Source of the DNA: Bacilli bacterium
GTDB taxonomy: Bacteria > Bacillota_I > Bacilli_A > RFN20 > CAG-826
Reading direction: 5' to 3'
NCBI GenBank assembly: GCA_017477255.1
Contig: JAFUXB010000002.1
Span: 182,474-246,473, forward strand
Length of the DNA: 64,000 nt
Shown: piece by piece, positions 1 through 64,000 of the stretch
Numbering within the stretch: position 1 is the first letter of the stretch
Layout of the letters: the number at the start of each line of letters is the position of its first letter
The notes under the pieces: generated by a model
Told to the model about the DNA's origin: nothing
The model's database searches: none
Seen by the model: only the letters and a program-made list of their open reading frames with translations
Translations under genes and position numbers: made by a program

Positions 1-420
1 CTTAATTGGATTTTCTCTTTTTTCATTAAAATCATTATTAATTACATTCCAATTTTTGCTTTCTTCATCACCAAAAATTGTACCTTTCCATCCTTTAACT
101 TCAATAACATATATTCCAGTTTTGTTTATATAAATTAAATCAATTTCAGTTAATCTATTTAAATTATCTTTAATAATTATATTTTGTAAGATATGGCCGC
201 CAATTTCTTCTTTTACCTCTTTTAAAATTTTATAAACTAAAAATTCATCATAATTATTATAAGAAGATATTTGTTTATTATTTATAGTATTATCACTTTT
301 TCTTGATGATTTTAATTTATTAAATTCTTTAGATAACAAAATAATTATAAAAACACCTATTACAATTAAAGCTATTGTAATACCTGCTCCTAATATAATT
401 GTTAATGTTTCTTGACTCAT
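1..420 (-). CDS. NERD-domain protein, 3' end beyond window start
   Basis: Manual translation of the minus strand from ATG at 418-420 gives MSQETLTIILGAGITIALIV (TM) ... EEIGGHILQNIIIKDNLNRLTEIDLIYINKTGIYVIEVKGWKGTIFGDEESKNW with no stop down to position 1. Motif matches NERD (His..EIDhlvI..GIyvIEVKnwsG). Not in the ORF track because it runs off the window. Confidence 0.65.
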   Translation of the reverse strand, partial: MSQETLTIILGAGITIALIVIGVFIIILLSKEFNKLKSSRKSDNTINNKQISSYNNYDEFLVYKILKEVKEEIGGHILQNIIIKDNLNRLTEIDLIYINKTGIYVIEVKGWKGTIFGDEESKNWNVINNDFNEKRENPIK

Positions 421-551
421 ATTTTTAAAAAATAAGGGGGGTTCTGCAAGGTTTTTAGAAAAATATCTAACTTTTACAAGGTTTATTATAACATAAATAA
501 AATAAAAAACTTAGCATTTGCTAAGTTTTTTAAAGAGCAATATTTATTAAT

Positions 552-944
552 TTATTCTTTATCTTGATTAACAGCAATTAAACCAAAAACTCCACCTAAG
601 AAATAGAAGATATCGCCAAATATACCAATAATTAACATAATGATATGTGGTGTAGCATCTTTACTTCCTTCGTTAAGTTTTTTATTTGCTCTAGTTGCTA
701 AAATATAAACAACAAGTTGAACAATTAAATAAACAATTGCTGTTACTAAAACAAATACACCAAATATTTCAACTTTCTTTTCATCATTAAATGCAGCAAT
801 GTTATCAGCTGCAGCTTGAGCAGCTATATCAGCTTTTAATACTAAAAAGATAACACCTAAAACAGCAAACAAAAATGAAAATACCATTGCTACGATGTTA
901 AATATTCTACCTACAATATATAAACCTTTAGAAGCACTTTTCAT
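552..944 (-). CDS. small polytopic membrane protein (4 predicted TM helices), unknown function
   Basis: 130-aa ORF. Strong RBS AAGGAGGAAG upstream of the ATG in the reverse complement of 945-965. Hydrophobic segments are consistent with TM helices. Confidence 0.75.
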   Translation of the reverse strand: MKSASKGLYIVGRIFNIVAMVFSFLFAVLGVIFLVLKADIAAQAAADNIAAFNDEKKVEIFGVFVLVTAIVYLIVQLVVYILATRANKKLNEGSKDATPHIIMLIIGIFGDIFYFLGGVFGLIAVNQDKE

Positions 945-1102
945 ATTCTTACTTCCTCCTTATTAATATTATATAGTTTTAAATTTTAAGGTAAATATAA
1001 AACTAATTTAATAATGATTTTAAATGAAATTTAGCAATTAATTTTAGATCAAAGCACATCTATCTTCTTTTTTAAAAATTAAAATAAACATTTATTTTCA
1101 TT

Positions 1103-1131
1103 AAAAAAAGACGACTAAATCGTCTTTTTTG
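1103..1131. terminator. bidirectional rho-independent terminator
   Basis: aaaaaaAGACGActaaaTCGTCTtttttt: perfect 6-bp stem flanked by an A-run and a T-run. Sits immediately 3' of the 1152..1829 minus-strand gene. Confidence 0.7.
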
Positions 1132-1151
1132 ATTATTATTAATTAGATTAA

Positions 1152-1829
1152 TTAAGCGCCTTGTTGGAATGAAGCATATGTAACTGTTAAATCATATTCT
1201 ATGACCGAATAAACTGCTTCTCCAACATAAATTTCATATTTAGATTTACTTGTTCCTTCAACAAGATAACCTTCTTCATTATAAATATGAGTAATATCTA
1301 AATGAGCTTTAATTGTTGAAGCTATTCTGCTTCTAACACCAGTTGGTTCTAATTCACCTTGATCATAATCTCCAAGCATTTTTAATTTAAATGGTTCTAA
1401 ATAATAAGTAAATTCAACAGTTTCAGGTGCTATTCTAAAAAAGCCATCATCTTTATTAACTTTTACATTGTTAGGTGTAACTCCTGATTGAGCTAAATTA
1501 TCGTATCCTTCTTCATCTGGGAACCAGGCTTTATCATCAACAAAATAATTAAATACTAATTGTTGATTTTCAAAATTTTGAGTGTTTGTAGTATCTTGTT
1601 GTGTCGCATCTATAACTGATCTATTCATAGTTGTTTTAACAGTACCATTAAAAGTGCCTACACAAGTATTATATTCAACTAACGAAATAGCATCGACTTT
1701 TTCAAAAAATTCGGCTGCTGTAACTGTTTTTTCTTCTTCTTTTTTGTCTTCTGGTTTTTCTTCTGCTTTTTTACAACCAACTAAAGCAAATAAAGAAACA
1801 AGAGCTAAACATAAAATATTCTTTTTCAT
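1152..1829 (-). CDS. lipoprotein, unknown function
   Basis: 225 aa. N-terminus MKKNILCLALVSLFALVGC has a lipobox (LVGC) followed by a Lys/Glu-rich linker. RBS TAGGAGAT upstream. Confidence 0.85.
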   Translation of the reverse strand: MKKNILCLALVSLFALVGCKKAEEKPEDKKEEEKTVTAAEFFEKVDAISLVEYNTCVGTFNGTVKTTMNRSVIDATQQDTTNTQNFENQQLVFNYFVDDKAWFPDEEGYDNLAQSGVTPNNVKVNKDDGFFRIAPETVEFTYYLEPFKLKMLGDYDQGELEPTGVRSRIASTIKAHLDITHIYNEEGYLVEGTSKSKYEIYVGEAVYSVIEYDLTVTYASFQQGA

Positions 1830-1932
1830 TTTTAATCTCCTAATGTTTAATTTATTTTATTTTAAAATAATTATAGCGATATAACAACCAAATTTAACAA
1901 ATTTTTAATAATGGAGTATAATAAACCCAGAG

Positions 1933-2499
1933 GTGAAAAATATGAAAATTAAAAAATTTGCTCCATTATTTTTATTACCAGTTTTACTTTGTTCATCATG
2001 TAATGAACATATTTTAGGAAGCTTTTTTAAACCAAATTATTTAAAAGATAAAAATTGTCAAAACTTACCTGTTGCTCCAGGTGAATTAATGCTTTATAAA
2101 AATATATTTGGTCACGAAGTATTTTCAAAAGGAACTGAAGAAGAATATAACACATATGTAAATAGTGTTTTTAACTATCTTAAAGAACAAAACTTTACAT
2201 ATTTTGGATCAGTTTCAAAAATAACTAACATTACTAAATATCATTATAAAGAAGCTACTAATTTAGAAGACTTTAAAAGAAATGAACAATATTATTTTGT
2301 TTATTCAGCTACAGACAAAATTGAAACAAATGATAATAATGAAAATATATTAAAAGACTATAGATGTATTACTCTTCAATATAGTCCATCAACTCATACT
2401 TATACTGAAAAAGATGAAGAAAAATCATTTGAATATAATTTCGTTATTAGATTCCATACTAGTATTTATGTAGTTATGGGTCAAAAAACTGAAGAATAA
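1933..2499 (+). CDS. lipoprotein, unknown function
   Basis: 188 aa. N-terminus MKNMKIKKFAPLFLLPVLLCSSC is lipobox-like. Followed by terminator hairpin CCCTGCttttGCAGGGttttt at 2524-2545. Confidence 0.8.
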   Translation: MKNMKIKKFAPLFLLPVLLCSSCNEHILGSFFKPNYLKDKNCQNLPVAPGELMLYKNIFGHEVFSKGTEEEYNTYVNSVFNYLKEQNFTYFGSVSKITNITKYHYKEATNLEDFKRNEQYYFVYSATDKIETNDNNENILKDYRCITLQYSPSTHTYTEKDEEKSFEYNFVIRFHTSIYVVMGQKTEE

Positions 2500-2520
2500 A
2501 AACTATAAAAATCTATTAAA

Positions 2521-2550
2521 ATACCCTGCTTTTGCAGGGTTTTTGTTTTA
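2521..2550 (+). terminator. rho-independent terminator
   Basis: CCCTGC tttt GCAGGG followed by TTTTTGTTTT. Lies 3' of the 1933..2499 plus-strand gene. Confidence 0.7.
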
Positions 2551-2578
2551 AATAATGGGTTTTTGCTAAAAACAAATA

Positions 2579-3340
2579 TTAATTTAAACCTAATTTAGTT
2601 AAGAATTCTTCTTCAGTAAAATCAGTACCAAAATCTTCACTAAACCACTGAATTATTTCTTTATAATTATGCTCACCTAAACCATCATTTAATAATGAAT
2701 AATATTCTTCTATAACACATTTATTATTTTTAAAAGGTATAAGTGAAATAGCATGCTCACTTGGATATGTAAAATTTAAATGATCATATTTATAGTCTCT
2801 GGTCCATTTTATTATTTCACTTATATTTTGATAGCTAAAAGTATAAATAGAATCAACATCTTCAAAAAAGGCATTAATTCTATTTTCTTGTTCTTTAATT
2901 TTATTTAATACTATTTCTCTTTTTTCTTTAGTTAAATCAACTAAAGAAAAACTTAATGGTCCATAGCCTTTATAAAGTTTAATTTGTGCTCTATTATATT
3001 CTTTTTTAATAAAATCACTATAATTATCACCAACTAAATCTTTTGTTTCTAAATCATATATTGTACCAGCATCACTAAAATTAAAAATGAGGAATGCATC
3101 AGTTTCTTTAAATAAATAATGACAATTACAATATTCATGTAATTTATATTCTAATAAAATATTTTTAATATTATTAAGTTTTATTAAGGTTTTATTGCGT
3201 TGATATTCACCTTTGTAATATATTCGTGGTCCTGCTTCTTCATATACATAACAAGTAGGATCTCTATCACAATTAAGCCCACAAGAAAAACATAACGAAG
3301 TTAAACAAAGAAAAGTAAATGTAATTAAAGATTTTTTCAT
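2579..3340 (-). CDS. lipoprotein, paralog A of a duplicated pair (Cys-motif EYCNCHYLF), unknown function
   Basis: 253 aa. N-terminus MKKSLITFTFLCLTSLCFSCG. The C-terminal 18 aa (DFGTDFTEEEFLTKLGLN) are identical to the 3671..4444 product. Flanking DNA is also duplicated. Confidence 0.85.
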   Translation of the reverse strand: MKKSLITFTFLCLTSLCFSCGLNCDRDPTCYVYEEAGPRIYYKGEYQRNKTLIKLNNIKNILLEYKLHEYCNCHYLFKETDAFLIFNFSDAGTIYDLETKDLVGDNYSDFIKKEYNRAQIKLYKGYGPLSFSLVDLTKEKREIVLNKIKEQENRINAFFEDVDSIYTFSYQNISEIIKWTRDYKYDHLNFTYPSEHAISLIPFKNNKCVIEEYYSLLNDGLGEHNYKEIIQWFSEDFGTDFTEEEFLTKLGLN

Positions 3341-3512
3341 AACTTCTCTTCTTTCATTATATAAGACAATTTAAAAATGGAAAAGTGCTCAAAAAAGTGA
3401 AAAGATTTAAAAACAAATTCTAAAAGTAAAATCAGTTTATGTTTTTAAACGGAATTTAGTCTAATAAAATCTGAGTTTGTTTATTGTCAGGAATTTATTT
3501 TGAGAATTTGCA

Positions 3513-3640
3513 AATAGGATTTAGAAGACTTTAAAAGAAATAAACAATAATGTTTTGTTTATTCAGATACAGACAAAATTGAAACAAATTATAATTATCA
3601 AAATCTATTAAAACACCTTGCTTTTGCAGGGTTTTTGTTT
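3513..3640 (+). pseudogene. decayed remnant of a second copy of the 1933..2499 lipoprotein gene plus its terminator
   Basis: 3521-3598 aligns to 2266-2333 (ttagaagactttaaaagaaat.aacaat..t.ttttgtttattcag.tacagacaaaattgaaacaaat). 3599-3665 then aligns to 2506-2575 including the CCTGCttttGCAGG hairpin. About 170 bp of coding sequence is missing between the two blocks. Confidence 0.6.
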
Positions 3641-4505
3641 TAAATAATGGGTTTTTACTTAAAACTAATATTAATTTAAACCTAATTTAGTTAAGAATTC
3701 TTCTTCAGTAAAATCAGTACCAAAGTCTTCATAAAAATAATTAAATGTATGACCATCATCATGATCATATATAGCATCTTTCAATAATGAATAATACTCA
3801 TCAATTACACATTTATTATTTCTAAAAGGAATTAATTGGGCAACATCAAATGTACTTACATGCAATATAAGATTATTATCATCGGGATTCTTATAATATT
3901 TTTTAGTGTTAATTAAATAATTGATATCAGAATGTTGTAATGAATAAACAAAATCTAAACTATTAAAAAATTCATTTATTTTACTCTCATGTTCTTTAAT
4001 TTCATTTAATACTCTTTCTTTTTCCTTTTTAGATAGGCCAACTAAAGAATAATTAAGAGTTTTACCGAACAGATAAGGGTCAGAATCTAATTTAATACCT
4101 TCAAATGATGAATTTAAATCATTATATGTATCGTCATTTATTAAACCTCTTGCTTCAATATCATATATTTTCTTTGTATTTTCAAAAACATAAAACAAGC
4201 TTACTGTTGTTGTTTTATATAATATCTCACAATTACAATATTCTTTATATTTATATTCTAAGCTTGCACTTTTAAAAGACGTTAATTTAAAAGCAGTTTT
4301 ACATTCTAGATATTCATTTTTGTCATAACGATCAGGATCGGCTATATCCACAAGAACACATGGTTGAAATCCACAAAGTTTTCCACATGAAAAAGATAAA
4401 GGCAATAAGTTAACAATTAATAATGGAATTAAGCTCTTTTTCATAATTTCTCTTCTTTCATTATATAAGACAATTTAAAAATGGAAAAGTGCTCAAAAAA
4501 ATGAA
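3598..4505. repeat. about 0.9-kb tandem segmental duplication (copy 2; copy 1 is 2506..3412)
   Basis: The 5' and 3' flanks are near-identical. 2521-2640 matches 3611-3730 and 3341-3412 matches 4445-4510. The coding regions are divergent paralogs. Confidence 0.7.
3671..4444 (-). CDS. lipoprotein, paralog B of duplicated pair (Cys-motif EYCNCEILY)
   Basis: 257 aa. N-terminus MKKSLIPLLIVNLLPLSFSCG. Shares its C-terminus and several internal blocks (LIPF(K/R)NNKCVI(E/D)EYYSLL) with 2579..3340. Confidence 0.85.
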   Translation of the reverse strand: MKKSLIPLLIVNLLPLSFSCGKLCGFQPCVLVDIADPDRYDKNEYLECKTAFKLTSFKSASLEYKYKEYCNCEILYKTTTVSLFYVFENTKKIYDIEARGLINDDTYNDLNSSFEGIKLDSDPYLFGKTLNYSLVGLSKKEKERVLNEIKEHESKINEFFNSLDFVYSLQHSDINYLINTKKYYKNPDDNNLILHVSTFDVAQLIPFRNNKCVIDEYYSLLKDAIYDHDDGHTFNYFYEDFGTDFTEEEFLTKLGLN

Positions 4506-4511
4506 AATAGA

Positions 4512-5168
4512 TTAATTATTGCGCTTTTTACGCAATGAATTAATCATTATGATATAAAAAGTTAATGAAAATACAAATAAAGCAATAAATACATATAAAT
4601 AGATCCAATTAATTTCTACATAAGGTGTTTTAAGGCCATAATAAATATATAAGTTACCATGCAGTTTATAAACATAAGTAATTTGATTTTTAGCATCAAC
4701 ACACTGAACATCACTATAACCAGTGCCATATAATTTTTCAGCTAGTTTACTGGCTAATTCATGCAATCTACTTGCTTCAAATATACCACCAAGACCTATA
4801 TCATTATGTGCTCCTTCATATGAATAAGCTTCATGCATAAATATTTGATTCTTTATTAAAGTAATTAAAAATAAAATTAAAAATATAAATGATCCAATCC
4901 AAAATAAAGATGCAATTATAGATAATATAATACTAGGAACATCATGTTTTACTTTTTCTTTAATTTTATTTTTAGGTGAAGAAACTAAATCTTCTAAAGA
5001 ACAATTCAAAATATCACATAGTTGTTCTAATGTTTCTAAATTAGGTTCACTTACACCACTTTCCCATTTAGAAATAGATTGTCTACTTATATTTAATCTA
5101 GTAGCAATATCATCTTGAGTTAAATTGTTTTTAATTCTTAAATCTTTCAAGTTTTCTTTAAAATTCAT
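4512..5168 (-). CDS. XRE-family HTH transcriptional regulator with a C-terminal transmembrane region
   Basis: N-terminus LKDLRIKNNLTQDDIATRLNISRQSISKWESG is a classic Cro/C1-type HTH. Two hydrophobic helices follow (SIILSIIASLFWIGSFIFLILFLITLI and LYVFIALFVFSLTFYIIMI). Confidence 0.8.
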   Translation of the reverse strand: MNFKENLKDLRIKNNLTQDDIATRLNISRQSISKWESGVSEPNLETLEQLCDILNCSLEDLVSSPKNKIKEKVKHDVPSIILSIIASLFWIGSFIFLILFLITLIKNQIFMHEAYSYEGAHNDIGLGGIFEASRLHELASKLAEKLYGTGYSDVQCVDAKNQITYVYKLHGNLYIYYGLKTPYVEINWIYLYVFIALFVFSLTFYIIMINSLRKKRNN

Positions 5169-5182
5169 ACTTATATTTTAAA

Positions 5183-5273
5183 AGTATACATAATAAAAAT
5201 CACGAACTTTAGTTGTTAACTAAAAGTTGCGTGATTGAAATTTTAAGAAAATAATGGGGATTTAGAAGGTTTT
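5183..5273 (-). repeat. 91-bp direct repeat copy A with embedded terminator hairpin (5199-5235)
   Basis: agtatacataataaaaATCACGAACTTTAGTTgttaacTAAAAGTTGCGTGATtgaaattttaagaaaataatgggga... Matches 7653-7744 with about 4 mismatches. On the minus strand the imperfect palindrome is followed by TTTTATTATG. Lies 3' of the RloB-like gene. Confidence 0.75.
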
Positions 5274-5299
5274 ATAATAAAAAACACTAACATAATCAT

Positions 5300-5920
5300 C
5301 TATTTAAATTTTTTTAGTATCTCGTTTATCCAACTACTGTCAGAGGACTCAAATTTATTCAAAAACATTAAAAAATTTGTGCTAGGTATATCTTTTATGT
5401 TACTAGAAATTTTCGATAAATTATTTTTAAATAAATCAAGAGAGTTATAATTTATTTTGTTTATTAACTGGTCGATTTGTTCATTTTTTGCAGAATAGTT
5501 TTTAATACCAGTTAATTGTTCTACTATTTTAGCGTTTGTTTTTTTGCCTACATTTTTCAATTTAACTTCACCAAAATGAGATAAAATAATTTGTAGTGTA
5601 ACCGGATTAGAATAGATAAACACTTCTAAAGAATCTTTTTTATTTTTAAAAAAATATTCACCAAATGAATTCAAAAAACTTAAAAATTGAGAACTATTAT
5701 TATCTCCATCACAAAAAACTAAAATCAAATCATAATATCCTTTTTGGAACTCATATTGATACCTAGCAAAAATTTTTCCATTTCCCTTTACATTTATAGC
5801 TTCAGCAAAATTATAGACTTCTTTATTTATGTTTGGAAAAGACAAAATTTTATCAATATAGGGTTTTTCTTCGTTTCCCTCAGCTAAAATTAGTATATTT
5901 CTCCTCCTTGTTTCACTCAT
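5300..5920 (-). CDS. RloB-like (Toprim-like, DUF4276/RloB family) protein, partner of the upstream AAA ATPase
   Basis: 206 aa. N-terminus RRRNILILAEGNEEKPYIDKI resembles the RloB consensus ILIVCEGEKTE. Overlaps the ATPase gene by 8 nt, indicating an operon. Confidence 0.55.
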   Translation of the reverse strand: MSETRRRNILILAEGNEEKPYIDKILSFPNINKEVYNFAEAINVKGNGKIFARYQYEFQKGYYDLILVFCDGDNNSSQFLSFLNSFGEYFFKNKKDSLEVFIYSNPVTLQIILSHFGEVKLKNVGKKTNAKIVEQLTGIKNYSAKNEQIDQLINKINYNSLDLFKNNLSKISSNIKDIPSTNFLMFLNKFESSDSSWINEILKKFK

Positions 5921-7163
5921 TATTTATTTCCTCAAGAGACGAAAATAAGTCAGGGGATGGAATTGCTCCAAATTGTCCCTTTAAATAATATTCAGAAATA
6001 TCTTCATCTCCTCTAATTCCGTTATTACTTCTTGAAGTAAAACTAGACATTCTTTTTACAATACTAGTGTTTTTATTTGTTAAATCAATTAAATAAATCT
6101 GATCTTTTCTAAATAATTGTTTAAAATTCAAGAGTAAGACATCATGCGTTGTAAAAACTAATTGCGCTTTTGTGTTTAATAAATTATTAAACATTGAAGC
6201 GATAGATCTAGTAATTATATGATGTAACGAACTTTCGATTTCATCTATAAATAATGTTTTTCCATTATAAAGAGCATCATAAATATACCCAGATAATGCA
6301 ATTAATTTCATAGTTCCTACCGATTCAAAGAAAATAGAAGGAACTCTATAACCATTATGTTTACTGGAAAATTTCAAAAATTCTTTAGAGAATGATGGTG
6401 AAGAAATAACTCTATTAATTTTATCAGATAAATCTTTGTCACTTACAATACTATCGTTAAAGCCAAATTCTTCTATATGTAAATCACAATTTTTTACGAA
6501 TGCTTGTATAAATTTTCTTGCTTTTTCATCATTTTGCATAAAGTTTATAGTTTTTGTAATATCAATTGGGTGATTCATCTCTATAAATAATAACGAATTT
6601 GCAAAATCTATATAGTCTTTTTTAATTTTTTTAATAAATTCATTATTTAAATCATTTAAAATTATTAAAACAGGGAACGATCTAGAAAAAGAATCGTAAT
6701 TTTTAATTTTAAATTCTTTATCATAAATAATATTGTTTTCTTTTCGTTTAAATATCGCTTTGTTTAAAGATTTATTATCTTCGTCTGTATTTAAAATTAA
6801 TTCTTCAGATTCATAAAGTTTTGTTTTATTATTATATGCAACTTTATAAGTGTAGAATCTTTTATTAATATAGTATTCAATTTCAAAAGTTGTTATTGGA
6901 TTATTTTCACTAAAAGCATAAGAAAAATCTTCGTGTGGTTCAGCGAGCATTAATGCTCTTAGCCCTTTAAAAGCTCTAAATAAACAAGTTTTACCAGTAT
7001 TGTTTGGTCCATATACTCCTATTACTTTTAAAATATTTTTTTTCTTAGTTTTAATATAATTAAAATTAAATCTTTTAATATTTCCATTAGCTTGGAAATC
7101 AATTTCAATCTTATTTAAAAACGTTTCAAAATTTTCTACTACTAATCTGCAAATCATAATCAA
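5913..7163 (-). CDS. AAA_21/OLD-type P-loop ATPase (abortive-infection/PARIS/OLD-like ATPase component)
   Basis: 416 aa. N-terminus RLVVENFETFLNKIEIDF plus Walker A VIGVYGPNNTGKTC. C-terminal Walker B and signature block TLFIDEIESSLHHIITRSIASMF, followed by FTTHDVLLL (the D-loop/H-loop of SMC/ABC-like AAA_21). Confidence 0.7.
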   Translation of the reverse strand: MIMICRLVVENFETFLNKIEIDFQANGNIKRFNFNYIKTKKKNILKVIGVYGPNNTGKTCLFRAFKGLRALMLAEPHEDFSYAFSENNPITTFEIEYYINKRFYTYKVAYNNKTKLYESEELILNTDEDNKSLNKAIFKRKENNIIYDKEFKIKNYDSFSRSFPVLIILNDLNNEFIKKIKKDYIDFANSLLFIEMNHPIDITKTINFMQNDEKARKFIQAFVKNCDLHIEEFGFNDSIVSDKDLSDKINRVISSPSFSKEFLKFSSKHNGYRVPSIFFESVGTMKLIALSGYIYDALYNGKTLFIDEIESSLHHIITRSIASMFNNLLNTKAQLVFTTHDVLLLNFKQLFRKDQIYLIDLTNKNTSIVKRMSSFTSRSNNGIRGDEDISEYYLKGQFGAIPSPDLFSSLEEINNE

Positions 7164-7652
7164 AACTCCATAAAATATATTAAAATTATATCATATTTTA
7201 AAAACTGTGCAAATTATTTACACAGATTAACAAAATATAAGAAATTTATATTCAATAAAAAGTTTGCAAAAATTTTGTAATCTGAAAGCAATAATTGATT
7301 TGTAATGAGAATTTTCAAAATTTATAAAAGTAAATAAAAATAGAAATATCTAATTAAAATCATTCAAACAAATATAGGTTCAGGCAAATTAAATAGGGAG
7401 TCTTTTAAATGGACTCCCTGTTTTATTTAACAGTTCTTTTAGTTTAGATCAACTTTTAAAGTAATGAATTCACTCTAACTATAATTACATTTATTTTTAA
7501 AGAATAATTAGGTTTAATCGATAATTTAATTAAACTTGATTAAAAATAAAAACAGACATTTTTGTGTCTGCTTTTAAGTCCCGTTTAATTTAACAGTTTT
7601 GGTGGGTTGTTTGATTTATACCCCGCTATTCCCCGTTTAATTTAACAGATCC

Positions 7653-7744
7653 AGTATACATAATAAAAATCACGAACTTTAGTTGTTAACTAAAAGTTGC
7701 GTGATTAAAATTTTAAGAAAATAATGGGGTTTTGAGGGGTTTTT
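7653..7744 (-). repeat. 91-bp direct repeat copy B with embedded terminator hairpin (7669-7705)
   Basis: Near-identical to 5183-5273. Lies immediately 3' of the giant protein gene, whose stop is at 7763. Confidence 0.75.
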
Positions 7745-7762
7745 AGCTTCAAATTCATTATT

Positions 7763-10700
7763 TTAAGCTACTTCATAGTTATCATTAATAAATTGTTTAA
7801 TAACTTCAATAAGATAATCTAATGTAAAATATCCTTTTCCAATTGGAACTGCTAAATATTCTCCACCCCACCATAAATATTGATCATAAGTAACTAAGTC
7901 TTTGACTAAATTGTAATCTAATGGTCCATATTTTTCTAAATCTTGTTCCATTTTGATAGGGTCATATTTAAATTCTGGAGTAACTTCAAACCAAACATGT
8001 TCATGTAATGTTGGTTCAACAGTTAAAATATTATTTGCTAAATATTGATAATCATACATTGTGTCAATTTCATAATATTCAGTATCTTTATTTTCAACAT
8101 ATGCATCAACAACTCGTTTATATCCTATTGTTGATGTGCCAATATCTGAAAGCAATTTTTTACCTATAAATGAACTATAATTACTAGAATCAATTGTTAC
8201 ATAATCTAATAGTTCTGCATCAAAGAATGATTGTTTCCAAATAGCTTCAACTTTTGATCCATCATCAAATACTACAGTTATAACGTCAGCATTTTGCATA
8301 GTGCCGCTCTCATACCAAATAATTGGCCTATTAACAAATGCACCCTCTTTAAAGCTCCAAGTTTTAACAAGTTCTCCTAACTTAACGTCCTTAATTGCTT
8401 TATAAGAACCGTCTGCCATCGTTACTAAAGTATTTCCAGTAACGCATACACCAGAATTATGCATTATATTAAAATCACAACTATATTCCGTATTATTAAT
8501 GTCTGTTACTTTACATCTCAATACACAAGCATCAGGTTTCTGATTAGTGCGTCCATCAAAATGAATTTTTGTACTTCGTGAACCATCATCATCAATAGTT
8601 GTTTTATTTGCAACCTTTGTTCCAGAATAATCAACCATATATTCTCTTTCTCCTGTTGGACTATAAAAAGTCCATTGAACTTGTGAAATTTGACCATTTG
8701 ATGGCTCCCATTTTAAACTATAAGTAATTGTTGTGTCTGTACTTGTAACTTCTTCGTGATAAGACCAATTTTGTGCAACTGTAATTCCGCTGACTCCATC
8801 ATGTTCACTTGATGTTCCGACAACTGTTTTTGAAGATTTGTTAGTACTACTAGTAATCCAAACCGATGTAACACCGACTAAGCTATCATCTGGAATTACT
8901 TCAGTATTATATGTACCAAAAACTTCACTATGATATGAAGATGTTGCAGTAATAACAACTTGCCCTAAATTAACACCAGTAACTTTGCCTGTTTCATCTA
9001 CAGTTGCAATTGATGTATTGCTTGAAGACCAAATTACGTCCTTATTATAAGCTTTTTCAACATCAATCAAGTTAGCTTTTAATTGAATACTATGATTTAT
9101 ATATAAAGGATCTTTACCATTATCTAATTTCCCAGTAGTACTCTCTACAGTTATAGATTGTACATCAAATTCATTAATACCATTATTGTTAGATGATATA
9201 CTAGGCAAACTATTTATTACACAAAATACTACATTACTAGCATTATTAATGTATGATCTATAAGCATACCTACTAGATGTGCCAAAAACATTGTTGTTAC
9301 CTTTAAAGACATTAACATTATAAATGTTATTTAATAATTCTAATTGAGCATTAGTCACAGAATCGACATGGAGAACTTTTTGAACTCCATTTATTTGCCA
9401 TTGTTCTCCATTGTTAATTACATTTAACTTTGGTTTATTTGGGTTTGGAAAATCGTTTGAATTAAAAAATGTATTCATTCCTATAAGGATTTTCTTTGAA
9501 TTAATCTTTTCTAATGACGATATCGAAAGTTGCTCTCTTATTATTAAGTAATCTTTAATAACAAAAGGCGCGCTTCTTACATCTTGATTCCATGGTTCAT
9601 TGCTCTCTACGATATCTGACGACGAATAAATAATGTTTGCTGAATCGTTGCAATATACATTTCCACCAATTTTTTGCATGGTAATCTTTCCACCATCCTC
9701 AACGATACAATTTGCATTATTTTTAACAGGATAATGAGCTCCACAACTCCATTTTGATGTTGGTCTCTCTCCACTGCTGTTATCAATGAATGTGCTATAT
9801 ACCGTCAATTCTGATCCGTTTAAATCCACGTTATTAGAAACAGCCAAAGATGCTTCAGGTAACAATTTTATTTTTTGATTTAATGTAGAAAATGTTGCTC
9901 TACCACTTTGGTTTGAATTTCTAAGCAAACTAATATTCATTTTATATGAAACAGGGAAAAAACCATTTGCTGTACTTAAAGTCTTTTCAACACCACTAAT
10001 TTTAATCTTAAAGCTAAATGTATTAAGAGAAAAACCACCATAAAATTTTAAATTCATTATTTTTTTATCTTTGTCATATTTTGCTTCCAAATATGAATAA
10101 GTAGAATTGGTAAGTTTAACTAAAGCTGCATTCCCGTTGGATATTATCAAAGAATCATTATTTGCAATAACTTCATCAATTGTTCCAATAATAGGAATTC
10201 CAGTTTGATACACGTATACATTAGAGCACCCATATAATTTAGCATTATATCTAAAGTATGAAGTGCAAAAAATATTTCTAAACTCAATTTGATTAAATGG
10301 TGGAACGCCATATGTATTATTTGCTTCTTCCATACCACTTGCAACAGAAAAACCTCTATAATCGCAAACTACTAAAGGCATATATACTGTTCCATTTGCA
10401 AAATCTATATAACTATTATTATTTTTTACATCTTCTTCTATATAACCATAACAATGTGTTATTGCAGTACTTGAATTTTGGATTATTGCTGCTCCATGTT
10501 TTAATAAAAAACGAGAATACGAAAAACCAGTATAACTAATTAATGAGGAGTTTTGGTTTGTTCCAGAATAAAGATAACCACTGATTACAAGAGTACCATT
10601 ATTAATTAATGTTTTTCCACTCTCTATTTCTACTGTAGTTCTTAAATAATTCGTTGAATGATTAATAGCATCTTTATCGGTACTTCCGAGGTTTCTGCTA

Positions 10701-11140
10701 TCTTTCCACATTGATTTAATGTAAGTTTCAAGTGTTTCCTGATTATTAACACTGTCAATATTATTTTTATCTGTTGGCAAAATTAAAGTAACGCCTTGTT
10801 TAATTTCACAATTATCTTTTATTTTATATGTAACGGAATCTACAGAAATTTTATTATTTACTGAATGATAATTTTGTTTTTTTGGTGGTATTGTAACAAC
10901 AATATCACCACTATTAGCACTTTTTAAAGCTCCTTCAATAGTTGGAAAATATATTTTGTTAGATCCAGCAATATAAGCTACAGGCTCCTGAACGCTGCTT
11001 GTATATGTTTCATTAGTACTATTAGCTGTATCATTTTGATTATCTCCAGCATTCCAACTAGCATAAGAAACTTTAGGCATTAATCCTAAAGAAATAAATG
11101 CAAACATAAAAAATGCTAAAAGTTTTTTAAACCACTTCAT
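7763..11140 (-). CDS. giant secreted multidomain protein 1 (ASW-type SipW-cognate-like signal peptide; Big_2; C-terminal Hint/BIL autoprocessing domain)
   Basis: 1125 aa. N-terminus MKWFKKLLAFFMFAFISLGLMPKVSYASWNAGDN. Big_2 block IQLKANLIDVEKAYNKDVIWSSSNTSIATVDETGKVTGVNLGQVVITATS. Hint block A CVTGNTLVTMADGSYKAIKDVKLGELV. The conserved C-terminal tail is shared with 20554..24099. Start overlaps the stop of 11140..11757 (TAATG). RBS AAGGAG. Confidence 0.85.
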   Translation of the reverse strand: MKWFKKLLAFFMFAFISLGLMPKVSYASWNAGDNQNDTANSTNETYTSSVQEPVAYIAGSNKIYFPTIEGALKSANSGDIVVTIPPKKQNYHSVNNKISVDSVTYKIKDNCEIKQGVTLILPTDKNNIDSVNNQETLETYIKSMWKDSRNLGSTDKDAINHSTNYLRTTVEIESGKTLINNGTLVISGYLYSGTNQNSSLISYTGFSYSRFLLKHGAAIIQNSSTAITHCYGYIEEDVKNNNSYIDFANGTVYMPLVVCDYRGFSVASGMEEANNTYGVPPFNQIEFRNIFCTSYFRYNAKLYGCSNVYVYQTGIPIIGTIDEVIANNDSLIISNGNAALVKLTNSTYSYLEAKYDKDKKIMNLKFYGGFSLNTFSFKIKISGVEKTLSTANGFFPVSYKMNISLLRNSNQSGRATFSTLNQKIKLLPEASLAVSNNVDLNGSELTVYSTFIDNSSGERPTSKWSCGAHYPVKNNANCIVEDGGKITMQKIGGNVYCNDSANIIYSSSDIVESNEPWNQDVRSAPFVIKDYLIIREQLSISSLEKINSKKILIGMNTFFNSNDFPNPNKPKLNVINNGEQWQINGVQKVLHVDSVTNAQLELLNNIYNVNVFKGNNNVFGTSSRYAYRSYINNASNVVFCVINSLPSISSNNNGINEFDVQSITVESTTGKLDNGKDPLYINHSIQLKANLIDVEKAYNKDVIWSSSNTSIATVDETGKVTGVNLGQVVITATSSYHSEVFGTYNTEVIPDDSLVGVTSVWITSSTNKSSKTVVGTSSEHDGVSGITVAQNWSYHEEVTSTDTTITYSLKWEPSNGQISQVQWTFYSPTGEREYMVDYSGTKVANKTTIDDDGSRSTKIHFDGRTNQKPDACVLRCKVTDINNTEYSCDFNIMHNSGVCVTGNTLVTMADGSYKAIKDVKLGELVKTWSFKEGAFVNRPIIWYESGTMQNADVITVVFDDGSKVEAIWKQSFFDAELLDYVTIDSSNYSSFIGKKLLSDIGTSTIGYKRVVDAYVENKDTEYYEIDTMYDYQYLANNILTVEPTLHEHVWFEVTPEFKYDPIKMEQDLEKYGPLDYNLVKDLVTYDQYLWWGGEYLAVPIGKGYFTLDYLIEVIKQFINDNYEVA

Positions 11141-11757
11141 TATGCATTCTCCTTAGGGGTAAATGTAATATTAAAATTAGCAGAGGCTAAATTAGGAAAA
11201 CTTGATAAAGATCCAGTCCATTTTAAATTTAGACTAAAATCAAAGCTAAAATCAGCATCCGTATTTGTACATGTAATAACAAATGATGTTGTAATTGCTT
11301 CTCCATCTACTGGATCAGTATCATTAACGCTAAAATTTGTACTAGTTAATGACATTGAGCTGGATGAAAAACCATTAGGATTTAATCCATTTGGTAAAGC
11401 AGTTGATAAACTAACATCTAATTTGAAAGATTTTGTGTTTCTATAGCTTGTAAAGCATGATTTTGCATTCGCTGTATTAACTAAGCATGTGCCAGTTAAA
11501 TCAACGTTATCAGCGTAAATTCCATCATTAACAAAGCCATATCCAGTTGCATATTCAAAATTTCCTAATGAAGAAATTGTAATTACATCAAGAGCTTCGC
11601 CAGTTCCTCCTGTAATTACATCTCCAACACTTAAATCAACAGTCATATTATTAGTTGCCTGTGTAGCTACTGCCCACGTTGAAAAACCAAGTCCTACTAA
11701 GCTAATAATAGAAACTGGACATAAAACAACAAGTAACTTTCTTCCTATCTTTTTCAT
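11140..11757 (-). CDS. TasA/camelysin-like secreted protein 1 with SipW-cognate-type signal peptide
   Basis: 205 aa. N-terminus MKKIGRKLLVVLCPVSIISLVGLGFSTWAVATQ aligns to the B. subtilis TasA signal region (LALVGGGTWAAFND). The mature part starts TVDLSVG, compare TasA SGTLDLS. Translationally coupled to the giant gene. Confidence 0.6.
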   Translation of the reverse strand: MKKIGRKLLVVLCPVSIISLVGLGFSTWAVATQATNNMTVDLSVGDVITGGTGEALDVITISSLGNFEYATGYGFVNDGIYADNVDLTGTCLVNTANAKSCFTSYRNTKSFKLDVSLSTALPNGLNPNGFSSSSMSLTSTNFSVNDTDPVDGEAITTSFVITCTNTDADFSFDFSLNLKWTGSLSSFPNLASANFNITFTPKENA

Positions 11758-11765
11758 ATATGAGA

Positions 11766-11817
11766 AAACGCAGGCGTTTCGTTTAGAGTTTTGAGTTTAA
11801 AGAGTTTAAAACGCCTG
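11766..11817 (-). promoter_or_regulatory. inverted-repeat-flanked leader element immediately upstream of the TasA-like start codon
   Basis: GCAGGCGTTT (11770-11779) and AAACGCCTGC (11808-11817) are exact reverse complements. They enclose tagagttttgagtttaaagagttt. The left arm itself forms the palindrome AAACGCAGGCGTTT. Confidence 0.5.
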
Positions 11818-11827
11818 CTAATAATAT

Positions 11828-11860
11828 GTGTATCTTTTTATAAATATAAAAAGGATACAC
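11828..11860. promoter_or_regulatory. hairpin-forming inverted repeat in the operon leader
   Basis: GTGTATCTTTTT ataaatat AAAAAGGATACAC: 12-bp arms with one bulge. Confidence 0.45.
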
Positions 11861-11870
11861 TTATATAATA

Positions 11871-11889
11871 GAGAGAGAGAGAGAGAGAG
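11871..11889. repeat. (GA)9.5 dinucleotide microsatellite
   Basis: gagagagagagagagagag, located about 115 bp upstream of the operon start codon at 11757. Confidence 0.9.
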
Positions 11890-12095
11890 TCAAGCACTTT
11901 CGAAAAAGAGTGCTAATTTCTTCGATTACTTCTACTATTTATTTTTTCTATAAAAAAAGATTATTAGAACTTTAAATTGTTTAATAATCTTTAAGCTAAT
12001 AAATGATTACTACTTATTGTTTTTGTTAATAATCTGAGAAATCTAAAGTGCACTTTATTTTACTCGGATTTTAAACATTTATAATACCCAATTGT

Positions 12096-12190
12096 GACTT
12101 ACTGAAAGATTTTGCTAAAATCAATAAAATTTTTCAGTATACTGAAAGATTTTTCAATATTTATAAAAATTGTTCAGTATAGTGAAAGAT
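12096..12190. promoter_or_regulatory. three about 40-bp-spaced repeats of ACTGAAAGATTTT including a perfect 14-bp palindrome TTCAGTATACTGAA (putative operator array)
   Basis: gacttACTGAAAGATTTT (12096-12113). ttTTCAGTATACTGAAAGATTTTT (12131-12155), with the palindrome at 12133-12146. tgTTCAGTATAGTGAAAGATTTTTT (12171-12196), with a near-palindrome at 12173-12186. Confidence 0.55.
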
Positions 12191-12214
12191 TTTTTAATCA
12201 AATTAGCAAAATAA

Positions 12215-12245
12215 AAAGACCTAATATGGGTATTAGATCTCTTCA
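12215..12245 (-). terminator. rho-independent terminator of the 12259..14067 gene
   Basis: AGACCTAATA tggg TATTAGATCT: 10-bp stem with one mismatch. Preceded on the plus strand by aaaataaaaa, which is a T-run on the minus strand. Confidence 0.6.
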
Positions 12246-12258
12246 TTTTAAGTTACTA

Positions 12259-14067
12259 TTACTTTTTATGGCCTAAGAAAATAATAACCGATTGCGCAAT
12301 TCCTGCTATTCCAAGTACAAATGGTAATCCACAAGATAATTTAATGTCTTTATTGCTGACCCAATCATTAAATTTCTCGATGGTAGACATTGTTGGATCA
12401 ATATTGCTGACATATAATTCTTTAAATTGTCTAATAATAAAGAATAAGAATATAGAACCAATTAAACAAACAACAGCTGATGAAATAATTAAAACTTTTC
12501 TATAAAGATCTTCTTCTATAAATAAATGAGCAAATACATTAGTTAAACCAGCAACTAAAATCATAATAATTCCTGCTCTAATTAAATACAATGGTCTATA
12601 AGATACAAAACTAACAACTACAGAATCACCTCTTTTTACATTAGATGTAGTTCCCCAAATTACGCCATTATAAGTCAGTACACTATTAGATGATTTTAGA
12701 CTAAATGAAGCAACAAACGATAATGCAAAAATCAGCAATGCTATTCCTAATGCAATTAATGGTAATTTTGATAAATATCTTCTCATAATATTTGACTCCT
12801 TATTTTTATTTTCTTCTTTTTCTTTCTTTTTAAATTCTCTATATTCTTTTCTTAAAATTTTTAATTCTTTTCTTAACTCTTTTAATCTAAGTTTGCATTC
12901 TTTTCTTGCTTTCCTATCTTTAATAACTTTAATAATCATTATTACAAATAAAGCAAGATTTAATACTTGCAATATATATGCGATCCATACAATATCTACT
13001 GGTTCTATCGAATAAATTCCTGTTAAATATATGTGACTCCTACCTATTCTTCCAGGACCAAACACAAAGATAAGTGTAAAGAATAATACAATTGATGAGG
13101 TAAATAACAATGATTTATATAAGCTGATTTCAGCATATTGATTCTTTGTTTCTACAATTTTATTTTTACATTCAGCGATTTTTTGTTTTATATCATTATC
13201 TAATAAAGATAATTTTTTATTCTTGTTTTCAATATAAAAATACAAGAATAATAACATAATTCCTATTATTAAAATTGGTAATGTATAAATATATAATGGG
13301 CTTTCAAAAAGTACATTTTTATAAGTAATATCAGTAGTAATTAATCTTACATATAGGTGAAATGAAACAGCGCTAAATATCAAACCAATATGTAAGCATA
13401 AATTAATTAAATCTATATGTTTTTTTCTTAAAAAGTGTATTACTAAGCACAATAAATATATACTCATGAAGCTAAATAAATAAGGTAGGTGATCAAAAAA
13501 TGTTCCTTCAAAAAAGCTGGTATCTCTTCCAAAATTTATTACAGATACATAGAGAAATTGTGGATTTACATATAAAGCAAAATGTAAAAATGCTCCAAAA
13601 CCAACTAAAACTATTTTACTTATTATTTCTTTCTTGTTTAATTCATTAGAAATAACTTCTTCATTTTGTAATTTATTAAATTTAAACACTTTAAAGATAT
13701 AAATTCCTAAAGAAGCCGATACTAATAAACCATACAAAATTAACGAAATAATGCTAGTTATTGCAGAAAGTTCAATAAAAAATGAAATCGTAAAACTACA
13801 AAATAGTGTTAATAAAACTCTACTAAGAAAATCTCCTTTATATTTCTTATTTCCTTTTTTATAAAATAAGATAAGTAAAATTATTGAAGTTATTAAAATT
13901 ACAATTGATAAAATTGCAACTAGTCCTCCATGATACCTATGTGATCCGGTTTCAATAATATCAATAAATATCCCTTTTAGAGTTCCCATCATTGAACCAT
14001 GTATATTTAATATATATAAAAGAACTGTAAATGAGATTAAAATTAAAGACCAAAATAAATTAATCAT
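12259..14067 (-). CDS. polytopic membrane protein with a central Lys/Arg-rich coiled-coil segment, unknown function
   Basis: 602 aa. More than 10 hydrophobic helices. Charged segment KDRKARKECKLRLKELRKELKILRKEYREFKKKEKEENKNK. Confidence 0.8.
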   Translation of the reverse strand: MINLFWSLILISFTVLLYILNIHGSMMGTLKGIFIDIIETGSHRYHGGLVAILSIVILITSIILLILFYKKGNKKYKGDFLSRVLLTLFCSFTISFFIELSAITSIISLILYGLLVSASLGIYIFKVFKFNKLQNEEVISNELNKKEIISKIVLVGFGAFLHFALYVNPQFLYVSVINFGRDTSFFEGTFFDHLPYLFSFMSIYLLCLVIHFLRKKHIDLINLCLHIGLIFSAVSFHLYVRLITTDITYKNVLFESPLYIYTLPILIIGIMLLFLYFYIENKNKKLSLLDNDIKQKIAECKNKIVETKNQYAEISLYKSLLFTSSIVLFFTLIFVFGPGRIGRSHIYLTGIYSIEPVDIVWIAYILQVLNLALFVIMIIKVIKDRKARKECKLRLKELRKELKILRKEYREFKKKEKEENKNKESNIMRRYLSKLPLIALGIALLIFALSFVASFSLKSSNSVLTYNGVIWGTTSNVKRGDSVVVSFVSYRPLYLIRAGIIMILVAGLTNVFAHLFIEEDLYRKVLIISSAVVCLIGSIFLFFIIRQFKELYVSNIDPTMSTIEKFNDWVSNKDIKLSCGLPFVLGIAGIAQSVIIFLGHKK

Positions 14068-14119
14068 ATTTATATTTTACCTACAAAGAATGCTATAAAC
14101 AAGCATTCAAAAATCATTA

Positions 14120-14698
14120 TTATTTTAAATAATCTCTTATATCTAATAAGAAATAAGTATAATCAAGATATCCTAAATTAATATCGCTATAAATATTTAT
14201 TTTCTTTTCTTCTTCATCTATTTCTGTATTATATTTTTCATACTCACTTAACTTTGATAATACTTTTTTAACATTTACAAAGGCTTCGTTAAAATCTTTA
14301 TAATACTTCTTTTCTCCAATACTAATTAGTTCTGGGAATGAATCATAGCTTGTAGTTACAAATGTTGAAATGAAAAATATATTTTCATTTTCTTCTACAT
14401 TTAGTTCAATAATTTTCCAATATAAATGAAGATCATTTTCATTTAATGAATCTTTATCATGATAATTTTTATCAATAAATTCTTCGCCGAAGCTTTCAGC
14501 TTCATCAATTAAATATTCTAAATCGTTTTCACGAACAATATTTTCTTTTAAACTAATCATTTTATTAAATACATCCATTTTATTTGTTGATGCTTTAATA
14601 ACTCTAACGTTAGCTTCAACTTTTTCATTCCATTCATAATCAATAGTAATGTTATTTTCTACTAAAATAAAAATCTTTTTCATTAAATTATCCCTCAT
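14120..14698 (-). CDS. acidic cytoplasmic protein, unknown function
   Basis: 192-aa ORF in an operon-like arrangement. No recognisable motifs. Confidence 0.6.
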   Translation of the reverse strand: MRDNLMKKIFILVENNITIDYEWNEKVEANVRVIKASTNKMDVFNKMISLKENIVRENDLEYLIDEAESFGEEFIDKNYHDKDSLNENDLHLYWKIIELNVEENENIFFISTFVTTSYDSFPELISIGEKKYYKDFNEAFVNVKKVLSKLSEYEKYNTEIDEEEKKINIYSDINLGYLDYTYFLLDIRDYLK

Positions 14699-14800
14699 TT
14701 ATGCCTTTTAATAATTAAATATGCTTTTATTTTAGTATTAATAACTATTAATTTTTAGCATTCAAAAAATCTTTTAAAAATTATTTACCATTGTTTTAAT

Positions 14801-14830
14801 AACTAAAAAAGGTTCAGTAATTCGAACCTT
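14801..14830 (-). terminator. rho-independent terminator overlapping the last codons of 14814..15764
   Basis: aaaaaAGGTTCagtaattcGAACCTTtctttt: 7-bp stem flanked by an A-run and a T-run. Confidence 0.55.
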
Positions 14831-15764
14831 TCTTTTGAATAATCATTACAATATGCTGATTATAATCTCCAAATTTAGAACCAAATAAGTTTAATCCACC
14901 TCTATTTTTAGCATTTTCTTTAACGCCTAATTTAAATGTAATTGTATCTTTTTCATTAAGTTTTAAATCTTTTAAAGTAACACTTGATACTTTAATTTCA
15001 TTAATAAAACTTCCTTCTTCAGTTATTTTAACGTTTTCTAAAATTCCATAAGAAGTATTGCCTTTCCACCAAAATGGAGTATATTTACCAGCTCTATCTC
15101 CAAAATCTCCAATTGAAGTAAAATAACCTATATCTTTACCATTAACTTCAAAAAATATATCACTAGGCCAATTATGATTATAACCTGGAGATTCACTACA
15201 TAATTCTAAAGAAAATGAAATTGATTGGATTTCATCAACGTTTTTTGATTTAATTGGTATTTCATATTCTAAATATCCATAATCAAACCAAATAAGTTGA
15301 GCTTTAAATCTATCACTTTCATAAAAGCAATTAATATTATCTCTTTCTCCAATATATCCTTCTTCTGAAATCATTCCACATAATTTATTAACTTTAAAAT
15401 TTTTATAAGACCCTATTAAAATATCTACTATTTCATTGTGTTTTGGATAAATTGGATTATTTTTAGTTAAATTAATATGAATTTCTTCAAATTGACGAGA
15501 TACAATTTTTCCTTGTCCACTACTATTTGAATCTTTAATAACAGATATTAATCCAGTTTTAAGTAAAATAGAAACATCTTCAGATACACTAGATAAAGGT
15601 GCATCAAGTTCAAAAGCGATATTTTTAATACTTGATGGCCCTTTTTTAGAAAGTAAATTTAAAATATCTCTTCTTCTTTTATTCGATAAAGCTTTAAAAA
15701 CTTTATCACATTTTAAAGAATCTTTAAGTGATAAATTAAAAACTTTTTTATAATCAATTGCCAT
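14814..15764 (-). CDS. ArsR-type winged-helix regulator with an uncharacterised C-terminal domain
   Basis: 316 aa. N-terminus FKALSNKRRRDILNLLSKKGPSSIKNIAFELDAPLSSVSEDVSILLKTGLISV is an ArsR/SmtB-like HTH. Lies immediately upstream of the GH127-like gene. Confidence 0.65.
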   Translation of the reverse strand: MAIDYKKVFNLSLKDSLKCDKVFKALSNKRRRDILNLLSKKGPSSIKNIAFELDAPLSSVSEDVSILLKTGLISVIKDSNSSGQGKIVSRQFEEIHINLTKNNPIYPKHNEIVDILIGSYKNFKVNKLCGMISEEGYIGERDNINCFYESDRFKAQLIWFDYGYLEYEIPIKSKNVDEIQSISFSLELCSESPGYNHNWPSDIFFEVNGKDIGYFTSIGDFGDRAGKYTPFWWKGNTSYGILENVKITEEGSFINEIKVSSVTLKDLKLNEKDTITFKLGVKENAKNRGGLNLFGSKFGDYNQHIVMIIQKKGSNY

Positions 15765-15788
15765 ATAAATATTATATATAATTTTTAA

Positions 15789-18416
15789 TTAGAATAGTGG
15801 ATTTTTCCATATATCAATTGGATCTAAAACTACTGGATCAATGCCATTAATTATAAACCAACTATAATATGAGCTAGGACTTGACCCTCCATTATATTTA
15901 CCAGCACTAGCAAAATCGACAAGTCTAACAAAATTTCCATTATAAGGAACATCAATATAAGCTAAACAGTTTATAGTGTTTCCATTTTGTACTTCTAATT
16001 TTTCAAGATTTGATGCATTTAATACTATATTTTTTGAAAATAAAACTTGAGGACAATATTTATTTAAATAATATTCATCTAATGTAAATAAAATTGGTCC
16101 ATAATATAAGGATGCATAGCCTGATTGAGAACGTTCTCCTAACCAAGTTGAAAAATGTAAATCTAAATTAAGTTCGATTTCATCTCCATTTTTCCATACT
16201 TTATCTATTTCATAATATTCATTAAATGTAGCACTATGAGTTTTAGAATCATATTTAACAATTGACTCAAAACTCCATGATGGAATTCTTAATTTTAATT
16301 TAAATGGAGTTGGTTTTTCTAAACCTTCTATAGTTATTTTAATATTTCCGTTTAATGGATAAGACGTTACTTCTTTTATAGTAACACTAGCGCCATTTAC
16401 ACTAGTTTTAATAGTAGAATTACCATAATAATTTAAATATAAAGAAGGTCCATCAGTTAAGCATGCCCATTCAACAATTTGCCCAATTCCACGTGCAAAA
16501 TTTGCTTGGCAACAATTCATATCAGGTGAACCTGAATTAAATTGGAATGATATATCTTGTTGTGAACTTACTCTTCTTCCATCATATCCTCCAGATAATC
16601 CTCTAATACCATTCATAGGAGTATTATAAGAACAATATTTATCGTCATCTAATTGTGCACCTAATATTCCATTAAAATAACTTCTTTCAAGTTCATCTAA
16701 TACTTCTACTTTTTTAGAATATTTATAAAATTCATTAGTAAAAGCACACCAAGCAATTGTACAACAAGTTTCAATTACTCCATCTTTATAAGGATCACCA
16801 ATTGCTCCTTCATTTGTAGTAAATCCACCTGTATTATGGATATCTGTAGATTGAATATCGTACCAAATTTGTTCTAAAACGTTGTAATATTCTTCGTTTT
16901 TAGTTTCTTCAAATAAAATACCTAAAGTCATAATCATGTGTAAAACTTCCCATCTAGCACTAGATGAACGATAGAAATTTCCACCTCTAAGAGCAGTTTT
17001 ATACCATCCACTTTGATCTTGACAATCCTGCATTATTATTCTTTCTGCTTCATTTAAATATTTTTCTTCTTTATTAACTTGATACATTAAAGCATAAGCA
17101 TGAGCTATTGCTCTATTTGTTTCAAATCCACCTTTTACTAAATAACTTCTATCTTTAAAAGTTTCATAGATTGCATCAAGACATTTTTTAGAAATAGTTA
17201 AAGCTTTTTCATTATTTGTTAATTTATACCACTCTAAAAGTCCTACAACTGCGTGATATTGATTCCATAAATCCCAGTTAGCTGAACCTATTGAATATCT
17301 AGATTGACCTTTAAATACACCTAAATATCCATCTTCTCCTTGAGCTTCTTCTAACTCATTAATAATTTCAGTTGCGGCATTAAATAATTCTTCATCTTTA
17401 GTTGCTTTATAAGAAAAACTAATTCCAGTTAATAGTTTTCCTACAAATTCTCCATACCGTGCTAATCCAGAAGGTTGTTCCATAGGATCATCTATACTTC
17501 TTTCTCTTAATAAATTAATATCCCAAATAACTTTATAAGTGTCACTAGTTCCCGTGTTTATTGGTAAATCATTTCCAGCAACACTACCAACAATTGCAAA
17601 ATCAGCTAATCTAAATGTTTTATTTAATGAAGTTGATGATCCTTTTATTGCTATTTGAAATTGAGCAATACATGAAGAATCTATAATTCTATTTCCACCT
17701 TCACACCAATAACATTCATAATAATCTTTATTAAAAGGTAAAGCTACATATCCTTCAAAATTAGCAGGAATAGAAACAAATCCGCCTTCACTAATACTTG
17801 CTTTTATAGCTTCACCATTACTTTTATATAAATTAACTTCTTTTCCATCGATTAATTTATATGATTCTCTTCCAACACTATTATCTTCAAAGCAAAGTCT
17901 AAGACCAGTTGTAGCTCCTATTTCACTATTATCAACATATACCCAAAGTTCTTTAATCCCTTGCCAACTAGTAATAGCATTAATATCGTTAACAAATCTA
18001 AAATCTCTATCTCCAAAACTAGTTGGAAGTGATTTTAATTTAAAACCAATATAGTTTTTATCATTCTTTTTAACTACATCAATATCATAATATCCATCAA
18101 CACCAAAGTAGTCTTGACCTAATACTTCACTAAGTGAAGATGTATTACTATTTTCATTTGCTTTTTTTATTTGAGTAATAATATTTGGGTTATTTTTGTA
18201 GGCACTTTTTTGCCAATATTTAATATTATTTTTAAAGTTTTTACCTAAAAACCCTTTTAAATCCAGTTCTTTTATATAATTTTTCAAAACACCAATCTCA
18301 CTTTCTTCATAATCAGTTTTGCTTGTATTTTCTTCAGTTTTATTACTTTTACAAGCATAAGTAAAAACTAATGAACCAATTAATAATAAAGCTGGTACAT
18401 TCTTTTTCTTTTTCAT
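15789..18416 (-). CDS. lipoprotein glycoside hydrolase, GH127/DUF1680-like (beta-L-arabinofuranosidase-like)
   Basis: 875 aa. Lipobox LVFTYAC. The E-x-C motif (IETCCTIAWC) and the CC motif (DMNCCQANFARG) lie about 85 aa apart, as in the Zn site of GH127 HypBA1 (Glu338/Cys340/Cys417/Cys418). The WDLWNQYH block is typical of an (alpha/alpha)6 barrel. Confidence 0.5.
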   Translation of the reverse strand: MKKKKNVPALLLIGSLVFTYACKSNKTEENTSKTDYEESEIGVLKNYIKELDLKGFLGKNFKNNIKYWQKSAYKNNPNIITQIKKANENSNTSSLSEVLGQDYFGVDGYYDIDVVKKNDKNYIGFKLKSLPTSFGDRDFRFVNDINAITSWQGIKELWVYVDNSEIGATTGLRLCFEDNSVGRESYKLIDGKEVNLYKSNGEAIKASISEGGFVSIPANFEGYVALPFNKDYYECYWCEGGNRIIDSSCIAQFQIAIKGSSTSLNKTFRLADFAIVGSVAGNDLPINTGTSDTYKVIWDINLLRERSIDDPMEQPSGLARYGEFVGKLLTGISFSYKATKDEELFNAATEIINELEEAQGEDGYLGVFKGQSRYSIGSANWDLWNQYHAVVGLLEWYKLTNNEKALTISKKCLDAIYETFKDRSYLVKGGFETNRAIAHAYALMYQVNKEEKYLNEAERIIMQDCQDQSGWYKTALRGGNFYRSSSARWEVLHMIMTLGILFEETKNEEYYNVLEQIWYDIQSTDIHNTGGFTTNEGAIGDPYKDGVIETCCTIAWCAFTNEFYKYSKKVEVLDELERSYFNGILGAQLDDDKYCSYNTPMNGIRGLSGGYDGRRVSSQQDISFQFNSGSPDMNCCQANFARGIGQIVEWACLTDGPSLYLNYYGNSTIKTSVNGASVTIKEVTSYPLNGNIKITIEGLEKPTPFKLKLRIPSWSFESIVKYDSKTHSATFNEYYEIDKVWKNGDEIELNLDLHFSTWLGERSQSGYASLYYGPILFTLDEYYLNKYCPQVLFSKNIVLNASNLEKLEVQNGNTINCLAYIDVPYNGNFVRLVDFASAGKYNGGSSPSSYYSWFIINGIDPVVLDPIDIWKNPLF

Positions 18417-18427
18417 TTTTTAGCCTT

Positions 18428-20353
18428 TTAAGAAATTTTTTCTAAATATGATTTAAATTCTTCGCTATTTTTATCTAATATACTTTGAGAACTATATTCA
18501 ACTGAATATTTACTACTTGCTCTATCTGCACATGAAGTAATATTTAAAGCAAATAAACCTCTATATCCAGCTAATTCTTCTTCACTAAATTGACATTTTA
18601 ATACATCATTATAGAAGAAATATGTAGCTTGACCTATTTTTAAAATAGCTACTTTATAACTAAATACATCTCCATCCATTGAATCAGACTTATTACCTAA
18701 TGAAATAAAATATTTTTCTACTCCATTAAATCTAGCGAATAAATTAACTGCTCCACCATTATCTGTTTCAATGTTATACCATGAATTATCACTATTATTA
18801 AAAGCAAATGCTGATGGTCTAATCCAACCTGTTGAATCTTCTAAAACACTAACTCTACCTACATATAACATATCTGTAGGAACAGCTATTTCTGCTTGTC
18901 TAGTTTCTGCACCAGTTTCACTAAATAAAGTTGTATTTTCTATATCTTTATAGATTTTTTCTCTAAATTCAGCGTAATTTGCACTATTTTCATATTCAAA
19001 TTTATTATTAGTTATATTAACTTTAAATTCTTTTCCTTCTTGCCATACATCTGTAGTTGATGTTACTTCTAAGAAGTCAAGACTTGGATAGCCACGAAGT
19101 TCAGCTTCATTAAACCAACAAACAAGTTTTTTATTAAAGAAATAATATGTTTCTTGTCCTTCTTTTAATATATTAACTTCAAAATGAATTTTATCATTAA
19201 CCATTAAATCACTCTTATTTCCTAAAAAGATCCAATATTTTTCTACTCCATTAAATCTAGCAAATAAATGAAGAGCGCCTTCAGCATTCATTTCAATGTT
19301 ATACCAAGAATTATCACTTCCATTGAATGCAAATGCTACGGGTCTAGTTGCGTTATTATCCCATTTTTCTACATCTATAGTTGAACTAAATAACATATTT
19401 TCTTTATTAGCAATATAGCCATATCTATATTTTTGTTCATCACCTTGTTCATGAGCTAAAGTAAAATCAGCAAAATTAACTGTACTTGGATTAACTAATT
19501 CATGATATGCTCCAGTATTTTCTAATTCATAATATACTTTACTTAAATTAATAATATATTCTCCAGCATTTTCTCTATCTGCTGCAGCTGTTACTTCCAT
19601 TGTAGCTAAACTTGCATAGCCTTCCATTTCTTTTTCAGTAAATCCACAAACAGCTTTATTATTGAAATAGAAAGTTGTAGCTTGTCCATTTCTTAATATA
19701 TCAACATCATATTCAATACTATTTTCTACGATATAATCAGCTTTATTTCCTAAATAGATCCAATATTTTTCTATTCCATTAAATCTAGCAAATAAATGCA
19801 TATTACCACTTGCGTCCATTTCAATGTTATACCAAGAATTATCACTAGCATTAAAAGCAAAACTTGAAAGTCTAGTATATTCATTTACATATTTAATAGC
19901 TGAAACATGGAAATGTAATAAATATTTATTAATTGAAGCATCAGGAGTTTTAACAGCATATTTACTTTCTCCTCCTGTAGGACTTGTTAAACTTGCTTCA
20001 ATATAATTAACATGAACATCAAAAGTGGTTTCATGATGAGAAGTTTTAGCTTTAACAGTTGTATCTGAATTAGGTATTAATCCTTTAACTTTACCATCAT
20101 TAATTTCAATAGCATTTCCTTCAAATGTATATGTAACTTCTTCTTCATATTCTTCTTTAGAAAATACTGGATTTAAAATTAATTCAGACATAAATGTTAC
20201 TTCAACATCTTCTAAAGTTAATGTTCCATAATCTATTTTTTGTTCATCAGGATCTGGAATTGGTGTAACAGGGTCATTTTCTTTTTTAGAACAACCAAAA
20301 GTTCCTAAAAGCGTAATTGCTGAAAGCAATACAGTAAAAATTTTCTTTTGCAT
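18428..20353 (-). CDS. lipoprotein with three tandem repeats of about 150 aa (possible lectin/CBM-like repeats)
   Basis: 641 aa. Lipobox LLGTFGC. Three repeats each contain AFAFN(A/G/N)SDNSWYNIE(M/T)...LFARFNG(I/V)EKY(W/F)I.LGNK.D and YFFN.K..C.F.E.E..GY. Confidence 0.8.
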   Translation of the reverse strand: MQKKIFTVLLSAITLLGTFGCSKKENDPVTPIPDPDEQKIDYGTLTLEDVEVTFMSELILNPVFSKEEYEEEVTYTFEGNAIEINDGKVKGLIPNSDTTVKAKTSHHETTFDVHVNYIEASLTSPTGGESKYAVKTPDASINKYLLHFHVSAIKYVNEYTRLSSFAFNASDNSWYNIEMDASGNMHLFARFNGIEKYWIYLGNKADYIVENSIEYDVDILRNGQATTFYFNNKAVCGFTEKEMEGYASLATMEVTAAADRENAGEYIINLSKVYYELENTGAYHELVNPSTVNFADFTLAHEQGDEQKYRYGYIANKENMLFSSTIDVEKWDNNATRPVAFAFNGSDNSWYNIEMNAEGALHLFARFNGVEKYWIFLGNKSDLMVNDKIHFEVNILKEGQETYYFFNKKLVCWFNEAELRGYPSLDFLEVTSTTDVWQEGKEFKVNITNNKFEYENSANYAEFREKIYKDIENTTLFSETGAETRQAEIAVPTDMLYVGRVSVLEDSTGWIRPSAFAFNNSDNSWYNIETDNGGAVNLFARFNGVEKYFISLGNKSDSMDGDVFSYKVAILKIGQATYFFYNDVLKCQFSEEELAGYRGLFALNITSCADRASSKYSVEYSSQSILDKNSEEFKSYLEKIS

Positions 20354-20430
20354 ATTTATATTCTCCTTAATTAGATTATATATAATTTAATTTTTAAAAT
20401 ATTTATTTTTTGTTTTATAGAAAGTATATA

Positions 20431-20460
20431 AAAATGCTTCGGAAAAATCCGAAGTATGTT
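20431..20460 (-). terminator. rho-independent terminator downstream of giant gene 2
   Basis: aaaaatGCTTCGGaaaaatCCGAAGTatgttt: 6 to 7-bp stem with an A-run on the plus strand, which is a T-run on the minus strand. Confidence 0.6.
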
Positions 20461-20553
20461 TATTTTAAATTATGCTCAATCTAATCTTTATTTGTAAAAG
20501 ATGTAAGTGTTTTATTTTTACTTACTTTTTGTCTTTTTTAGTTCTTTATATCA

Positions 20554-23500
20554 TTATCTTGCTTGACCGGTTTTAAATAAATTAGCAACGTATTTCATTA
20601 CATTAATAATATGTTCTTTAGTAGTAATTCCTTTTTGAACTACTATATTGCAATATTTACCATTAATCTTTTCAAAGAAGTCTAAAGACATATAATCTTT
20701 CCATTCTTCATATGAATAAAGACCATATTTATTAATATCTTCTTCCATTAATTTTTCATCATATTTATATGAATTATCCATTTCAAAATAGTTACATGTT
20801 ATATCAACACATGTTTCAGTAATTGATAACACGTTATCAGTAACGCAGTTAACGTTATAATCAGTTAATATTGAATATGCATGACAATATTCTTCACTTA
20901 CTTCAATGTCTACAATTTTCTTAATTCTAATAGATCCATTATTTTCACAAACTACTTCTCTATTTATGAAACTGTTATAGCTATTTCTATTGATAGATTC
21001 GTATTTTTTAGTGTCATTCATTAATACACCATGAGCATTAATTATTTCAAAATTAGAACCATCATCAAATATAACATTAATCTTTGTATTATAGTCATTA
21101 CCATGATCAATTAATGCTAATATATTACTGTATTCAAACTTACCTTCGAAATGATTAAATGTTAAAACTTTATCTTCTTTAATTAAATCTTTAGCTTTCT
21201 TTAAACCATTTAATGTATTAATTAATGTGTCTTCTGAGAAACAACCTCCACTGTTTTTTGATGCATTTGCCACAGTAATGGTAGCATTTCCTGTACCAGA
21301 TACTGTATATGGGCTTGCATTGCCAGTCAAATTCGTGACTGCGATATTTCCTGCTGTATAGTCACTTTCTGCACTTACTTTAATTGTTATTACATCATTA
21401 ACATTAATCGACTGACTAACATTTTCTGTGCTTGATGCTGCAATCGTTGTATCATTAACGATTATAGTATTACCACGCTTAATACTATATGTAGCTGTTT
21501 CGTTACTACCAACATTAATTGTTAAATTATAAGAGATTGGCGTTTGTTCTCCAACAACAGTAATCGACTGGCCCCGAGAAGTTGATAAACAAACACCTGT
21601 TTGACCAGTTTTTAAAGTATGTCCATCTAAAGCTCCGCCAGTTACTTGCCATACCATTTCATAACCAGTAGGTAATGTAATTCCATAATTTGCTGCATCT
21701 GGAACAGTAAAGATTGCATCTTTATTTAAATATCTAATAGTTTGTACTAAATTATTGCCTGCAATCCCGATTGTTATTTCGTTTTTGTTAAGCCAATTTG
21801 CATACAGCTCACAAGAACCTGTAATTTGTGAATTGCTAGTATATTTATTATTAAACGAAGAATCTAAATACCAACCATCAAAATATTTTCCATATGATGT
21901 ATTGCTATTTTTGCCACTTAAATCAGGAACAACTAATTTATCAACATTAACACTTAGAATATCTTCTGAAGAGATGCAAGTGCATCCTTCATCTGTATTA
22001 TCATTTACATAAGTTATCGTGAAGGTCTCAGTATCAGCAGGATACCATCTGCCATATAAATTCAAATTATATGGTGAAGATAAATATGCAAAAATATTAG
22101 AATTTATCTGAGTAATTTTTGTTTGATATAATGAATCAATATACCAACCATCAAAAATTAATGAATTATGTTTTGCAGGATATAAATTTAAATTTGATTC
22201 AACATTAAACTGTGTAGGATTTCTTGAATCATTGCTTTGTCCACTTATTTGATTACCTTCAAAATCGACGTTAAAATTATACGAAATTGAGTAATTGATT
22301 GGTGACCATTTTGCATATAAAACTACACTACTATAAACTACATTAGAAAGCGCACTAATTGTACAATTTTCATCTAAAAACCATCCATCAAAATTGTAAT
22401 GTTCTCGTACAGGAGTATTCGCAATGTCATCGTTATTTATTGTGTATCCTCCATTTCCTATTGTTATAGTTTTTGGGCTAAAAGTCGTCGATGAACCATT
22501 GCAATCATACGATATAGTTCCAGCATTAGAAAACCGTCCATAATTGCTCTCTGTATCTACATATGAAAAATATGTGCCTGGTCCAACATTCTCAAAAACA
22601 TCACTGATTAATCCATTTTTTAACAATTTTAATTTTAATGATCCGTTTATAGTTGTATATGTTACACTTGTAAAAATAGTGCTGCCACTGTGGTTTAAAT
22701 GTTCATAAGATGTTATAGAAGTATTTGTAGCTGTTGTTTGAGCCCCTTCATTTGTTGAAATTACCAAGCCTGCTAATTTTTGAGCTGACAAAACTCCATT
22801 ATTAATCAAAATAGGTTCACTAGCTGTGTTAGGATACGCAGTGTGTGAATCAGTACTTAGATCTTTATAATTTTCATAACTTATTAAATCATCTACATTT
22901 AAAGTCGCAGTTTCGTCAATAAACACTCTACAACCTTTCATTAATTTTAATTTGTTTGAACATGTTATTGTTCCATTAAAAAAATATAGATGGAATGAAT
23001 AAGAAAGTGAAAATCTAAACGATGATGTATCTAAAGAAGTTCCTGCGACATTTAAAGTCAAAGCGTTAATTTTACAGTTTCCTCTTACCCTTATATCCAT
23101 AAAATTTAAATATCTATTACTATAATTTGAAGAATTATTATTTGCATAATTATATTTAAAATCAATAATTGCACCACTAGACATTTGAAATAGATGTGAA
23201 GATGAATTTCCTATAATTTTTATATCCTTTGCACTATGTGAATCACTACTAGCATAAAGCCAGGTATCAACAGTCAACGATGCACCATATTGAATATTAA
23301 CTAGAGGCCTCACATTACAAATCTCATACTCATTAAAAAATATTACATTTTTAGATGACTTATCACTGTTTAATCCATATGTAACTGAACCGCCTCGAAA
23401 ATCGTGAATGATAAAAGGAGCATTTAAAATAGAACCGGATTCAAGTATAATTTTTGGCCAAGTAGTTCTATCTGCCACTTCATCATAATCACCCTGATGT

Positions 23501-24099
23501 TTTGCATATTCTGTAATGTAGCCATAAACAGTTAATTTCGATCCGTTCTTGCAAAGTACTTGGGAATTATCTTTTAATGTTAATTGTGCATAATTACCAT
23601 TAGTAGCACCCCCATACAATCCTGCTCCAGCACCTGCTCCAATAGAACCACCTACAATCATTGTCCCATAATTAGTTATTTTGACCCCATCATCAAGTGT
23701 AACTTTTAATTTCATATAGGTGGCATCATCTTGTTCTTTAAAAACGTTACTAGATGTAGGAGAATTTATATATGTTTCATTTTCATAAGGCAAAATTAAA
23801 CTAACACCACTATTAATAGTAAAACTATTTTTAACAATTGGATTACTTCCAGGAATGACATAAACCGTTTTATTTCCAACATTGTTTGCTGAATTTATAG
23901 CGGCTTCTAGAGATGAAAAATAAGTAGAATCATAATAAGCAACCGGATTTGATTCTTGTGCGCTTACCTTATTACTACTTACTTCATTAATTTTTCTTAT
24001 TTCATCTGAAACCCATGAAGCGCTACCAGTTTTAATTGTAGAAAAAATACACCCAAAAAAAATTAAAAAACCAATAAATATGTTCTTAAATTTTTTCAT
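20554..24099 (-). CDS. giant secreted multidomain protein 2 (paralog of 7763..11140; Gly-rich/beta-helix region, three Flg_new repeats, C-terminal Hint/BIL domain)
   Basis: 1181 aa. N-terminus MKKFKNIFIGFLIFFGCIFSTIKTGSASWVSDE. The N-terminal block PVAYYDSTYFSSLEAAINSANNVG is homologous to giant 1. Flg_new repeats YNFDGWFLDENC...LYAKW, LIFDGWYIDS...LYGRWY and KYFDGWYLDSS...LYANW. Hint block A GGCFSEDTLINTLNGLKKAKDLIKEDKVLTF. ATGA overlap with 24096..24761. Confidence 0.85.
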   Translation of the reverse strand: MKKFKNIFIGFLIFFGCIFSTIKTGSASWVSDEIRKINEVSSNKVSAQESNPVAYYDSTYFSSLEAAINSANNVGNKTVYVIPGSNPIVKNSFTINSGVSLILPYENETYINSPTSSNVFKEQDDATYMKLKVTLDDGVKITNYGTMIVGGSIGAGAGAGLYGGATNGNYAQLTLKDNSQVLCKNGSKLTVYGYITEYAKHQGDYDEVADRTTWPKIILESGSILNAPFIIHDFRGGSVTYGLNSDKSSKNVIFFNEYEICNVRPLVNIQYGASLTVDTWLYASSDSHSAKDIKIIGNSSSHLFQMSSGAIIDFKYNYANNNSSNYSNRYLNFMDIRVRGNCKINALTLNVAGTSLDTSSFRFSLSYSFHLYFFNGTITCSNKLKLMKGCRVFIDETATLNVDDLISYENYKDLSTDSHTAYPNTASEPILINNGVLSAQKLAGLVISTNEGAQTTATNTSITSYEHLNHSGSTIFTSVTYTTINGSLKLKLLKNGLISDVFENVGPGTYFSYVDTESNYGRFSNAGTISYDCNGSSTTFSPKTITIGNGGYTINNDDIANTPVREHYNFDGWFLDENCTISALSNVVYSSVVLYAKWSPINYSISYNFNVDFEGNQISGQSNDSRNPTQFNVESNLNLYPAKHNSLIFDGWYIDSLYQTKITQINSNIFAYLSSPYNLNLYGRWYPADTETFTITYVNDNTDEGCTCISSEDILSVNVDKLVVPDLSGKNSNTSYGKYFDGWYLDSSFNNKYTSNSQITGSCELYANWLNKNEITIGIAGNNLVQTIRYLNKDAIFTVPDAANYGITLPTGYEMVWQVTGGALDGHTLKTGQTGVCLSTSRGQSITVVGEQTPISYNLTINVGSNETATYSIKRGNTIIVNDTTIAASSTENVSQSINVNDVITIKVSAESDYTAGNIAVTNLTGNASPYTVSGTGNATITVANASKNSGGCFSEDTLINTLNGLKKAKDLIKEDKVLTFNHFEGKFEYSNILALIDHGNDYNTKINVIFDDGSNFEIINAHGVLMNDTKKYESINRNSYNSFINREVVCENNGSIRIKKIVDIEVSEEYCHAYSILTDYNVNCVTDNVLSITETCVDITCNYFEMDNSYKYDEKLMEEDINKYGLYSYEEWKDYMSLDFFEKINGKYCNIVVQKGITTKEHIINVMKYVANLFKTGQAR

Positions 24100-24761
24100 A
24101 TAACAGATTCCGCTCCTAAAGTTACTTTAAATCCGACTCCGTTTGAAACATATTTATATGTATTATAAAATGTCGAAAAATTTACAGGTGAAAGAGCAGC
24201 TAAAATAGAAAAATTAACATTTTCATCAGTCAAATCAGAAACACTTGTGTTATATGAAATTATTATTTCAGATCCATTTTCAACAGTTATACCATCATTT
24301 ATTTGTGTCAAATTATGTAATGCGCTGATATTCGTTTTGTTTGCATTAACAGTAACAATATTATTTAGATTCAAAGTATTATTGCCATCAAATCCATTGA
24401 TTTTCAAAATAATCCTCATTTCATTTGATAATAATAAAGATTTGATTCCTCTTTTGGCTAAATTTAAATTAATTGATGAATTTACGGTTATATACCCACC
24501 ATAAGGGTCAATTATCGAACCTTCTTGAGAATACGTTCCATCACTCATTTCAAAGCCATATTGAGACATCTTAAAAGTTTGTAATGTTACTGATCCAAAT
24601 GCATCAATATTATCTGCAGTTTCGACATTACCAACTGATAAGTTTACTGAAATATTAGTACTTACTTGCTTAGCAACAGCCCATGTTGAAAAACCTAACC
24701 CGATTAAGCTAACCATTGAAACGGGAAGCAAAATAGCCAATAACTTCTTATTTATCTTCAT
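24096..24761 (-). CDS. TasA/camelysin-like secreted protein 2 with SipW-cognate-type signal peptide
   Basis: 221 aa. N-terminus MKINKKLLAILLPVSMVSLIGLGFSTWAVAKQVSTNISVNLSVGNV is a paralog of 11140..11757. RBS GGTAAGAG. Confidence 0.6.
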   Translation of the reverse strand: MKINKKLLAILLPVSMVSLIGLGFSTWAVAKQVSTNISVNLSVGNVETADNIDAFGSVTLQTFKMSQYGFEMSDGTYSQEGSIIDPYGGYITVNSSINLNLAKRGIKSLLLSNEMRIILKINGFDGNNTLNLNNIVTVNANKTNISALHNLTQINDGITVENGSEIIISYNTSVSDLTDENVNFSILAALSPVNFSTFYNTYKYVSNGVGFKVTLGAESVI

Positions 24762-24890
24762 TTACTCTTACCTAGTTTTAAGTAAGAGAATATTATAAAC
24801 TCATTTACTATACGAAAATGTATAATAAAAAACTCTCTAAACTCAAAACTCTACATATATATTAATATATATGTAATAATTAAGCAAACA

Positions 24891-24916
24891 AAAAAGTTAG
24901 CTATAGGAGCTAACTT
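24891..24916 (-). terminator. rho-independent terminator of 24958..26055
   Basis: aaaaAAGTTAGCtataggaGCTAACTT: 8-bp stem with an A-run on the plus strand. Same palindrome family as 26084-26111. Confidence 0.65.
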
Positions 24917-24957
24917 TCTACTAAAATATCAAATTTGCACACCTTCTTATTAAAAAT

Positions 24958-26055
24958 TTACCTTTTAACATAATTTGGACACACTGTTGAAATTGCTTCG
25001 CTTAAAGGACAACTATATCGTTTATAACATGTAAGGCATTGTTCTCTAGCTTTTTGTGTTTCTATTTGTCTTCTTAATTCTGCAGTAAGTTTATTATCAT
25101 CATCAATCATAATAGCAATGGCTTCTTTTAATGTATCTGCTCTTGCTGCTTCTAATATTTCAATAAGTTTTTCTACTTCATCAATATAAACTTGAGGATA
25201 ATAAATTGGTAATGAAGCTACATAATTGTTTAATTCTTCATTTAATACTTTTTGCTTTTCAAGTTTTTCATGAATCTCTTTTTCTCTAGCTAATTCATAC
25301 ATTTTATGAGCTTTTTTAACACATTTATCATATTCTTTTTCAATTTGCTCATAAATTATTATCTTTTCTTCATAATCTGCTAGATCTTTATTATATTTGT
25401 CCAAATCTTTTTCATATTGTATTAAATCTTGCTCATATTGAATTCTTCTTTTTTCAACTCTTTCTTTTTCTATTTTTGTTTTTTCTTCTATTTCTTTAAT
25501 AATTTCAGATCTTCTTTTTTCTTTTGCTATAGCTCTTTTAATTGCTTTAAATAATATTATTGAAAGTAAGGTACCTAAACCTAAAGCTAGCACTACTATT
25601 CCAACAATAAGTGTTGTTTGTCCTCTTTGCATGGATCCTTCATGATATGTTTCACCATATTCTGCAATTTCTTTTTTAGAGTTATTAACAACAATACCAC
25701 CAATAATAAGAATTAAAATTCCTAAAATAGCTAAAAATATTGTTATTCCATTAAAAACTTTATATGGCATATATTTATCAGAAAAACTCGCATGTTCTGA
25801 ACCATCATAAGCTTTTTCCCGACATTTTAACTCTTCTTCTACTGTAGGAACATTAATTGAATCACTAAAATATGGTTTATTAGGCTCTTTTGGTTTTTTT
25901 GGTTTTATATTATTTATATGTTTTTCTTCAATTTCTTTATCTATAAAATCTTCTTCTTTTGCAGTTTTTTTATCTAATATTTCATTTATTTTCTTATTCT
26001 TTTCATTTTTAGCTTTTTTAATTAAATAAAGCTCGCTTAATAATTCTTTATCCAT
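24958..26055 (-). CDS. coiled-coil membrane protein with Cys-rich C-terminus, unknown function
   Basis: 365 aa. Two TM helices (ITIFLAILGILILIIGGIVV and TLIVGIVVLALGLGTLLSIILF). A long KE-rich heptad region follows. The C-terminus is CLTCYKRYSCPLSEAISTVCPNY. Confidence 0.75.
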   Translation of the reverse strand: MDKELLSELYLIKKAKNEKNKKINEILDKKTAKEEDFIDKEIEEKHINNIKPKKPKEPNKPYFSDSINVPTVEEELKCREKAYDGSEHASFSDKYMPYKVFNGITIFLAILGILILIIGGIVVNNSKKEIAEYGETYHEGSMQRGQTTLIVGIVVLALGLGTLLSIILFKAIKRAIAKEKRRSEIIKEIEEKTKIEKERVEKRRIQYEQDLIQYEKDLDKYNKDLADYEEKIIIYEQIEKEYDKCVKKAHKMYELAREKEIHEKLEKQKVLNEELNNYVASLPIYYPQVYIDEVEKLIEILEAARADTLKEAIAIMIDDDNKLTAELRRQIETQKAREQCLTCYKRYSCPLSEAISTVCPNYVKR

Positions 26056-26083
26056 TATTATTTCCTCTTTACATATATTTTAA

Positions 26084-26111
26084 CAAAAAAGTTAGCTTTA
26101 GGGGCTAACTT
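26084..26111 (-). terminator. rho-independent terminator of 26169..26852
   Basis: aaaaaAGTTAGCtttagggGCTAACTTtc. Confidence 0.6.
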
Positions 26112-26168
26112 TCTTAAAAACAAGAATTAAAATCCTAATACACTTTTTATAAATTTTAGCTAAATATT

Positions 26169-26852
26169 TTAAATAATAATATCACCGTCAATACAATGTA
26201 CTGTTTTTATATTGGATTCATTTAAAAAGTTTGGATTATTTTGTAATAAATTATTAAATTCTTTTTTAGTGCCTTTATATTCTAAATCACACAATAATTC
26301 ACATTTTTTAAAAATAGAATTTCCGATTATTTCTACAGAATTTGATAAAACAACCGATTTCAAATTATTACAATTTTTAAAAGCTAATTTATCAATACTG
26401 TTTATTTTGTCGCTTATTATTATTTTTTCATAATTAGTTCCCGAATAAATTTCACTTGGGATTTCTGTTATATCAGAATCAGAAAAATCCAACACATTAT
26501 TAACTACTTTTTCAATCTTCTTTGCCATAGCTTGATCTTCGACAATCTTTTTTTCTTCATCTTTATCATCAGATTCAACCATATATTGAAGTAAAACATT
26601 GGTATTATCAAAATAATTAGCTATAGTTTTGAACAATATTCCAGTAATTAATGTGGAAATAGCAACAGGCAAGAAATAAGCAAGTGAGACTATCCCAACA
26701 AAAGCAATTAAAACAAAAGCCAGGATAAAAGAAATAACAGAAATAAATAGCACAATGATTGCATAAATATTAACTGTTGCTGCTTTTTTAATGTTTTGAT
26801 TTAAAATTTCATTTTTTTCTTTTTTGTTCATAATTAATTCACCCTCTCCCAA
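26169..26852 (-). CDS. membrane protein, unknown function
   Basis: 227 aa. Two N-terminal TM helices. 4-nt overlap region with the upstream gene 26834..27973. Confidence 0.7.
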   Translation of the reverse strand: MGEGELIMNKKEKNEILNQNIKKAATVNIYAIIVLFISVISFILAFVLIAFVGIVSLAYFLPVAISTLITGILFKTIANYFDNTNVLLQYMVESDDKDEEKKIVEDQAMAKKIEKVVNNVLDFSDSDITEIPSEIYSGTNYEKIIISDKINSIDKLAFKNCNNLKSVVLSNSVEIIGNSIFKKCELLCDLEYKGTKKEFNNLLQNNPNFLNESNIKTVHCIDGDIII

Positions 26853-27973
26853 TTAGCAAAAACTTCAATATCTTTATAAATTGGAGTTAAATTGTCAAGT
26901 TTACCAATATTTGGATTTACTTCTTCTTTTGTATACCATCCTAAAAATTCATAAGTAGTTTCATCAAATTTAGGATAATCTAATTCATAACCCATTGAAT
27001 AAAAATTCCATCCTTCATAAATTTCATATTCTTTAGTTAATAATGTATTATCATCTTCAAAATAAATATTAGACAATTCTTCATTAATTGATGATAAATT
27101 TAAATTTAATGTAACTTTAAATGAATTTTCAGGAGTAGGAACTTTACTTAAATCACTGATTAATTCCCAACTATTTGATCCAGTTTTTTCATAAATTTTA
27201 AAATTAACTGAATCAAAATAAAAATCACCTACATAACCTAAACTAGATTCAGGGGAGCTTTCTCCACTATACCAAATTGATGTTCTATTATATCTTTGTT
27301 CAATTGTATCTCCACTAGTTAAAGTAAAAATAAGTACGTTTTCGCCAGTATTTTCATCAATCTCTACTAAAACACTAGTAATTGTATTCATTTTTAATAG
27401 TGGAATAGATATAAATAAATTTTCTTTATTAGTATCTAAATATAAATTTAATATGTTTTGACTTTCTTCTTCAATAACTTCAACTGCTTTAATATAAGCA
27501 CCAACATTACCTTTAGGAAGAGCGATTTTATAATCTTCTTTGTTATTAAAAGAAATAATCATATATTTTTGATCACTAATTTCTTCATAAGTAATTCCTG
27601 TAATTAAAGTTCCATCTTTTCCTTGTTTGCCGTTAATTAAAGGTAAAGTTAATTCAATAAATTCAGTTTCTTCTTCGTTAAGATAAGCATTAATAATAAC
27701 TAAATTATTAGTAGAATCAACAATTGGAGAAGAAAAATGATCAATTCCTAGTCCTTTATTTAAACTAAAAGTATAAGTAACTTCTTCTTCACCATTAAGT
27801 GTAACTTTAATAGTTTTAGTTAAAGTTTCTTCATCTATTTCTTCACTAGTACTAGTAATAACATATTTATATTCACCTAAAAATCCACATGAAGAAAAAG
27901 TAATACTACCTAAAAGTAAAAAAGTTGATAAAAATAACTTAGATTTAAACACTTTTTTCATCATTTTACCCAT
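26834..27973 (-). CDS. lipoprotein with C-terminal Listeria-Bacteroides (Flg_new) repeat
   Basis: 379 aa. Lipobox FSSCG. C-terminus YEFLGWYTKEEVNPNIGKLDNLTPIYKDIEVFANWE. Paralog of 27961..29103. Confidence 0.8.
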   Translation of the reverse strand: MGKMMKKVFKSKLFLSTFLLLGSITFSSCGFLGEYKYVITSTSEEIDEETLTKTIKVTLNGEEEVTYTFSLNKGLGIDHFSSPIVDSTNNLVIINAYLNEEETEFIELTLPLINGKQGKDGTLITGITYEEISDQKYMIISFNNKEDYKIALPKGNVGAYIKAVEVIEEESQNILNLYLDTNKENLFISIPLLKMNTITSVLVEIDENTGENVLIFTLTSGDTIEQRYNRTSIWYSGESSPESSLGYVGDFYFDSVNFKIYEKTGSNSWELISDLSKVPTPENSFKVTLNLNLSSINEELSNIYFEDDNTLLTKEYEIYEGWNFYSMGYELDYPKFDETTYEFLGWYTKEEVNPNIGKLDNLTPIYKDIEVFANWERVN

Positions 27974-29103
27974 CTAGCCCATAAATTAGTATCACTATTA
28001 ACTACTGTTAAATCAGTAAATGATCCTAAATTTACATTATATTTTCTTGAAGTATACCATCCAGCAAACGAATATCCATTAGTACATGTAGGAAGAGGTA
28101 ATTCATAACCTTCACTATAAAAATTATATCCAGCTTTAATTTCATATGAACTTTCTTCACCATAGTTAAAACTTGCTGTAGCATCACTAGGTTCATTTAA
28201 ATTAAACGATACTGTATAAGTTTTATTAACTGCTGGGGTTGATCCTAAGTTTGCTACTACTTTCCATTTAGTGCCTGTAGCACTTACTTTTTGATAAATA
28301 ATAAATTTATTAGTATTAAAATAAAAATCTCCAATATTTCCAAAATCTGTGATATTTTCACTATTTGGATCATAAGTTCCTGTAAACCATTTAGTTACTG
28401 TTCCTATATCCATTGGTTCACTAGATTCGCCATTATTATAATAAATTACCATTTGATAAGAATTAGATATATCATCAAAAATAACTTCGACATAATCTAT
28501 TGATTTAGCTGCAGGAATTTGAATTGTTCCTAAAGGATGTTCTTTATTAATATCTCTATAAAAAGTAACTACTGTTACGCCATTTGGTAAAGTTTCATAA
28601 TCAATTGCAACTACTCCATCTCCGTCCTCTCCTTTTTGTAAAGGGAAAGAAATTGATGGAGTTTCATCATCAAATTCGATAATAATAATTGGATTACCTT
28701 CTTCATCAACTCCTTCAGTTAATGATTTAATTCCTTTACCATTTTTCCCATCTTCACCTTTAATTAAAGGCATTAAAATAGTTTTTTTAGTTTGATGATC
28801 ATCGTTATAAGTAATAATGAGTTCTACTTCATTAGTAGCTTCATTAAATTTACCTACTTCAATATTTTTAATTCCAGTTCCATCAGATAAAGTAAAAGTA
28901 TATGTAGGAAGAGTTGAGTTAGCACCAAATTCAATTGTTATTTTTTGTCCAATTACATTATTATTTTCATCTTTTATATCTTCATGAACAAAACTAGAAA
29001 TTGTATATTCATCACTTCCAAAAAATGAACATGATGAAGCAAAACTTCCTAAAAGTAAAACACTAGATAAAGCTAAAACTTTACTAAATTTAAACTTTCT
29101 CAT
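27961..29103 (-). CDS. lipoprotein with C-terminal Flg_new repeat (paralog)
   Basis: 380 aa. Lipobox FASSCS. C-terminus YSFAGWYTSRKYNVNLGSFTDLTVVNSDTNLWARW. Confidence 0.8.
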   Translation of the reverse strand: MRKFKFSKVLALSSVLLLGSFASSCSFFGSDEYTISSFVHEDIKDENNNVIGQKITIEFGANSTLPTYTFTLSDGTGIKNIEVGKFNEATNEVELIITYNDDHQTKKTILMPLIKGEDGKNGKGIKSLTEGVDEEGNPIIIIEFDDETPSISFPLQKGEDGDGVVAIDYETLPNGVTVVTFYRDINKEHPLGTIQIPAAKSIDYVEVIFDDISNSYQMVIYYNNGESSEPMDIGTVTKWFTGTYDPNSENITDFGNIGDFYFNTNKFIIYQKVSATGTKWKVVANLGSTPAVNKTYTVSFNLNEPSDATASFNYGEESSYEIKAGYNFYSEGYELPLPTCTNGYSFAGWYTSRKYNVNLGSFTDLTVVNSDTNLWARWVK

Positions 29104-29105
29104 AA

Positions 29106-31535
29106 CTAACTCCTTCCTCTAACAATTAAATCTTCTCTTGATGGTGATTCTTTATATAAATATGGTTTATCAGTATATGTACCATTTGTAATAAAATTAA
29201 ATGCATTAAATCCTGCTGCGACTGATACACATTTTTGTAATATATCAATATATCTATTTCCTGAATTGCCATTCATTGAGTTTTCCATAATATTTACATG
29301 TAAATCTTCGCCAAAATCGATATTATTTAATGATGAACTATCTACAGTAGATAAATTAATTCCTCCACCATAATAAGCAACTTCACTATTTAAATATGAT
29401 TTTCCTTCTTCTTTGTAGATATATTTTTTATCTGCTGCTAAGCTAGAAACTAACTTTTTCATTGGGAAATAATAATCAATTGGGATTCGATCCATTTCAA
29501 AATCATCTCCAAGTACTGATTTAGCAAATTCTCCAATTCTTTCTTCAATAAGACATGAAGCATCTAAATCTTCAATATCTTTAAAATCATAAAATTTAGT
29601 ATCACCAACTAAATTTAATTTTGATGGTCTCATTGTTGCGCCTACGTTGTTAGGGAGTGCAAAATCTAGACCAAATCTATTAAATGTAGCTTTGATGTAA
29701 CTTGGCATACCATTATATAAGAAACATCCATTAAAATAAGTATCAAAAGCTATAGCAAATATTCCAGATTGATTAAAATAAGTGTCTTTTACTGTAATTT
29801 CTTGACCAAAATCTACTTCATCTCCTTTTAAATAAGGATTATCAAGTTGAGATTGGAAAGTATTAAGCATACTAATAGTTTCTTCGCTATCTCCTTGACC
29901 TTGAATAAATTCATTAAATATTAAAGAATCAGCACTAATTCCTTCTTTTTTATCTAAGAAATCTCCAAGTCTTCCATCAAAAGTTTCACCATCAAAACTA
30001 TAATTTACATATTGTCTTAAATCAGTTTCTTTATATTCGTTACATCCAATTTTAAGTAAAAATTCTCTACTATTTTGAAGTAATGAATTTTCAAGTAAGA
30101 AATTATCACTACTATAAACTCTCACTGCGTTTCTTGTGTTTTTAACTGTAACATTTTTTAAAGTTACATCTTTTGCATTAACATCAATTCCTGTTCCAAC
30201 AAATTCTAAATTATAAATATTATTAGCGTAGTTATCACAGTTAATTACATTTAAATCATTAACCGTTACTCCTTCTTTATCAATATAAATTAAAGAATTA
30301 TCTTGTCCAAAAGCTTTAACAATTGGAGCTTCAAAATCTCCAATTGATACAAATGTTAAAGGTCCTGTAAATAAATCACCCTTTGTACTATCAGGAGTTA
30401 ATATTCCAGTATATTGATTAATTGAACCATTTATTGGGTAAGTTAAATTTCTACCATTAACAGTAAATCCATTTCCATAAAAATCTTTTTGGATATGAAT
30501 TCCACTGATTACTTCGTTTTTATTTGTATTTTCACCATAAATTTGTTTAATAAATTTATCGTTATATGTAGTTTTAAAACGATATACTTCATTATTAAAA
30601 CTAAATGAATTTTTATTTAAATTACCAAAAAGTCTTGTTGATTTATTCTTTAATTCATCAGTTCTATTTCCGTTATTATAAACATAAGTGTTTTCTAAAG
30701 ATTCAAGATTTACTTGTAAAACACCTATTTCTCCACTTCCTCTATTTTTATTAGTAATAGCAAGTAAGTCATTATATGAATAAACATTACATCCATCTTT
30801 AACTATATTTAAATCAAGATCTTTTTTAAGTTCAATTTCATTAGTTAATTGTGCACTAAATGAAATTTTAGCTTCACCACTATTTTTAATAGTTAAAGCA
30901 CTATTTTTTTCATCATAATTTAATGTAGTTGATGTAATATTCTTCACTTTTAAAGGTAGTCCTTCTGGTAAAGTTTTAACTTTTAAATTGATATTTGCAT
31001 TATTTTTCCTGTAACTACTAGGATCGGTATAAACTAAATCATATTGACCAAAATATCTTTTTCCTGTAATTGATTCACTACTTGAAGGATATTCGAAGTT
31101 GATAATAATTGTTCCTTCATTATAAATTTCGGCATTAAATGTAGCGCTGGCTGTTCCTTTTTTATTTCTACATCCAACAGTTACAGTTCCTTCATTTTTA
31201 GCAAATAAATACCATTTTTCTTCTTCTTTTTCGACTACTTCAGCAATGTTTGTGTCTCCATTAATAAACCAAATAAGTTCATTATCACTAGCTAGTTCTC
31301 TACTTCTATCATAAGTTAAATTACATCTAAGTTCAGTATAAGGATTATCATTCATTTCATTTAACATTTGAAATCCTGTATATTCATCAAAAATACCATC
31401 AAAATCTATTTTTTGAATATCATTAGGTAATTCTCTTATTCTTTGTTTAATAAGGGCAAAACTTAAAAGACTCACAATAAATGGAGCAATAAGTAAGATA
31501 TAAAGTGTTTTTTTAGATCCGGATTTTGCCATCAT
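29106..31535 (-). CDS. membrane-anchored surface protein with Big_2 domain and right-handed parallel beta-helix repeats
   Basis: 809 aa. N-terminal TM helix. Big_2 block IWFINGDTNIAEVVEKEEEKWYLFAKNEGTVTVGCRN. Beta-helix repeats NVTVKNTRNAVRVYSSDNFLLENSLLQNSREF. Confidence 0.8.
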   Translation of the reverse strand: MMAKSGSKKTLYILLIAPFIVSLLSFALIKQRIRELPNDIQKIDFDGIFDEYTGFQMLNEMNDNPYTELRCNLTYDRSRELASDNELIWFINGDTNIAEVVEKEEEKWYLFAKNEGTVTVGCRNKKGTASATFNAEIYNEGTIIINFEYPSSSESITGKRYFGQYDLVYTDPSSYRKNNANINLKVKTLPEGLPLKVKNITSTTLNYDEKNSALTIKNSGEAKISFSAQLTNEIELKKDLDLNIVKDGCNVYSYNDLLAITNKNRGSGEIGVLQVNLESLENTYVYNNGNRTDELKNKSTRLFGNLNKNSFSFNNEVYRFKTTYNDKFIKQIYGENTNKNEVISGIHIQKDFYGNGFTVNGRNLTYPINGSINQYTGILTPDSTKGDLFTGPLTFVSIGDFEAPIVKAFGQDNSLIYIDKEGVTVNDLNVINCDNYANNIYNLEFVGTGIDVNAKDVTLKNVTVKNTRNAVRVYSSDNFLLENSLLQNSREFLLKIGCNEYKETDLRQYVNYSFDGETFDGRLGDFLDKKEGISADSLIFNEFIQGQGDSEETISMLNTFQSQLDNPYLKGDEVDFGQEITVKDTYFNQSGIFAIAFDTYFNGCFLYNGMPSYIKATFNRFGLDFALPNNVGATMRPSKLNLVGDTKFYDFKDIEDLDASCLIEERIGEFAKSVLGDDFEMDRIPIDYYFPMKKLVSSLAADKKYIYKEEGKSYLNSEVAYYGGGINLSTVDSSSLNNIDFGEDLHVNIMENSMNGNSGNRYIDILQKCVSVAAGFNAFNFITNGTYTDKPYLYKESPSREDLIVRGRS

Positions 31536-33154
31536 TAAATCCTCATTTTGATAAAGCTATTATTAATTATCTTTTTAAAAGGTAAAATAAGAGCAACGTT
31601 TGTAATTACATAAAGTAAAATTACAATAATATACATTAAGGCTTTTGAAACTTGAGCATACATAAATAAGAATATAAGTCCAAAAGTAATAAGAGGTAAA
31701 ACAATTGATAAAACTGTCGATAAAAACTCAATATTTGATTTTTTATTTTCATTTAATTTAGCGAGATCTATATATACTCCTGCTACACTAAGTGATAAAA
31801 GAAGCATTAATCCAGCTAGTAACGAAATAAAGAAAGCAAGTACTGAAATTTGTTTTCCTATAGCAAGTACTAAAAGAGTTAAAATTAAACTAAATGAAGA
31901 AAAAGCAAATGGAATAATCATTTTACAAATAGTTTGTTTTAATGGGCTAATTGGAATATATTTAACTATTTGAATTGCTTTTTGTTCTCTAGAATAAGCA
32001 TCCATTGTAGAACTTGCAATAATTGAAGAAAATAAAAGAATTAAAGTAATATTAAGTGCATTTATAAATTCACCATAATAATGTAAAAACATTTGTTGGT
32101 TTGTATAAAATAAAGTATTAAGTGAATTAATAACAACAAATGCTAAAAATGGTTGCATTATAAGTAAAGAAGTATAACTAAATACATAATTTGAATTTCT
32201 AAAAATAAGTACAAATTCTTTTTTTAAGAGGGTTTTAGTAGGGTTTTGAAGTAAAATCTTACTAGATTTCATAGTTTTAGATTCATTAGAACTAAATTCA
32301 CCTTTTAAGAAATTAGTATATGATTCAGTTGCTATAAAATATCCTAAAACGAGCGCTATAACACTACTTCCTACACTAATCATTATGTCTTGTAAAACAT
32401 TTACTTTTCCTAGTCCTAAATCCATAAGTTGATAAGTAGGAACAAAGAATTTAGTAGCTTTATGAAGCTTTTCTACAAATGCTCCACTAATTAAAGTGTC
32501 AAGTTTAGCATCATTTACAAGTGTCATAAATAAATTAAGTACGTAGTTATATAAAATACACAAAGTAATAACTAAAATACTTCCTAAAGCAATTTGTAAA
32601 ATTGGTTTAGGTTTAATAAAATTGTAAGCTTTATTATATAAAGGCAAGATAATAAGCGTTAAACCAGTTGATATAAAACTAGAAAAGAATGGGTATAACA
32701 CACTAAAAACATAAAATTTAGTAGTAATTCCTGATTCAAATCCTTGTTTAATTCCAAATGTAAAAAGTAATGGAATAGTAATAATTGCACTAGTTAAAAC
32801 GTTATTTAAATAAGTAAATAAAGCTTTTGAAAATATAATTTCATCATTATTAATTGGAAGATGTAACATAATTGATGAATCAATTCGTTTATAAAAGATT
32901 TCTCGAGCTCTTAAAGTCGTAGAAATCATAGAAACAATTAACATGACAAATAATATTAAAATTAAGAAATCATAAGATCCAAACGAAGAAAATTCTTTTA
33001 ATTTTGGTTCAAGTTTAGAAAAAATAAATACTTCTAAAAAAACTATAAGTCCATAGACTAAAACTCGACCAACCCATCTTAAAATGGTTTTGACTTTACT
33101 TGATTCATAAGTCTGAGACTCTTTAAATTCTTTATGAAGTAATTCAAGTAACAT
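31535..33154 (-). CDS. polytopic ABC-type permease (partner of the REC-ABC ATPase)
   Basis: 539 aa with at least 10 hydrophobic helices. Start overlaps the stop of 33154..34317, and the stop overlaps the start of 29106..31535. Confidence 0.7.
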   Translation of the reverse strand: MLLELLHKEFKESQTYESSKVKTILRWVGRVLVYGLIVFLEVFIFSKLEPKLKEFSSFGSYDFLILILFVMLIVSMISTTLRAREIFYKRIDSSIMLHLPINNDEIIFSKALFTYLNNVLTSAIITIPLLFTFGIKQGFESGITTKFYVFSVLYPFFSSFISTGLTLIILPLYNKAYNFIKPKPILQIALGSILVITLCILYNYVLNLFMTLVNDAKLDTLISGAFVEKLHKATKFFVPTYQLMDLGLGKVNVLQDIMISVGSSVIALVLGYFIATESYTNFLKGEFSSNESKTMKSSKILLQNPTKTLLKKEFVLIFRNSNYVFSYTSLLIMQPFLAFVVINSLNTLFYTNQQMFLHYYGEFINALNITLILLFSSIIASSTMDAYSREQKAIQIVKYIPISPLKQTICKMIIPFAFSSFSLILTLLVLAIGKQISVLAFFISLLAGLMLLLSLSVAGVYIDLAKLNENKKSNIEFLSTVLSIVLPLITFGLIFLFMYAQVSKALMYIIVILLYVITNVALILPFKKIINNSFIKMRI

Positions 33155-34317
33155 TAAAGATTTTCTACTCCTTCTCCATAAACTTTAAAGAAAACACGTT
33201 TAAGGTCTTTTCTTTTATAAGGTTCTTTTTTAAAATCAAGTTCAACTGCTATTTTTCCTTCATTAACAATTGCAACTTTATCACAAATTGCACTAACTAG
33301 TTCAATATTGTGACTTGTAATAAATATTGTATTTCCAGCTTTTGCATAGTCTCTAAGCATTCTAAGTAAAACTTCATAAACCATGATATCTAGACCTACC
33401 GTAGGTTCATCTAAAACCCATAATTTAGGATTATGAATTAAAGAAGCCATTAAGCATACTTTTTGCTTCATACCATGTGAATATTCACTTATTTTTCTAT
33501 TTAAATCAGCTTCTGGTAAATCAAATTTACGTTTTAAGAAGTCATAGTTAGCATCAAATGAGCTTTGAATCATTCCATAACTACTTCCAATAAATTCTAA
33601 AAATTCTTTACCAGTCATAAGTTCATATGCTGTTGGTTCACTTGGGACATATCCAAATAATTTTTTAGTAGCAACTGGATCATCTTTAATTGATTGTCCA
33701 AATATTTTAATATCTCCGCTATTAAAATCTTTTAGTCCTACGATAGCATCAATTGTAGTTGATTTACCGACACCGTTTTTTCCAACAAAGCCATATATCT
33801 CACCTTTTTTAACATATAAAGAGATACCTTTAAGAACTTCTTTTTTACCATAAGATTTATAAACATCATCGATTTCAAGAGCGATTTCATCGAGCTTTTT
33901 AGTAATATGATTTGCTCTATAATGTTCAATAATTCTCATGATTCTAGCTAAAATTACTTCGCTAGATTCAAAAGGTTTTTTAATAAAATCCATTGCGCCA
34001 AGTTTTAAACACTCGACTTCTTTTTCTTTATCACTAGTTAAAACAATTACAGGGATTTCACTAATTTCTGGATTTTCTTTTTTAAACTTTAAAAAAGCAA
34101 TTCCATCCATTTTTGGCATGATTAAATCAAGTAAAACAAGGTCAATATCTTCAGCTTCTTTTTTTAAGATAGCAAGGCCTTCATCGCCATCTTTTGCAAA
34201 AAGACATTCACACTCATCTTTAATGATGTTAGCTAAAATCTCGCGATTGATTTCTTCATCATCAATTATGAGTACTTTACTAGCTTTTTCCTTTAATAAA
34301 CTTGAATCATTAGCCAT
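33154..34317 (-). CDS. response-regulator receiver (REC) domain fused to an ABC transporter ATP-binding domain
   Basis: 387 aa. REC residues KVLIIDDEEI, DLVLLDLIMPKMDG, VIVLTSDKE and KLGAMDFIKKPF. ABC Walker A GKNGVGKST, degenerate signature YSHGMKQKV, Walker B LWVLDEPTVGLD and H-loop FITSHNIE. Confidence 0.8.
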   Translation of the reverse strand: MANDSSLLKEKASKVLIIDDEEINREILANIIKDECECLFAKDGDEGLAILKKEAEDIDLVLLDLIMPKMDGIAFLKFKKENPEISEIPVIVLTSDKEKEVECLKLGAMDFIKKPFESSEVILARIMRIIEHYRANHITKKLDEIALEIDDVYKSYGKKEVLKGISLYVKKGEIYGFVGKNGVGKSTTIDAIVGLKDFNSGDIKIFGQSIKDDPVATKKLFGYVPSEPTAYELMTGKEFLEFIGSSYGMIQSSFDANYDFLKRKFDLPEADLNRKISEYSHGMKQKVCLMASLIHNPKLWVLDEPTVGLDIMVYEVLLRMLRDYAKAGNTIFITSHNIELVSAICDKVAIVNEGKIAVELDFKKEPYKRKDLKRVFFKVYGEGVENL

Positions 34318-34335
34318 ATTTTCTCCTAAAAATAA

Positions 34336-34749
34336 CTATGCTGTAGTTGTTGATCTAGTAACACTAGCCACTACACCAAATGAAATTAGAGTACCATAAA
34401 CAACATAAAAAATTACGACAGCAATAAATAAAACTGTTCCCGCAAGTCCTAAAAAATAGCCAATTTTGCCATATATATGCTTATCTTTAGTCTTTTTACC
34501 TATACTCATAGCTAATATATTAAAAACTATTCCGATAACACCGAAATCTAAAGCTAAACCAATAACACCTAAAACTAAACTGACTAATGCATTTTGTTGC
34601 TCTTCTTTACTTATAGCTTTAGTTTCATTGTTTATAGCTTCAATTTCTTTTTTACCGAGCACATGTTCGAACTTTTTGCTACCACAATCAGGACAAACTC
34701 TAATGTCTTCATCTTTGGTTTCATATCCACAATAACTACATTTTTTCAT
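34336..34749 (-). CDS. small membrane protein with N-terminal zinc ribbon
   Basis: 137 aa. CSYCGYETKDEDIRVCPDCGS followed by three TM helices. Confidence 0.65.
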   Translation of the reverse strand: MKKCSYCGYETKDEDIRVCPDCGSKKFEHVLGKKEIEAINNETKAISKEEQQNALVSLVLGVIGLALDFGVIGIVFNILAMSIGKKTKDKHIYGKIGYFLGLAGTVLFIAVVIFYVVYGTLISFGVVASVTRSTTTA

Positions 34750-34751
34750 AA

Positions 34752-36134
34752 TTATTTATCCTTTTTCGTTTCATCCCATAATTTTTTAATCCAAATATAC
34801 TTCTTCTTTCCGATTTTGATTTCATTAAATGAACCATTACAATCAAGACAAGTATATAAAGATGATTCACTATGCAATAAGTGAGTTTCCCCACAGAATG
34901 GACATTTATTAATTTCGTCGATATAAACTGGAATTAATATTCTAGTTGATTTAAAAATATTAAAAATTTCTAAATCACTATAAATTTCTTTTTCATAATT
35001 TAATTCACAAACATTATTAAAGTTTGGAGTTAAATTATTATTTGTAACGTAAATACATTCATCATATTCGTTTTCATTAAACTCTTTTTTATCTTCTAAA
35101 GCATAGACAAATCTAATTAAAATACGATGAGATACGTTATTTAATTTAATATTTAATGTAAGTGATTTATCATCTTCATTAATTTTTAAAGAGTATGCAA
35201 ATTTATCTAATTTAAACTTAATTAAAACTCTACTTGTTACTAAATCTTTTTCATTTAAGCTTAGATCTACAAGGTTTTCGAGTTTAAATTCATCATTTTC
35301 ACTTATAACATGAAGTAATCTAATAACTGCGTAATTGAAGAATAATTTATCAAAATCTAGTTCTTCTTTTACTCCAAATAAGTTTTCTTTATAAAACCTA
35401 TAAACTTTGTTATATCTTCTATCATGAAGTATAGTGTTAGTCATATTAATTGGAAGATGAAAAGATGTATCTTCTAATTCTTTATAAAATTTATGGAGTT
35501 TTAATCTTTTTGCTTTTTTATGGATTTCTTTTAATGCATTAAAATTTACATTAGTTAATCCTTCATTAAAAACATATTTAGATATTGCTTCATTTTCATT
35601 AAATAAATTCTCATAAATTGATAATCTAGATAAACTAGCTTCGTTAGTTTCATAATATGTTTTTAATGAATTAGATGGAGTTAAACTTAAATCTTTATAA
35701 GTTTTAAGCATCGTTAATATTTTTTTAAAAACATAAATAATGAATCTATTTTCATAATTATTAATTGTATCGATATATTCGACACTATAAACTTGTTCTG
35801 GAGTCATTTTTCCATTTTTATCCTTCCATAAAGCAGGATCTTTCATAGTTTTTGTAAATGATTCTTCAGTTAATATTGAAACAAGTTCACTACGAGTAAT
35901 AATTTCTTCAGTAGTAGTTTGAATATAAGGATAATTCATAATATTAATTAAAATATCTAAAATATTATTTAATTCAGTTATGAATTTTTCTAGTTCTACA
36001 TTATCTTCACTAGCAAGAGGTAATTTTTTAGTACCTTTAAAAATATTAGTTGTAGACAAAGTTAAATCTAAAGATTCATTAAATCTAGAAACTAATTCAT
36101 TATTAAAATTAACTAAAAAACTATGATTTGCCAT
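34752..36134 (-). CDS. uncharacterised protein with C-terminal zinc ribbon; candidate partner (McrC-position) of the McrB-like ATPase
   Basis: 460 aa. C-terminus CPFCGETHLLHSESSLYTCLDCNGS. Sits directly downstream of the McrB-like gene, 2 nt apart. I could not identify a clear PD-(D/E)xK motif. Confidence 0.6.
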   Translation of the reverse strand: MANHSFLVNFNNELVSRFNESLDLTLSTTNIFKGTKKLPLASEDNVELEKFITELNNILDILINIMNYPYIQTTTEEIITRSELVSILTEESFTKTMKDPALWKDKNGKMTPEQVYSVEYIDTINNYENRFIIYVFKKILTMLKTYKDLSLTPSNSLKTYYETNEASLSRLSIYENLFNENEAISKYVFNEGLTNVNFNALKEIHKKAKRLKLHKFYKELEDTSFHLPINMTNTILHDRRYNKVYRFYKENLFGVKEELDFDKLFFNYAVIRLLHVISENDEFKLENLVDLSLNEKDLVTSRVLIKFKLDKFAYSLKINEDDKSLTLNIKLNNVSHRILIRFVYALEDKKEFNENEYDECIYVTNNNLTPNFNNVCELNYEKEIYSDLEIFNIFKSTRILIPVYIDEINKCPFCGETHLLHSESSLYTCLDCNGSFNEIKIGKKKYIWIKKLWDETKKDK

Positions 36135-36135
36135 A

Positions 36136-45884: not shown

Positions 45885-47621
45885 TTATTTTGTTATAGCT
45901 GAAATTTCGTTCACGAACTTGTTAGTTCTATCTTTAATCATAGTCTTACACCAATCAATTCTGCCTTGCCATTCATTCATAAAATTGTTACCAGCACCCC
46001 ATCTTGTTTGGTGATCAAACTTATAAAGATAAACTTCATTAATCATTTTTTCTAAAATACCATTTATATTTTTATAATTCAAAATGTCTTCTTTAAGTTC
46101 TACTGCTCTATTATATAAAGCGTTTTTAAATGATTTATTTTGCATTAATTTATTAAATAATGGGAAGATGAAAAAGTTATTGGCTTGGCTTTTGCTTAAA
46201 TAATTTTTGTCTTCTCTAAATGCAAAATCACAATCATGCATGCAGAATCTCCATTTTCCATCTGCATATTTGTTATTTTCATCAATTTTAGTTGTTCTCC
46301 ACATTTTTAAGTTATTGTTATTACCAATAAAGTCCCAGTTAGCCGCACAATGATGAATAATTATGATATCTATAAACGAATCAATATCAATATATTGATT
46401 ACAGAATTTTTCATATATAGATTGATTTGAAAAATTAAGTGAATTAATTAAAGCAACAAAAGAATCTAATAATTGTCTAGCTTCAGTTTCATCGCTAGCA
46501 TCGTCAATATTCCAGTTTCCTTTATATTCAACAATTGCTACATCATCTTTATTTACACCATAATTTTGAGCAAAATAAGCTTGTTTATAATGCTCTCTTA
46601 AAGCATACATTCCCCAATATTCACCATTAATATAAGTAATACAAGGTCTATATGCGCTTGTTGAAACATTAGTTTCTTTTACTACTTCTTGAATTAAAGC
46701 ATCATTACATCCTGTATAATCTTCAAAACAGTTTCCACCATTATGAAGTCTAAGTCTAGTGAAATTTGTTAATTCTTTATTATCTAAACCAATAGCTTTT
46801 CTATCACCAAAAATATGAGCTTTTATCGGATCATTTTTCTTTCCAAGTTCATCTTTATTAAAGTTTAAATTTAAAGTTCTTTGAGGATAACCAGTTGACC
46901 AGTTCCCACCTAATTTAACTTGTCCATTAACTCTAAAATATTCATCATATTTTAAATCTATATATTCAATTTCACATCTTTTCTTATATTCATCTCTAAT
47001 AGCATTATAGAAACCTTCTGGTCCATACATATCGTCATAGCTCATTGTTAAACTAACAATAGGCATATTTGCATAATATTTAAGTCCATTTTCTTCAATA
47101 AAATAAGTTAATGAACGATTAAGTACTTCTTTTTGAGTTTCTTTATGAACTAATTTAACCTTTAAAACAGCTTGCTTTGGAAATAATTTATAATTTTTAG
47201 GATTTTGAATATTAGAAATGTAATTATTTGAAACACATTTTCCTAAATTGTCCCATGCTAAAATTGCATCAACACTAGTTGTAATTGGATAATCCATTAA
47301 AGATTCAACTTTAGGTTTTCTAATTTTAATTTTTTCACCTTGATATTTAAAATATGAATCAATTCCAGTTCCATAATTAACATCAAAAGTATAATAAATA
47401 TCTATAACTGGATTATTATTAGTAAATTTTATTTCGATTGCATCTTCATAAATGCCTGGAGCCTTATCAACAGTAATATTGCTATAAATAGCATAATCTG
47501 TTTGATCTTTTACTTTAGTAACGCTTTGTGGTTCAGGTACAATTTCATTATAAAAATGATTTGAACTGCAAGCAGTTAACAAAATAAATGGAGTTAAGCA
47601 TAATAAAAGGCGCTTTTTCAT
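45885..47621 (-). CDS. CotH-family (atypical kinase fold) lipoprotein
   Basis: 578 aa. Lipobox LLTACSS. VKLGGNWSTGYPQRTLNLNF...RLRLHNGGNCFEDYTGCNDAL...ITYINGEYWGMYALREHY matches the CotH pattern lrGnsS..pKks..LkL..ggnD.s..rd.l...yv.lyiNGeywGlY.l.E. Confidence 0.55.
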   Translation of the reverse strand: MKKRLLLCLTPFILLTACSSNHFYNEIVPEPQSVTKVKDQTDYAIYSNITVDKAPGIYEDAIEIKFTNNNPVIDIYYTFDVNYGTGIDSYFKYQGEKIKIRKPKVESLMDYPITTSVDAILAWDNLGKCVSNNYISNIQNPKNYKLFPKQAVLKVKLVHKETQKEVLNRSLTYFIEENGLKYYANMPIVSLTMSYDDMYGPEGFYNAIRDEYKKRCEIEYIDLKYDEYFRVNGQVKLGGNWSTGYPQRTLNLNFNKDELGKKNDPIKAHIFGDRKAIGLDNKELTNFTRLRLHNGGNCFEDYTGCNDALIQEVVKETNVSTSAYRPCITYINGEYWGMYALREHYKQAYFAQNYGVNKDDVAIVEYKGNWNIDDASDETEARQLLDSFVALINSLNFSNQSIYEKFCNQYIDIDSFIDIIIIHHCAANWDFIGNNNNLKMWRTTKIDENNKYADGKWRFCMHDCDFAFREDKNYLSKSQANNFFIFPLFNKLMQNKSFKNALYNRAVELKEDILNYKNINGILEKMINEVYLYKFDHQTRWGAGNNFMNEWQGRIDWCKTMIKDRTNKFVNEISAITK

Positions 47622-47708
47622 ATTTTTATTTTAACCCTTTTCACTTTATTTATTAACATTAATATTAATGAAATTACAATAAAATAAATATTTTATAATA
47701 TTTATAAT

Positions 47709-50273
47709 ATGAGAAAATTAGCTAGATTTATAACTCCTTTATTAGTTGGACTTTTAGGTTTATCTGGATGTAAAAACTCTGCTAATTCCAGGTCTTTAAA
47801 AGAAATCAGCTTAAATTACAAAGGAAATACTACAATTTTAGAAAATACTTCTATAGAATTTAATCCATTATTTAATAATAATGCATCATTTAATTATTCA
47901 AATTATTCATTAATCTCTAGTGATGAAAATATAGCTACAATTGAAGGTAACAAAGCTCATTTTAAAAATATTATAAATAACCAAGAAGTAACAATTACAA
48001 TAAAAGATAATGCAAGCAATTTACTCGATAGTATCACATTTTATGTTGTTGATGTAGGCTTTAAAGATGGTGAATATTTAAACAAAGAAAACTATATAGA
48101 TGATGGTTATATTTCAGTATTAAACGAAAACGCTCCATATTATTTACCATATGAGAGATCATTTACTAAATCATTTTATTTTGAAATAAATATTAAAACT
48201 CCTTTTGGTAAAGAAGGAGATAGAAATGGTATTGTTTATTCTTCTTATGAAGACCCAGAAGAATTTGGCAAAAACACATACTTTTTCCATTTAACTTATG
48301 ATTATTCTACAACTGCAGCTTATGCTGTTGTTGAACGCTATGATCCTGAATCTAAATCTTTTGATTCAACTTCACCTGTAATTAAAGAAAAATTAGTAGA
48401 ACCTATTTCATTTAAGAATTATTTTTATAAATTATCTATTTTTAAATATGGTGATAATTGTTATTTTTATGTCTCTTCTTCAAATAAAGAAAGACAAATA
48501 ATAGGCAACGTTAAAAACACTACAATGAATGGTGATTTATATCTTTATTATTATTCAAATAGAGCTCAATCAGTTCAACTTAAAAACTATTTTTCTAGAA
48601 GTGAAGATGAAGGTTTTGAAGAAGCTTATATTTCTCCAGATGATATAGAAGTTCAATCTAGAGACATAGTTATTAAGCTTAATGAAACAGTAAAAATTGA
48701 GATTATTAAGTCAAAAACCTCGCTAATCCTTGATGAAAATTTAAAATTTGCATCTTCTAACCCTGAAATTGCTACTGTTACTGATGAAGGAAAAGTAACT
48801 GGAGTTTCTTTAGGAAGTTGTGTAGTTACATTAATGTATAGAGGAACAAATATTGTTAAAACTATTAACATTAGAGTAACTAGAAATGTTGATGATAGGG
48901 TCACTTTAGATTTAAAAATGGATGAACCTTTATATACTGAAAATGTTAGAAAAAACAATATTACATTATACGGAAATGAAAATAATTCATTCAGTGTATC
49001 TTATGCTTCTTTAACTAGTGATGGAATAGTTTTATTTACTGAAGTTTACTTCAATACTTTAAAAAATGATGGTAATGGTTGGTGGGAAAGAGATAATTTT
49101 GAAATAAGATTTGGTACTTCTTCTAAATTAAGTTCTCAAATATGGTTTAGTGTATTAAATCAAGGATCAAGTAATGCTGCTAACTCTGTTATTTCTAATA
49201 TATTAAAAGATACATCTAATCAAAGAAATTATAAATTTGTTGTTGAAGCTTTATTTACTTGGGATAATTTATCTTCAATAATTGGAGAATCAATTAACTA
49301 TGACTCCAAAGTATTTTTCTCAATAGGCTTTAACGATGTTAAAGGTTGGAAAGCTTGTGACTGGTTTGGTAAATCAGATGCAAATACTCCTTATGTTACA
49401 TTCAATGGATTTGCTAGAGGAAATGATGTTTTATGTACTTCAAAACATGAAGAATGTTCTACTACTATTAAAGTTTTAGGAACATGTTCTAAAGAAGAAA
49501 CAACAAATAAAGTATGTAAATATTGTGGAATTCCAATGACTGTTACTAAAACAGACTCAAAAAACGCAAATAATCACCATTATGATCCAAAAAATATAGT
49601 TTATAGTGTTGAGCCACATTGTCATCAAAAAGGGCAAGGAACAGTTAAGTGTGAAGATTGTAATAAGACAATAAATGTTACTACTGATGAAGATTTGACT
49701 AAACACGTTCACAATGGTGAAGAGTTATTAGAAAACCCAATCCATATTAGTAAAGGACAAGGATTAAATGCACCTAATGCATATAAAGCATTTACTACCA
49801 CTTCTAATTCTAAACACCACCTCGTTATCTATCAAAATGGTTATAGGATTAAACAAGCAACTGGAGAAAATAGAGCATGGGAAACAATGATTCCAACAAT
49901 ATGTGATTCTACAAACTTAAACAATAACGTAACATTTAGATTAGACTGGTGGGGATGGACTAACGGAAGCTTTAACGAAAATTATTTAAATAAAGGAAGT
50001 GTTTATATTGGTCAACATTCAGAATTCAATAATTTTGAGATCTATATGCCAATGCTTCATGAAGATTGCTACATTGAATTAGATGTTATTAGACAAAATA
50101 AGTTATTTACATTAAATTACGAAATCATCGCAAACAATACAATGATGCACAATACAAGATACACTTATACTCAATCTTATGATGCTTCGCATTTATCAAT
50201 AAATGATTTTACACTTGTTTTAGATGGTGAAAATGTAGAATTTGATGTATTAAGTATCAAAAAAGTAAGTTAA
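47709..50273 (+). CDS. large surface lipoprotein with Big_2 domains and Cys-rich C-terminal region
   Basis: 854 aa. Lipobox GLSGCKNS. Big_2 block KLNETVKIEIIKSKTSLILDENLKFASSNPEIATVTDEGKVTGVSLGSCVVTLMYRG. Cys cluster CTSKHEECSTTIKVLGTCSKEETTNKVCKYCG...CHQKGQGTVKCEDC. Confidence 0.8.
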   Translation: MRKLARFITPLLVGLLGLSGCKNSANSRSLKEISLNYKGNTTILENTSIEFNPLFNNNASFNYSNYSLISSDENIATIEGNKAHFKNIINNQEVTITIKDNASNLLDSITFYVVDVGFKDGEYLNKENYIDDGYISVLNENAPYYLPYERSFTKSFYFEINIKTPFGKEGDRNGIVYSSYEDPEEFGKNTYFFHLTYDYSTTAAYAVVERYDPESKSFDSTSPVIKEKLVEPISFKNYFYKLSIFKYGDNCYFYVSSSNKERQIIGNVKNTTMNGDLYLYYYSNRAQSVQLKNYFSRSEDEGFEEAYISPDDIEVQSRDIVIKLNETVKIEIIKSKTSLILDENLKFASSNPEIATVTDEGKVTGVSLGSCVVTLMYRGTNIVKTINIRVTRNVDDRVTLDLKMDEPLYTENVRKNNITLYGNENNSFSVSYASLTSDGIVLFTEVYFNTLKNDGNGWWERDNFEIRFGTSSKLSSQIWFSVLNQGSSNAANSVISNILKDTSNQRNYKFVVEALFTWDNLSSIIGESINYDSKVFFSIGFNDVKGWKACDWFGKSDANTPYVTFNGFARGNDVLCTSKHEECSTTIKVLGTCSKEETTNKVCKYCGIPMTVTKTDSKNANNHHYDPKNIVYSVEPHCHQKGQGTVKCEDCNKTINVTTDEDLTKHVHNGEELLENPIHISKGQGLNAPNAYKAFTTTSNSKHHLVIYQNGYRIKQATGENRAWETMIPTICDSTNLNNNVTFRLDWWGWTNGSFNENYLNKGSVYIGQHSEFNNFEIYMPMLHEDCYIELDVIRQNKLFTLNYEIIANNTMMHNTRYTYTQSYDASHLSINDFTLVLDGENVEFDVLSIKKVS

Positions 50274-50315
50274 AAAATAAATTATAAAATTAAATCTTTG
50301 TTATTTAATGATGTT

Positions 50316-50516
50316 TTAATAAGATCCTTGTTCAGTAAAAGCATATGGTAACTTTCTAAAACCACCCCAACTTGAAGTCACATTTTGTGACCTCAAGATT
50401 TTATTCCACTCATCTTTTGTTAATTGAAAATGTAAATCCAAATCAAATTTTGCTATATTTTTTAACTTGTTCATTAAATCTTGTTGTTGTATAACCATAA
50501 AGCTTAGCAAACTCAA
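50316..50516 (-). pseudogene. truncated ORF6N-domain (phage antirepressor-associated) gene fragment
   Basis: VIQQQDLMNKLKNIAKFDLDLHFQLTKDEWNKILRSQNVTSSWGGFRKLPYAFTEQG matches the ORF6N core (VMLDsDLA...FPeDFmFQLTkeE..nLrSQ.VTS..GGrRylPYAFTEQG). Both ends are missing. Confidence 0.5.
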
Positions 50517-50578
50517 AATCTAGCATGACCTTTTTTGTCTTGTTTTTTGCTCTATTATTAAGAGAATTAATAAAAAAA

Positions 50579-50608
50579 GCAAGGTTTTTAAACTCAAAAC
50601 CCTGCAAT
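50579..50608. terminator. bidirectional hairpin terminator
   Basis: GCAAGGTTTTtaaactcAAAACCCTGC: 10-bp inverted repeat with one mismatch. Lies 3' of 50636..51151. Confidence 0.55.
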
Positions 50609-50635
50609 TCTCAATTATTTTTTAAAAAACTAAAT

Positions 50636-51151
50636 TTACAAATATTTTTCAATAAATGCTTTAGTTGGTTCAATATCATATACAAAATCTTCTAAAATGT
50701 TATTGTTAATTACATATAAAGATGGGGTTCCGCAAAAATAAGTTTCGTCCATTGAGCTAGGATGATTCTCTATCATCCAATTTGCATTATAAATCCAGCT
50801 ATATTCATTTTTAGCAAACTTAGATCTATTTTCAATACCAACTTCTGAACCCATTGAATGCATATTATATTTATACATTTTAGGGAGATTTTCTTCATTT
50901 AAATCATAATATGATAAAACAAAATTCTTAATTTGTTCACAATCTATACATTCAGTTGAATATAAATAAATAAAATATTTATCACTTGAAGCATTATAAA
51001 AGGAGTCTAAAGACTCCAATTCATAATCCTTATATTCGTCGTAATTTCTTTCTTTATTAACGTCAACTTTATAAGGAGATTTCACTTGAGATTTGCACGA
51101 AAAACACAATAAGAGAATTAAAAAGCCTGCAAATCTCAAGTGTTTTTTCAT
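50636..51151 (-). CDS. thioredoxin-fold lipoprotein (CxxC)
   Basis: 171 aa. Lipobox LLCFSCKS. YLYSTECIDCEQIKNF carries the CxxC motif. Confidence 0.55.
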   Translation of the reverse strand: MKKHLRFAGFLILLLCFSCKSQVKSPYKVDVNKERNYDEYKDYELESLDSFYNASSDKYFIYLYSTECIDCEQIKNFVLSYYDLNEENLPKMYKYNMHSMGSEVGIENRSKFAKNEYSWIYNANWMIENHPSSMDETYFCGTPSLYVINNNILEDFVYDIEPTKAFIEKYL

Positions 51152-51154
51152 AAA

Positions 51155-53638
51155 TTACTCTACAGTAACTGACATATTTTTAATAAGTACATCAGCTTGA
51201 TAGCTTACAAATCCTAATATACCTTGAAGATTTGAAGTGTTTGCAACAAACGTTTTTACCTCATTTCCATTAACGCTAATTACATATTCATTATCTGTTT
51301 TATAAACATTTAATGTGTAATCAACATTTTGTCTAAAGGCAAAATCAAATGTGCCATATGAAGGTTTTGAAACACTATATTCGACATCGTTAATTGAACC
51401 ACCAGATGGATCAACAGTAAATGACATACCAACGAAGTTAGTGTCATAATTTCCTTTATTATAATTTGAATCGCCATTATGTTTTGGACCAGATTGTTTT
51501 TGACCATTAATCATTAATCCAACATAACTTAAGGAAGAACCCATAGATTTAACATTGAATTTAACTTCAAATTCATAGTTTCTATATTCTTCTTTTGTTG
51601 TGATATTACAATATTGGTCAATGTTAGTTTCAAGTCCATTTGCTGTTTTAGTTATTGTATTTCTAGTATCAAATGCACCAAGTGTTGATGTTGCAGTAAA
51701 TTTTTCATCAAAATCACTACCTGTTGCTTCTGGTAAGATGTCAATTCTAGAGAAAGCAACTTCTTCACCTTTACAAACAATTGATAAATTAAATTGACCA
51801 GCACTTAAATCAATAGTACCTAAATCAACATTTGTATCACCTTTTTTATAAGTTGTTGGTCTAGCTTCACCTAAAGTAGTTTCTTTTACTACTTTATTAT
51901 TAACCATGATTTTTACTTCATTACCAATAACATTGTATGGAACTCTAGCTTGTAAACTATAATATCCTTCTTCACTAACAAATGATCTATATGTAGCTCT
52001 ATCACCTTCATTTACTAAAACCATATTATTTCCATATGTATTAATATGATTTCCACTTTCAGTAATATTAACTAAACCAGAACCACTATTAAGTTTTGAA
52101 GTTCTATAATCATAAGAATTAGCTAAAATTCTACCAGTTTTATATTCTAAGTTATCACTATAGCCTTGAGCATAATTTGAAAATACTGTTGCACCAATAT
52201 CATCAAATTCGTTTCCAGCTTCATAACCTACTTTACCAGCTTTTAAATTAATTTTTACATCATTATCAATTTCAACATTGTCAAAATAAACATCTAAAAT
52301 GCCATTTTTATATCCAAATCTAAATTCATGTAAAACACTAGTATCATATTCATTATAGAATTTGTGGCTATAAGCTTTTGTAGCTGTACCATTTTCTACA
52401 TTATTTAAAACTAAATTTTTTCCATCAAATGTTGCATATGAATAGTTTTTATCATCAACATAAGAAAGAATCATTTTTCCTTCTCCTGCATTATTAAATT
52501 CAACAGTGAACATATCTTTAGTTTTTGAATCACTTAATAAATAAGCACCGTTTTTAGTAAGTTCACTTGAATCTTCTGCATAAAAATCTGGTTCGGCAGG
52601 AACAAATCCACCTTCAATTGCTACATCTTGAGCATACATATCACTTCCATTAAATGAAAGTCTTGAAATATTAATATTTCTACCATTACCTCTAGTTAAA
52701 TTGTGATAAACAATATAATAAGAGTCTAAATCTGGACCTACTACAGTTGAGGAGTGTCCTAAACCATAATATGCAGTTGTTGTAGATAAAAGTGTTGAAT
52801 CCATTCTTTTAAATGCTCCACTTGAACTTGGAATACTTCCATTTGGAGCATAAGCATAATCAACTCTATAGTCAGGGGATAAATAATGAGTTCCTGTATA
52901 AGTCATATAATATTGACCATCTTTAAGTAAAAGATAAGGTCCTTCAGTCCATCCACCCATTGAACATTCACCAAGAGCTTGATGATAATCATCTTTTCCT
53001 TCTTTAACAAATGTTTCAAAGTCATCATTTAATTTATAAGCTTGAATGTTTGATCCACCAGCTGTATAAAAATAAATTTCTTCATCACTATCGACAAAAA
53101 ATGAACCATCAATTGATTTGCCTAAATTATCTGTAGTTCTTACAAATGGTCCTGCTGGAGATTCACTTTTAAACATAAAGTGACCATTTCCAGTAATTGA
53201 TGTAGTTAAATAAAAATATCCATTCCAATAAAATACTTCAGGAGCGTATGGGAAATCACCAACTCCACTAGGATAATCAGATTGAGAACCTGATAAACAA
53301 ACTCCAGCACCTAAACCCATATTTTCAGTAGGTGACCAGTTTAATAAATCAGTACTTTCATATGATCTAATTCTTTTTCCACTGCCTGTGCAATATAAAT
53401 AATATTTTCCATTAAATCTAAATACAAATGGATCTGCACCATCAGTTCCTTCTACTTTAAAGTTATTATCATGAGTATATCTTTCTTCATCAAATTTATC
53501 TAAATAAGAATCATCACCAGTAGTTTCTCCTGATGGAGGATTTACTGGATTAGGTTTATTACCATCATTTGAATTACATCCAGCTATTAAACCTGCTGAA
53601 AGTAAAACAATTACCGGGGATAAAAATCTTGTCTTCAT
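51155..53638 (-). CDS. GH43 glycoside hydrolase lipoprotein with C-terminal beta-sandwich/CBM-like domains
   Basis: 827 aa. Lipobox LIAGCNS. FKVEGTDGADPFVFRFNGKYYLYCTGSG is the GH43 N-terminal blade. YAPEVFYWNGYFYLTTS. Paralog of 56589..58718 (LGHSSTVVGPDLDSYYIVYHN). Confidence 0.75.
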   Translation of the reverse strand: MKTRFLSPVIVLLSAGLIAGCNSNDGNKPNPVNPPSGETTGDDSYLDKFDEERYTHDNNFKVEGTDGADPFVFRFNGKYYLYCTGSGKRIRSYESTDLLNWSPTENMGLGAGVCLSGSQSDYPSGVGDFPYAPEVFYWNGYFYLTTSITGNGHFMFKSESPAGPFVRTTDNLGKSIDGSFFVDSDEEIYFYTAGGSNIQAYKLNDDFETFVKEGKDDYHQALGECSMGGWTEGPYLLLKDGQYYMTYTGTHYLSPDYRVDYAYAPNGSIPSSSGAFKRMDSTLLSTTTAYYGLGHSSTVVGPDLDSYYIVYHNLTRGNGRNINISRLSFNGSDMYAQDVAIEGGFVPAEPDFYAEDSSELTKNGAYLLSDSKTKDMFTVEFNNAGEGKMILSYVDDKNYSYATFDGKNLVLNNVENGTATKAYSHKFYNEYDTSVLHEFRFGYKNGILDVYFDNVEIDNDVKINLKAGKVGYEAGNEFDDIGATVFSNYAQGYSDNLEYKTGRILANSYDYRTSKLNSGSGLVNITESGNHINTYGNNMVLVNEGDRATYRSFVSEEGYYSLQARVPYNVIGNEVKIMVNNKVVKETTLGEARPTTYKKGDTNVDLGTIDLSAGQFNLSIVCKGEEVAFSRIDILPEATGSDFDEKFTATSTLGAFDTRNTITKTANGLETNIDQYCNITTKEEYRNYEFEVKFNVKSMGSSLSYVGLMINGQKQSGPKHNGDSNYNKGNYDTNFVGMSFTVDPSGGSINDVEYSVSKPSYGTFDFAFRQNVDYTLNVYKTDNEYVISVNGNEVKTFVANTSNLQGILGFVSYQADVLIKNMSVTVE

Positions 53639-53641
53639 AAA

Positions 53642-55327
53642 TTATTCCTCGCTTGCTAATATTTTAATTTCATTAATTGCTACATTTCCTGGACTATTAA
53701 TAATAAATGTAACTGTATCAGTTCTTACATCTTTATTTAAATTAACAGTAAATCCAGAATCTGGGAATATAAATTCATCTTTTGTAGCGATTGTATCGTT
53801 AAATACTACACCTTTAATAAATTGGTTAGCATTATCAAATTTAATATAGTCAATTTCTGATAAATATTTATCATAGAAAGCACTATTTTTAACTTGAATT
53901 CCACCAATATTGTAAACTTTATCAAGTTTTACTTTAATAAAGCACCATCCTTTATTTAAGATAGCTTCTCTATTTTGTTCTTGAGAAAGTTTAATGTGTT
54001 CAGTAACAAATAAATCATTTAACATTTCTGGTTTATCAACATTAATTGCAGCAATTGTTGCTTTAGGAGCAACATTTCTATAACCACTAATTTCTGTTGG
54101 TAAATTTTGTAATGTAGCACTTGGACCTTCACAGAAAGGACGTCCTGTATCTTTATCAAAATATAAATGATCAAAAGCTACCATTCTTCCGTTATTACTA
54201 TCTTTTCTATTTTTGTGGGCATGATATACGATCATATATTCATCACCAACTTTAAAGAAGTTATGGTGAGCACATCCTGACATAAATCCTTCCCAGTTAT
54301 TATATTCTGTACCTGCACTATTTCCAGCATAGCCAAATAATAAATTAGTCCAGTTACCATTCTTTTGATATGGTTTAGTGTATTTTCCTAATGGAGAATC
54401 GCTTTCAGCATAACAAACAGTGTAGTATCTATCTGGATAATGGTTAACACTATAAGTCATATAATATTTACCATTAACTGGTGATTTAATAACACATGGT
54501 CCTTCAGCAACTTTAAATTCTTTCATGCATTCCCATGGTAAAACGTTAACATTAACATCTGGATCTAAAGCACCTGGAACGATTAATTTAGTGTATGTAT
54601 CCCAATCAGGAGTGACTGGATCTTTCATTTGCATACCAACGATATATTGCATTATTCCAGTATCATAAACTGAATAATACATATATATATCTTCACCATC
54701 TTCTAAAACAGTAACGTCTAATATTGATAAACCTTTTCCAGATTTAATATCTTTAGCTAAGAATTCTTTTGAGAAATCTACATCGTCACCATCGGCGTTT
54801 TTACCTTTATATTCTTTAAATGAGCCATCTGGAGCATCAGCTACTAAAACATTAATTCCAGTGGCAACTTTTCCATTACCACCACTATAATACATATAAT
54901 ATTTATCACCAAATTTATGAACTTCTGGTGCAAATAATGATTGAGTTGTGATTGTATCTCCTGGTTTATAAATATTTTTAACAACAGTGAAATCATTTAA
55001 ATTCTCACTAACATAGCAATCAAAGCTTCTAGCTCCAGTTGCATCTGTTGTTCCATAAATATAATATTTTCCATCTTCTACATAAACACATGGATCTGGT
55101 AATGGTAAATGTTGTAAATCATTTTTATACCATTTATTTGTATCGTAGTAAGTTTCGTCGCTTTCACCATAATCTTCATAATCAACACTTGATTTTCCAG
55201 TTGGTAAAGCTTTATCTTCTTCGGTAATTTCTACTTTATTTTGATTTCCATTATTTGATTTACAAGCAAACATTGCCCCAGTTAACATTAAACCTGCAAC
55301 AAATTTAACAAGAATTTTATTTTTCAT
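53642..55327 (-). CDS. GH43 glycoside hydrolase lipoprotein
   Basis: 561 aa. Lipobox MFACKS. LPLPDPCVYVEDGKYYIYGTTD and FAPEVHKFGDKYYMYYS. Confidence 0.7.
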   Translation of the reverse strand: MKNKILVKFVAGLMLTGAMFACKSNNGNQNKVEITEEDKALPTGKSSVDYEDYGESDETYYDTNKWYKNDLQHLPLPDPCVYVEDGKYYIYGTTDATGARSFDCYVSENLNDFTVVKNIYKPGDTITTQSLFAPEVHKFGDKYYMYYSGGNGKVATGINVLVADAPDGSFKEYKGKNADGDDVDFSKEFLAKDIKSGKGLSILDVTVLEDGEDIYMYYSVYDTGIMQYIVGMQMKDPVTPDWDTYTKLIVPGALDPDVNVNVLPWECMKEFKVAEGPCVIKSPVNGKYYMTYSVNHYPDRYYTVCYAESDSPLGKYTKPYQKNGNWTNLLFGYAGNSAGTEYNNWEGFMSGCAHHNFFKVGDEYMIVYHAHKNRKDSNNGRMVAFDHLYFDKDTGRPFCEGPSATLQNLPTEISGYRNVAPKATIAAINVDKPEMLNDLFVTEHIKLSQEQNREAILNKGWCFIKVKLDKVYNIGGIQVKNSAFYDKYLSEIDYIKFDNANQFIKGVVFNDTIATKDEFIFPDSGFTVNLNKDVRTDTVTFIINSPGNVAINEIKILASEE

Positions 55328-55329
55328 AG

Positions 55330-56592
55330 TTATTCCTCATCAAACCATCTTGGTCCATCGAGTTCATAATCATAACTTGGACGTTTTTTCTTGCCATCTT
55401 GGTTTTCACCAACAAATGGATAATCGTCTTCATCCCATTCAAGTTTGTCGATTAAGAAATGTCTAGTTTTAAAGTTATCAGCTTTAATATATGCGTGATA
55501 GTAAATCCACCAATCACCGGCATCATCGATTAAAATTGAGTTATGACCTGTACCATAAGCATTTAATCCTTCTCCAACACCAGCATAAACTACTAAATTA
55601 CCATAAGTGTTATTATTTCCACTTAAAGTCATTGGTTTGCCATCTGAACCAACATATGGTCCTGTGATTTCATCAGCTTTTCCAACCCAGACAGTATAAG
55701 TTGAATTTGTGCCATCACAACAAGTTCCACTTGATGCAAATAAATAATATGAATCTCCCTTTTTAGTAAGGTAAGTTCCTTCATATTGAGCTCCATCCCA
55801 ACCAGAAGGTTTTCCTGCGATTAATACTTTATTTTTCTTAGCATAAGCTATTTGTTCTTCATAAGTTTCGCCACCTTCAAGAGCCATACCATCATCAGTT
55901 AATTCAACTAAATATTCACCTTGGAATGAACCAACAGTCATATAAACTTTTCCATCTTCAATAAAGATAGATGGGTCAATACAGTTTTGAATACCGACAT
56001 CTTCACCAATAAATAATCTTCCACCATCAATAAATGGTCCAGCTGGATTATCACTTACTGCATATCCAATTCCAACTGGTCTGCCCCATCCTGAAACTGA
56101 ATAATAATATATCCATTGATCTTGAACTTTAATAACATCTGGTGCCCAGATTCCAAGTCCATTACCATCTCCATATTTTTCTTTTGCCCAATCACTTGCC
56201 CAGTTACCGACTGTAACAATATTTGTATTATAAAGTTGCCAGTTAACAGCGTCTTCACTCTTTAAAGCGACTCTATTAGTTCCAAACATATAGAACATTC
56301 CATCATCGCCTCTAACTACTGATGGGTCAGCAACTTCTGCAGTATATGTTCCATTTCCATCTTTTCCTGCAGGAAGAGTACCATTTGAATAAGTTTCACA
56401 CCAATAAGATTTCTTTGAATTATCAACATAAGGAACATCTTCAATGATTCTTCCATCTGTTCTCATTGTTGTTGGAGTTGGTTTTGTTCCTGGATCAGGA
56501 TTTACAGGATCTTTACCTGCACAGGCTGTACAACTAATTCCTAATAAAATTAAAGGGGCTGCTAAACCTAAATGAATTTGTTTTTTGTTCAT
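55330..56592 (-). CDS. GH43 glycoside hydrolase lipoprotein (arabinanase/xylosidase-like)
   Basis: 420 aa. Lipobox GISCTAC. VADPSVVRGDDGMFYMFGTN and WAPDVIKVQDQWIYYYS. 4-nt overlap with 56589..58718. Confidence 0.75.
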   Translation of the reverse strand: MNKKQIHLGLAAPLILLGISCTACAGKDPVNPDPGTKPTPTTMRTDGRIIEDVPYVDNSKKSYWCETYSNGTLPAGKDGNGTYTAEVADPSVVRGDDGMFYMFGTNRVALKSEDAVNWQLYNTNIVTVGNWASDWAKEKYGDGNGLGIWAPDVIKVQDQWIYYYSVSGWGRPVGIGYAVSDNPAGPFIDGGRLFIGEDVGIQNCIDPSIFIEDGKVYMTVGSFQGEYLVELTDDGMALEGGETYEEQIAYAKKNKVLIAGKPSGWDGAQYEGTYLTKKGDSYYLFASSGTCCDGTNSTYTVWVGKADEITGPYVGSDGKPMTLSGNNNTYGNLVVYAGVGEGLNAYGTGHNSILIDDAGDWWIYYHAYIKADNFKTRHFLIDKLEWDEDDYPFVGENQDGKKKRPSYDYELDGPRWFDEE

Positions 56593-58718
56593 AATTTTTC
56601 TCCTTTTATTTCTAAATTGTTGAAAGCACCGCTTGCATGATTATTATAAATTCCTATTTTTCCTTCTCTAATGTGACCTAAAGCATCATAAGAGTAGATT
56701 AATTCATCATTAATAAAGAATTTAAATAAATCGCTTTCTTTCTTAATTTTTAAATTAACGATACCTTCATATTTATTTTTAAATTTAGCTAAAGTAATTG
56801 TTTGATAATACTTTGCTAAATTAATAAATACATGTTCAGAATTTAATACAAATTGAATACCAATCATTGAATATGGTCCTTCAAATTGATTATCTTTTCC
56901 ATAATGTTTAATACTTGCAATTAAACCTACAAAATCAATATCTTCTATAGCTTTTCCAAAAAGTTTAACATCAGTACTAACTTCATAATTAAAATATTCT
57001 TCTTTAGTTAAAATTGCATTTCTATCATTTTCAAAATGAATTCCAATATTAGCTAAATTATAACGATGTAATACATCAAATTCGCTTAAAGAAGATAAAT
57101 CTTTAACATTTAATTTTAAATCTTTTCCGTTAAAATCTCTTTTAAGTAAGCTAATTGATTTAACATTTTTAGTTTTTAAAGTAACTAATTCAAATAATCC
57201 TTTTTTAAGATTAAAGGATTTAACTGTAGTTAATTTATTTTTATTTTTTAAAGTTATAACTTCTTTTTTAATAGTTCCATCTTCATCAATAAAAGTAAAA
57301 TAAGCGGACTTTGCAGCGTTTTCGATAACTAAATCATAAATTCCATCTTCTTCAACTATAAATTTATTAACATGTTTTTTAGCACAAGGTACTGCTTTTT
57401 TATAATTAGCTACTTCTAAATCGCTACTTCCAAAAGCATAGTTGCTACAGGCAATATAAGCTTTTACTAGTTCATTATTAAAATAACCAAAATAGCCTTT
57501 ATTTAAATTAATTTTAAGATCATATTCAAGTTCAACATTATCTAAATAAATAGCCATTTTACCCTTTGAATATTGAATTCTTAGATTATGTAAAACATCT
57601 AATCTATATTTATAATTGAGTAATCTTTCAAAAATTAATGTGTTTTTACCATCTTTATGATCAAATAAACTTAATTTGTTTTCGCTTAATTTAAAATATT
57701 TATAGTTTCCATTAACTTTTTCTAAAAATAATTTTGCTTCTTTTCCTTTAAAGTTATATTCAATACTAAATTCTTTATTATTTTTAGTAGTTTTAGAAGA
57801 AATATAATCTTTGCTAGTTCCAAAATCTTCATAGTAAGGTCTAGAAATTACTAAATTATTATTTAATTTAGGTCCATTAACCCACATTTCACCATAATTA
57901 TTAAATAATAACCTTGATATATTAAAATTTCTAACTCCACTAGGAGTCATGTTGTGATAGCAAATATAATATGAATCTAAATCTGGACCTAAAATGTTCA
58001 TTGAATGTCCAAGTCCATAAAAATCTTTTGAAGTTTCAAGTAAAATAATATCTTTATAATGCAAATCTTCTTCTTTTAAAGATTTGCCACTACAATATTC
58101 CACTCTATAAGCATTAGATAAAAAATGAGTTCCAGTAAAAGTTAGATAATATGTACCATATCTTTTAAATAAATGTGGTCCTTCATTCCATCTTCCAACC
58201 TTGGCTTCTTTATAGGTTAATTCATTTAAAAAGTATGCAAAATCCCCTTCTTTTTTAAGATTTCTATCTACTTCTTTAATTGTAATTCCTGTTTCACTAG
58301 CTCTAGTAAAATAAACTTTTTCATCAGAATCGACAAATATTGATCCATCGATCATCTCATGAAAATTTTCACTTACGAGTTTAAATGGTCCTTCAATATT
58401 ATCTGAAGTAAATAAATAATGACCATTTCCACTAGGTGAACAAACTAAATAAAATTTCCCATTAATATAATTAATTTCTGGAGCATACCCATGGGCAGGA
58501 AAATCAGCGTTTTCGCTGATTTTTCCTGTTCCATTTACTTTTTCAAAATGTAATAAATCAAAAGATTTATAAAGCATTAAGCCACTTGGTGCAGTAAAAG
58601 TTAAATAATAAAAACCATTAACCTTTATTAGAAAAGGATCAGCTGAACCACATTCACTATCGATAAATTCTTTAGTAAATGAGTTATTATATGGTTTAAC
58701 TTTTACTTTTAAAGGCAT
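56589..58718 (-). CDS. cytoplasmic GH43 glycoside hydrolase with C-terminal accessory domains
   Basis: 709 aa with no signal peptide. SADPFLIKVNGFYYLTFTAPSG and YAPEINYINGKFYLVCS. Confidence 0.75.
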   Translation of the reverse strand: MPLKVKVKPYNNSFTKEFIDSECGSADPFLIKVNGFYYLTFTAPSGLMLYKSFDLLHFEKVNGTGKISENADFPAHGYAPEINYINGKFYLVCSPSGNGHYLFTSDNIEGPFKLVSENFHEMIDGSIFVDSDEKVYFTRASETGITIKEVDRNLKKEGDFAYFLNELTYKEAKVGRWNEGPHLFKRYGTYYLTFTGTHFLSNAYRVEYCSGKSLKEEDLHYKDIILLETSKDFYGLGHSMNILGPDLDSYYICYHNMTPSGVRNFNISRLLFNNYGEMWVNGPKLNNNLVISRPYYEDFGTSKDYISSKTTKNNKEFSIEYNFKGKEAKLFLEKVNGNYKYFKLSENKLSLFDHKDGKNTLIFERLLNYKYRLDVLHNLRIQYSKGKMAIYLDNVELEYDLKINLNKGYFGYFNNELVKAYIACSNYAFGSSDLEVANYKKAVPCAKKHVNKFIVEEDGIYDLVIENAAKSAYFTFIDEDGTIKKEVITLKNKNKLTTVKSFNLKKGLFELVTLKTKNVKSISLLKRDFNGKDLKLNVKDLSSLSEFDVLHRYNLANIGIHFENDRNAILTKEEYFNYEVSTDVKLFGKAIEDIDFVGLIASIKHYGKDNQFEGPYSMIGIQFVLNSEHVFINLAKYYQTITLAKFKNKYEGIVNLKIKKESDLFKFFINDELIYSYDALGHIREGKIGIYNNHASGAFNNLEIKGEKL

Positions 58719-58720
58719 AA

Positions 58721-61123
58721 TTATTTAATTCTTTCTCCTGAAATTGGGTCAAAGATTAAAACGCTTTCTTTATTTAATACGAGCTTAACTTCTTCATGGG
58801 ATTTAACAATAGTAGTTGCAGGTATTTTAGCGATTAAATCAATATTATTGTATTCAGCGTGAATAAGTAATTCACCACCTAAAAGTTCAACAACGTTAGG
58901 TGTAATTACGAATGGTTTACTCTTTGAAGGTTTTGTATATTCGCTATCAAGGTGAATATGTTCTGGTCTAATACCAACTTTAACAGTATGTGGACCTTTA
59001 AGAGCTTCTTCATAACTCTTAAGCATTCCTTCAAGTAAAATCTTAGTTTCACGAGGATCAATAGCTTTATGTTTTTTAACTTTTTTAACTTTTTTACCAA
59101 CTTTTGTTTTCTTACCAAAAGTCATAACAGCTTGTGATTTAACATCTCCTTCAATATATGATTGAGCACTGTAAATCTTACTTAAATCTGCTTCAGTAAT
59201 AGTTAAAATGTTATTTAATGTTTCATGAGCTAATTCAAGTGAAGGAAGCAAAGTTTCAGTTCCTAAAGCTTCTTTAACTTCTTTTAAACTTGCGATAATT
59301 TCTTCTTTATTTTCTTTTTTGTGATCTTCAAATAAAGCAATTAATCTATCAAGTTGAGCTTCAACATAATTTTCTTTTGAAACATCTAAGTCAAATTCTT
59401 CATTTGCTACTGCTTTATTAAATTCTTCAACAAGTTGAGCTTTAGTTGATGAAACAAATTCTTCTCCAACATAAGGAATAACAAGTTCATTAATTTCATC
59501 AAGTTTAGTTTCAACTGCTTCTAAAACTCTAGCTTTAATTAATGAATTTAATTCAGCAATCTTAGTTTTAATTAATTGTTTGAATTCATGTTTATTAGCA
59601 ATTTCTGCTCCATCTAAATAAGCATAAATTTCAACTTCTAAAGATGATACTAAATGATGTAATCTTTCAAATTCTGATTTTGCAATTTCAGCACCTAATT
59701 TACTAACTTCAACTCTATTAGCTTTTAAAGCTTTATAAAGAGGTTCAAAAACTCTAATTGCTTGGAACTCTCTTTCATTATCTAAAAGATTAATTAATCT
59801 AGTTGTTTCTTCTACTTTTCTTTCATAGAAAGCTTTATCTTTTTCTTTGAAGTCTTTTGGTAAATCAACACTAAATCCATCACTTAATGTAACTTCATTT
59901 TTATCTAAAGTTCCATCAAAGATATTCATTGCAGGTGAACCAATAAATGTAGCAACGAATAAGTTAGCTGGGTCACTATAAACTTCATGTGGAGTTCCAA
60001 CTTGTTGGACCCAACCTTTTGACATAACTACGATTCTAGTAGCCATAGTCATAGCTTCAGTTTGGTCGTGAGTAACATAAATTGTAGTTGCACCGATGTG
60101 TTCGTGAATTCTAACAATTTCTGATCTCATTAAAACTCTTAATTTAGCATCAAGGTTACTTAAAGGTTCATCCATTAAGAAGACTTTTGCGTTTCTAACA
60201 ATAGCTCTACCTAAAGCAACTCTTTGCATTTGACCACCTGATAATTCTTTTGGAAGTCTATCAAGATATGGTCCAAGGTCTAAGATACGTGCTGCATCAA
60301 AGACTTTTCTTCTAATTTCTTCTTTACTTAAACGTTCATTAACAAATACTGGTTCTCCATTTAATGATAATTCATAATTTTCATTAAATTCATATCCAGC
60401 AGCTGTTAATTTTTGTTCTTCTACACTTAATTTTGAATCTAAATCAACTGTAAAGTTTTCTTTATTAGCATTGATGTAATCTAAAGCGATTTCTATTGAA
60501 TTATGAGGAATATTTAAAGAAAGTAATACTTTAGATGCTTCATCACTAATATTTAATAAAGTTGAGATATATTCATGTGGTTTACCAAAGCTAACTGTTT
60601 TATCAAAACCTTCAACGATGGCTCTAGCTAAAAGTTCAGGATTTTCAAAAGCTTTAATTGCTAATTTATAACCTAAAGCTTCTTTTCCTACTTTTCTTTT
60701 AGTGTATTTTCTAATTTTTAATGGGAAAGCGATATTTTCATAAACGCTCATTTGTGGATAAAGGGCATAACTTTGGAAAACCATTGAAATGTCTCTTGAT
60801 TTTGATGGTAAATAATTAGATAAAACCTTATCAATATATAAATATCCACTACTAATTTCTTCAAGTCCTGCGACCATTCTAAGTGTAGTTGATTTACCAC
60901 AGCCAGATGGACCAACAAGTACGATAAAGTCATGTTTATTAATATCTAAATTAAAATCATAAACTGCTTGTACTCCGTTAGGATAAACTTTGTTAATTCC
61001 TTGTAAACTAACAAATGAGTCTACATCGCCGTTTTGGACTTTATAATTATGTTCTTTTAATATTTTATTGGCTTCAGCAGCGTTTTTTACTACTTGATTG
61101 CCATCAGCATAACCATTTTCCAT
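58721..61123 (-). CDS. MsmK/MalK-type sugar ABC transporter ATPase with two large insertions (800 aa)
   Basis: Walker A LVGPSGCGKST. Q-loop MVFQSYALYP. Signature LSGGQMQRVALGRAI. Walker B VFLMDEPLSNLD. H-loop YVTHDQ. An insert of about 170 aa lies between the Q-loop and the signature, and a long coiled-coil insert lies in the C-terminal regulatory domain. Confidence 0.85.
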   Translation of the reverse strand: MENGYADGNQVVKNAAEANKILKEHNYKVQNGDVDSFVSLQGINKVYPNGVQAVYDFNLDINKHDFIVLVGPSGCGKSTTLRMVAGLEEISSGYLYIDKVLSNYLPSKSRDISMVFQSYALYPQMSVYENIAFPLKIRKYTKRKVGKEALGYKLAIKAFENPELLARAIVEGFDKTVSFGKPHEYISTLLNISDEASKVLLSLNIPHNSIEIALDYINANKENFTVDLDSKLSVEEQKLTAAGYEFNENYELSLNGEPVFVNERLSKEEIRRKVFDAARILDLGPYLDRLPKELSGGQMQRVALGRAIVRNAKVFLMDEPLSNLDAKLRVLMRSEIVRIHEHIGATTIYVTHDQTEAMTMATRIVVMSKGWVQQVGTPHEVYSDPANLFVATFIGSPAMNIFDGTLDKNEVTLSDGFSVDLPKDFKEKDKAFYERKVEETTRLINLLDNEREFQAIRVFEPLYKALKANRVEVSKLGAEIAKSEFERLHHLVSSLEVEIYAYLDGAEIANKHEFKQLIKTKIAELNSLIKARVLEAVETKLDEINELVIPYVGEEFVSSTKAQLVEEFNKAVANEEFDLDVSKENYVEAQLDRLIALFEDHKKENKEEIIASLKEVKEALGTETLLPSLELAHETLNNILTITEADLSKIYSAQSYIEGDVKSQAVMTFGKKTKVGKKVKKVKKHKAIDPRETKILLEGMLKSYEEALKGPHTVKVGIRPEHIHLDSEYTKPSKSKPFVITPNVVELLGGELLIHAEYNNIDLIAKIPATTIVKSHEEVKLVLNKESVLIFDPISGERIK

Positions 61124-61137
61124 ATATTTTCTCCTAA

Positions 61138-62109
61138 TTAACGTTTAACACCTGCACTTGCCATACCTTCGACAATCTTATTAGCTGCGAATAAATAGAC
61201 AATTAAGACAGGAACAATACATATGACACCACCGGCTAAAGAAACACCAATTGTATTTGATGATCTAAATTTACCTAACAAGTATGCCATACCAACTTGA
61301 AGTGTCCAGAGGTCTTTTCTTTTAACGTCTGCTCCATAAAGCATTTGTGGCCAAATAAGATCATTCCAGCCACCCATAAATCCAAATAATCCTTGAACGA
61401 GCAAGACAGTTTTTCCAAGTGGTAATACGATTTTAAAGAAGATTTTAAAATCACTATAACCATCCATTTTTGCAGATTCAATGAGGTCTTTTGGAATTCC
61501 AGAGAAGAATGTTTTAATTAAATACATTCCATAAACTCCACCAATACCAGGTAAAATAAGACCAACTAATGGCACTTTATTCCATTTAAGTCCAAATATT
61601 GTAGTTTGATTACCAAGTGTAGTTGCTGCACCAGGAATAACCATTGTAAAGATTAAGAAAGTAAATAAAACATTTCTATATTTGAAATCTAAGAAAGTAA
61701 ATGCATAGGCAGCAAAAGCAGCAACTAAAACGTGAATAATAGTTCCACCAATTGCGACGCCGCATGAATTTAAAATCCAAGGTACTAAATCTCTCCAAGT
61801 AACACCTGTAGTAATGTGTTGTTCACTAGTTTCAGGATATTTACCAAGTAAAATAATTTCATAGCTTTCAAAACTATATCCACTATGAGGATAAAGAATT
61901 TCTTTAGGATATAGCATTGCATCAGTTTGGTTTCTTAAACTTACTGTAAATAAGAAGATAAATGGTGAAATCCAAATGATACAGAAAACTGTAAGTATAA
62001 TAAACGAAACTAATTTTCCAACTGGAAAACTAATCATTGTTCTTTGTTTTTTTGCGTTTCTTGAAGGTAAACGAAGCTCATGTAATTTTACTGTACTACT
62101 CTGATCCAT
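61138..62109 (-). CDS. sugar ABC transporter permease (MalG-like)
   Basis: 323 aa. EAA-loop ESAKMDGYSDFKIFFKIVLP. 6 TM helices. Confidence 0.8.
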   Translation of the reverse strand: MDQSSTVKLHELRLPSRNAKKQRTMISFPVGKLVSFIILTVFCIIWISPFIFLFTVSLRNQTDAMLYPKEILYPHSGYSFESYEIILLGKYPETSEQHITTGVTWRDLVPWILNSCGVAIGGTIIHVLVAAFAAYAFTFLDFKYRNVLFTFLIFTMVIPGAATTLGNQTTIFGLKWNKVPLVGLILPGIGGVYGMYLIKTFFSGIPKDLIESAKMDGYSDFKIFFKIVLPLGKTVLLVQGLFGFMGGWNDLIWPQMLYGADVKRKDLWTLQVGMAYLLGKFRSSNTIGVSLAGGVICIVPVLIVYLFAANKIVEGMASAGVKR

Positions 62110-63197
62110 TTTGAATACCTCTCAGAAATTATTGTTCCAGATTTTTTATCTCTGGATAAGAATTGTTGAATACCAGTTAAGATACCAACTAAGATGGCAT
62201 AGATAATACTTGCAGCACTTGCTAAACCATAGAATTTAGCTTGCATTGTTGTATTACTACCATCAACGATTGCTTGAATAAAATAAATTAATGTTGATGT
62301 TTCACCATATGCTGGGGCACTAATTAATAATTTATCCATATATGGCCCACCACCAATAAGAGTGTAGTTTTGACCATAAAGTCCCATATAACCAATAATT
62401 GTTGTAAATGTACAAAGGACTAATTGACCTTTAATGTTAGGAAGTGTGACGTGTAATATTTTGTTCCATCTATTACATCCATCAACGCTACTTGCTTCAT
62501 ATAATGATTTAGGAACGTTTTCAAGTCCTGCACTAAAGATAATGAAGTTGCCTCCCCAGCCTCCCCAGAAACACATAAAGAATATAGGGATCCAAGCATA
62601 AACGATAGGTACATTAATAGGACCTACTTTAAATGAAAACCAGACAGAATCCTGGAAGAATTTAATATTATCAAAGAAAGAACCAGGGAATAATGTTGCC
62701 AAAATTCCTGATGCCGCTGCCGGGTTAAATAACATAACAAATATTGCACCCGAACATGCAAGTGGAACAATAGCAGGCATATAGACTAAACATCTAAAAA
62801 TCTTATATCCTGGAGGTTTTAAGTTAATTAAAATAGCTAATGCTAAAGGAACAATAATTGCGATTGGAACCATAATAACAACGAAAATTATAGTGTGTAT
62901 AAATGCTTTCCAATATGAATCAAAAAATGGTGAGAATTTTGTTCCTTTTATAACATAATTTCTATTAAATAATATAGCATACCATTGGAATCCAACCATT
63001 TTAGTCTCACCTGGTTTACTAAGGTTAAAGTTAGTAAATGAGATGTAGATACCATAAAATAATGGATAAATGAAAAATACTATAAATCCAATAAGGAAAG
63101 GCGCTAAAAATAATAGCGCCAATCCATATTTTTTTAAACCGCCAACTGTTCTTTCTCTTCTTCTATAAAATTCTTGTAATGTTAATTCAGTACTCAT
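62088..63197 (-). CDS. sugar ABC transporter permease (MalF-like)
   Basis: 369 aa. EAA-loop EASSVDGCNRWNKILHVTLP. Overlaps 61138..62109 by 22 nt. Confidence 0.8.
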   Translation of the reverse strand: MSTELTLQEFYRRRERTVGGLKKYGLALLFLAPFLIGFIVFFIYPLFYGIYISFTNFNLSKPGETKMVGFQWYAILFNRNYVIKGTKFSPFFDSYWKAFIHTIIFVVIMVPIAIIVPLALAILINLKPPGYKIFRCLVYMPAIVPLACSGAIFVMLFNPAAASGILATLFPGSFFDNIKFFQDSVWFSFKVGPINVPIVYAWIPIFFMCFWGGWGGNFIIFSAGLENVPKSLYEASSVDGCNRWNKILHVTLPNIKGQLVLCTFTTIIGYMGLYGQNYTLIGGGPYMDKLLISAPAYGETSTLIYFIQAIVDGSNTTMQAKFYGLASAASIIYAILVGILTGIQQFLSRDKKSGTIISERYSKWIRVVQ

Positions 63198-63241
63198 TAT
63201 TAACTATACATCCTTTATAAAATTAGAAATTAAAGAGAAAA

Positions 63242-64000
63242 TTAATCTTCTAAGAATTTTAATTGATCAATTGCGAGTTGTAATCCTTCAGCACCAGTGT
63301 TGATGAGTTCTCTAGCTTTTGCTTCTGTACATCCATCACCAAGCATTGCGCTTTGAACTGAAAGGATAACACTTTGGAATCCATTAAATACAGTATCTTG
63401 ATAAGTTAATGGTTCTCCACCAATAATATCTTCTGGATTTCCAATACCTCTTAAAGTTGCACTAGCAGCTTCAACTTTTTTATAGCTTTCTGATTCATAG
63501 ACTTCTTTCCAAGCTGGAACGTGTCCTGAAGTTGCCCAAGTAGCTAAGTTATATTCACCATTAGTTTGTTCAAGAGCAAACCATTTAGCATATTCTAAAA
63601 CAGCAGCTACCATTGATAATTTTACTTTTGATTTGTTAATTAAAGCGATTGAGTGACCTAAACCATACCATGAATGAGCAGTTTCTAAACCTTCATTTTC
63701 AGGATTAGTCCACCAACCGATTGGGTGTGAAGCAGTTAATGGTCTTGAATAAACTGGATCATTTGCTTCTTCTTGAGTAATATGTAAACCTTCATTAGCT
63801 GATCTAAGTTCAGTATTATTGAAGTTTGGTTCATAGTTACTTGCTGACCACCATGGTCCTTCTGAGAACATAACTGTATCTCCAGTACCAAATAAGGCGG
63901 TGTTAGTTCCATCAATAATTCTTCCTGCGTTGAAGTTATTAACTTCATCTACAACATAGTTAACAAAACCACTATTTTCTTGGAATGTAATTCTTTCTTG
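63242..64000 (-). CDS. extracellular solute-binding protein (family 1), 5' end beyond window
   Basis: The frame of ORF 63242..63871 stays open upstream to position 64000 (manual translation QERITFQENSGFVNYVVDEVNNFNAGRIIDGTNTALFGTGDTVMFSEGPWW...). Adjacent to the two permeases and the ATPase. Confidence 0.7.
   Translation of the reverse strand, partial: QERITFQENSGFVNYVVDEVNNFNAGRIIDGTNTALFGTGDTVMFSEGPWWSASNYEPNFNNTELRSANEGLHITQEEANDPVYSRPLTASHPIGWWTNPENEGLETAHSWYGLGHSIALINKSKVKLSMVAAVLEYAKWFALEQTNGEYNLATWATSGHVPAWKEVYESESYKKVEAASATLRGIGNPEDIIGGEPLTYQDTVFNGFQSVILSVQSAMLGDGCTEAKARELINTGAEGLQLAIDQLKFLED

Follow-up and report, generated by a model that had tools for sequence, protein, structure and literature searches.

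AbiL is classed among the systems that pair an ABC ATPase with a TOPRIM protein (PMC11464382; PMC13064643), and its lactococcal form gives phage resistance, according to Deng (1999) as cited in PMC13064643. RloA/RloB was first described within Campylobacter hsd loci, and AbiLii is reported to superpose poorly on AriB (both PMC13064643). Here we describe a 2.47-kb unit in the window, by which we mean the whole 64-kb stretch of DNA analysed, from the genome of an uncultured gut Bacilli. Judged from its sequence, the locus is an ordinary two-gene operon of the AbiL/RloAB type, predicted to be anti-phage and to encode an ATPase and a small nuclease. It sits between the gene for a 1125-aa surface protein and an XRE regulator gene, with a 91-nt element, R, on both sides. 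The best explanation of the whole, to which we give a probability of roughly 0.75, is that of an AbiL/RloAB-type operon that would act by a PARIS/OLD-like mechanism and would have entered its site as a cassette, leaving R on both sides. The features of the locus are as follows.

4512-5168, minus strand: XRE-type HTH protein with transmembrane segments, a neighbour given for context only
5183-5273, unstranded: R copy 1, starting 26 nt after the abiLii stop and ending 14 nt before the XRE-gene ATG
5199-5235, minus strand: palindrome within R copy 1, probably terminating the abiL operon
5300-5920, minus strand: abiLii-like gene, 206 aa, of a divergent RloB/OLD-type Toprim subfamily (E14, D71xD73, NPVTLQIILSHF)
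5913-7157, minus strand: abiLi-like gene, 414-aa Rad50/SMC-type ABC ATPase (AAA_21); longest ORF from TTG 7163
7166-7169, minus strand: GGAG ribosome-binding site
7185-7213, minus strand: promoter-like site TTTGCA-17-TATAAT with TG extension
7205-7225, minus strand: dyad CTGTGTAAATAATTTGCACAG over the operon-promoter -35, putative operator, its position kept across the AbiL-like subfamily
7264-7280, minus strand: a second, weaker site resembling the dyad, TACAAAATTTTTGCA, ~57 nt upstream of the main one
~7389-7413: second leader hairpin
7417-7648, unstranded: region with three copies of a 17-nt motif, CCCGTTTAATTTAACAG (7417-7433, 7580-7596 and 7632-7648)
7547-7576, unstranded: bidirectional terminator-like hairpin of 12 pairs in the leader
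7653-7743, unstranded: R copy 2, starting 19 nt after the stop (7763) of the 1125-aa surface-protein gene
7669-7705, minus strand: imperfect palindrome in R copy 2, likely terminator of the 1125-aa gene

The two minus-strand ORFs, 5913-7163 and 5300-5920, overlap by 8 nt (ATGAGTGA, 5913-5920), just as the initial annotation had placed them; the overlap amounts to translational coupling, and the cassette holds no ORF besides the two genes. The same annotation had read the genes as a defence-type pair of ABC ATPase and Toprim protein, and PADLOC, run on both proteins, agrees and narrows the assignment to AbiL/RloAB-like: the ATPase matches the AbiLi model strongly, at 8.9e-61, and the partner matches the AbiLii model weakly, at 2.8e-6, both as matches to the individual models. 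The catalytic motifs are intact in both proteins.

The ATPase carries the Walker A motif GPNNTGKT and the Walker B motif LFIDEIE and matches Pfam AAA_21 at 7.4e-25. The two Walker motifs and a TTHD (H-loop-like) motif vary little or not at all among 25 homologues, residues G52-K58 and D307/E308 being invariant in the alignment, and the predicted structure (pLDDT 84) matches Rad50 and PtuA heads in Foldseek with E values of 1e-12 to 1e-10. Sequence searches against solved structures returned nothing for the ATPase family or the partner family, and an NCBIfam search returned no match for either protein. The start is most likely ATG 7157, giving 414 aa with a GGAG 8 nt upstream, rather than the TTG at 7163 originally chosen; an exact look-up of the 416-aa ORF from that TTG found no recorded protein.

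The partner matches neither Pfam RloB nor DUF4276 even at E<=10, so that its proposed RloB/DUF4276 signature does not hold as a domain match and its RloB nature had to be approached indirectly. Kinship with RloB does emerge from profile alignment: when the partner family is aligned with bona fide RloB partners, hhalign reports 94.6% probability (E 6.5e-8, 163 columns) and matches the EG.E, D.D, NP...LxxHF and PST motifs, a link seen only with the RloB alignment, a single RloB sequence giving 0.9%. The locus L065 provides an intermediate, its protein scoring 35.7 bits against RloB (PF13707; gathering threshold 31.5 bits) and 1.8e-16 against the partner-family HMM. The window partner and most of its subfamily score under that threshold; sub-threshold RloB matches occur in 4 of 30 family members (best 2.2e-4), 27 of the 30 match the PADLOC AbiLii model, and none of the partner homologues among the matches listed carries a precomputed RloB domain. 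Within the family E14, D71 and D73 are invariant and N105-P106...H115 is conserved, and the fold combines a Toprim alpha/beta core with a helical domain resembling OLD nucleases. These features identify the partner, at the level of profile and fold, as a divergent RloB, a small OLD-type Toprim protein that is AbiLii-like. The AbiLii/RloB subfamily missed by Pfam comprises 398 representatives (50% identity) at E<=1e-3 and 251 at E<=1e-10.

The combination of ATPase and partner is found again at dozens of loci whose contexts are unrelated, one of them within a Hachiman/GmrSD/patatin island, and close homologues share the 8-nt overlap. More distant ATPase homologues (25-30% identical) precede proteins that pass RloB at 1e-29 to 1e-45. 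The XRE protein was considered as a component of the system and rejected, since none of the homologous loci examined has it.

The operon appears to have an extended -10 promoter of its own, whose -35 lies within a dyad conserved in the subfamily. That a dyad with the consensus TGCAAA-N4/5-TTGCA overlaps the operon-promoter -35 across the AbiL-like subfamily is a new finding, and by analogy it suggests autorepression in the style of toxin-antitoxin operons. Further upstream, the leader hairpin at 7547-7576 would block transcription coming from R copy 2 before it reaches the operon. The leader region 7417-7648 contains no ORF and no Rfam match, an Rfam scan of 4400-8000 gave nothing credible, and some 370 nt of leader (7286-7652) count against the best explanation, which does not account for them.

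The R copies are 91 nt long and identical at 85 of 91 positions (93%); blastn aligns the pair over 94 nt at 93.6% with E 3e-33. They are thus real, as had been noted, and far beyond chance, with six mismatches rather than the four first counted and with copy 2 ending at 7743, not 7744. All mismatches fall in the 37 nt on the side of the preceding gene, with the remaining 54 nt identical, and the 37-nt palindrome occurs exactly twice in the 64 kb where shuffles give an expectation of 0. As minus-strand RNA the two hairpins fold at -13.6 and -13.8 kcal/mol (z -4.2 and -3.1), followed by the U-run UUUUUAUUAU. A minus-strand terminator in each repeat, as originally suggested, is plausible on the strength of this stable fold and following U-run, and the hairpin of copy 2 is likely the terminator of the 1125-aa gene because the U-run comes after it on the minus-strand transcript. 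A sigma-70-like site, TTAACA-18-TATTAT, overlaps the copy 2 palindrome, and the same match in copy 1 would serve the XRE gene. No R copy beyond these two was found by palindrome pattern in the window, the genome-contig collection or the metagenome-contig collection. The window does contain, as a further new finding, a second terminator-repeat pair (24887-24926 and 26082-26119, 40 nt, 90%) around an unrelated 365-aa gene, whose adjoining gene is not its paralogue and for which an empty site was sought and not found. A separate 98-nt repeat pair goes with a tandem lipoprotein duplication, of which strain L019 has one of the two paralogues.

Short direct repeats also bracket the cassette at about five independent homologous loci, which is likewise a new finding: 7 of 13 direct-repeat pairs at homologous loci bracket the cassette, against ~0.6 expected. 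The repeats differ in character, being a hairpin present in many copies at L053, L055 and L056, confined to its own viral contig at L108, and attC-like in appearance at L096. The four closest homologous cassettes lack flanking repeats.

A comparison of related genomes for a locus with a single repeat found none: the cassette is present in each of the six assemblies of the species, one of which is a strain ~97% identical. The look-ups used the exact XRE protein, the 1125-aa protein, AbiLii and an 89%-identical XRE variant, and the contigs reached were occupied or truncated. No syntenic sister species was found in the genome-contig collection, the XRE protein matching distant relatives only. Cassette DNA gave no match in plasmid and phage collections, and the genes within ~10 kb include no recombinase; no restriction-modification genes lie nearby. 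In composition the cassette is mildly atypical, with a tetranucleotide distance of 0.282 against 0.213 +/- 0.034 (2% of windows are more distant) and a GC content within ~1 sd of the neighbouring genes. With all six assemblies occupied, the copy-specific differences of R fixed across all strains of the species, and R present in two copies, the insertion by recombination or target duplication put forward in the initial annotation is not established. An insertion that duplicated the old intergenic spacer is nevertheless plausible. Because there is no empty site, no recombinase within ~10 kb, and no R in the other AbiL cassettes examined, it is the geometry of the repeats that makes it so, with some indirect support from the unrelated direct repeats that bracket homologous cassettes above chance. 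R with its short flanks (19 + 91 + 14 nt) would represent the whole former spacer between the neighbouring genes, and the cassette most likely came into this spacer in such a way that a copy of R remained at each end. After such an entry the incoming operon would share its type of terminator with the gene upstream, and the XRE gene would retain its promoter region; the event would be older than the sampled strains.

Two other accounts of R have to be weighed against cassette entry. The copies may say nothing of mobility and belong instead to a local or genome-wide family of terminator modules, or stem from local duplication or gene conversion, so that any operon could come to lie between them. 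We consider this possible, though clearly the less probable account. The 40-nt pair around the 365-aa gene, the 98-nt pair beside the lipoprotein duplication and the multicopy hairpins at L053, L055 and L056 all fit it, as does the failure to find an empty site or a recombinase. R, however, has sharp borders that lie 37 nt from the hairpin at one end and 17 nt from it at the other, numbers two copies in 64 kb, and adjoins genes that are not paralogues, and direct-repeat pairs at homologous loci concentrate on the cassette. We think it unlikely that R is instead an attachment site at which a recombinase-less, CIME-like cassette of 2.47 kb is integrated and excised in circular form, with site-specific or homologous recombination carried out by an enzyme supplied in trans. 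The X-R-Y-R-Z geometry would suit Campbell-type integration, the perfectly matching 54 nt, which occupy the same side in each copy, are consistent with a crossover there, and the repeats at homologous loci, including the attC-like one, point the same way. In three other samples the assembly breaks at R, one contig being exactly one unit of 2476 nt, but these breaks carry no information because any repeat that exceeds the assembler k-mer in length should produce them. Against an attachment site also stand the fixation of the cassette in 6/6 assemblies, the lack of any observed empty-site or circle junction, of an integrase nearby and of integron core sites in R, and the unrelated sequences of the direct repeats at other loci. 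Entry of the cassette into the old spacer remains our preferred account of R. A bolder extension, which we hold to be similarly doubtful to the attachment site, is that AbiL-type two-gene cassettes are discrete recombinase-less mobile units of ~1.9-2.5 kb that would land in terminator-bearing spacers, duplicate 40-90 bp of target through a trans-acting enzyme or hairpin template switching, and be lost by recombination between the repeats, a family-specific dyad operator repressing their own promoter via the ATPase-nuclease complex. If true, it would imply 'minimal defence islands' bounded by direct repeats.

As to function, analogy with PARIS, the OLD family and the published AbiL phenotype suggests that an oligomer of the ATPase may hold the nuclease inactive and sense a phage product; infection would then free or activate the Toprim nuclease, which would cut nucleic acid and abort the infection. 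Anti-phage action by nuclease release is in this sense a model for the window subfamily borrowed from PARIS/OLD. It is improbable that the pair plays no part in phage defence and is instead an addiction module of toxin-antitoxin type or an RloAB module tied to restriction, even though the promoter dyad resembles a toxin-antitoxin operator, RloA/RloB came to light in hsd loci, and the nuclease gene of strain L019 has a TTG-to-TAG nonsense change that removes the final 20 residues, as in dispensable selfish modules. The phage resistance reported for lactococcal AbiL, the homologues in defence islands and the absence of restriction-modification genes nearby argue the other way. Moreover, toxin-antitoxin behaviour and defence are not exclusive, and PARIS shows both. 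Far less probable still, and effectively refuted, is a housekeeping RecF/SMC-like ATPase unconnected with the small ORF: the fold is indeed nearest to Rad50 and SMC heads, but the ATPase always occurs with a Toprim partner in variable and patchy contexts, has no NCBIfam housekeeping equivalog, and finds its closest relatives beyond the species at just 60% identity. We retain the AbiL/RloAB-type defence operon as the reading of the pair.

The analysis contributes a defence locus to a poorly known rumen/gut Bacilli lineage and leaves the current picture of OLD-like systems unchanged. Its conserved promoter dyad is a testable lead on how ABC-ATPase/Toprim systems are silenced, and the recurrence of bracketing repeats offers a lead on recombinase-less movement of very small defence cassettes but is not yet evidence for it.

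Among described elements, integron cassettes and CIMEs resemble the unit in form, a short gene unit with direct copies of a palindrome-bearing element at its ends, whereas the window unit has its own predicted promoter, no integrase nearby, and R in only two copies across the 64 kb and the collections scanned. R as attC was rejected, its arms by eye not fitting RYYYAAC/GTTRRRY and no recombinase lying within ~10 kb. An IS or transposon was also rejected: there are two genes only, the repeats on either side are direct and 91 nt long, and the repeat pairs listed include no terminal inverted repeats. Septu (PtuA/PtuB) resembles the locus in its ATPase fold, with weak PADLOC PtuA matches, but has an HNH effector where the window partner is Toprim-like; the label 'Septu-like' is unfitting because there is no HNH partner. 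In the OLD family (class 1 P2 Old; class 2/Gabija GajA) ATPase and Toprim are fused, unlike the two genes here, and Gabija has a UvrD-like GajB while no helicase lies near the window locus; Gabija/class 2 OLD was rejected on these grounds. PARIS (AriA/AriB) likewise joins an ABC ATPase to a separate Toprim effector and is the likely model of action. The ATPase matches PADLOC AriA at 1.6e-24, a generic match because that model and Pfam AAA_21 cover an identical span of 304 positions, and the partner has no match to AriB/DUF4435 in Pfam or PADLOC; without a DUF4435-type AriB, the PARIS label initially applied fits at superfamily level only. RloA/RloB (AAA_21 + RloB PF13707; Campylobacter hsd, Clostridium estertheticum pCF005-D) shares gene order, sizes and Toprim motifs, and differs in that the window partner falls below the RloB gathering score and the locus has no restriction-modification link. 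AbiL (AbiLi/AbiLii) is carried on the plasmid pND861 in Lactococcus lactis, whereas the window locus is chromosomal in an AT-rich uncultured Bacilli MAG; the two are alike in being two-gene operons in which an AAA_21/Rad50-like ABC ATPase is followed by a small OLD-type Toprim protein.

The two minus-strand genes between the copies of repeat R share an 8-nt overlap, found likewise in close homologues, and lie with their upstream elements as follows.

5300-5920, minus strand: partner ORF, 206 aa
5913-7163, minus strand: ATPase ORF, 416 aa counted from TTG
7185-7213, minus strand: operon promoter, TTTGCA-17-TGATATAAT
7264-7280: weaker, dyad-like second site
7286-7652: leader (~370 nt) with two hairpins and, in triplicate, the 17-nt motif CCCGTTTAATTTAACAG
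about 7389-7413: second leader hairpin
7547-7576: strong bidirectional terminator in the leader

Because MIC... opens the homologous ATPases and the protein called on the identical ENA scaffold has 414 aa, the true ATPase start is most likely ATG 7157, which GGAG precedes. The ATPase belongs to AAA_21 (Pfam, 7.4e-25), and its Walker A, Walker B and TTHD (H-loop-like) residues are kept in 25 homologues. Running PADLOC on both proteins, as the initial annotation had proposed, gave AbiLi for the ATPase (8.9e-61) and a weak AbiLii match for the partner (2.8e-6).

On its own the partner has no match in Pfam or NCBIfam, so it falls outside the strict Pfam RloB family to which it had been likened. 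The family to which it belongs has 202 clusters by one search and, by an exhaustive one, 398 representatives at 50% identity, with a precomputed Pfam domain in none of the homologues listed. AbiLii is matched by 27 of 30 family members, RloB weakly by four and OLD-like_TOPRIM weakly by two. Proteins encoded after more distant ATPase homologues pass RloB at 1e-29 to 1e-45, and intermediate proteins pass or nearly pass both the RloB and partner-family models. Alignment of the partner family with these RloB proteins by hhalign (94.6%, E 6.5e-8, 163 columns) pairs AEGxEE with CEGxKTE, FCDxD with VFDRD, NPVTLQIVLSHF with NPCFELWLLLHF and PSTN with NPST. These several lines tie the partner family to RloB and the OLD Toprim, and on this ground the initial annotation was right to take NILILAEGNEEKPY for a Toprim signature. 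In L019, a strain ~97% identical to that of the window, abiLii carries a TTG-to-TAG nonsense change near 2138 (window equivalent ~5360); because the last 20 residues are lost, the nearly invariant Trp197 among them, the nuclease may be decaying there.

The direct repeats of 91 nt flanking the module are confirmed with small corrections: the copies at 5183-5273 and 7653-7743 are identical at 85 of 91 positions (blastn, 94 nt, 93.6%, E 3e-33). All six mismatches are confined to a 37-nt stretch at the end towards the preceding gene; over the other 54 nt, which take in a T-run, a promoter-like TTAACA-18-TATTAT and the palindrome, the copies do not differ. The 64 kb contain two instances of the palindrome, whereas shuffled sequence yielded none. 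For its minus-strand RNA the predicted folding energy is ~-13.7 kcal/mol (z -3 to -4), with UUUUUAUUAU coming after the hairpin. The predicted hairpin fits an intrinsic terminator, as first annotated, both for the 1125-aa surface-protein gene and for the operon.

Nineteen nucleotides, one R and 14 nt would add up to a normal intergenic spacer separating the surface-protein gene from the XRE-type gene, and insertion of the cassette into this spacer, leaving R on both sides, is the simplest reading; mobility is plausible. The single-R empty state sought in related assemblies appeared in 0 of five further assemblies of the species, where the cassette is present or the contig breaks at R (one strain is ~97% identical). 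The window itself is 99.99% identical to ENA ERZ28654966 scaffold_23 and matches the NCBI MAG 'Bacilli bacterium' by protein identity, with locus tags consecutive across the locus. All strains share one set of differences between the two R copies, so the duplication predates the diversity that was sampled. R was not found in genome and metagenome collections, in plasmids and phages, or beside any other AbiL cassette, and there is no recombinase within ~10 kb. The cassette's tetranucleotide distance is in the top 2% of windows and its GC within ~1 sd, a composition that lends only mild support to a foreign origin.

Among 54 non-redundant homologous loci scanned for direct repeats of 35-150 nt spaced 1.5-3.5 kb, 6 of 13 pairs tightly bracket the cassette by an automatic test (~0.6 expected), and L059, whose cassette is frameshifted, adds a seventh. 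These collapse to ~5 independent loci (the window, L053/L055/L056, L059, L065 and L108); bracketing is looser at L082 and L096. The repeats are unrelated in sequence across loci; terminator hairpins occur in several of them, a hairpin present in multiple copies forms another, and one looks attC-like.

Bracketing repeats at homologous loci (coordinates of each contig)
L059: 3329-3418 / 5532-5621
L065: 5895-5976 / 7762-7843
L108: 5905-5945 / 7961-8001
L053: 5865-5915 / 7924-7980
L082: 852-890 / 2784-2821
L096: 5019-5143 / 8014-8136

The six listed span 39-126 nt on unrelated contigs. Terminator-stem differences between the L059 copies are apparently compensatory, and the attC-like look of L096 lies in AAC...GTT ends and a long imperfect palindrome.

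A second terminator pair in the window (24887-24926 / 26082-26119, 40 nt, 90%, hairpin AAAGTTAGC...GCTAACTTTTTT) brackets a single unrelated 365-aa gene of unknown function (24958-26055), whose upstream neighbour carries an LRR_5 domain and is no paralogue; three other assemblies showed no empty site for this gene. The pair suggests a general process of gene gain beside terminators and, just as well, a simple abundance of similar terminator modules here.

Elsewhere, tandem lipoprotein paralogues (2579-3340 / 3671-4444) share 69% nucleotide identity, and strain L019 has only one of them. A nearby 98-nt segment (2261-2358 / 3519-3616) is 91% identical between copies; since the plus-strand lipoprotein ORF 1933-2499 contains one of these copies, its counterpart is probably a relic. 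In two similar modules (7763-11757 and 20554-24761) a ~205-221-aa gene overlaps the start of a >1100-aa surface protein with Ig-like or Listeria-Bacteroides repeats and a C-terminal Hint-like domain; 95 nt (11645-11739 / 24652-24746) are 74% identical between them, and the products could be polymorphic-toxin or self-cleaving surface proteins.

The promoter -35 falls within a dyad, CTGTGTAAATAATTTGCACAG (7205-7225), whose core, TGCAAA-N4/5-TTGCA, lies ~45 nt upstream of the ATPase start. With at most one mismatch, the core recurs near or just upstream of this start in 30 of 75 non-redundant loci (L003, L007, L010, L022, L023, L025, L031, L037, L043, L044, L048, L049, L053, L058, L065, L067, L102, L104, L111 and others); the promoter-proximal sites number 32, where 1.8 would be expected. 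Most subfamily members are among these loci, with ATPase identities as low as 31%, and in AbiL-like operons the dyad overlaps the -35 of a TGnTATAAT promoter. By eye, a change in a base beside the core tends to be mirrored on its other side (A..T or G..C). The dyad looks like an operator and suggests autoregulation of the operon; no DNA-binding domain was identified, and we found no description of the dyad. The leader has no ORF, Rfam match or similarity to other loci; transcription from the promoter-like match within R copy 2 could give an RNA of ~100 nt ending at 7547.

The two-gene architecture was found again in dozens of loci with unrelated neighbours, among them capsule loci, a viral contig and a Hachiman/GmrSD/patatin island. 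The last of these, a clear defence island at L010 651-10981, holds a 60%-identical cassette adjoining HamA and a DEAD/ResIII helicase (Hachiman-like), GmrSD and two patatin genes. At the window edge (~1-420; 20721-21416 of contig L014), ~5 kb from the cassette, there is a NERD-domain gene and, after it, a KTI12/AAA_33 kinase-like gene, both of which may be additional genes of defence type.

The defence-type reading of the pair is supported, and sharpened, by the PADLOC matches, the RloB link and the homologous contexts. The ATPase would sense infection and hold back the Toprim nuclease, which would be the effector. The predicted ATPase model (pLDDT 84) resembles Rad50/SMC heads and Septu/retron PtuA. 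AbiL has been grouped with PARIS among ABC-ATPase plus TOPRIM systems, its mechanism left open (PMC11464382; PMC13064643), and given this placement and the recurrence of the architecture in varied contexts, we file the pair as a putative AbiL/RloAB-type defence operon.

Follow-up and report, generated by a model that had tools for sequence, protein, structure and literature searches.

How uncultured gut Bacilli, which have reduced genomes, display large adhesin-like proteins is a question that the locus described here may answer. Several lineages or orders of Mollicutes-related Bacilli are predicted to be without sortases, and some families without peptidoglycan or a cell wall (PMC10868615). 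The window analysed, a stretch of 64,000 nucleotides, has two copies of a unit in which a gene for a small protein is coupled to a gene for a giant protein. The coupled pair is carried by uncultured low-GC gut Bacilli related to Mollicutes. Pair 1 is an extra copy, and pair 2 is the end of a conserved locus of ~21 kb. The unit is real and represents a previously undescribed form of SipW-type surface assembly joined to Hint autoprocessing, with a function that we infer. No described system with this architecture was found in the literature, in agreement with the preliminary description of this DNA.

The two genes of pair 1 overlap, and giant 1 consists of a signal region, an N-domain, a Big_2 domain, a Hint domain and a helical tail.

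11140-11757, minus strand: gene for small protein 1 (ORF, 205 aa)
7763-11140, minus strand: gene for giant protein 1 (ORF, 1125 aa)
11054-11140, minus strand: giant 1 signal region, residues 1-29, with S-Y-A-S-W as a degenerate form of G-[FY]-[SA]-x-W
9221-10993, minus strand: giant 1 N-domain, about residues 50-640, from the conserved columns in the family alignment
8939-9067, minus strand: Big_2 Ig-like domain, residues 692-734 (best stretch; Pfam E=5e-11)
8006-8446, minus strand: Hint domain, about residues 899-1045, nucleophile Cys899
7766-8005, minus strand: C-terminal extension, about residues 1046-1125, four helices packed on Hint

On the minus strand the overlap reads TAATG, formed by the small-gene TAA (11142-11140) and the giant ATG (11140-11138), and AAGGAG at 11154-11149 lies 8 nt ahead of this ATG. 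Both the stop-start overlap and the AAGGAG are present where the preliminary description placed them. The lengths of the two ORFs and the peptides it quoted, VSYASWNAGDN (giant 1 residues 24-34) and CVTGNTLVTMADGSYKAIKDVKLGELV (residues 899-925), also match. Giant 1 has 46 full-length relatives at E<=1e-30.

The pairing was said to recur at 20554-24761, and a second coupled pair is present there, in the same locus as a signal peptidase gene.

24096-24761, minus strand: gene for small protein 2, a paralogue of small protein 1 that also has the GFSTW motif (ORF, 221 aa)
20554-24099, minus strand: gene for giant protein 2, with N-domain, Flg_new repeats, Hint and helical tail (ORF, 1181 aa)
24958-37950, minus strand: remaining genes between the peptidase and pair 2
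37978-39198, minus strand: divergent ER/archaeal-type (SipW/SEC11-like) signal peptidase I, 406 aa
39235-40910, minus strand: genes for two more G-F-x-x-W proteins (279 aa, 277 aa), adjoining the peptidase gene on its upstream side

The overlap in pair 2 is ATGA, with AGGAG 13 nt upstream. The overlaps in the two pairs and the SD-like sites upstream support the translational coupling proposed earlier. Small proteins 1 and 2 share 46% identity, over the first 80 residues only. The giants are 23% identical in the N-terminal ~500 aa and 31% in the Hint and tail, and their middle parts differ, with Big_2 in giant 1 and Flg_new in giant 2. Among 24 loci from other genomes, 19 have upstream sequence, and in at least 17 of these 19 an ORF of ~180-250 aa abuts the giant start, so the adjacency is not due to chance. 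The small ORF ends between 20 nt inside and 14 nt before the giant start, mostly at -4 or -1. The claim that the pair is a conserved two-gene unit thus holds in related genomes. Relatives without Hint still carry the coupled small gene (L013, L021, L014 and L020 have the N-domain without Hint), showing that the pairing is independent of Hint.

The conserved locus includes a signal peptidase of the SipW type, as expected from the link to sipW drawn in the preliminary description. The enzyme has the motifs GSDSM (Ser111), VHRI (His167) and RGDK (Asp187) and a long charged C-terminal tail. It matches TIGR02228 at 5e-9 (36 bits, cut-off 52) and the SipW model at 2e-6, both below the curated cut-offs, and it aligns with SEC11C at 2.4e-6 through SGSM/SDSM, VHRV/VHRI and KGD/RGD. 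The family match and the catalytic Ser and His motifs identify it as a divergent ER/archaeal-type signal peptidase I. It is directly downstream of two G-F-x-x-W genes also in L014, L025, L032 and L034, and the gene order of peptidase, G-F-x-x-W genes and small-giant pair is repeated in L001, L010, L013, L014, L032 and L034. The link between peptidase and pair rests on these six loci and the motif, since most of the small-giant pairs sampled have the peptidase more than 10 kb away. Scanning metagenomes with the peptidase turned up a single locus, short and near-identical. Most of the genes between the peptidase and pair 2 keep their order in other genomes, namely those for a TM+AAA_5 protein (604 aa) and its 460-aa partner, a receiver-ABC ATPase and a permease, an 809-aa membrane-anchored protein and a lipoprotein. 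Of the two lipoproteins of the window, just one was matched in other genomes, and the LRR_5 protein and the ORFs of 137, 379 and 365 aa were matched rarely or never. Homology between the giant and the 809-aa protein was rejected (hhalign probability 0.2%).

Judged from sequence, what really links the small protein to the giant is an N-terminal motif that both carry, rather than kinship with TasA. In both proteins a hydrophobic stretch is followed by G-[FY]-[SA]-x-W. The motif was found in 33 ORFs of the window and the 24 loci, all of them small (179-358 aa) or giant (806-1553 aa). The N-terminal hydrophobic helix of small protein 1 ends in G24-F-S-T-W28 (nt 11674-11688), and G-F-x-x-W is invariant across 16 relatives of the small protein. 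The small-protein family has 732 representatives, and G[FY..]xxW is present in 140 of the 148 best. Giant-family N-termini have the strict motif in 20 of 43 cases and [SAG]xW at the same place in 37, and the signal region is the sole hydrophobic segment of giant 1. The preliminary description noted a W-containing signal region in the giant, and the relatives confirm that the motif is common to the giant and the small protein. A match to the SipW-cognate signal class was not obtained: an NCBIfam search with four G-F-x-x-W proteins gave no hit, TIGR04088 included, at E<=0.1 or E<=5, so that the motif is analogous to that class but different from it. A type IV pilin reading of the "G-F" was ruled out because the hydrophobic stretch lies ahead of the motif, not behind it. 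Sortase anchoring was also rejected, as the giants have neither LPXTG nor a second hydrophobic segment and no sortase motif is found in the window.

The small protein had been called TasA-like, and it is not demonstrably TasA by sequence or by predicted structure. Pfam, including Peptidase_M73 (PF12389), gave no match for the two small proteins of the window or for 94 family members. Small-protein profiles found nothing in the PDB, though TasA structures have been solved (e.g. 8AUR), and hhalign against TasA gave a probability of 1.1%, over the N-terminal 43 columns only. CanX-type proteins have been placed in the TasA superfamily (bioRxiv 10.1101/2024.12.30.630787). In the AF2 model of small protein 1 (pLDDT 80), a flexible strand-prone segment (residues 31-58, with 31-54 disordered) precedes a beta-sandwich (59-202). 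The weak structural neighbours of this model include donor-strand fibre subunits, and TasA is not among the top matches. A role for the small protein as a fibre or anchor presenting the giant is plausible.

The N-domain of the giant is conserved family-wide and, of all parts of the giant, is the one invariably found with the small gene. Its sequence looks beta-helix-like. The preliminary description named several domains to be sought in Pfam; of these, Big_2 was recovered in giant 1 and Flg_new in giant 2, the Hint domain of giant 1 remained below the cut-off, and neither Pfam nor PDB sequences matched the N-domain. A Big_2 match is present in 41 of 43 giant relatives.

The giants have a C-terminal Hint domain, as first described, and both the family profile and the predicted structure confirm the fold. 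The Hint of giant 1 alone scores 19.3 bits against a Pfam cut-off of 29.7, while the family profile matches BIL2 (7e-8) and hedgehog (1e-3) in the PDB. The module is always at the extreme C-terminus. Cys1 is present in all 43 aligned proteins, and the block-B His in 36, including giant 2, in which the nucleophile is Cys953 (nt 21243). The other seven have Gln, among them giant 1 (Gln970), which may cleave poorly because of this replacement. There is no terminal His-Asn, and the aligned end reads S/T, I/M/V, P/E/T, G/P. Given the invariant Cys1 and the lack of a terminal Asn, the Hint would be able only to turn the 898/899 bond into a thioester. Splicing as in an intein was ruled out, since there is no terminal Asn and no C-extein, and the tail is conserved and helical. 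The Hint and tail together have a mean column identity of 45%, with several positions invariant. The tail resembles no solved structure and no Pfam family, toxin families included, and a word-indexed search with the Hint and tail profile gave few matches, mostly fragments.

Pair 1 has a simple repeat within its promoter-like site.

11865-11893, minus strand: promoter-like site with TTGACT, a 17-nt spacer made up entirely of CT repeat, and TATTAT (promoter scan, 10/12 matches)
12100-12198, no strand: three sites 40 nt apart, with the palindrome TTCAGTATACTGAA at each of the two junctions between them (one mismatch in the second)

No perfect dinucleotide repeat of 10 copies other than the (CT)10 at 11870-11889 occurs in the window. 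In two other samples the tract is (CT)11, and the DNA otherwise differs by one SNP in ~6 kb. The difference in repeat number in otherwise near-identical DNA suggests that pair 1 is phase-variable. No repeat tracts were found upstream of orthologous pairs in other genomes. The three 40-nt-spaced sites, on the upstream side of the promoter of pair 1, resemble operators.

Overall, the reading that we prefer, and to which we give an even chance, is that the pair encodes two secreted surface proteins, produced in fixed proportion and acting together as part of a larger surface-assembly locus of these Bacilli; this assessment covers the steps of export, fibre, Hint and regulation jointly. Both proteins would cross the membrane by Sec, and the signal would be recognised, and probably cut near Gly, by the SipW/SEC11-type peptidase of the locus. 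The small protein, modelled as an Ig-like beta-sandwich, has ahead of it a flexible segment that can form a strand, like the subunits of donor-strand fibres. It may dock to the N-domain of the giant, or link the giant to a fibre of the two larger G-F-x-x-W proteins beside the peptidase, much as TapA serves TasA. The giant would display a head at its N-terminus, probably a beta-helix, and a spacer that varies between Ig-like and Flg_new. Its C-terminus, the Hint domain with the conserved helical extension, is a hedgehog-like module, and resolution of the thioester formed there would detach a ~870-residue passenger from the Hint tail, with water at least, and possibly another compound, as the nucleophile. 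Expression of pair 1 would probably be switched by slippage of the CT repeat in the promoter spacer. It is doubtful, although conceivable, that a specific nucleophile instead of water, either a membrane lipid or an amine of the partner G-F-x-x-W subunit, resolves the thioester at residue 898, so that the passenger becomes covalently attached to the cell or fibre as in Hog or Tetrahymena BIL2.

Several observations could be read differently. The N-terminal segment might be an uncleaved signal-anchor with an interfacial G-[FY]-[SA]-x-W, in which case the small protein would be a membrane base holding the giant, and the SipW-like peptidase would be the general one of the cell, with neighbouring genes that have no special tie to the pair. 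A Trp at a helix end is commonly seen at membrane interfaces, and the AF2 model has the motif at the end of one continuous helix, residues 5-30 of the small protein. This reading would also provide an anchor for the giants, which have no second hydrophobic segment or LPXTG, and it fits the finding that no peptidase gene lies within 10 kb of most pairs. However, Gly at -1 and Ser, Ala or Thr at -3 fit a signal-peptidase site in most members, and in five independent loci the peptidase directly follows two G-F-x-x-W genes, like sipW with tasA and tapA. We regard the signal-anchor as rather improbable for this family.

The giant has also been considered as mainly a secreted beta-helix enzyme, acting for example on polysaccharide, with the Hint tail as a self-removing pro-domain and the small protein as a dedicated chaperone for secretion or folding, not a structural partner. 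Glycoside hydrolases and genes for sugar transport abound in the window, the N-domain, judged by reading its sequence, starts like many beta-helix proteins, and hydrolytic removal of the Hint is the minimal chemistry that the residues allow. An enzyme is nevertheless unlikely: there is no match to carbohydrate-active or lyase families, and the conserved locus has no glycan enzymes but does have a peptidase, pilin-like proteins, lipoproteins and an LRR protein. The small protein bears the same export signal and is therefore extracellular itself. A polymorphic toxin, in which a pre-toxin Hint releases a C-terminal toxin and a neighbouring gene confers immunity, is suggested by the nearest Hint sequence relatives outside the family, which carry PT-HINT (PF07591). 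This is very improbable and was ruled out, as the 80-residue tail is conserved and matches no toxin family, and there is no conserved immunity gene; the genes downstream of the giants differ, one giant being followed by an AbiL pair and the other by a lipoprotein. Conservation of the post-Hint tail, which is not polymorphic, likewise makes the effector role proposed earlier unlikely.

The preferred reading, two secreted surface proteins acting together, has parallels in known systems. In the TasA-superfamily systems tapA-sipW-tasA of Bacillus subtilis, a biofilm fibre operon, and archaeal AbpX/AbpA with signal peptidase I, as here, a dedicated ER/archaeal-type peptidase gene is beside several secreted beta-sandwich proteins of ~200-280 aa. 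The tapA-sipW-tasA and AbpX-AbpA systems also share with this locus a distinctive signal in which an aromatic residue is close to the (here putative) cleavage region, a flexible strand at the N-terminus ahead of the sandwich and, probably, a minor subunit serving a major one. In contrast to TasA, the locus has no Peptidase_M73 or TIGR04088 sequence match, and its motif, G-[FY]-[SA]-x-W, is not of the TasA type. Unlike tapA-sipW-tasA, it has the signal also on multi-domain proteins of ~1100 aa, translationally coupled to the small subunit, and it includes an ABC transporter and a membrane AAA+ protein. In hedgehog-type Hog domains the Hint is followed by an adduct (sterol) recognition region that directs transfer to a lipid. 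An extra conserved region of ~80 aa has the corresponding place here, but the host is bacterial, the extension is compact, charged and helical with no detectable sterol-recognition similarity, and seven members have Gln for the block-B His. Compared with BIL domains and Tetrahymena BIL2, the Hint here is always at the extreme C-terminus, followed by the helical tail only, and not between two exteins. Phase variation through promoter-spacer repeats is known from the Haemophilus fimbrial (TA)n and the Mycoplasma vlp poly(A) promoters, and in these systems, as here, a simple repeat forms the -35/-10 spacer of a surface-protein operon and varies in length between samples. The repeat here differs in being a CT dinucleotide, seen only for pair 1 of this organism.

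The locus brings together four protein families or regions without current annotation: the small subunit, the giant N-domain, the post-Hint tail and the signal motif. As a candidate answer to the question of display, it combines a signal class of its own and a dedicated archaeal-type peptidase with pilin-like subunits and a large surface protein predicted to process itself by means of a hedgehog-type module. Should the thioester be transferred to a lipid or to a partner protein, hedgehog-style anchoring would be described for the first time in bacteria, and it would give Mollicutes-related Bacilli a sortase-independent means of anchoring surface proteins. Even with self-cleavage and nothing more, an extra copy that is probably phase-variable indicates a surface structure exposed to the host or to phage.

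The small and giant genes form a translationally coupled pair that is conserved across genomes. The GC content of the window is 24-33%, the genes of interest are all on the minus strand, and with translation table 11 the long open reading frames are uninterrupted. Two pairs are present, as the preliminary description had proposed, and the peptides that it quoted were found in their places.

Gene pairs of the window
11140-11757, minus strand: small protein 1 (205 aa), open reading frame with stop codon TAA at 11142-11140
7763-11140, minus strand: giant 1 (1125 aa), open reading frame with start codon ATG at 11140-11138
24096-24761, minus strand: small protein 2 (221 aa), first gene of pair 2
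20554-24099, minus strand: giant 2 (1181 aa), overlapping the small protein 2 gene by ATGA, with AGGAG 13 nt upstream

The overlap proposed for pair 1 is borne out by these stop and start codons and by the sequence AAGGAG at 11154-11149, located 8 nt 5' of the giant 1 ATG. An identical copy of small protein 1 is on record in a MAG labelled "Bacilli bacterium". The survey of pairs covered 24 loci from a collection of species-representative genomes, 19 of which have sequence upstream of the giant. A small open reading frame ends between 20 nt inside and 14 nt before the giant start in at least 17 of these 19, showing that the pair is kept together in related genomes. Most of the abutting small proteins match the profile and have the N-terminal motif G-F-x-x-W (in full, a hydrophobic stretch followed by G-[FY]-[SA]-x-W). 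Four giant relatives from other genomes possess the N-domain and lack the Hint tail.

Giant relatives without the Hint tail
9950-12616 of locus L013
10001-12547 of locus L021
4282-6702 of locus L014
13162-15747 of locus L020

The coupled small gene is retained beside the Hint-less giants of L013 and L021, and therefore its partnership is with the N-domain and not with Hint. At another locus (L008, 500-12724), a 4074-aa protein has the giant N-domain and the Hint and tail module, separated by a very long insert. The contigs bearing L014, L018, L019, and L022 are labelled Hallerella, Oscillospiraceae, Lachnospiraceae, and Bacteroides uniformis, and they are probably mis-binned MAG contigs.

The giants have a Hint fold (the hedgehog/intein type of self-cleaving domain) with its nucleophile, and they lack the residues for splicing. 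There are 46 full-length giant relatives (E<=1e-30), from MAGs with labels such as Candidatus Enteromonas, Onthovivens, and Acholeplasmatales. The N-terminal ~640 residues are conserved, yet they match nothing in Pfam or PDB. The middle part differs, with Big_2 in giant 1 versus Flg_new in giant 2; both the Big_2 and the C-terminal Hint domain had been anticipated. The nucleophile Cys1 (Cys899 in giant 1, Cys953 in giant 2) is found in 43 of 43 giant-family proteins, and none of the 43 aligned Hint domains has the terminal His-Asn. The block-B His is present in 36 of the 43 and is replaced by Gln in seven, including giant 1 (Gln970, 8231-8233), with Cys1 retained in all. Judging from sequence, the Gln-bearing domain of giant 1 and six relatives may be catalytically slower or may act in another way. 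Behind Hint is a conserved four-helix region of ~80 residues that has no structural match and no family match. Hint and tail together form the extreme C-terminus without exception; an LPXTG motif and a second hydrophobic segment are absent from both giants.

Among known Hint proteins, the inteins were rejected as a home for these domains, since the terminal His-Asn is missing, and the PT-HINT toxins were rejected as well. In giant 1 the domain would cut at residue 898/899, and hydrolysis of the thioester is the minimal reading. Hedgehog proteins transfer the thioester to cholesterol. In BIL2 domains it is transferred to form a lysine isopeptide (PMC8616854). These two cases demonstrate that transfer is chemically feasible in addition to hydrolysis.

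The small protein had been called TasA-like, and this is not established, because family and structure searches were negative. HMMER, run against all 1.84 billion representatives, places 732 proteins in its family at E<=1e-3. None of the best 150 of the 732 exceeds 338 aa (200-290 aa is typical), and the consensus is "...SLVSVGF[AS][AST]W[VI]... GNIxVDxV". Across 16 relatives the invariant residues are just G24, F25, and W28, which close the N-terminal hydrophobic stretch. No Pfam family is matched by any of 94 family members, and the profiles have no match in PDB. Alignment to TasA with hhalign covered the signal region alone (probability 1%), and TasA membership was also rejected in the other sequence-level tests. 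In the AF2 model (pLDDT 80), residues 5-30 form a helix, 31-54 are disordered, and 59-202 make up a beta-sandwich. Foldseek with this model found nothing at E<=1e-3, and many of its weak top matches are donor-strand pilins (PapA, FimG, FimA, CanA). The data support no closer description of the modelled small protein than a pilin-like beta-sandwich whose N-terminal strand is free.

The small and giant proteins share an N-terminal motif, and a SipW-like signal peptidase is encoded in the same window. The N-termini of giant-family proteins close with the motif of the small proteins (for example VGYSSWIV, IGFATWIV, and KGFSAWNS), and degenerate forms are found in giant 1 (SYASW) and giant 2 (GSASW). 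The window and the 24 loci contain 33 open reading frames with the motif, each encoding either a small protein (179-358 aa) or a giant (806-1553 aa). The Ser, His, and Asp motifs are all present in the peptidase, which is roughly double the usual length. An additional membrane segment lies at its N-terminus, and its C-terminal third (37978-38460) is a Lys/Glu-rich tail of ~160 residues behind the catalytic domain. Its gene is directly 3' of two G-F-x-x-W genes (277 and 279 aa).

Gene order from 41578 downward
1: 174-aa membrane protein
2: two G-F-x-x-W proteins
3: SipW-like signal peptidase, 406 aa, 37978-39198, minus strand (archaeal-type signal peptidase I TIGR02228 5e-9, SipW model 2e-6, human SEC11C 2.4e-6)
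4: protein with membrane segments and AAA_5 (604 aa)
5: 460-aa protein
6: 137-aa protein
7: receiver-ABC ATPase
8: permease
9: 809-aa anchored protein
10: two lipoproteins
11: LRR_5 protein
12: 365-aa protein
13: small protein 2
14: giant 2, ending at 20554

The gene order of 20554-41578 is repeated, whole or in overlapping parts, at loci L001, L010, L013, L014, L025, L032, and L034 (at least six other genomes), and the flanks differ wherever visible (for example at L034). Pair 2 thus closes a conserved locus of ~21 kb that contains the peptidase. The 604-aa protein joins four N-terminal membrane segments to a McrB-like AAA_5 domain and has a match (2.7e-35) to the PADLOC candidate PDC-M26A. 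It and its 460-aa zinc-ribbon partner (together 34752-37950) are invariably encoded right behind the peptidase gene, and they may either form a defence system or belong to the surface locus. The fusion of a response-regulator receiver to an ABC transporter ATPase (33154-34317; Response_reg 4e-23, ABC_tran 2e-26) is unusual and is conserved in the locus.

Pair 1 is a dispersed second copy, and a repeat in its upstream region is a candidate phase-variation switch.

Surroundings of pair 1
5300-7163: AbiL-like abortive-infection pair (AbiLi 9e-61, AbiLii 3e-6), directly downstream of pair 1
11865-11893: best promoter-like site 5' of pair 1, TTGACT-17 nt-TATTAT
12100-12198: three sites TACTGAAAGATTTT, 40 nt apart, upstream of the promoter
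12259-14067: 602-aa protein that has numerous membrane segments and a coiled, Lys/Glu-rich stretch, just 5' of the regulatory region

The neighboring AbiL-like defence pair suggests that pair 1 is in a variable island. The spacer of the promoter-like site is a CT repeat throughout, (CT)10, and no other perfect dinucleotide repeat of 10 copies occurs in the window. In two assemblies from different samples the tract reads (CT)11, with one SNP as the sole further difference in ~6 kb, demonstrating that repeat length is polymorphic between samples; a fourth contig breaks within the tract. Changes in the tract would switch pair 1 expression. The palindrome TTCAGTATACTGAA arises at the two junctions between the 40-nt-spaced sites (with one mismatch at the second), and the sites look like operators for a putative regulator. 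The 602-aa protein has no family match and, within the fetched loci, is carried by near-identical assemblies alone. Elsewhere, L014 has an (AT)10 tract (6957-6976) 50 nt 5' of its G-F-x-x-W and SipW-like genes, which may mark a second promoter under repeat control or have arisen by chance in AT-rich DNA.

The system adds four families or regions that are without current annotation. Public records name these proteins just "hypothetical" or "Ig-like domain-containing", and literature searches, like the preliminary description, found no account of a small/giant Hint architecture. For two uncultured orders related to Mycoplasmatales, RFN20 and ML615J-28, the absence of sortases has been predicted, as has that of peptidoglycan for some families of RFN20 (PMC10868615). 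The small-giant system can be likened to a tapA-sipW-tasA-type assembly with an added Hog/BIL-type autoprocessing tail. The shared motif would be the cognate signal of the SipW-like peptidase, and the small protein, through its N-terminal strand, may bind to or polymerize with the giant or the larger G-F-x-x-W proteins.

What the first reader, a model, noticed from the sequence alone, without database searches (positions are those of the whole stretch)
7763..8250. Hint (bacterial intein-like) domain at the extreme C-terminus of both giants with a conserved short tail and no immunity gene
Both giants end with a Hint block A (C-[VF]-[ST]-x-[ND]-T-L-[VI]...G...I.D.K.G..V) at about 200 to 230 aa from the C-terminus, followed by mutually homologous tails (YD...ME.D..KYG...Y...KD....D....G.Y..V..G). 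In polymorphic toxin systems, Hint precedes a hypervariable toxin domain and is followed by an immunity gene. Here the tails are conserved between paralogs. Downstream genes are a 641-aa repeat lipoprotein for giant 2, and 600 bp of noncoding DNA then an ATPase for giant 1. The Hint domain therefore more likely mediates autoproteolytic release or covalent attachment (BIL-type ligation) of a conserved C-terminal module than delivery of a toxin. Either outcome is interesting.
Basis: inference. Interest (0 to 1): 0.6.

Follow-up and report, generated by a model that had tools for sequence, protein, structure and literature searches.

The report
Conserved self-processing Hint-plus-tail protein ending
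Two large secreted proteins of an uncultured gut bacterium end in a self-cutting (Hint) domain fused to an undescribed 80-residue domain; over a thousand protein clusters of gut Firmicutes share this two-part ending, which most likely cuts off or chemically re-attaches the protein in front of it rather than delivering a toxin.

Summary
Both proteins (g1 7763..11140, 1125 aa; g2 20554..24099, 1181 aa; minus strand) end in a Hint domain starting at Cys899/Cys953, followed by a homologous tail of about 82-86 aa. The C-terminal 232 aa are 31% identical (E 1e-22). The given range (7763..8250) misses block A, whose Cys codon is 8444..8446.

Hint and tail form one conserved cassette. An exhaustive profile search found 1108 cluster representatives at E<=1e-30. 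In the best 150, the match spans Hint plus tail, and 145 of 151 modules lie within 15 residues of the C-terminus.

Carriers are diverse secreted proteins of uncultured gut Bacillota. Cys1 is invariant, and so are tail residues D, Y-G, Y and K-G. The canonical C-terminal His-Asn is absent. The tail has no Pfam, NCBIfam or PDB relative, and its hits carry no functional name.

No immunity gene is conserved downstream. The "ATPase" after g1 is the phage-defence pair AbiLi/AbiLii. Against a relative, g1's module is 80% identical (dN/dS about 0.06) while its passenger is 25% identical.

Best reading: a Hedgehog-"Hog"-like autoprocessing module. It activates the passenger's C-terminus as a thioester, and the tail stays on the Hint. 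The toxin reading is rejected. Whether the thioester goes to water or to an acceptor is unresolved.

The parts
7763..11140 (-). g1: 1125-aa secreted carrier protein. GenBank holds a fragment, MBR1581696.1, named 'Ig-like domain-containing protein [Bacilli bacterium]'.
   Evidence: ORF; name
11060..11140 (-). g1 N-terminal signal peptide (27 aa, ...SYA|SW). The cleavage site is inferred from the -3/-1 rule; no predictor was run.
   Evidence: sequence; same ...SA|SW ending in g2
9596..10981 (-). g1 passenger domain of about 460 aa, shared with g2 and with other Hint-tail carriers. It has no Pfam family.
   Evidence: 23% identity to g2, E 3e-18; tblastn hits in L052, L056 and L073 at E 1e-25 to 1e-32
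8939..9067 (-). g1 Big_2 Ig-like domain (aa 692-734)
   Evidence: PF02368, E 5e-11
8444..8446 (-). g1 Cys899 codon: Hint residue 1, the predicted nucleophile. The scissile bond is Val898-Cys899.
   Evidence: Cys is invariant in 152/152 family modules
8012..8446 (-). g1 Hint domain (aa 899-1043), Q-type: the block B His is replaced by Gln970, paired with Glu1024
7766..8011 (-). g1 conserved acidic helical tail (aa 1044-1125). Invariant residues are D1067, Y1071, G1072, Y1076, K1102 and G1103.
11140..11757 (-). u1: 205-aa secreted partner gene with an N-terminal 'GFSTW' motif. Its stop codon overlaps the g1 start codon by one base (11140).
20554..24099 (-). g2: 1181-aa secreted carrier protein (MBR1581703.1, 'InlB B-repeat-containing protein [Bacilli bacterium]')
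22294..22518 (-). g2 Listeria-Bacteroides (Flg_new) repeats
   Evidence: PF09479, E 4.5e-18; TIGR02543, E 2e-13
21241..21243 (-). g2 Cys953 codon: Hint residue 1, preceded by Gly952
20815..21243 (-). g2 Hint domain (aa 953-1095), H-type (block B His present). Asp aligns with Hedgehog D46.
20557..20814 (-). g2 conserved tail (aa 1096-1181)
24096..24761 (-). u2: 221-aa paralogue of u1, overlapping the g2 start by 4 bases
   Evidence: 46% identity to u1 over 82 aa, E 1e-17

Best explanation
The last 227-229 residues of g1 and g2 form one portable, two-part autoprocessing module. It consists of a Hint domain of the BIL2/Hedgehog kind and a co-evolving acidic helical domain of about 80 residues. 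The module is built like the Hedgehog 'Hog' domain (Hint plus sterol/adduct-recognition region).

Proposed steps:
1. The protein is exported by its N-terminal signal, and the module folds outside the cell (inferred).
2. Cys1 attacks the preceding peptide bond (Val898-Cys899 in g1, Gly952-Cys953 in g2). This converts the bond into a thioester. The step is inferred from the invariant Cys1, the small residue at -1 and the Hint fold.
3. There is no C-terminal Asn, so no splicing or tail release can follow, and the tail stays on the Hint (shown at sequence level).
4. The thioester is discharged. This separates the variable passenger from the Hint-tail, which is left with a free N-terminal Cys.

I favour discharge onto a nucleophile chosen or activated by the tail, such as an envelope or target molecule or a protein amine. 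That would give the passenger a covalently modified C-terminus (about 0.4). Discharge to water, meaning simple release or maturation, is about equally likely. I put steps 1-4 taken together at about 0.75.

The tail is a subdomain of the processing machine, not a cargo or toxin.
For: Hint identity:
- Family profile against PDB: BIL2, E 1.3e-11 across the whole domain; Hedgehog 1AT0, E 0.006.
- Foldseek top hits are BIL2, mini-inteins and Hedgehog.
- PF01079 matches 26 of 29 members.

Catalytic signature:
- Cys1 is present in 152/152 modules.
- Residue -1 is G, S or T in 81%.
- The block B His is present in 80%; the other 20% have Gln with a covarying Ser->Glu change.
- The canonical His-Asn positions are V/M/L/I followed by T/A/E/P.

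Hint and tail are one unit:
- 1108 cluster representatives at E<=1e-30; the best 150 cover both parts.
- 145 of 151 modules lie within 15 residues of the C-terminus.
- A tail-only search recovers only three 86-88-aa proteins, two of which start with the last strand of the Hint (MLTV..), so they look like mis-called fragments.
- Tail residues D, Y-G, Y and K-G are as invariant as Cys1.
- Six Hint-tail couplings exceed a tail-shuffled null. They link tail 200-207 to the block B and block F strands, and tail 157-161 to Hint 36-38.

Cassette behaviour:
- g1 against P0002: the module is 80% identical and ungapped, starting at residue -1. The passenger is 25% identical and the partner gene 22%. dN/dS is about 0.06 with dS saturated, and the tail is as constrained as the Hint.

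Carriers:
- The 25 carriers inspected have ordinary, TasA/SipW-like or prepilin-type export signals. The taxa are gut Bacillota.
Against: - No experiment exists for any member, and all carriers come from uncultured organisms.
- g1 lacks the block B His.
- The Hedgehog D46-type general base is not conserved. Asp or Glu occupies the aligned position in only about 20% of members; g2 has Asp.
- The tail is acidic and soluble (median pI 4.3, net charge -8) and has no lipid-binding character.
- No acceptor or partner enzyme is indicated by gene context.
- Some members have almost no passenger: L034 has a signal peptide and about 6 residues, and P0183 has a 39-aa leader without a signal peptide. This is odd for a pure processing device.
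- The coupling null also destroys phylogenetic signal, so it is lenient.
- The tail model was predicted in isolation. The module model built from two sequences was poor in the tail.
Confidence: 0.6

Rival explanations
1. Hydrolytic shedding or maturation only. The Hint cuts the passenger free with water. The tail is a folding, oligomerisation or metal-sensing helper that is discarded together with the Hint. This would resemble the C-terminal intramolecular chaperone domains of phage tailspikes or the Ca-triggered self-processing module of FrpC (both analogies are from my own knowledge).
For: - Some members carry further Ig-like domains or a C-terminal membrane anchor after the module. Cleavage there would release the N-terminal part from a stub (P0008, P0040, P0017, L008, L021).
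- The tail is acidic with a D-x-x-x-Y-G loop, and no acceptor is evident.
- Passengers look like long fibre or beta-helix adhesins.
Against: - Hint domains in polymorphic toxins and BILs carry no such conserved tail domain (PMC3482391, PMC7765530). The extra domain, its invariant D/Y/K residues and its couplings to the catalytic strands are therefore more than hydrolysis seems to need.
- Only 2 of 37 tails give even weak EF-hand hits (E 0.11).
- The module was not found in 2.9 million viral contigs.
Confidence: 0.3
2. Polymorphic toxin. The Hint releases the tail as a toxin or effector, and immunity is encoded elsewhere.
For: A Hint placed just before a C-terminal domain in large secreted repeat proteins is the classical polymorphic-toxin layout (PMC3482391). 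PT-HINT (PF07591) weakly matches 6 of 29 members.
Against: - The tail is conserved, not polymorphic. It is under strong purifying selection while the N-terminus varies, the reverse of the toxin pattern.
- There is no C-terminal Asn to cut the tail off.
- The tail has no toxin family or fold match.
- Downstream genes are not conserved and lie on either strand. Some members sit between housekeeping genes.
- The only small ORF downstream of g1 is a low-complexity 34-aa one, and the ATPase there is AbiLi/AbiLii.
Confidence: 0.03
3. The Hint fold is non-catalytic and, together with the tail, serves as a binding or anchoring domain that holds the protein on the cell surface or on a partner.
For: - g1 and 20% of the family lack the block B His.
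- Passenger-less members exist.
- Non-catalytic Hint-like folds are known; the AXH family weakly matches 12 of 29 members.
Against: Cys1 is invariant in 152/152 modules, including all Q-type members, and residue -1 is small. The His-to-Gln change comes with a compensating Glu rather than general decay.
Confidence: 0.07

Closest known systems
Hedgehog/Hog autoprocessing domain (Hint plus sterol- or adduct-recognition region; PMC2362128)
   Same: - The architecture is the same: secreted passenger, small residue then Cys, a Hint without a C-terminal Asn, and a helical C-terminal region of about 70-80 aa at the extreme C-terminus.
- PF01079 (the Hedgehog Hint) is the Pfam model that most members match (26 of 29).
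- 1AT0 is a Foldseek hit at E 1e-5.
- g2 has Asp at the position aligned with D46.
   Different: - It is bacterial.
- The tail shows no detectable similarity to anything, and it is acidic and soluble rather than hydrophobic.
- The D46-type base is not conserved across the family.
- There is no second conserved Cys equivalent to C143 (PMC12054796).
- No adduct is known.
BIL2 of the Tetrahymena thermophila BUBL1 locus (PDB 6TMM/6Y75; PMC8616854)
   Same: - It is the closest solved relative by sequence (E 1.3e-11, full-length Hint) and by fold.
- The family's frequent His in the 'N-H-G' motif aligns with Zn-binding H48 of BIL2 (with the numbering in PMC8616854).
- BIL2 transfers its N-extein to a lysine of the domain that follows it, and the tail here has an invariant Lys (K1102).
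   Different: - BIL2 keeps the terminal His-Asn (N143) and frees itself; this family lacks it.
- BIL2's flanks are ubiquitin-like domains in a cytoplasmic eukaryotic protein.
- Identity is only about 18%.
A-type/B-type bacterial intein-like domains and the pre-toxin HINT of polymorphic toxins (PMC7765530, PMC3482391)
   Same: Bacterial Hint domains in secreted, non-conserved proteins that cleave rather than splice. B-type BILs also lack the C-terminal motif.
   Different: - BILs sit in hypervariable regions and precede variable toxin domains with an adjacent immunity gene.
- Here the C-flank is the most conserved part of the protein, and no immunity gene exists.
- PF07591 matches 6 of 29 members and PF13403 matches 11 of 29, all weakly.
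C-terminal sorting signals processed through an acyl-enzyme intermediate (LPXTG/sortase and relatives). This is a functional analogy only, from my own knowledge.
   Same: A generic C-terminal cassette appended to many unrelated surface proteins of one genome. Its chemistry passes through a thioester at the passenger's new C-terminus.
   Different: Here the cysteine 'enzyme' is part of the substrate (acting in cis, single turnover). No separate transpeptidase and no acceptor are known.

Membership tests
Hint (Hedgehog/intein) superfamily | Hint fold | tested here: met
   In Foldseek of model m0310301b500d, the 38 PDB hits at E<=1e-3 are inteins, BIL domains or Hedgehog. Profile A2 against BIL2 gives E 1.3e-11 over profile positions 6-149.
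Hint (Hedgehog/intein) superfamily | Nucleophilic Cys/Ser as first residue (block A) | tested here: met
   Cys899 in g1 and Cys953 in g2. Cys is present in 152/152 family modules.
Hint (Hedgehog/intein) superfamily | Block B Thr-x-x-His | tested here: inconclusive
   g2 has the His (..INAH..) but Ile in place of Thr. g1 has Gln970 (..IWKQ..). Across the family, His is present in 122 of 152 and Gln in 30 of 152; the Gln form covaries with Glu at g1 position 1024.
Splicing intein | Block G penultimate His, terminal Asn, and a Cys/Ser/Thr at +1 | tested here: not met
   The positions aligned to BIL2 ..LAHN are T-V-E in g1 and S-I-T in g2. In the family they are V/M/L/I followed by T/A/E/P, with Asn absent from the six commonest residues at that position.
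Splicing intein | Inserted within a conserved site of a host protein whose two halves are rejoined | tested here: not met
   The module is terminal, within 15 residues of the C-terminus in 145 of 151 cases.
A-type BIL / pre-toxin HINT (PF07591) | Conserved C-terminal His-Asn; match to PF07591 | tested here: not met
   There is no His-Asn. PF07591 matches only 6 of 29 members, best E 1.4e-4, and was not listed for g1 or g2 at E<=1.
B-type BIL (PF13403 Hint_2) | Intein motifs except the C-terminal one; located in hypervariable regions | tested here: inconclusive
   Lack of the C-terminal motif is met. PF13403 matches 11 of 29 members weakly. The flank is conserved, not hypervariable.
Polymorphic toxin system | Hypervariable C-terminal toxin domain on a conserved N-terminal body | tested here: not met
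   The pattern is reversed. Against P0002 the tail is 80% identical while the body is 25% identical. The tail is conserved in more than 1000 clusters and has no toxin family match.
Polymorphic toxin system | Immunity gene immediately downstream | tested here: not met
   The only ORF of 20 aa or more in 7164..7762 is a low-complexity 34-aa one. Downstream genes differ in all 25 loci inspected, and some are housekeeping neighbours. AbiLi/AbiLii follow g1.
Hog domain (Hedgehog-type autoprocessing) | Hint followed by a C-terminal region of about 60-80 aa that is needed for adduct addition | tested here: met
   This is met for architecture only. A tail of 82-86 aa always accompanies the Hint. A functional requirement was not tested.
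Hog domain (Hedgehog-type autoprocessing) | Asp (D46) or His that activates the incoming nucleophile | tested here: inconclusive
   The profile alignment puts D46 opposite Asp in g2 and Ser945 in g1. In the family that position is N 48, K 21, D 19, S 11 and E 11 of 152, and the next residue is His in 77 of 152.
Hog domain (Hedgehog-type autoprocessing) | Second conserved Cys (C143) that forms a branched intermediate (PMC12054796) | tested here: not met
   No Cys column other than Cys1 reaches 80% conservation.
Hog domain (Hedgehog-type autoprocessing) | Covalent adduct on the C-terminus of the released N-terminal fragment | not testable with these tools
   This needs mass spectrometry of native or in vitro processed protein.
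BUBL-type ligating BIL (BIL2) | Transfer of the N-extein to a lysine of the C-flanking domain, followed by Asn-driven release of the BIL | tested here: inconclusive
   BIL2 is the closest relative, and an invariant Lys is present in the tail (K1102, 145 of 152). The Asn needed for the second step is absent.

The most novel reading that the evidence does not exclude
The Hint-tail cassette is a self-contained, enzyme-free sorting or ligation device, effectively a 'sortase in cis'. The tail binds and activates a specific nucleophile, and the passenger's thioester-activated C-terminus is covalently joined to it. Candidate nucleophiles are a cell-envelope lipid or glycopolymer, a host or dietary glycan, or an amine of the co-encoded GFxSW partner protein. 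This would make it the bacterial counterpart, and possibly a relative of the ancestor, of Hedgehog cholesteroylation, and a new way for gut Firmicutes and wall-poor Bacilli to anchor or cross-link surface proteins.
Probability: 0.3. Interest if true: 0.85.

Novelty: new variant of a known kind. Interest (0 to 1): 0.65.

Why it matters
Hint chemistry drives protein splicing, toxin release and Hedgehog lipidation. A Hint permanently coupled to a conserved C-terminal helper domain has so far been described essentially only for eukaryotic Hog proteins.

This work shows such a two-part module to be abundant: at least 1108 clusters at 50% identity, often with several copies per genome. It sits on the largest surface proteins of uncultured gut Bacillota. 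Pfam and NCBIfam do not model the tail, and GenBank names g1 and g2 only for their passenger repeats.

If the module merely cleaves, it defines a widespread maturation or shedding step for gut-bacterial adhesins. If it ligates, it is a new anchoring chemistry, a candidate evolutionary link to Hedgehog autoprocessing, and a compact single-turnover protein-labelling tool.

Either way, the family can now be tested with a simple recombinant cleavage assay.

Tried and rejected
- **Genetic code 4.** At about 25% GC I asked whether the 'giants' were longer under TGA=Trp. They are not; TAA ends both ORFs.
- **First word-indexed homologue search.** Using the two window sequences, it found nothing. The exhaustive HMMER search was needed.
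- **The search for related loci with the 29-sequence alignment.** An 8-sequence alignment worked.
- **AlphaFold on the two-sequence alignment.** It gave a usable Hint but a tail below pLDDT 50. The tail was re-predicted alone with 37 sequences and reached pLDDT 86.
- **EF-hand or dockerin idea for the D-x-x-x-Y-G loop.** Only 2 of 37 tails give EF-hand_6 hits, at E 0.11. Dropped.
- **Asn cyclisation at the 'N-x-F-E' motif after the Hint.** That Asn is present in only 83 of 152 modules and is absent in g1. Not a conserved catalytic residue.
- **Phage origin or tail-fibre chaperone.** No relative was found in viral contigs.
- **Stand-alone tails.** The tail-only search found only three 86-88-aa proteins. 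Two of them start with the last strand of the Hint (MLTV..), so they look like mis-called fragments.
- **SipW-type signal peptidase or other partner in the window.** None was found among the ORFs scanned.
- **Literature.** Five full-text searches found no description of this module. The library is incomplete, so this is absence of evidence only.
Full report
**1. The observation**

The window has 23-33% G+C and uses the standard bacterial code. Reading TGA as a sense codon does not extend either large ORF.

The two "giants" are g1 (7763..11140, minus strand, 1125 aa) and g2 (20554..24099, minus strand, 1181 aa). Both begin with a signal peptide ending ...SYA|SW or ...GSA|SW. They share three features:
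- An N-terminal region of about 500 aa, 23% identical (E 3e-18).
- Unrelated middles: a Big_2 domain in g1 and Listeria-Bacteroides repeats in g2.
- A C-terminal stretch of 232 aa, 31% identical (E 1e-22).

g1 has Cys899 (codon 8444..8446) and g2 has Cys953 (codon 21241..21243), which lie 226 and 228 residues from the C-termini. The range handed to me (7763..8250) therefore holds only the tail and the C-terminal half of the g1 Hint.

The downstream genes are as described. After g1 come 599 bp of non-coding DNA and then an ATPase. After g2 come 200 bp and then a 641-aa lipoprotein.

**2. Is it a Hint domain?**

Yes. The single sequences fall below Pfam's threshold: PF01079 gives E 9e-4 and 2.5e-5, and the intein N-terminal model TIGR01445 gives E 0.005-0.008. 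Profiles give much stronger evidence:
- The two-sequence profile hits the BIL2 domain of the Tetrahymena BUBL1 locus (6TMM/6Y75) at E 6e-6.
- A 29-member family profile hits BIL2 at E 1.3e-11 across the whole domain, and Hedgehog 1AT0 at E 0.006.
- An AlphaFold model of the g1 module, confident in the Hint part, finds BIL2, mini-inteins, Hedgehog and the Clostridium thermocellum BIL by Foldseek at E 2e-6 to 3e-4.

Across 29 members, PF01079 (the Hedgehog-type Hint) matches 26, Intein_splicing 17, Hint_2 11 and PT-HINT only 6. The Hint spans g1 aa 899-1043 (8012..8446) and g2 aa 953-1095 (20815..21243). The tails are 7766..8011 and 20557..20814.

**3. Hint and tail are one widespread cassette**

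An exhaustive HMMER search of 1.84 billion cluster representatives found 3271 proteins at E<=1e-3 and 1108 at E<=1e-30. In the best 150, the match runs from just before Cys1 to the end of the tail. Of 151 full modules, 145 lie within 15 residues of the C-terminus of proteins mostly 700-3500 aa long.

The conservation pattern is as follows:
- Cys1 is invariant in 152 of 152 modules.
- The preceding residue is G, S or T in 81%.
- The block B His is present in 122. It is replaced by Gln in 30, including g1, and the Gln form always comes with a Ser-to-Glu change at g1 position 1024.
- The tail is as conserved as the catalytic centre. D1067, Y1071, G1072, Y1076, K1102 and G1103 (g1 numbering) are invariant or nearly so.

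A tail-only search recovered just three 86-88-aa proteins. Two of them start with the last strand of the Hint (MLTV..), so they look like mis-called fragments. The tail was thus not found apart from the Hint.

The tail has no relative in any library I could reach:
- No Pfam family in 37 members.
- No NCBIfam model.
- No PDB relative by profile.
- When modelled alone at pLDDT 86 as a small four-helix domain, no Foldseek hit in PDB below E 4.

The tail is acidic, with median pI 4.3 and net charge -8.

Database hits carry no functional name. GenBank calls g2 an "InlB B-repeat-containing protein" and a fragment of g1 an "Ig-like domain-containing protein", both from a "Bacilli bacterium" MAG. They are named for the passenger only.

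**4. Who carries it**

A scan of one genome per species confirmed 180 loci. The best 80 are all metagenome-assembled or otherwise uncultured genomes, almost all from animal guts. They include Oscillospiraceae, Faecousia, Christensenellaceae, other Clostridia, Acholeplasmatales and "Bacilli", with locus G+C from 28 to 55%.

Carriers use every kind of export signal: ordinary signal peptides, TasA/SipW-like "GTTFAWFTDS" N-termini and prepilin-type "KGFTLVELLVVIA" N-termini. In the low-GC lineages they use an "xSW" type like g1 and g2.

In those low-GC lineages, the window included, the carrier gene is preceded by a small gene for a secreted protein of 205-227 aa with an "SLxSxGF[AS]xW" N-terminus. 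In the window (u1 11140..11757 and u2 24096..24761) and in L086 this small gene overlaps the carrier's start codon.

No relative was found in 2.9 million viral contigs.

**5. Not a toxin**

Polymorphic toxins have a conserved body, a Hint or other peptidase just before a hypervariable toxin, and an adjacent immunity gene (PMC3482391). Here the pattern is reversed.

g1 and its nearest relative P0002 are 80% identical, without gaps, from residue -1 to the last residue. Their passengers are only 25% identical and their upstream partners 22%. Synonymous sites in the module are saturated (dS about 2.3). dN is 0.15, so dN/dS is about 0.06, and the tail (dN 0.13) is at least as constrained as the Hint (dN 0.16).

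Genes downstream of 25 inspected carriers are unrelated to each other and lie on either strand. Two short members sit among translation-factor and ribosomal-protein genes.

In the window, the only ORF of 20 aa or more in the 599-bp spacer after g1 is a low-complexity 34-aa one. The "ATPase" is AbiLi (PADLOC E 9e-61) with its partner AbiLii, a phage-defence pair.

**6. Mechanism**

Shown at sequence level:
- A Hint fold with an invariant first Cys and a small residue at -1.
- No His-Asn at the positions that align with BIL2's ..LAHN. g1 has T-V-E and g2 has S-I-T. Across the family, Asn is absent from the six commonest residues at that position.

Only the N-terminal junction can therefore react, and the tail cannot be cut from the Hint by intein chemistry.

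Inferred: after export, Cys1 converts the Val898-Cys899 bond (g1) or the Gly952-Cys953 bond (g2) into a thioester. Discharge of that thioester separates the passenger from the Hint-tail.

The open question is what discharges the thioester. Four points lean toward the tail choosing or activating an acceptor, as the sterol/adduct-recognition region does in Hog proteins (PMC2362128):
- Other bacterial Hint and BIL domains cleave without any conserved tail domain (PMC7765530).
- The tail's invariant Asp, Tyr and Lys are conserved like catalytic residues.
- A mean-field coupling analysis of 277 modules recovered sensible intra-Hint strand pairings. It also gave six Hint-tail pairs above the maximum of five tail-shuffled controls. 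These link tail segment 200-207 (N-G-x-Y-L-K-V-A, just before the invariant K-G) to Hint positions 72, 79 (next to the block B His), 134 and 138, and tail 157-161 to Hint 36-38. The control also destroys shared ancestry, so this evidence is only suggestive.
- The closest solved relative, BIL2, is a ligating BIL that transfers its N-extein to a lysine of the following domain (PMC8616854).

Several points weigh against a Hedgehog-like lipid transfer:
- The tail is acidic and soluble.
- The D46-type base is not conserved, though g2 has Asp at the aligned position.
- There is no second conserved Cys.
- No acceptor is hinted at by gene context.

Some members are puzzling:
- L034 is a signal peptide plus about six residues plus the Hint-tail.
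- P0183 has a 39-aa leader without a signal peptide.
- P0017 carries two internal copies and a C-terminal membrane anchor.
- A few have Ig-like domains after the tail.

I put N-junction autoprocessing at about 0.75. Within that, discharge to an acceptor and discharge to water are each about 0.4.

**7. Comparison with known systems**

The module works like a Hog domain and is closest in sequence to BIL2, but it is a member of neither. It lacks the Hog-specific residues and any similarity in the tail, and it lacks BIL2's terminal Asn. It fails the defining features of splicing inteins, of A-type BIL/PT-HINT and of polymorphic toxins. It shares with B-type BILs only the missing C-terminal motif. 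The membership table gives the details.

Functionally it behaves like a generic C-terminal sorting cassette, with several copies per genome on unrelated surface proteins, in which the cysteine "enzyme" is built into the substrate.

**8. Novelty and limits**

The Hint part is a known kind. Three things were not found in any library or paper I could search: the obligatory, co-evolving, invariant tail; the cassette behaviour; and the size and taxonomic focus of the family.

Noticed in passing
window 5300..7163 (-): The 'ATPase' downstream of g1 is AbiLi (PADLOC E 9e-61; Pfam AAA_21). It overlaps a 206-aa AbiLii-like gene (5300..5920, E 3e-6). This is an anti-phage abortive-infection pair, unrelated to g1.
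   Followed up: partly
window 7416..7648 (-): Three copies of an 18-nt motif, CTGTTAAATWAAACRGGG, occur only in the spacer between g1 and AbiLi (0.04 expected by chance). Terminator-like hairpins lie at 7576..7547 and 7225..7205. Their function is unknown.
   Followed up: partly
window 11140..11757, 24096..24761, 39235..40074, 40077..40910 (-); L017, L069, L075, L077, L086: A family of small secreted proteins (205-279 aa) has an N-terminal 'SLxSxGF[AS]xW' motif and no Pfam or NCBIfam match. One copy directly precedes each Hint-tail carrier in the window and in related low-GC genomes, overlapping its start codon in the window and in L086. Two further copies form a tandem pair at 39235..40910.
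   Followed up: partly
window 9596..10981 and 22700..23940 (-); L052, L056, L073, L075, L077: The N-terminal passenger domain of g1 and g2, about 460 aa ('Y..[ST][IL]E.A[LI]..', with repetitive beta-rich sequence), recurs inside other Hint-tail carriers (tblastn E down to 1e-32) and has no Pfam family.
   Followed up: partly
window 33154..34317 (-): A response-regulator receiver domain is fused to an ABC-transporter ATPase domain in one 387-aa protein, directly upstream of a 539-aa polytopic membrane protein (31535..33154).
   Followed up: no
window 58721..61123 (-): An 800-aa MalK-like ABC ATPase has a nucleotide-binding-domain match spread over residues 56-321 for a 137-position profile. This implies an insertion of about 130 aa, and there is also a long C-terminal extension.
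   Followed up: no
window 51155..58718, 15789..18416, 61138..63197 (-): Four consecutive GH43 genes, a GH127 beta-L-arabinofuranosidase and ABC sugar permeases are present. This looks like an arabinan-type glycan utilisation region, consistent with a gut polysaccharide degrader.
   Followed up: no
window 2579..3340 and 3671..4444 (-); 26834..27973 and 27961..29103 (-); 18428..20353 (-): There are several paralogous lipoprotein pairs with no family match. The first pair ends in an identical FGTDFTEEEFLTKLGLN. The 641-aa lipoprotein after g2 contains three internal repeats of about 170 aa.
   Followed up: no
L034 5893..6675; L084 6001..6777; P0017: Some family members have unusual layouts. L034 is a secreted Hint-tail with only about 6 residues of passenger. 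L084 is a 258-aa protein with a 39-aa leader and no signal peptide, lying between a MatE gene and infC-rpmI-rplT. P0017 is a 3496-aa protein with two internal modules and a C-terminal membrane anchor.
   Followed up: partly

Follow-up and report, generated by a model that had tools for sequence, protein, structure and literature searches.

A CT-repeat tract in a predicted promoter spacer as a probable on/off switch of a surface or secreted-protein cassette in an uncultured rumen bacterium

Here we present a (CT)10 tract in the intergenic region ahead of a two-gene surface or secreted-protein cassette (operon 1) of an uncultured rumen bacterium, and propose that it probably serves as a slipped-strand contingency switch in the core promoter of the cassette. 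What is observed is that the tract lies in the spacer of a promoter-like site, that it is unique in the window (the whole 64-kb stretch of DNA that was analysed) and that it is polymorphic in length among near-identical genomes. In kind, the proposed switch is promoter-spacer phase variation of the already known hifA/B or Vmm type. To our knowledge, SSR phase variation has been documented almost entirely in cultured pathogens such as Haemophilus, Neisseria, Campylobacter, Helicobacter and mycoplasmas; the proposed promoter-spacer switch, with three natural alleles taken from metagenome assemblies, belongs to an uncultured low-GC rumen commensal.

The repeat tract and the predicted promoter

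The host, entered at NCBI as 'MAG: Bacilli bacterium', has a GC content of 26% and uses the standard genetic code, its long open reading frames being read with table 11. All genes in this region of the window lie on the minus strand. Positions 11758-12258 are intergenic, flanked by a 602-aa gene at 12259-14067 and, as the first gene of operon 1, a 205-aa secreted-protein gene at 11140-11757. The preliminary description of this DNA had picked out four features of the leader, all of which are real, with coordinates that needed slight correction (Table 1). It had also placed a terminator of the upstream gene at 12215-12245, and this was confirmed as a somewhat longer element at 12207-12250 (-18.5 kcal/mol, z about -6.9).

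Table 1. Coordinates of the features of operon 1, its upstream region and the paralogous operon 2
Feature	Position	Strand	Basis or detail
1125-aa Big_2/Hint-like giant protein gene	7763-11140	-	after the 205-aa gene
Start codon of the 205-aa gene	11755-11757	-	N-terminus alignable with homologues
Hairpin 2	11770-11818	-	-16.2 kcal/mol
23-nt motif AGAGTTTTGAGTTTAAAGAGTTT, three GAGTTT units	11785-11807	+	2 copies in window, 0.00 expected
Hairpin 1, 7+7 bp with one bulged C	11828-11860	-	-11.8 kcal/mol
Predicted -10 hexamer TATTAT	11865-11870	-	promoter-like site scan
(CT)10 on the coding strand, (AG)10 on the plus strand	11870-11889	-	repeat scan, 100% perfect
Predicted -35 hexamer TTGACT	11888-11893	-	promoter-like site scan
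Palindrome AGCACT-N10-AGTGCT	11893-11914	.	abuts the -35, 1-nt overlap
AT-rich 11-bp perfect hairpin followed by T7, terminator-like	11956-11992	-	-9.1 kcal/mol, z -3.1
2.5 tandem 40-bp units	12100-12198	.	TRF period 40, score 131
Intrinsic terminator of the 602-aa gene, 20-bp stem, CCCA loop, U-rich tail	12207-12250	-	-18.5 kcal/mol, z -6.85
221-aa gene of paralogous operon 2	24096-24761	-	downstream of second motif copy
Leader-2 hairpin CUCUUACUUA-AAAC-UAGGUAAGAG	24765-24788	-	in silico fold
Second motif copy, sense orientation, leader of paralogous operon	24830-24852	-	2 copies in window

The GA tract, for which nine and a half units from 11871 had been claimed, is a real tract of exactly ten AG units from 11870 to 11889 and lies 113-132 nt upstream of the ATG. 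It is the sole dinucleotide run of six or more units in the 64-kb window, in which A/T homopolymers of at least nine nucleotides are also absent despite the 26% GC. On the coding strand the tract takes up the last 2 nt of the predicted -35, fills all 17 nt of the spacer and ends on the first T of the -10. The resulting site, TTGACT-17 nt-TATTAT (11893-11865), is the top promoter-like site between 11500 and 12500, with 10 of 12 matches; the region is very AT-rich, and nine promoter-like hexamer sites were found in 1 kb where six were expected. Only 1.4% of the bases of the window fall in the spacer of a promoter-like site with at least 10 of 12 matches. The uninterrupted tract exceeds the approximately eight dinucleotide units taken as sufficient for slippage, it is placed between predicted -35 and -10 hexamers, and its repeat number differs among near-identical genomes. 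From the usual distance between -10 and +1, transcription would be predicted to start at about 11858-11860, the promoter and the start both being consensus predictions. Since the leader is confined to one lineage and relatives are leaderless, comparison lends the promoter no support. Elsewhere in the window, reading of the sequence turned up an ordinary promoter, TTGCAC-16-TGaTATAAT, and sigma-A-type promoters therefore occur in this genome.

Repeat-number variants and the proposed switch

Comparative sequences were taken from ENA and Logan contigs located through exact-protein look-up. The three allele lengths, n=9, 10 and 11, are consensus calls of the assemblies. Ten units are found in the window, in L001, which is identical to the window, and in L004/L018. 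Eleven units are found in L002 and L003, independent assemblies of the same strain, each with 2 SNPs and 99.96% identity to the window across 9.7 kb; the SNPs of the two differ, and their sole indel relative to the window is one added CT unit. Nine units are found in L011, a 96.6%-related strain from an unrelated run, in which the promoter and leader are otherwise almost identical. Furthermore, two contigs of run SRR12529329 break at the tract: one closes with AAAGTGCTTGA(CT)10 and the other opens with (CT)10ATTATATAAGT. Logan assemblies are built with k=31, and these contig ends are the exact divergence and convergence 31-mers of a bubble between n=10 and n>10. Breaks at both ends of the tract suggest mixed lengths inside one sample, by an argument that depends on the k of the assembler. 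The length differences between samples are hypermutability, from which neither a change of expression nor reversibility follows. Phase variation had been suggested at the outset, with heterogeneity of GA length as its check, and the case is now stronger than first proposed, in that the tract is the promoter spacer itself and has 9, 10 or 11 units among near-identical metagenome assemblies. It is suggested that SSR assembly breaks and indels in metagenomes can be mined for such loci.

A JGI metagenome scan with the promoter and tract as query gave 0 matches, and a JGI scan with conserved signal-peptide peptides found no relative; the alignment of 14 homologues was too divergent for seeding a scan. 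The sole match of the 23-nt motif in a GTDB genome scan was in a cyanobacterial MAG and was taken for chance. When the 602-aa and 221-aa proteins were used as queries for homologues, nothing came back beyond the query and a single 95% variant, and the contig of the variant ends 27 nt past the stop codon, short of the palindrome array.

The spacer is 15 nt long at n=9, 17 nt at n=10 and 19 nt at n=11, so that among the repeat numbers considered only n=10 gives 17 nt. We infer promoter use, the transcription start, the ON/OFF consequence and the occurrence of switching at some rate as follows. At n=10, TTGACT and TATTAT would stand 17 nt apart, the optimum of the sigma-70/sigma-A holoenzyme, and the operon would be ON. 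Gain or loss of one CT unit by replication slippage would bring the spacer to 19 or 15 nt, leaving the hexamers misaligned in both distance and helical phase and the operon OFF or low, with weaker alternative -10 hexamers perhaps allowing intermediate levels at n=8-9. The switch would be reversible and heritable, such that expressing and non-expressing cells would be found together in a clonal population. The transcript would start at the foot of hairpin 1, with hairpin 2 twelve nt ahead of an AUG that has no SD, and the palindrome array upstream, together with the palindrome at the -35, would probably be sites of conventional regulators layered over the stochastic switch.

Two other accounts of the tract have to be set against this one. 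In the first, transcription would start further upstream, perhaps close to the TATTAT at about 12081-12086, and would run through the tract, making it part of an extended 5' UTR. Repeat number would then matter not for promoter spacing but for the structure or processing of the RNA, as it does in H. influenzae hmw1A. There is a precedent for an SSR that acts from within a UTR (PMC12721329), further weak promoter-like sites lie within the 500-bp region and the leader is strongly structured. However, a TTGAC-type -35 and a TATTAT -10 bracket the tract exactly, at the optimal 17 nt for n=10; an AT-rich terminator-like hairpin with T7 separates it from the upstream region; reading of the leader showed no (AG)n-like or G-rich sequence with which (CU)10 could pair; and the hmw type has many more repeat units. 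We consider both the upstream start and the repeat-dependent RNA mechanism very improbable. It is likewise hard to credit that the tract is a neutral intergenic microsatellite with no regulatory effect, expression being set only by palindrome-binding regulators. Microsatellites do vary in length regardless of function, but the 64 kb contain no second tract of this kind, simple repeats being otherwise avoided in this genome; the chance of its occupying and filling the spacer of a strong promoter is about 1%; and the gene that it would control lies at a mosaic, diversifying locus and has a secreted product, the usual target of contingency loci.

The promoter-spacer switch that we favour can be compared with several known systems. 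The CT/GA tract is a polypurine-polypyrimidine mirror repeat, a type that can form H-DNA; the Vmm protein of Mycoplasma mycoides is a small lipoprotein, and its repeat is TA. In the promoter of hifA/hifB of H. influenzae, (TA)9-11 lies between the -35 and the -10 (van Ham et al. 1993, via PMC2651432). As far as that secondary account describes the system, operon 1 is like it in that a dinucleotide repeat of about 10 units is the promoter spacer, a change of one unit shifts the -35/-10 spacing, the controlled product is a secreted subunit of a surface structure and natural alleles have 9-11 units. Within the same account, hifA/hifB has TA and overlapping divergent promoters, whereas operon 1 has CT/GA, a single promoter and a long structured 5' UTR; the hosts are a proteobacterial pathogen and a rumen commensal of low-GC Gram-positive lineage, respectively. 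The vmm promoter of Mycoplasma mycoides undergoes dinucleotide indels (PMC2628566). Operon 1 resembles the spacer switches of M. mycoides Vmm and M. hyorhinis Vlp (poly-A) in its low-GC Bacilli/Mollicutes-lineage setting and ruminant host, and we count it as a further likeness that Vmm is a variable surface protein; unlike Vmm, operon 1 encodes a beta-sandwich secreted protein and a 1125-aa Big_2/Hint-like protein, and a further difference is the standard genetic code of its organism. CT/AG tracts in coding regions are found in H. pylori oipA (PMC10564699) and, as (AG)12, in the MmyCI methyltransferase of M. mycoides capri (PMC3498834). These share the repeat unit, a similar repeat number and ON/OFF slipped-strand mispairing with operon 1, but act by translational frameshift in the ORF, whereas the tract described here would act on the initiation of transcription. 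In hmw1A, a heptanucleotide SSR, a 5'-UTR hairpin and RNase III processing are combined (PMC12721329); there too an adhesin-type operon has an intergenic SSR and a strongly structured 5' UTR, but the SSR is transcribed and forms a hairpin arm, whereas in operon 1 it lies in the spacer and the downstream hairpins have no repeat units.

Upstream palindromes and leader hairpins

Copies of a sequence repeated about every 40 bp, two of them within 14-bp palindromes, had been noted upstream of the promoter and are borne out by the present analysis. The three copies of ACTGAAAGATTTT, at 12101, 12141 and 12181, are spaced exactly 40/40 bp, with 1 mismatch in the third, and the palindromes are TTCAGTATACTGAA at 12133-12146, which is perfect, and TTCAGTATAGTGAA at 12173-12186. 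Neither core has another match with up to 2 mismatches in the 64 kb. Each sits inside a near-palindrome of about 28-29 bp (12126-12154 and 12165-12193), and a third half-site lies at 12100-12113; the TRF score of the array is the highest in the window. The palindromes, likened at the outset to dimeric regulator operators, are real and local, and we regard 12100-12198 as a candidate protein-binding array, as judged from the sequence of the same strain only. A CodY box (AATTTTCWGAAAATT) was considered for the array and rejected, there being no match with up to 3 mismatches in 12096-12200. Between the array and the promoter lies the AT-rich terminator-like hairpin, which may insulate the promoter against read-through. 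The palindrome that abuts the -35 has one exact copy in the window, in which 1.3 sites with up to 2 mismatches would be expected by chance and no second convincing copy was found; it is weak as an RNA hairpin (z -1.5) and is a possible regulator site.

The entire leader RNA folds better than 200 of 200 shuffles (z -4.6). Hairpin 1, described initially with 12-bp arms, is real, with shorter arms that are interrupted by a 1-nt bulge; it forms the extreme 5' end of the predicted transcript and is probably a 5' stabiliser. The lone substitution of L011 in this hairpin, C to U, retains the pairing as G.U. Hairpin 2 has an 11-bp G+C-rich stem, made up of a 10-bp exact inverted repeat and a U.G pair, with a 27-nt G-free loop, and is followed by GUUUUCUCAUAU and then the AUG. 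The inverted repeat itself (11770-11779/11809-11818), which encloses 29 nt including the 23-nt motif, is as first described except that it ends 12 nt before the ATG (gttttctcatat) and not 8. The lack of a Shine-Dalgarno sequence was also correctly noted (anti-SD duplex +0.7 kcal/mol) and is unexceptional, about 10 of 44 genes of the window having none. An inverton reading of the repeat was rejected, as it encloses 29 bp without a promoter and has the same orientation in five assemblies and L011.

The controlled cassette, its paralogue and the shared motif

The 205-aa protein consists of an N-terminal helix, a disordered linker and a beta-sandwich, its N-terminal hydrophobic segment is conserved in homologues, and its 1125-aa partner has a Big_2 domain. 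From these features the product of the controlled gene would be surface-exposed or secreted, export itself being predicted. The earlier label TasA-like found no support in Pfam, NCBIfam or Foldseek: the 205-aa protein has no hit in Pfam or NCBIfam, TasA/camelysin (Peptidase_M73) models included, and the best Foldseek hits in the PDB are weak pilin/adhesin beta-sandwiches (E at least 3e-3, TM at most 0.33), none of them TasA.

In the related strain L011, identity is 96.6% in the flanking DNA and about 99% in the promoter, leader and signal peptide, while the body of the cassette has no blastn similarity and amino-acid identities of 44% and 36%. Such a mosaic is typical of variable surface-antigen loci. 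In effect, one conserved 'expression site', made up of promoter, leader and signal peptide, is joined to protein cassettes that differ strongly from each other. In L005-L009, which are other species, the small gene lies about 30-80 nt after a Flg_new-repeat gene in a larger operon and is leaderless. These findings suggest that commensals of the gut and rumen, too, have contingency loci and diversify their surface antigens, perhaps under pressure from phages or host immunity, and that the small-plus-giant (Big_2/Hint-like) pair may well form a surface structure that is exposed and open to selection.

The 23-nt motif in the loop of hairpin 2 is antisense to the operon-1 gene, so that the mRNA loop reads AAACUC three times (0.95 unpaired), and its second copy lies in sense orientation in the leader of operon 2. 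In silico, the operon-2 motif pairs with the hairpin-2 loop through 22 Watson-Crick pairs and 1 G.U (-30.8 kcal/mol), and the leader-2 hairpin sequesters an SD-like AGG..GAG only when the motif is unavailable, the unpaired probability of the SD being 0.66 with the motif free and 0.02 with it blocked. In a model built on these folds, the motif segment of leader 2 on its own would pair with the 5' arm of the SD-sequestering hairpin and keep the SD open; capture of this segment by the operon-1 UTR would let the SD hairpin close. With the CT tract in its ON state, the operon-1 mRNA leader would thus stop translation of the operon-2 small and giant proteins. We consider this coupling of the paralogues, with the hairpin-2 loop as a trans antisense of the operon-2 leader, rather doubtful; if true, one stochastic DNA switch would make a compact either/or choice between two surface structures, which would be displayed in a mutually exclusive manner.

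Two further explanations bear on hairpin 2 and its motif. The inverted repeat had been read as an attenuator or translational control structure, that is, a cis element of transcription attenuation or translation under the control of a protein or ligand. The stable G+C-rich stem (-16.2 kcal/mol), the GUUUUCU that follows it and the position 12 nt before an SD-less AUG fit such an element, and the three AAACUC repeats of the loop could bind a repeat-reading RNA-binding protein. Compared with an intrinsic terminator or attenuator, which would have a G+C-rich stem, a short loop, at least 5 U right behind the stem and an alternative antiterminator pairing, hairpin 2 agrees only in its stem, however, and the terminator scan makes no call; the 27-nt loop and short, interrupted U tract are unlike the real terminators of the window, no competing antiterminator pairing was seen on reading the leader or in the MFE or centroid structures, and the AUG is unpaired in the fold. 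Rfam 15 gave 0 gathering-score matches in the window and only chance-level ones at E>1 in 11600-12400, leaving hairpin 2 with no Rfam family. Also, since the core motif is inverted at the paralogous operon, a simple or shared cis-RNA role is unlikely, and we judge the cis-control reading weak and improbable. Opinion is about evenly balanced, by contrast, on whether the three GAGTTT units are an orientation-independent DNA site of a regulator common to both operons, or the relic of a duplication with local inversion, with the RNA complementarity incidental. Each copy lies in the leader of one of the paralogous small-plus-giant operons, direct repeats of a hexamer are a typical form of protein binding site and the operon-2 leader has no promoter-like site of at least 9 of 12 matches; yet in operon 1 the motif is found some 50-75 nt beyond the predicted start in a G+C-clamped hairpin, a placement that would be unusual for an activator site and possible for a roadblock repressor, and it would take a large coincidence to give both pairing at 23 of 23 positions (one G.U) and the SD switch predicted for leader 2. 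Inversion between the two motif copies, which are 13 kb apart, was considered and rejected because its geometry would strip both small genes of their promoter. The operon-2 leader is invariant in 5 assemblies.

A CT-repeat spacer of a predicted promoter and its length alleles

The 501-bp intergenic gap between a 602-aa gene and operon 1, a 205-aa gene directly followed by a 1125-aa giant gene, contains an (AG)10 microsatellite that is probably the phase-variable spacer of a predicted promoter. Across the tract the coding strand reads TTGACT CTCTCTCTCTCTCTCTC TATTAT, with (CT)10 filling the whole 17-nt spacer and extending over the two final bases of a near-consensus -35 and the initial base of the -10. 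Among the sigma-70-type sites of the scanned kilobase this promoter ranks first (10/12 matches), and only 1.4% of window bases fall inside the spacer of such a promoter-like site. Where the tract lies, that it is unique and that its length varies are direct observations: it is the sole dinucleotide run of at least 6 units in the 64 kb, and no A/T run of 9 or more was found in the genome stretch scanned, despite its base composition.

Coordinates of the operon-1 and operon-2 features and of neighbouring elements in the window
Feature	Position	Remark
602-aa gene	12259-14067	upstream of operon 1
AT-rich terminator-like hairpin	11956-11992
(AG)10 tract	11870-11889	10 full units
Hairpin 1	11828-11860	begins at predicted +1
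Hairpin 2, inverted repeat	11770-11779 / 11809-11818	exact, 10 bp
Operon 1, small gene	11140-11757	205 aa
Operon 1, giant gene	7763-11140	1125 aa
Operon 2, small gene	24096-24761	221 aa
Operon 2, giant gene	20554-24099
ACATATATATTAATATATATGT	24862-24883	perfect 22-bp AT palindrome
TATAAT-like hexamers near ATG	15765-15785; 47688-47708; 41579-41600
92-nt direct repeats	5183-5273; 7653-7743	94.6% identical
206-aa gene	5300-5920
AAA_21 ATPase gene	5913-7163	AbiEii/OLD-like
Receiver-ATPase fusion gene	33154-34317
Adjacent similar genes	2579-3340; 3671-4444	~255 aa each

An exact-protein look-up with the 205-aa protein yielded four gene-bearing contigs; contigs with the gene came from assemblies labelled XIEF21/LIUQ22 and from Logan runs, which, judging by the labels, we take to be ruminant gut metagenomes. 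One contig was identical to the window (L001), and two others (L002 and L003), independent in view of their distinct SNPs and their origin in other assemblies, each had two substitutions in 9.7 kb plus a single indel that adds an eleventh CT unit. Nine units were present in L011, which belongs to an unrelated Logan run; spacer lengths are 15, 17 and 19 nt for 9, 10 and 11 units, respectively. In run SRR12529329, the upstream contig ended exactly in AAAGTGCTTGA(CT)10 and the downstream contig started exactly with (CT)10ATTATATAAGT, which, for a k=31 de Bruijn assembler such as Logan uses, are the 31-mers where the paths for ten and more than ten units diverge and rejoin. Because the contigs break at these points, the sample indicates mixed repeat numbers, with stutter excludable only from raw reads. 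Three alleles on a nearly invariant background are the expectation for a hypermutable contingency locus.

The preliminary description had counted 9.5 GA units, read them as possibly phase-variable and proposed looking for length heterogeneity. Every element that it named exists in the sequence, with two corrections, one being the number of units; the heterogeneity was found across contigs (9, 10 and 11 units in the assemblies), and phase variation is both supported and sharpened by the location of these natural alleles in a predicted promoter spacer.

Slipped-strand mispairing would alter the unit number; only ten units give the 17-nt spacing, and initiation would be lowered or lost at other lengths; graded output at eight or nine units might arise via weaker alternative -10 hexamers. 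We infer that the promoter is used, that the effect is ON/OFF and that the switch is reversible. Precedents are documented in H. influenzae hifA/hifB, where a (TA)9-11 tract separates the -35 from the -10 (PMC2651432), and in Mycoplasma mycoides, where the vmm promoter undergoes dinucleotide indels (PMC2628566); AG/CT tracts serve as switches within coding regions in H. pylori oipA (PMC10564699) and in M. mycoides capri (PMC3498834). The operon-1 switch belongs to a well-known kind, in an unusual host and with evidence read from metagenomes; follow-up is merited by a possible antisense coupling and a mosaic cassette.

Expression site, cassette and gene products

A related strain (L011:1-3666 and L019:1-6493, Logan run SRR33322320) was compared with window positions 11613-11900 and 12232-18736. 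Its flanking genes share 96.6% identity with the window; the promoter, whole leader and first ~37 codons (signal peptide) show two differences in about 250 nt (~99% identity), where about 8.6 would be expected at the flank rate (Poisson P about 0.01). Beyond codon ~37, in the cassette body, blastn detected no similarity to the window, and amino-acid identity is 44% for the small and 36% for the giant protein. The expression site is thus conserved, and the cassette attached to it has been exchanged or has diverged. Such a mosaic fits a fixed, switchable promoter whose downstream cassette is replaced or is under diversifying selection.

The NCBI entry for the 205-aa protein is a hypothetical protein ("MAG: Bacilli bacterium"). 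Its earlier designation as TasA-like is unsupported: no Pfam or NCBIfam family matched, and Foldseek gave only weak pilin- or adhesin-like matches, TasA not among them. The AlphaFold model (pLDDT 81) comprises an N-terminal helix, a disordered linker and a beta-sandwich, suggestive of a secreted beta-sandwich protein, possibly a fibre subunit. The giant protein has a Big_2 domain and a weak Hint-like match. Homologues in other species lie within a larger operon encoding a 12-TM membrane protein, an ~810-aa protein, a Flg_new-repeat protein, the small protein and the giant protein; operon 2, whose paralogous small and giant genes end a larger operon in the window, has the same gene order. In operon 1 only the final two genes of this order are present, as a separate copy under a switch of its own.

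Both eleven-unit contigs break off less than ~100 codons before the end of the giant gene (window ~8051-8088), just past the Hint-like module (aa 895-964), possibly because the C-terminal tail is polymorphic among strains. We liken this layout to polymorphic toxins, where a Hint domain precedes the toxin tip.

Leader RNA and the 23-nt motif

The leader RNA fold beats 200 of 200 shuffles (z -4.6), and the terminator proposed for the upstream gene was recovered as a 20-bp hairpin with a U-rich tail (z -6.9). Hairpin 1, likewise confirmed, is most simply read as a 5'-terminal stabiliser; its sole substitution in L011 changes a C-G pair to U.G, one data point compatible with RNA-level structure. 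The inverted repeat of hairpin 2 pairs exactly, as described, at a distance of 12 nt from the ATG, not 8 nt. In this hairpin a G+C-rich stem of 11 bp (-16.2 kcal/mol) closes a loop of 27 nt that is devoid of G and predicted to be 95% unpaired. It had been likened to an attenuator, a weak reading: it does not have the usual features of a terminator or attenuator, the downstream AUG is left unsequestered in the fold and no Rfam family matches. The reported lack of a Shine-Dalgarno (SD) sequence before the 205-aa gene is real but unexceptional, because about a quarter of the window genes also lack one and several look leaderless. Several first genes without an SD have a TATAAT-like hexamer ~7-12 nt before the ATG, such as tatataatatttatATG before the HVO_A0114/ArsR-type regulator gene, an indication that some mRNAs of this organism are leaderless.

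The 23-nt core of the hairpin-2 loop has one further window copy, in the operon-2 leader, in opposite orientation relative to the gene. If both were transcribed, the two RNAs would be perfectly complementary, the single difference forming a G.U pair (duplex, -30.8 kcal/mol). In silico, when leader 2 is folded alone, its motif binds the 5' arm of a hairpin (-18.1 kcal/mol) and so keeps this hairpin from sequestering the SD-like UAGGUAAGAG, which is located just upstream of the operon-2 AUG. Blocking the motif lets the hairpin close, and the SD is then unpaired with a probability of 0.02 instead of 0.66. Because blocking the motif closes the SD hairpin in these folds, an operon 1 in the ON state might silence operon 2 in trans through its antisense 5' UTR, which we consider rather unlikely. 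That the motif is a DNA-binding site common to both operons, or a relic of duplication, is at least as likely. The sequence upstream of the operon-2 copy showed no good promoter, and a two-turn duplex within a closed loop faces topological limits. No relatives were found for a covariation test. Just upstream of the operon-2 copy, between the terminator of a 365-aa gene and the 221-aa gene, lies the palindrome ACATATATATTAATATATATGT.

Candidate DNA sites and neighbouring genes

The three ACTGAAAGATTTT copies are spaced by exactly 40 and 40 bp, as previously noted, and make a 2.5-copy 40-bp tandem repeat, the top-scoring repeat of the window. Each 14-bp palindrome is the core of a ~28-29-bp near-palindrome, and neither has a further copy at up to 2 mismatches in 64 kb; the sites are not CodY boxes, a reading that was rejected. 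An AGCACT-N10-AGTGCT palindrome touches the -35. This palindrome, the array and the AT-rich hairpin have no second copy in the window, sequence covering them comes from the same strain only, and they are plausible candidates for protein sites or insulators.

The window has a G+C content of 23-33%, with almost all genes on the minus strand. Directly downstream of the operon-1 giant gene, the two 92-nt repeats flank the AAA_21 ATPase and 206-aa genes, as if this pair had been inserted as a defence-type islet. The first gene of the large operon whose last genes are the operon-2 small and giant genes encodes an unusual domain combination, in which a response-regulator receiver is joined to an ABC-type ATPase. 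Finally, the two adjacent ~255-aa genes are likely tandem paralogues, since their 30-nt upstream regions are nearly identical.

Follow-up and report, generated by a model that had tools for sequence, protein, structure and literature searches.

The genes small2 and giant2 form a two-gene unit with coupled translation and stand last in a conserved cluster of about 20 kb that runs on the minus strand from about position 40910 down to 20554 of the window (the whole 64,000-nucleotide stretch analysed) and recurs in uncultured gut Bacillota. On balance we think it probable, if only just, that the two products would be a coupled pair of secreted cargo proteins whose leaders are removed by a SipW-type peptidase, and that giant2 would then cleave itself in the manner of Hedgehog proteins, leaving a passenger at the cell surface. 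This passenger would most likely act with the small partner, as a surface adhesin or as a matrix protein.

A coupled gene pair at the end of a conserved cluster

The cluster comprises, in order, the genes for a SipW/SEC11-like peptidase, a membrane AAA ATPase, an ABC transporter, an 809-aa protein and Flg_new lipoproteins, and then the small and the giant gene (Table 1). Both reading frames of the pair, and the ATGA through which they overlap, had been proposed in a sequence-only reading of this DNA and were found again in the sequence. The same reading held that the coupling is maintained; in about 12 homologous loci the junction is equally tight (gap of -8 to +33 nt). Small and giant genes are obligately paired. 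All known members of the giant family come from MAGs or metagenomes.

Table 1. Features of the cluster, of the small2-giant2 pair and of the paralogous pair, by position in the window
Feature	Position	Strand	Remarks
Two small proteins, 279 aa and 277 aa	39235..40910	-	Same leader (GFANW / GFATW); directly upstream of peptidase gene
SipW/SEC11-like (ER-type) signal peptidase homolog, 406 aa	37978..39198	-	TIGR02228, SipW model, SEC11C comparison
Conserved cluster body	26834..37950	-	Comparison of homologous loci
Membrane AAA_5 ATPase	36136-37950	-	Cluster body
460-aa partner	34752-36134	-	Cluster body
Response-regulator/ABC ATPase	33154-34317	-	Cluster body
12-TM permease	31535-33154	-	Cluster body
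809-aa protein	29106-31535	-	Cluster body
Two Flg_new-type lipoproteins	27961-29103, 26834-27973	-	Cluster body
Terminator-like hairpin	24891..24919	-	3' of upstream 365-aa gene; 5' limit of small2-giant2 unit; consensus scan only
small2	24096..24761	-	221 aa; ORF re-called; NCBI MBR1581704.1 'hypothetical protein'
small2 leader, aa 1-27	24681-24761	-	Ends GFSTW
ATGA overlap, small2 stop/giant2 start codons	24096..24099	-	Translational coupling
giant2	20554..24099	-	1181 aa, predicted modular secreted protein; NCBI MBR1581703.1 'InlB B-repeat-containing protein'
giant2 leader, aa 1-29	24013..24099	-	Basic, hydrophobic, then GSASW
giant2 N-domain, about aa 50-527	22519..23952	-	Family-defining; holds PVAY..SLEAAINSAN block and Gly-rich motif
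Gly-rich motif GGSIGAGAGAGLYGGATNGNYAQL, giant2 aa 150-173	23581-23652	-	Within N-domain
Three Flg_new (Listeria-Bacteroides / InlB B-type) repeats, giant2 aa 528-769	21793..22518	-	Pfam, NCBIfam, motif
Rest of giant2 middle, aa 770-944	21268..21792	-	No family match
Predicted autocleavage junction Gly952/Cys953 (SGG/CF)	21241..21246	-	Cys in 157/158 family members
giant2 Hint domain, aa 953-1094	20818..21243	-	Cys953, His983 (FNH motif), His1023 (block B)
Conserved helical tail, giant2 aa 1095-1181	20557..20817	-	FEYD..KYDE..M..DI.KYGL..YE.....Y..V..GKG
Terminator-like hairpin	20437..20454	-	100 nt past giant2 stop codon; consensus scan only
Promoter-like site of operon 1, TTGACT-17 nt-TATTAT	11865..11893	-	Consensus match only
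Paralogous pair small1 + giant1	11140-11757 + 7763-11140	-	TAATG junction

Leaders and a candidate leader peptidase

The same leader, basic, then hydrophobic and closed by the motif G-x-[S/A]-x-[W/F/Y], was found on small2, giant2 and four related proteins of the window; in giant2 it is the sole hydrophobic segment. We propose that small2 and giant2 would be exported by the Sec route and would then lose their leaders to the 406-aa peptidase homolog. SipW removes the leaders of TasA and TapA. That a peptidase is reserved for this task would be accounted for by the aromatic residue at the cleavage site. The 406-aa protein matched TIGR02228 over the whole model (E=5e-9; 36.2 bits, below the cut-off of 51.85), the SipW model (E=2e-6) and human SEC11C (E=2.4e-6), and the His of its VHR motif aligned to the catalytic His of SEC11C. 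The Ser of its GSDSMSE motif fits the catalytic Ser only if an insertion of about 15 aa is accepted. The gene also heads the cluster in a second locus, L004, and its product is presumed to be the leader peptidase of the cluster. The cleavage site is read from the motif, and the leader could instead stay on the protein as a membrane anchor.

The earlier description of small2 as TasA-like holds for the SipW-type leader and the linkage to a SipW-like peptidase, but not for the sequence of the protein, and even the likeness of GFSTWA in the small2 leader to GGGTWA/AF in TasA is at the level of a motif only. The leader of small2 is followed by a beta-rich body without a match in Pfam, NCBIfam or PDB; no TasA/camelysin (Peptidase_M73) match was found for small2 in Pfam or NCBIfam at E<=0.1, and a PDB profile search with seven small proteins found no TasA. 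Small2 might still be a true fibre subunit of the TasA/camelysin type, assembled by donor-strand exchange, with giant2 as a TapA-like nucleator or tip. The leader with its aromatic residue, the SipW-like gene in the cluster and the obligate pairing of small and giant would all fit, as would the approximately 25 conserved residues that follow the leader in all the small proteins (...Q.......N..VG.V), in the position of a donor strand, and a small body that is predicted, with low confidence, to be beta-rich. However, in addition to the negative searches, the AF2 model of small2 (from a 12-sequence alignment) had a pLDDT of 38.7 and was unusable, and the mature N-termini of the giants are unlike those of the small proteins, so that we regard a TasA-type fibre as decidedly unlikely. 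The secreted products of the tapA-sipW-tasA operon of B. subtilis are likewise a small protein and a larger partner, but homology of small2 to TasA and of giant2 to TapA is undetectable, the 406-aa peptidase here carries an insertion and a long tail, and the cluster adds the ABC transporter, the membrane AAA ATPase and other genes.

A Hint domain and a constant helical tail end giant2

The C-terminal unit of giant2 (229 aa) consists of a Hint domain and a helical tail of about 85 aa. A Hint domain was detected in both giant2 and giant1, the large protein of the paralogous pair. The block A nucleophile is Cys953 in giant2 and Cys899 in giant1; among the 158 family members it is conserved in 157, and a small residue (S, G, N, T or A) precedes it. 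The block B His (His1023 in giant2) is present in 152 of the 158. Giant1 has Gln at the block B position and also lacks the FNH His, and since neither conserved His is there, not every family member may cleave. The C-terminal (His-)Asn that splicing requires, with a Cys/Ser/Thr as +1 extein residue behind it, was not found, the Hint domain of giant2 ending in ...VLSITE and that of the family in LS(M/I)PGG, and the module is terminal in family proteins, not inserted into a host protein; on these two grounds an intein was rejected. That Cys953 and His1023 are present, together with the absence of the C-terminal Asn, leads us to predict Hedgehog-type N-terminal self-cleavage and not splicing. The Hint domain would catalyse only the N-S acyl shift, like HhC, and break the Gly952/Cys953 bond, and a passenger of about 100 kDa would be parted from the 26-kDa Hint and tail, either hydrolytically or because its C-terminus is passed on to a different nucleophile.

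The tail may be an accessory of this cleavage, either as a region that recognises an adduct or a partner or as a holding or assembly domain. The same tail of about 85 aa stands behind the Hint domain in all 150 of the matches listed; at E<1e-30 the number of matching representatives is 1925. Hint and tail were modelled as a single compact unit (pTM 0.87), and a structure search with the tail gave no match, solved toxins included. Hint and tail are also carried by phage proteins that lack a leader and adjoin portal genes, and the module is exchanged within the family as an autonomous cassette.

Bacterial inteins, BIL domains and polymorphic toxins are known cases of self-processing by Hint domains. 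Of the bacterial arrangements seen in this analysis, none resembles the Hedgehog 'Hint plus recognition region' more closely than Hint and tail of the giant family. A conserved extension always stands behind the Hint domain and is modelled with it as one unit, and it may correspond to the extension of Hog proteins (Hint with SRR/ARR). In contrast to Hedgehog and Hog, the tail resembles SRR in neither sequence nor structure, the block B Thr is missing, a family-specific FNHETG motif is present, and the host is bacterial or a phage. Among bacterial intein-like (BIL) domains, such as C. thermocellum BIL (2lwy) and Tetrahymena BIL2 (6tmm/6y75), BIL2 and the A-type keep the C-terminal Asn (the crystallised mutant is C1A-N143A), whereas the present family lacks it, ends in LS(M/I)PGG and always carries the 85-aa tail.

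A distinct Hint subtype with a constant helical tail closes large secreted proteins, hundreds to thousands of them, and some phage proteins, in a large, uncharacterised family whose hosts are uncultured gut Bacillota. Should the thioester be guided to an acceptor by the tail, bacteria would have a new route for attaching surface proteins or polymerising them, and the finding would touch on the debate over a bacterial origin of Hedgehog processing. One form that this could take is an undescribed surface assembly system encoded by the cluster, in which Hint and tail would pass the C-terminal residue of the giant passenger to a defined acceptor: a lipid, a glycan of the surface or, in an isopeptide of the BIL2 type, a lysine on the small protein. 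The tail would serve as adduct-recognition region and the ER-type peptidase would prepare both partners, which would amount to covalent anchoring or polymerisation of the Hog type, independent of sortase; we hold this to be improbable. The phage proteins, being leaderless, indicate that a cell-surface acceptor is not required, which weakens the readings that involve anchoring and is also compatible with the tail as a payload.

With such a payload, giant2 would be a polymorphic toxin, the Hint domain a releasing peptidase and the tail a toxin directed at competitors or, in phages, at the host. The succession of signal, repeats, HINT and C-terminal domain fits the template of polymorphic toxins, in which a secreted multi-repeat stalk is followed by HINT near the C-terminus, directly before the toxin (PMC3482391). 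The phage proteins, next to the portal gene, also have the position of MuF-type toxin carriers. However, the C-terminal domain of the giants is constant and not polymorphic, it was modelled as one compact unit with Hint, and it matches no solved toxin. Nor was a conserved immunity-like gene found 3' of the giants across the loci compared: giant2 is followed by a terminator and then a lipoprotein gene, and the giants of other loci by a flavodoxin gene, LGT, a convergent gene or nothing. Two marks of polymorphic toxin systems, a variable C-terminal domain and a downstream immunity gene, are thus absent from these loci, and we consider a toxic tail very unlikely.

It is also unlikely, in our view, that Hint and tail are a C-terminal intramolecular chaperone or assembly domain for a beta-rich passenger, to be cut off afterwards and discarded. 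Such is the fate of the Peptidase_S74 domains on phage tail spikes and fibres, which aid assembly before they are cut off and discarded. Several features agree with such a role, namely that the module closes long proteins and phage virion-associated proteins at their very C-terminus, that it is swapped as a cassette, and that it occurs with and without leaders, which implies no dependence on a cell-surface acceptor. Against it, the module has no similarity to Peptidase_S74, oligomerisation of the passenger is not indicated by any result, and the strong conservation of surface motifs of the tail (DI..YGL, GKG) would be left unexplained. Even on a conservative reading, the analysis provides a name, and with Gly952/Cys953 a predicted cleavage site open to test, for a large block of proteins annotated as 'hypothetical' or 'InlB B-repeat' in gut and rumen MAGs.

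Domains of giant2 and its relation to the second pair

The N-domain of giant2 (about 480 aa) had no match in Pfam or PDB. The Gly-rich block had been assigned to a replaced middle region, which is wrong: GGSIGAGAGAGLYGGATNGNYAQL sits inside the conserved N-domain, where it aligns with ISGYLYSGTNQNSS... of giant1 and fits the family motif IGG..G.......G.T.G.Y..I.L. The three Flg_new repeats were correctly seen in the middle. Two stretches are above threshold (PF09479 / TIGR02543; E=4.5e-18 and 65.6 bits against a cut-off of 27 in Pfam, 50.3 against 20.95 in NCBIfam) and the third is recognisable by the motif F-D-G-W-[FY]...Y-A-x-W, which places the ends of the repeats near aa 599, 690 and 769. 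These repeats, shared with Flg_new / InlB B-repeat surface proteins, are the whole basis of the NCBI name, but they make up about 20% of giant2, LPXTG, GW and LRR modules are absent, and the name misses the N-domain and the Hint and tail that define the protein.

Small2 and small1 are 46% identical over aa 2-79 only (E=2e-20), in agreement with the proposal that they are paralogs with a common MK..KLL..PVS..SL.GLGFSTWAVA start. Between the giants, aa 1-446 of giant2 aligned to aa 1-495 of giant1 (23% identity, E=5e-20) and the C-terminal residues 945-1173 to 891-1119 (31%, E=1e-22), and no similarity was found between these two regions; the middle of giant1 has Big_2 and no Flg_new. The ends are similar and the middles dissimilar, as the sequence-only reading had it, although what it took for a shared N-terminal block is a domain of about 450-500 aa.

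Selection for receptor specificity or antigenic variation had been invoked, under which paralogous pairs would have had their middles replaced or diversified. One genome does hold two pairs with homologous ends and unrelated middles, the middles of the family are occupied by adhesin-type domains, modules are exchanged, and a promoter repeat of variable length, suggestive of surface variation, lies in operon 1 (small1 and giant1) but not in operon 2. However, the parts shared by the giants are only 23-31% identical, the operons have no nucleotide similarity beyond 95 nt of the leader, and each giant is closer to relatives in other genomes than to the other giant, giant2 to P0002, P0036 and P0161 and giant1 to P0029 and L018 (35-37% identity over about 1100 aa). 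Giant2 is collinear with P0161 (35% over 1151 aa), and its middle is the best-conserved part (48%), with the Flg_new repeats and aa 770-944 conserved together. A hypervariable middle in paralogs that are now diversifying does not agree with collinear relatives that keep the middle, and near-identical strain copies differ at 0-1 positions in 3.7-4 kb, so that there is no sign of ongoing diversification. Judged from these alignments, small1 and giant1 are an ancient paralogous pair of another subfamily and not a recent diversifying copy; recent diversification is largely refuted by the comparisons, and selection for variable middles seems to us most improbable. Conserved ends with an exchangeable middle are the general architecture across the large family, of which P0002 and P0005 have no middle at all, and the alignments indicate that middles and Hint-tail units are exchanged within it as whole modules.

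A variable repeat in the candidate promoter of operon 1

The spacer of the promoter-like site of operon 1 is a (CT)10 tract, (AG)10 on the plus strand at 11870-11889, with 10 or 11 copies in different assemblies and hence a spacer of 17 or 19 nt. Repeats of varying length between -35 and -10 underlie phase variation of H. influenzae hifA/hifB (TA repeats), N. meningitidis porA (poly-G) and M. hyorhinis vlp (PMC3899988). In operon 1, unlike in these systems, the unit is CT and the case is read from sequence; it concerns small1 and giant1, not small2 and giant2. The small1-giant1 cassette is probably switched on and off by this repeat.

The two small/giant pairs are ancient, modular paralogs

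The two open reading frames of operon 2, small2 and giant2, were confirmed in position and in length (221 and 1181 aa), and they are coupled, the start codon of giant2 overlapping the stop codon of small2 in an ATGA at 24096-24099. The proposed paralogy of small2 with small1, its counterpart in operon 1 of the same window, is borne out by 46% identity (E=2e-20), but the similarity is limited to residues 2-79. The giants are homologous at both ends, through their N-termini (aa 1-446 of giant2 against 1-495 of giant1; 23% identity, E=5e-20) and their C-termini (945-1173 against 891-1119; 31% identity, E=1e-22). Between these matching ends nothing aligns. All these pairwise values lie far beyond chance. 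Giant2 scores 65.6 bits for Flg_new against a cut-off of 27, and three repeats, recognisable by motif, end at about aa 599, 690 and 769; giant1 carries a Big_2 domain in their place. The Gly-rich block GGSIGAGAGAG... (aa 150-173), which the sequence-only reading had assigned to the replaced middle, lies instead within the N-domain, the family-defining N-terminal region of the giants, where it aligns to giant1 and is equivalent to a family-wide motif. What had been described as a short N-terminal block of similarity is a domain of about 450-500 aa.

Coordinates of the features discussed, with strand and remarks
Feature	Position	Strand	Remark
small2	24096-24761	-	221 aa
giant2	20554-24099	-	1181 aa
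small1	11140-11757		
giant1	7763-11140	-	1125 aa, full ORF
Promoter-like site TTGACT-17 nt-TATTAT upstream of small1	11865-11893	-	best-scoring; consensus match
Terminator-like hairpin flanking small2-giant2	24919-24891	-	consensus scan only
Terminator-like hairpin flanking small2-giant2	20454-20437	-	consensus scan only
Two genes between lipoproteins and small2	24958-26852	-	
AAA_5 ATPase and 460-aa neighbour	34752-37950	-	

Pairwise alignment showed that the mosaic of similar, unrelated and again similar segments is real, but that the divergence behind it is old. The N-domain of giant2 is 29-32% identical to those of the metagenomic proteins P0002, P0036 and P0037 (E ~1e-46 to 1e-48) as against 23% to giant1, and its C-terminal Hint domain with the ~85-aa helical tail (Hint+tail) is 35-38% identical to many outside proteins as against 31% to giant1. 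Moreover, giant2 is collinear with another such protein, P0161 (35% over 1151 aa), the middle being the best conserved part at 48%, and giant1 is collinear, middle included, with homologs from a human-gut MAG (L018) and P0029 at 35-37%. Since the collinear relatives share the middles, each middle is ancient and conserved within its subfamily. The closer outside relatives and the conserved middles contradict the idea that the pairs are recent paralogs undergoing diversification. Thus, of the earlier interpretation, paralogy, coupling and modularity stand, but recency and the role of the middle as the variable part do not. A dN/dS analysis between the giants is meaningless at 23-31% amino-acid identity, because nucleotide similarity does not extend beyond 95 nt of the leader. 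Comparison across strains gave no sign of diversification either: the operon 1 coding DNA has 0-1 differences in 3.7-4.0 kb among four assemblies, and five assemblies show no variation in the 200 nt upstream of small2.

The Hint+tail of giant1 (7763-8470) closely matches that of the metagenomic protein P0021 (L027:3206-3889), with an identity of 80% at the protein level and of 75% at the DNA level over 687 nt. This similarity starts at exactly the codon of Cys1, the first Hint residue, and extends as far as the stop codon. Between the N-domains of giant1 and P0021 identity is only 25%, and for the remaining cluster proteins of the P0021 organism it is 27-54% when they are compared with those of the window. 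As judged from these alignments, genuine cassette exchange occurs in the family, the Hint+tail having been swapped between the giant1 and P0021 lineages. The subtype concerned lacks both conserved His residues.

NCBI names giant2 an 'InlB B-repeat-containing protein' and small2 'hypothetical'; its entry for giant1 is an 'Ig-like domain-containing protein' of 638 aa (MBR1581696.1) that starts at an internal Met. Both homology and other gene calls back the full-length giant1, with leader and N-domain. The source MAG has a G+C content of about 25%. One assembly has a GAG>TAG change at codon 259 of giant2 (L045:2937), and contigs of two samples end inside giant2, at about aa 260-320 (L045, L046, L049 and L050 are concerned). 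Contig ends also fall within the giant1 Hint+tail. These features could reflect strain heterogeneity or repeat-induced assembly breaks.

The operon 2 pair closes a conserved gene cluster

A recurring gene order was found in homologous loci: a signal-peptidase-like gene, a membrane AAA ATPase, a ~450-aa partner, an ABC ATPase, a ~530-aa permease with 12 TM segments, a ~800-aa protein, a Flg_new lipoprotein, the small protein and the giant. The same arrangement is found on the minus strand of the window, between 40910 and 20554. The order being shared, small2 and giant2 occupy the canonical terminal slot of a conserved cluster of about 20 kb. Pair 1 is an extra, 9 kb beyond. A tight junction recurs across organisms: at about 12 loci the giant is directly preceded by a gene for ~200-240 aa, the gap between the two being -8 to +33 nt. 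Additional to the common order are, in the window, two small-like genes with which the cluster starts and two lineage-specific genes that precede small2. The latter encode membrane proteins, one of 227 aa with a C-terminus of LRR_5 type and a coiled-coil one of 365 aa, and they are missing from the homologous clusters of other organisms. A scan of the whole window against Rfam gave zero matches, hence no riboswitch or leader was identified.

The AAA ATPase of the cluster is a membrane-anchored AAA_5 protein of 604 aa that matches the PADLOC 'phage defence candidate' model PDC-M26A (E=3e-35). The neighbouring protein of 460 aa corresponds to a DUF2357-type partner in the homologous locus L004, and the two genes hold a fixed cluster position in four distant loci. 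They may either form a defence system or belong to the cluster machinery. Between the operons lie genes for a 641-aa lipoprotein with three internal repeats of ~170 aa (18428-20353 (-)), an 875-aa GH127-type (beta-L-arabinofuranosidase-like) lipoprotein (15789-18416 (-)) and, beside them, an ArsR/HVO_A0114-type regulator (14814-15764). These are probably a glycan-use unit, unrelated to the small/giant pairs.

A common leader and a SipW-like peptidase

In all the small proteins the N-terminus consists of basic residues followed by a hydrophobic stretch and the motif [V/I/L]GF[S/A][S/T/N][W/F]; the giants have the same layout, with the motif G[H/Y/F/G/L/S][S/A][S/A][W/F/Y]. Within the 64-kb window the pattern occurs in exactly six ORFs, those of small1, giant1, small2, giant2 and two proteins of 279 and 277 aa (39235-40910), and in the first four it is the sole hydrophobic segment. 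A type IV pilin or class III signal was considered for the 'GF(S/T)' element and rejected, as the hydrophobic segment precedes the motif and does not follow it.

Directly downstream of the 279/277-aa genes lies the gene for a 406-aa protein (37978-39198 (-)), which also heads the cluster in L004. It matches TIGR02228, the archaeal/ER-type signal peptidase I, over the whole model (E=5e-9), at 36 bits and thus below the cut-off of 51.85, and Bacillus SipW with E=2e-6. Its top solved relative is human SEC11C (E=2.4e-6), with which the catalytic-His motif VHR aligns; the Ser motif GSDSMSE can be aligned only with an insertion of ~15 residues. The protein, 'hypothetical' at NCBI, is twice the usual length, with an extra N-terminal TM segment, the ~15-aa insertion after the Ser motif and a Lys/Glu-rich C-terminal tail of ~150 aa. 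SipW of B. subtilis, an ER-type Ser-His peptidase, cuts TasA at GGGTWA↓AF, where the aromatic residues make TasA a poor substrate of LepB-type enzymes (PMC10269814). By analogy, the cluster's own 406-aa peptidase would cut the leaders near G-x-[S/A]↓x-[W/F/Y], following export of small2 and giant2 by the Sec pathway.

The label 'TasA-like' holds at the level of leader and peptidase only, where the pair resembles the SipW-TasA system of B. subtilis; small2 itself has no similarity to TasA or camelysin in Pfam, NCBIfam or PDB. The small proteins, that of 279 aa among them (hhalign probability 93%), all share about 25 conserved residues after the leader; the remainder is weakly alignable and predicted to be beta-rich. 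A word-indexed homolog search with small2 returned small2 as the only match, a profile of seven small proteins found nothing beyond close relatives of the inputs, and a PDB profile search with the family found no TasA and no pilin. An AF2 model of small2 from a 12-sequence alignment reached a pLDDT of 38.7 and was unusable for comparison with the TasA fold. That small2 and giant2 form a true TasA/TapA-type fibre is possible, given the leader and the peptidase, and the lack of similarity beyond them speaks against it.

A family of secreted giants ending in a Hint domain and tail

Searches with the N-domain of giant2 returned unnamed metagenomic proteins of 730-890 aa. Two, P0002 and P0005, consist of N-domain, Hint and tail without any middle, and others carry repeats after the N-domain and no Hint. 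When the N-domain was searched against PDB, as a single sequence or within a 41-member profile, nothing matched apart from the Hint domain, and Pfam gave no match for N-domain or tail in the 41 members. The Pfam domains found in their middles are exclusively of the adhesin-stalk type (Flg_new in 12, Big_2 in 3, MBG in 3 and YDG in 1). A relationship of the N-domain with the 809-aa protein of the cluster was rejected (hhalign probability 2%). Small2 and giant2 belong to a large, unannotated family of secreted giants of gut Bacillota that end in a Hedgehog-like Hint domain and tail and are accompanied by a small partner within a conserved cluster. The passenger of giant2 may be an extracellular adhesin or matrix protein that cooperates with the small partner.

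When 1.84 billion cluster representatives were searched with a profile built from the last ~235 residues of four sequences, 4,700 matched at E<=1e-3, 1,925 of them at E<1e-30. Among the 150 matches listed, the whole profile was covered and nearly all the matches end no more than a few residues from the C-terminus, in proteins of 220-3,700 aa; the tail is a constant feature. The N-domain is also present in 107 of 152 listed Hint+tail proteins, often behind extra N-terminal inserts. In 158 family members, Cys1 is kept in 157, the block-B His in 152 and the His of a family-specific F-N-H-E-T-G motif in 150. The residue preceding Cys1 is small (S, G, N, T or A), and the Hint domain ends in L-S-(M/I)-P-G-G, without His-Asn. 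In giant2 the Hint residues are Cys953, His983 and His1023; giant1 retains Cys899, but its two His are replaced by Phe and Gln, which places it in a minority subtype (5/158).

With no terminal Asn and no downstream extein, the Hint domain cannot splice. By analogy with other Hint domains, giant2 is expected to cleave itself, an N-S acyl shift at Gly952↓Cys953 being followed by resolution of the thioester. The junction, SGG↓CF, resembles the Hedgehog cleavage site. Hedgehog HhC resolves its thioester with cholesterol via its SRR, and BIL2 with lysine (PMC2362128; PMC8616854). We rate the giant2 system as a variant of two kinds already known, Hint/BIL autoprocessing and SipW-type secretion. The alternative that Hint+tail is an intramolecular chaperone, discarded after use, fits all the data and departs from the preferred model only in the purpose of the cleavage. 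The system would be of sharply greater significance if the tail does direct a transfer reaction.

Among GTDB species representatives, Hint+tail was found in 18 loci, all from gut or rumen MAGs, which span Bacilli, 'Mollicutes', Ca. Scatosoma, Eubacteriales/Clostridia, Lachnospiraceae and one 'Prevotella' bin. Several carriers have neither N-domain nor leader. One, of 822 aa, lies right behind a phage portal gene (phrog_156, E=6e-30) in L024 (4283-8696)/L025, and ten IMG/VR viral contigs (L029-L038) encode similar leaderless carriers of 725-822 aa. Their N-terminal parts matched nothing in Pfam or PHROGs, and no GenBank phage was matched by Hint+tail in a tblastn search, the phage carriers coming from uncultured IMG/VR contigs only. 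These leaderless carriers in a phage context suggest that Hint+tail is an autonomous unit that may also work in the cytoplasm or in virions, and they argue against an obligate cell-surface acceptor. The phage context also agrees with a role of the Hint+tail giants as toxin carriers, and the overall template is that of polymorphic toxins (PMC3482391), but this explanation fails on two defining features, as the C-terminus is constant and an immunity gene is absent.

Operon 1 has a variable spacer in a promoter-like site

The spacer of the promoter-like site upstream of small1 is a (CT)10 tract (repeat at 11870-11889), the sole dinucleotide array reported by TRF in the 64 kb. The window has ten copies, as do two other assemblies, of which one starts inside the tract and so has at least 10; three further assemblies, one of them a 97%-identical strain, have 11. 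Otherwise the assemblies are identical, both in the flanks of the tract and in the 3.7-4.0 kb of coding DNA. Judging from these sequences, the operon 1 promoter is probably phase-variable through its CT spacer. Phase variation by promoter spacers is known in hifA/hifB, porA and M. hyorhinis vlp (PMC3899988), and the length variation upstream of small1 bears the same signature. The regions preceding the small genes at ten other loci contained no simple repeats. The variable tract of operon 1, together with the invariant upstream region of operon 2, suggests one constant cassette and one that is probably switchable.

A 24-nt motif, AGAGTTTTGAGTTTAGAGAGTTTT, made of GAGTTT units, occurs upstream of small2 (24830-24853 (-)) and in the small1 leader (11784-11807), the copies being in opposite orientation and equal at 23/24 positions. 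The small1-leader copy forms the loop of a hairpin, GCAGGCG...CGCCTGC, just before the small1 start codon, where there is no obvious Shine-Dalgarno sequence. Upstream of the small1 promoter, a 40-nt tandem repeat of 2.5 copies (12100-12198) holds a perfect 14-bp palindrome, TTCAGTATACTGAA (second copy, TTCACTATACTGAA), which looks like a candidate operator for a dimeric regulator.
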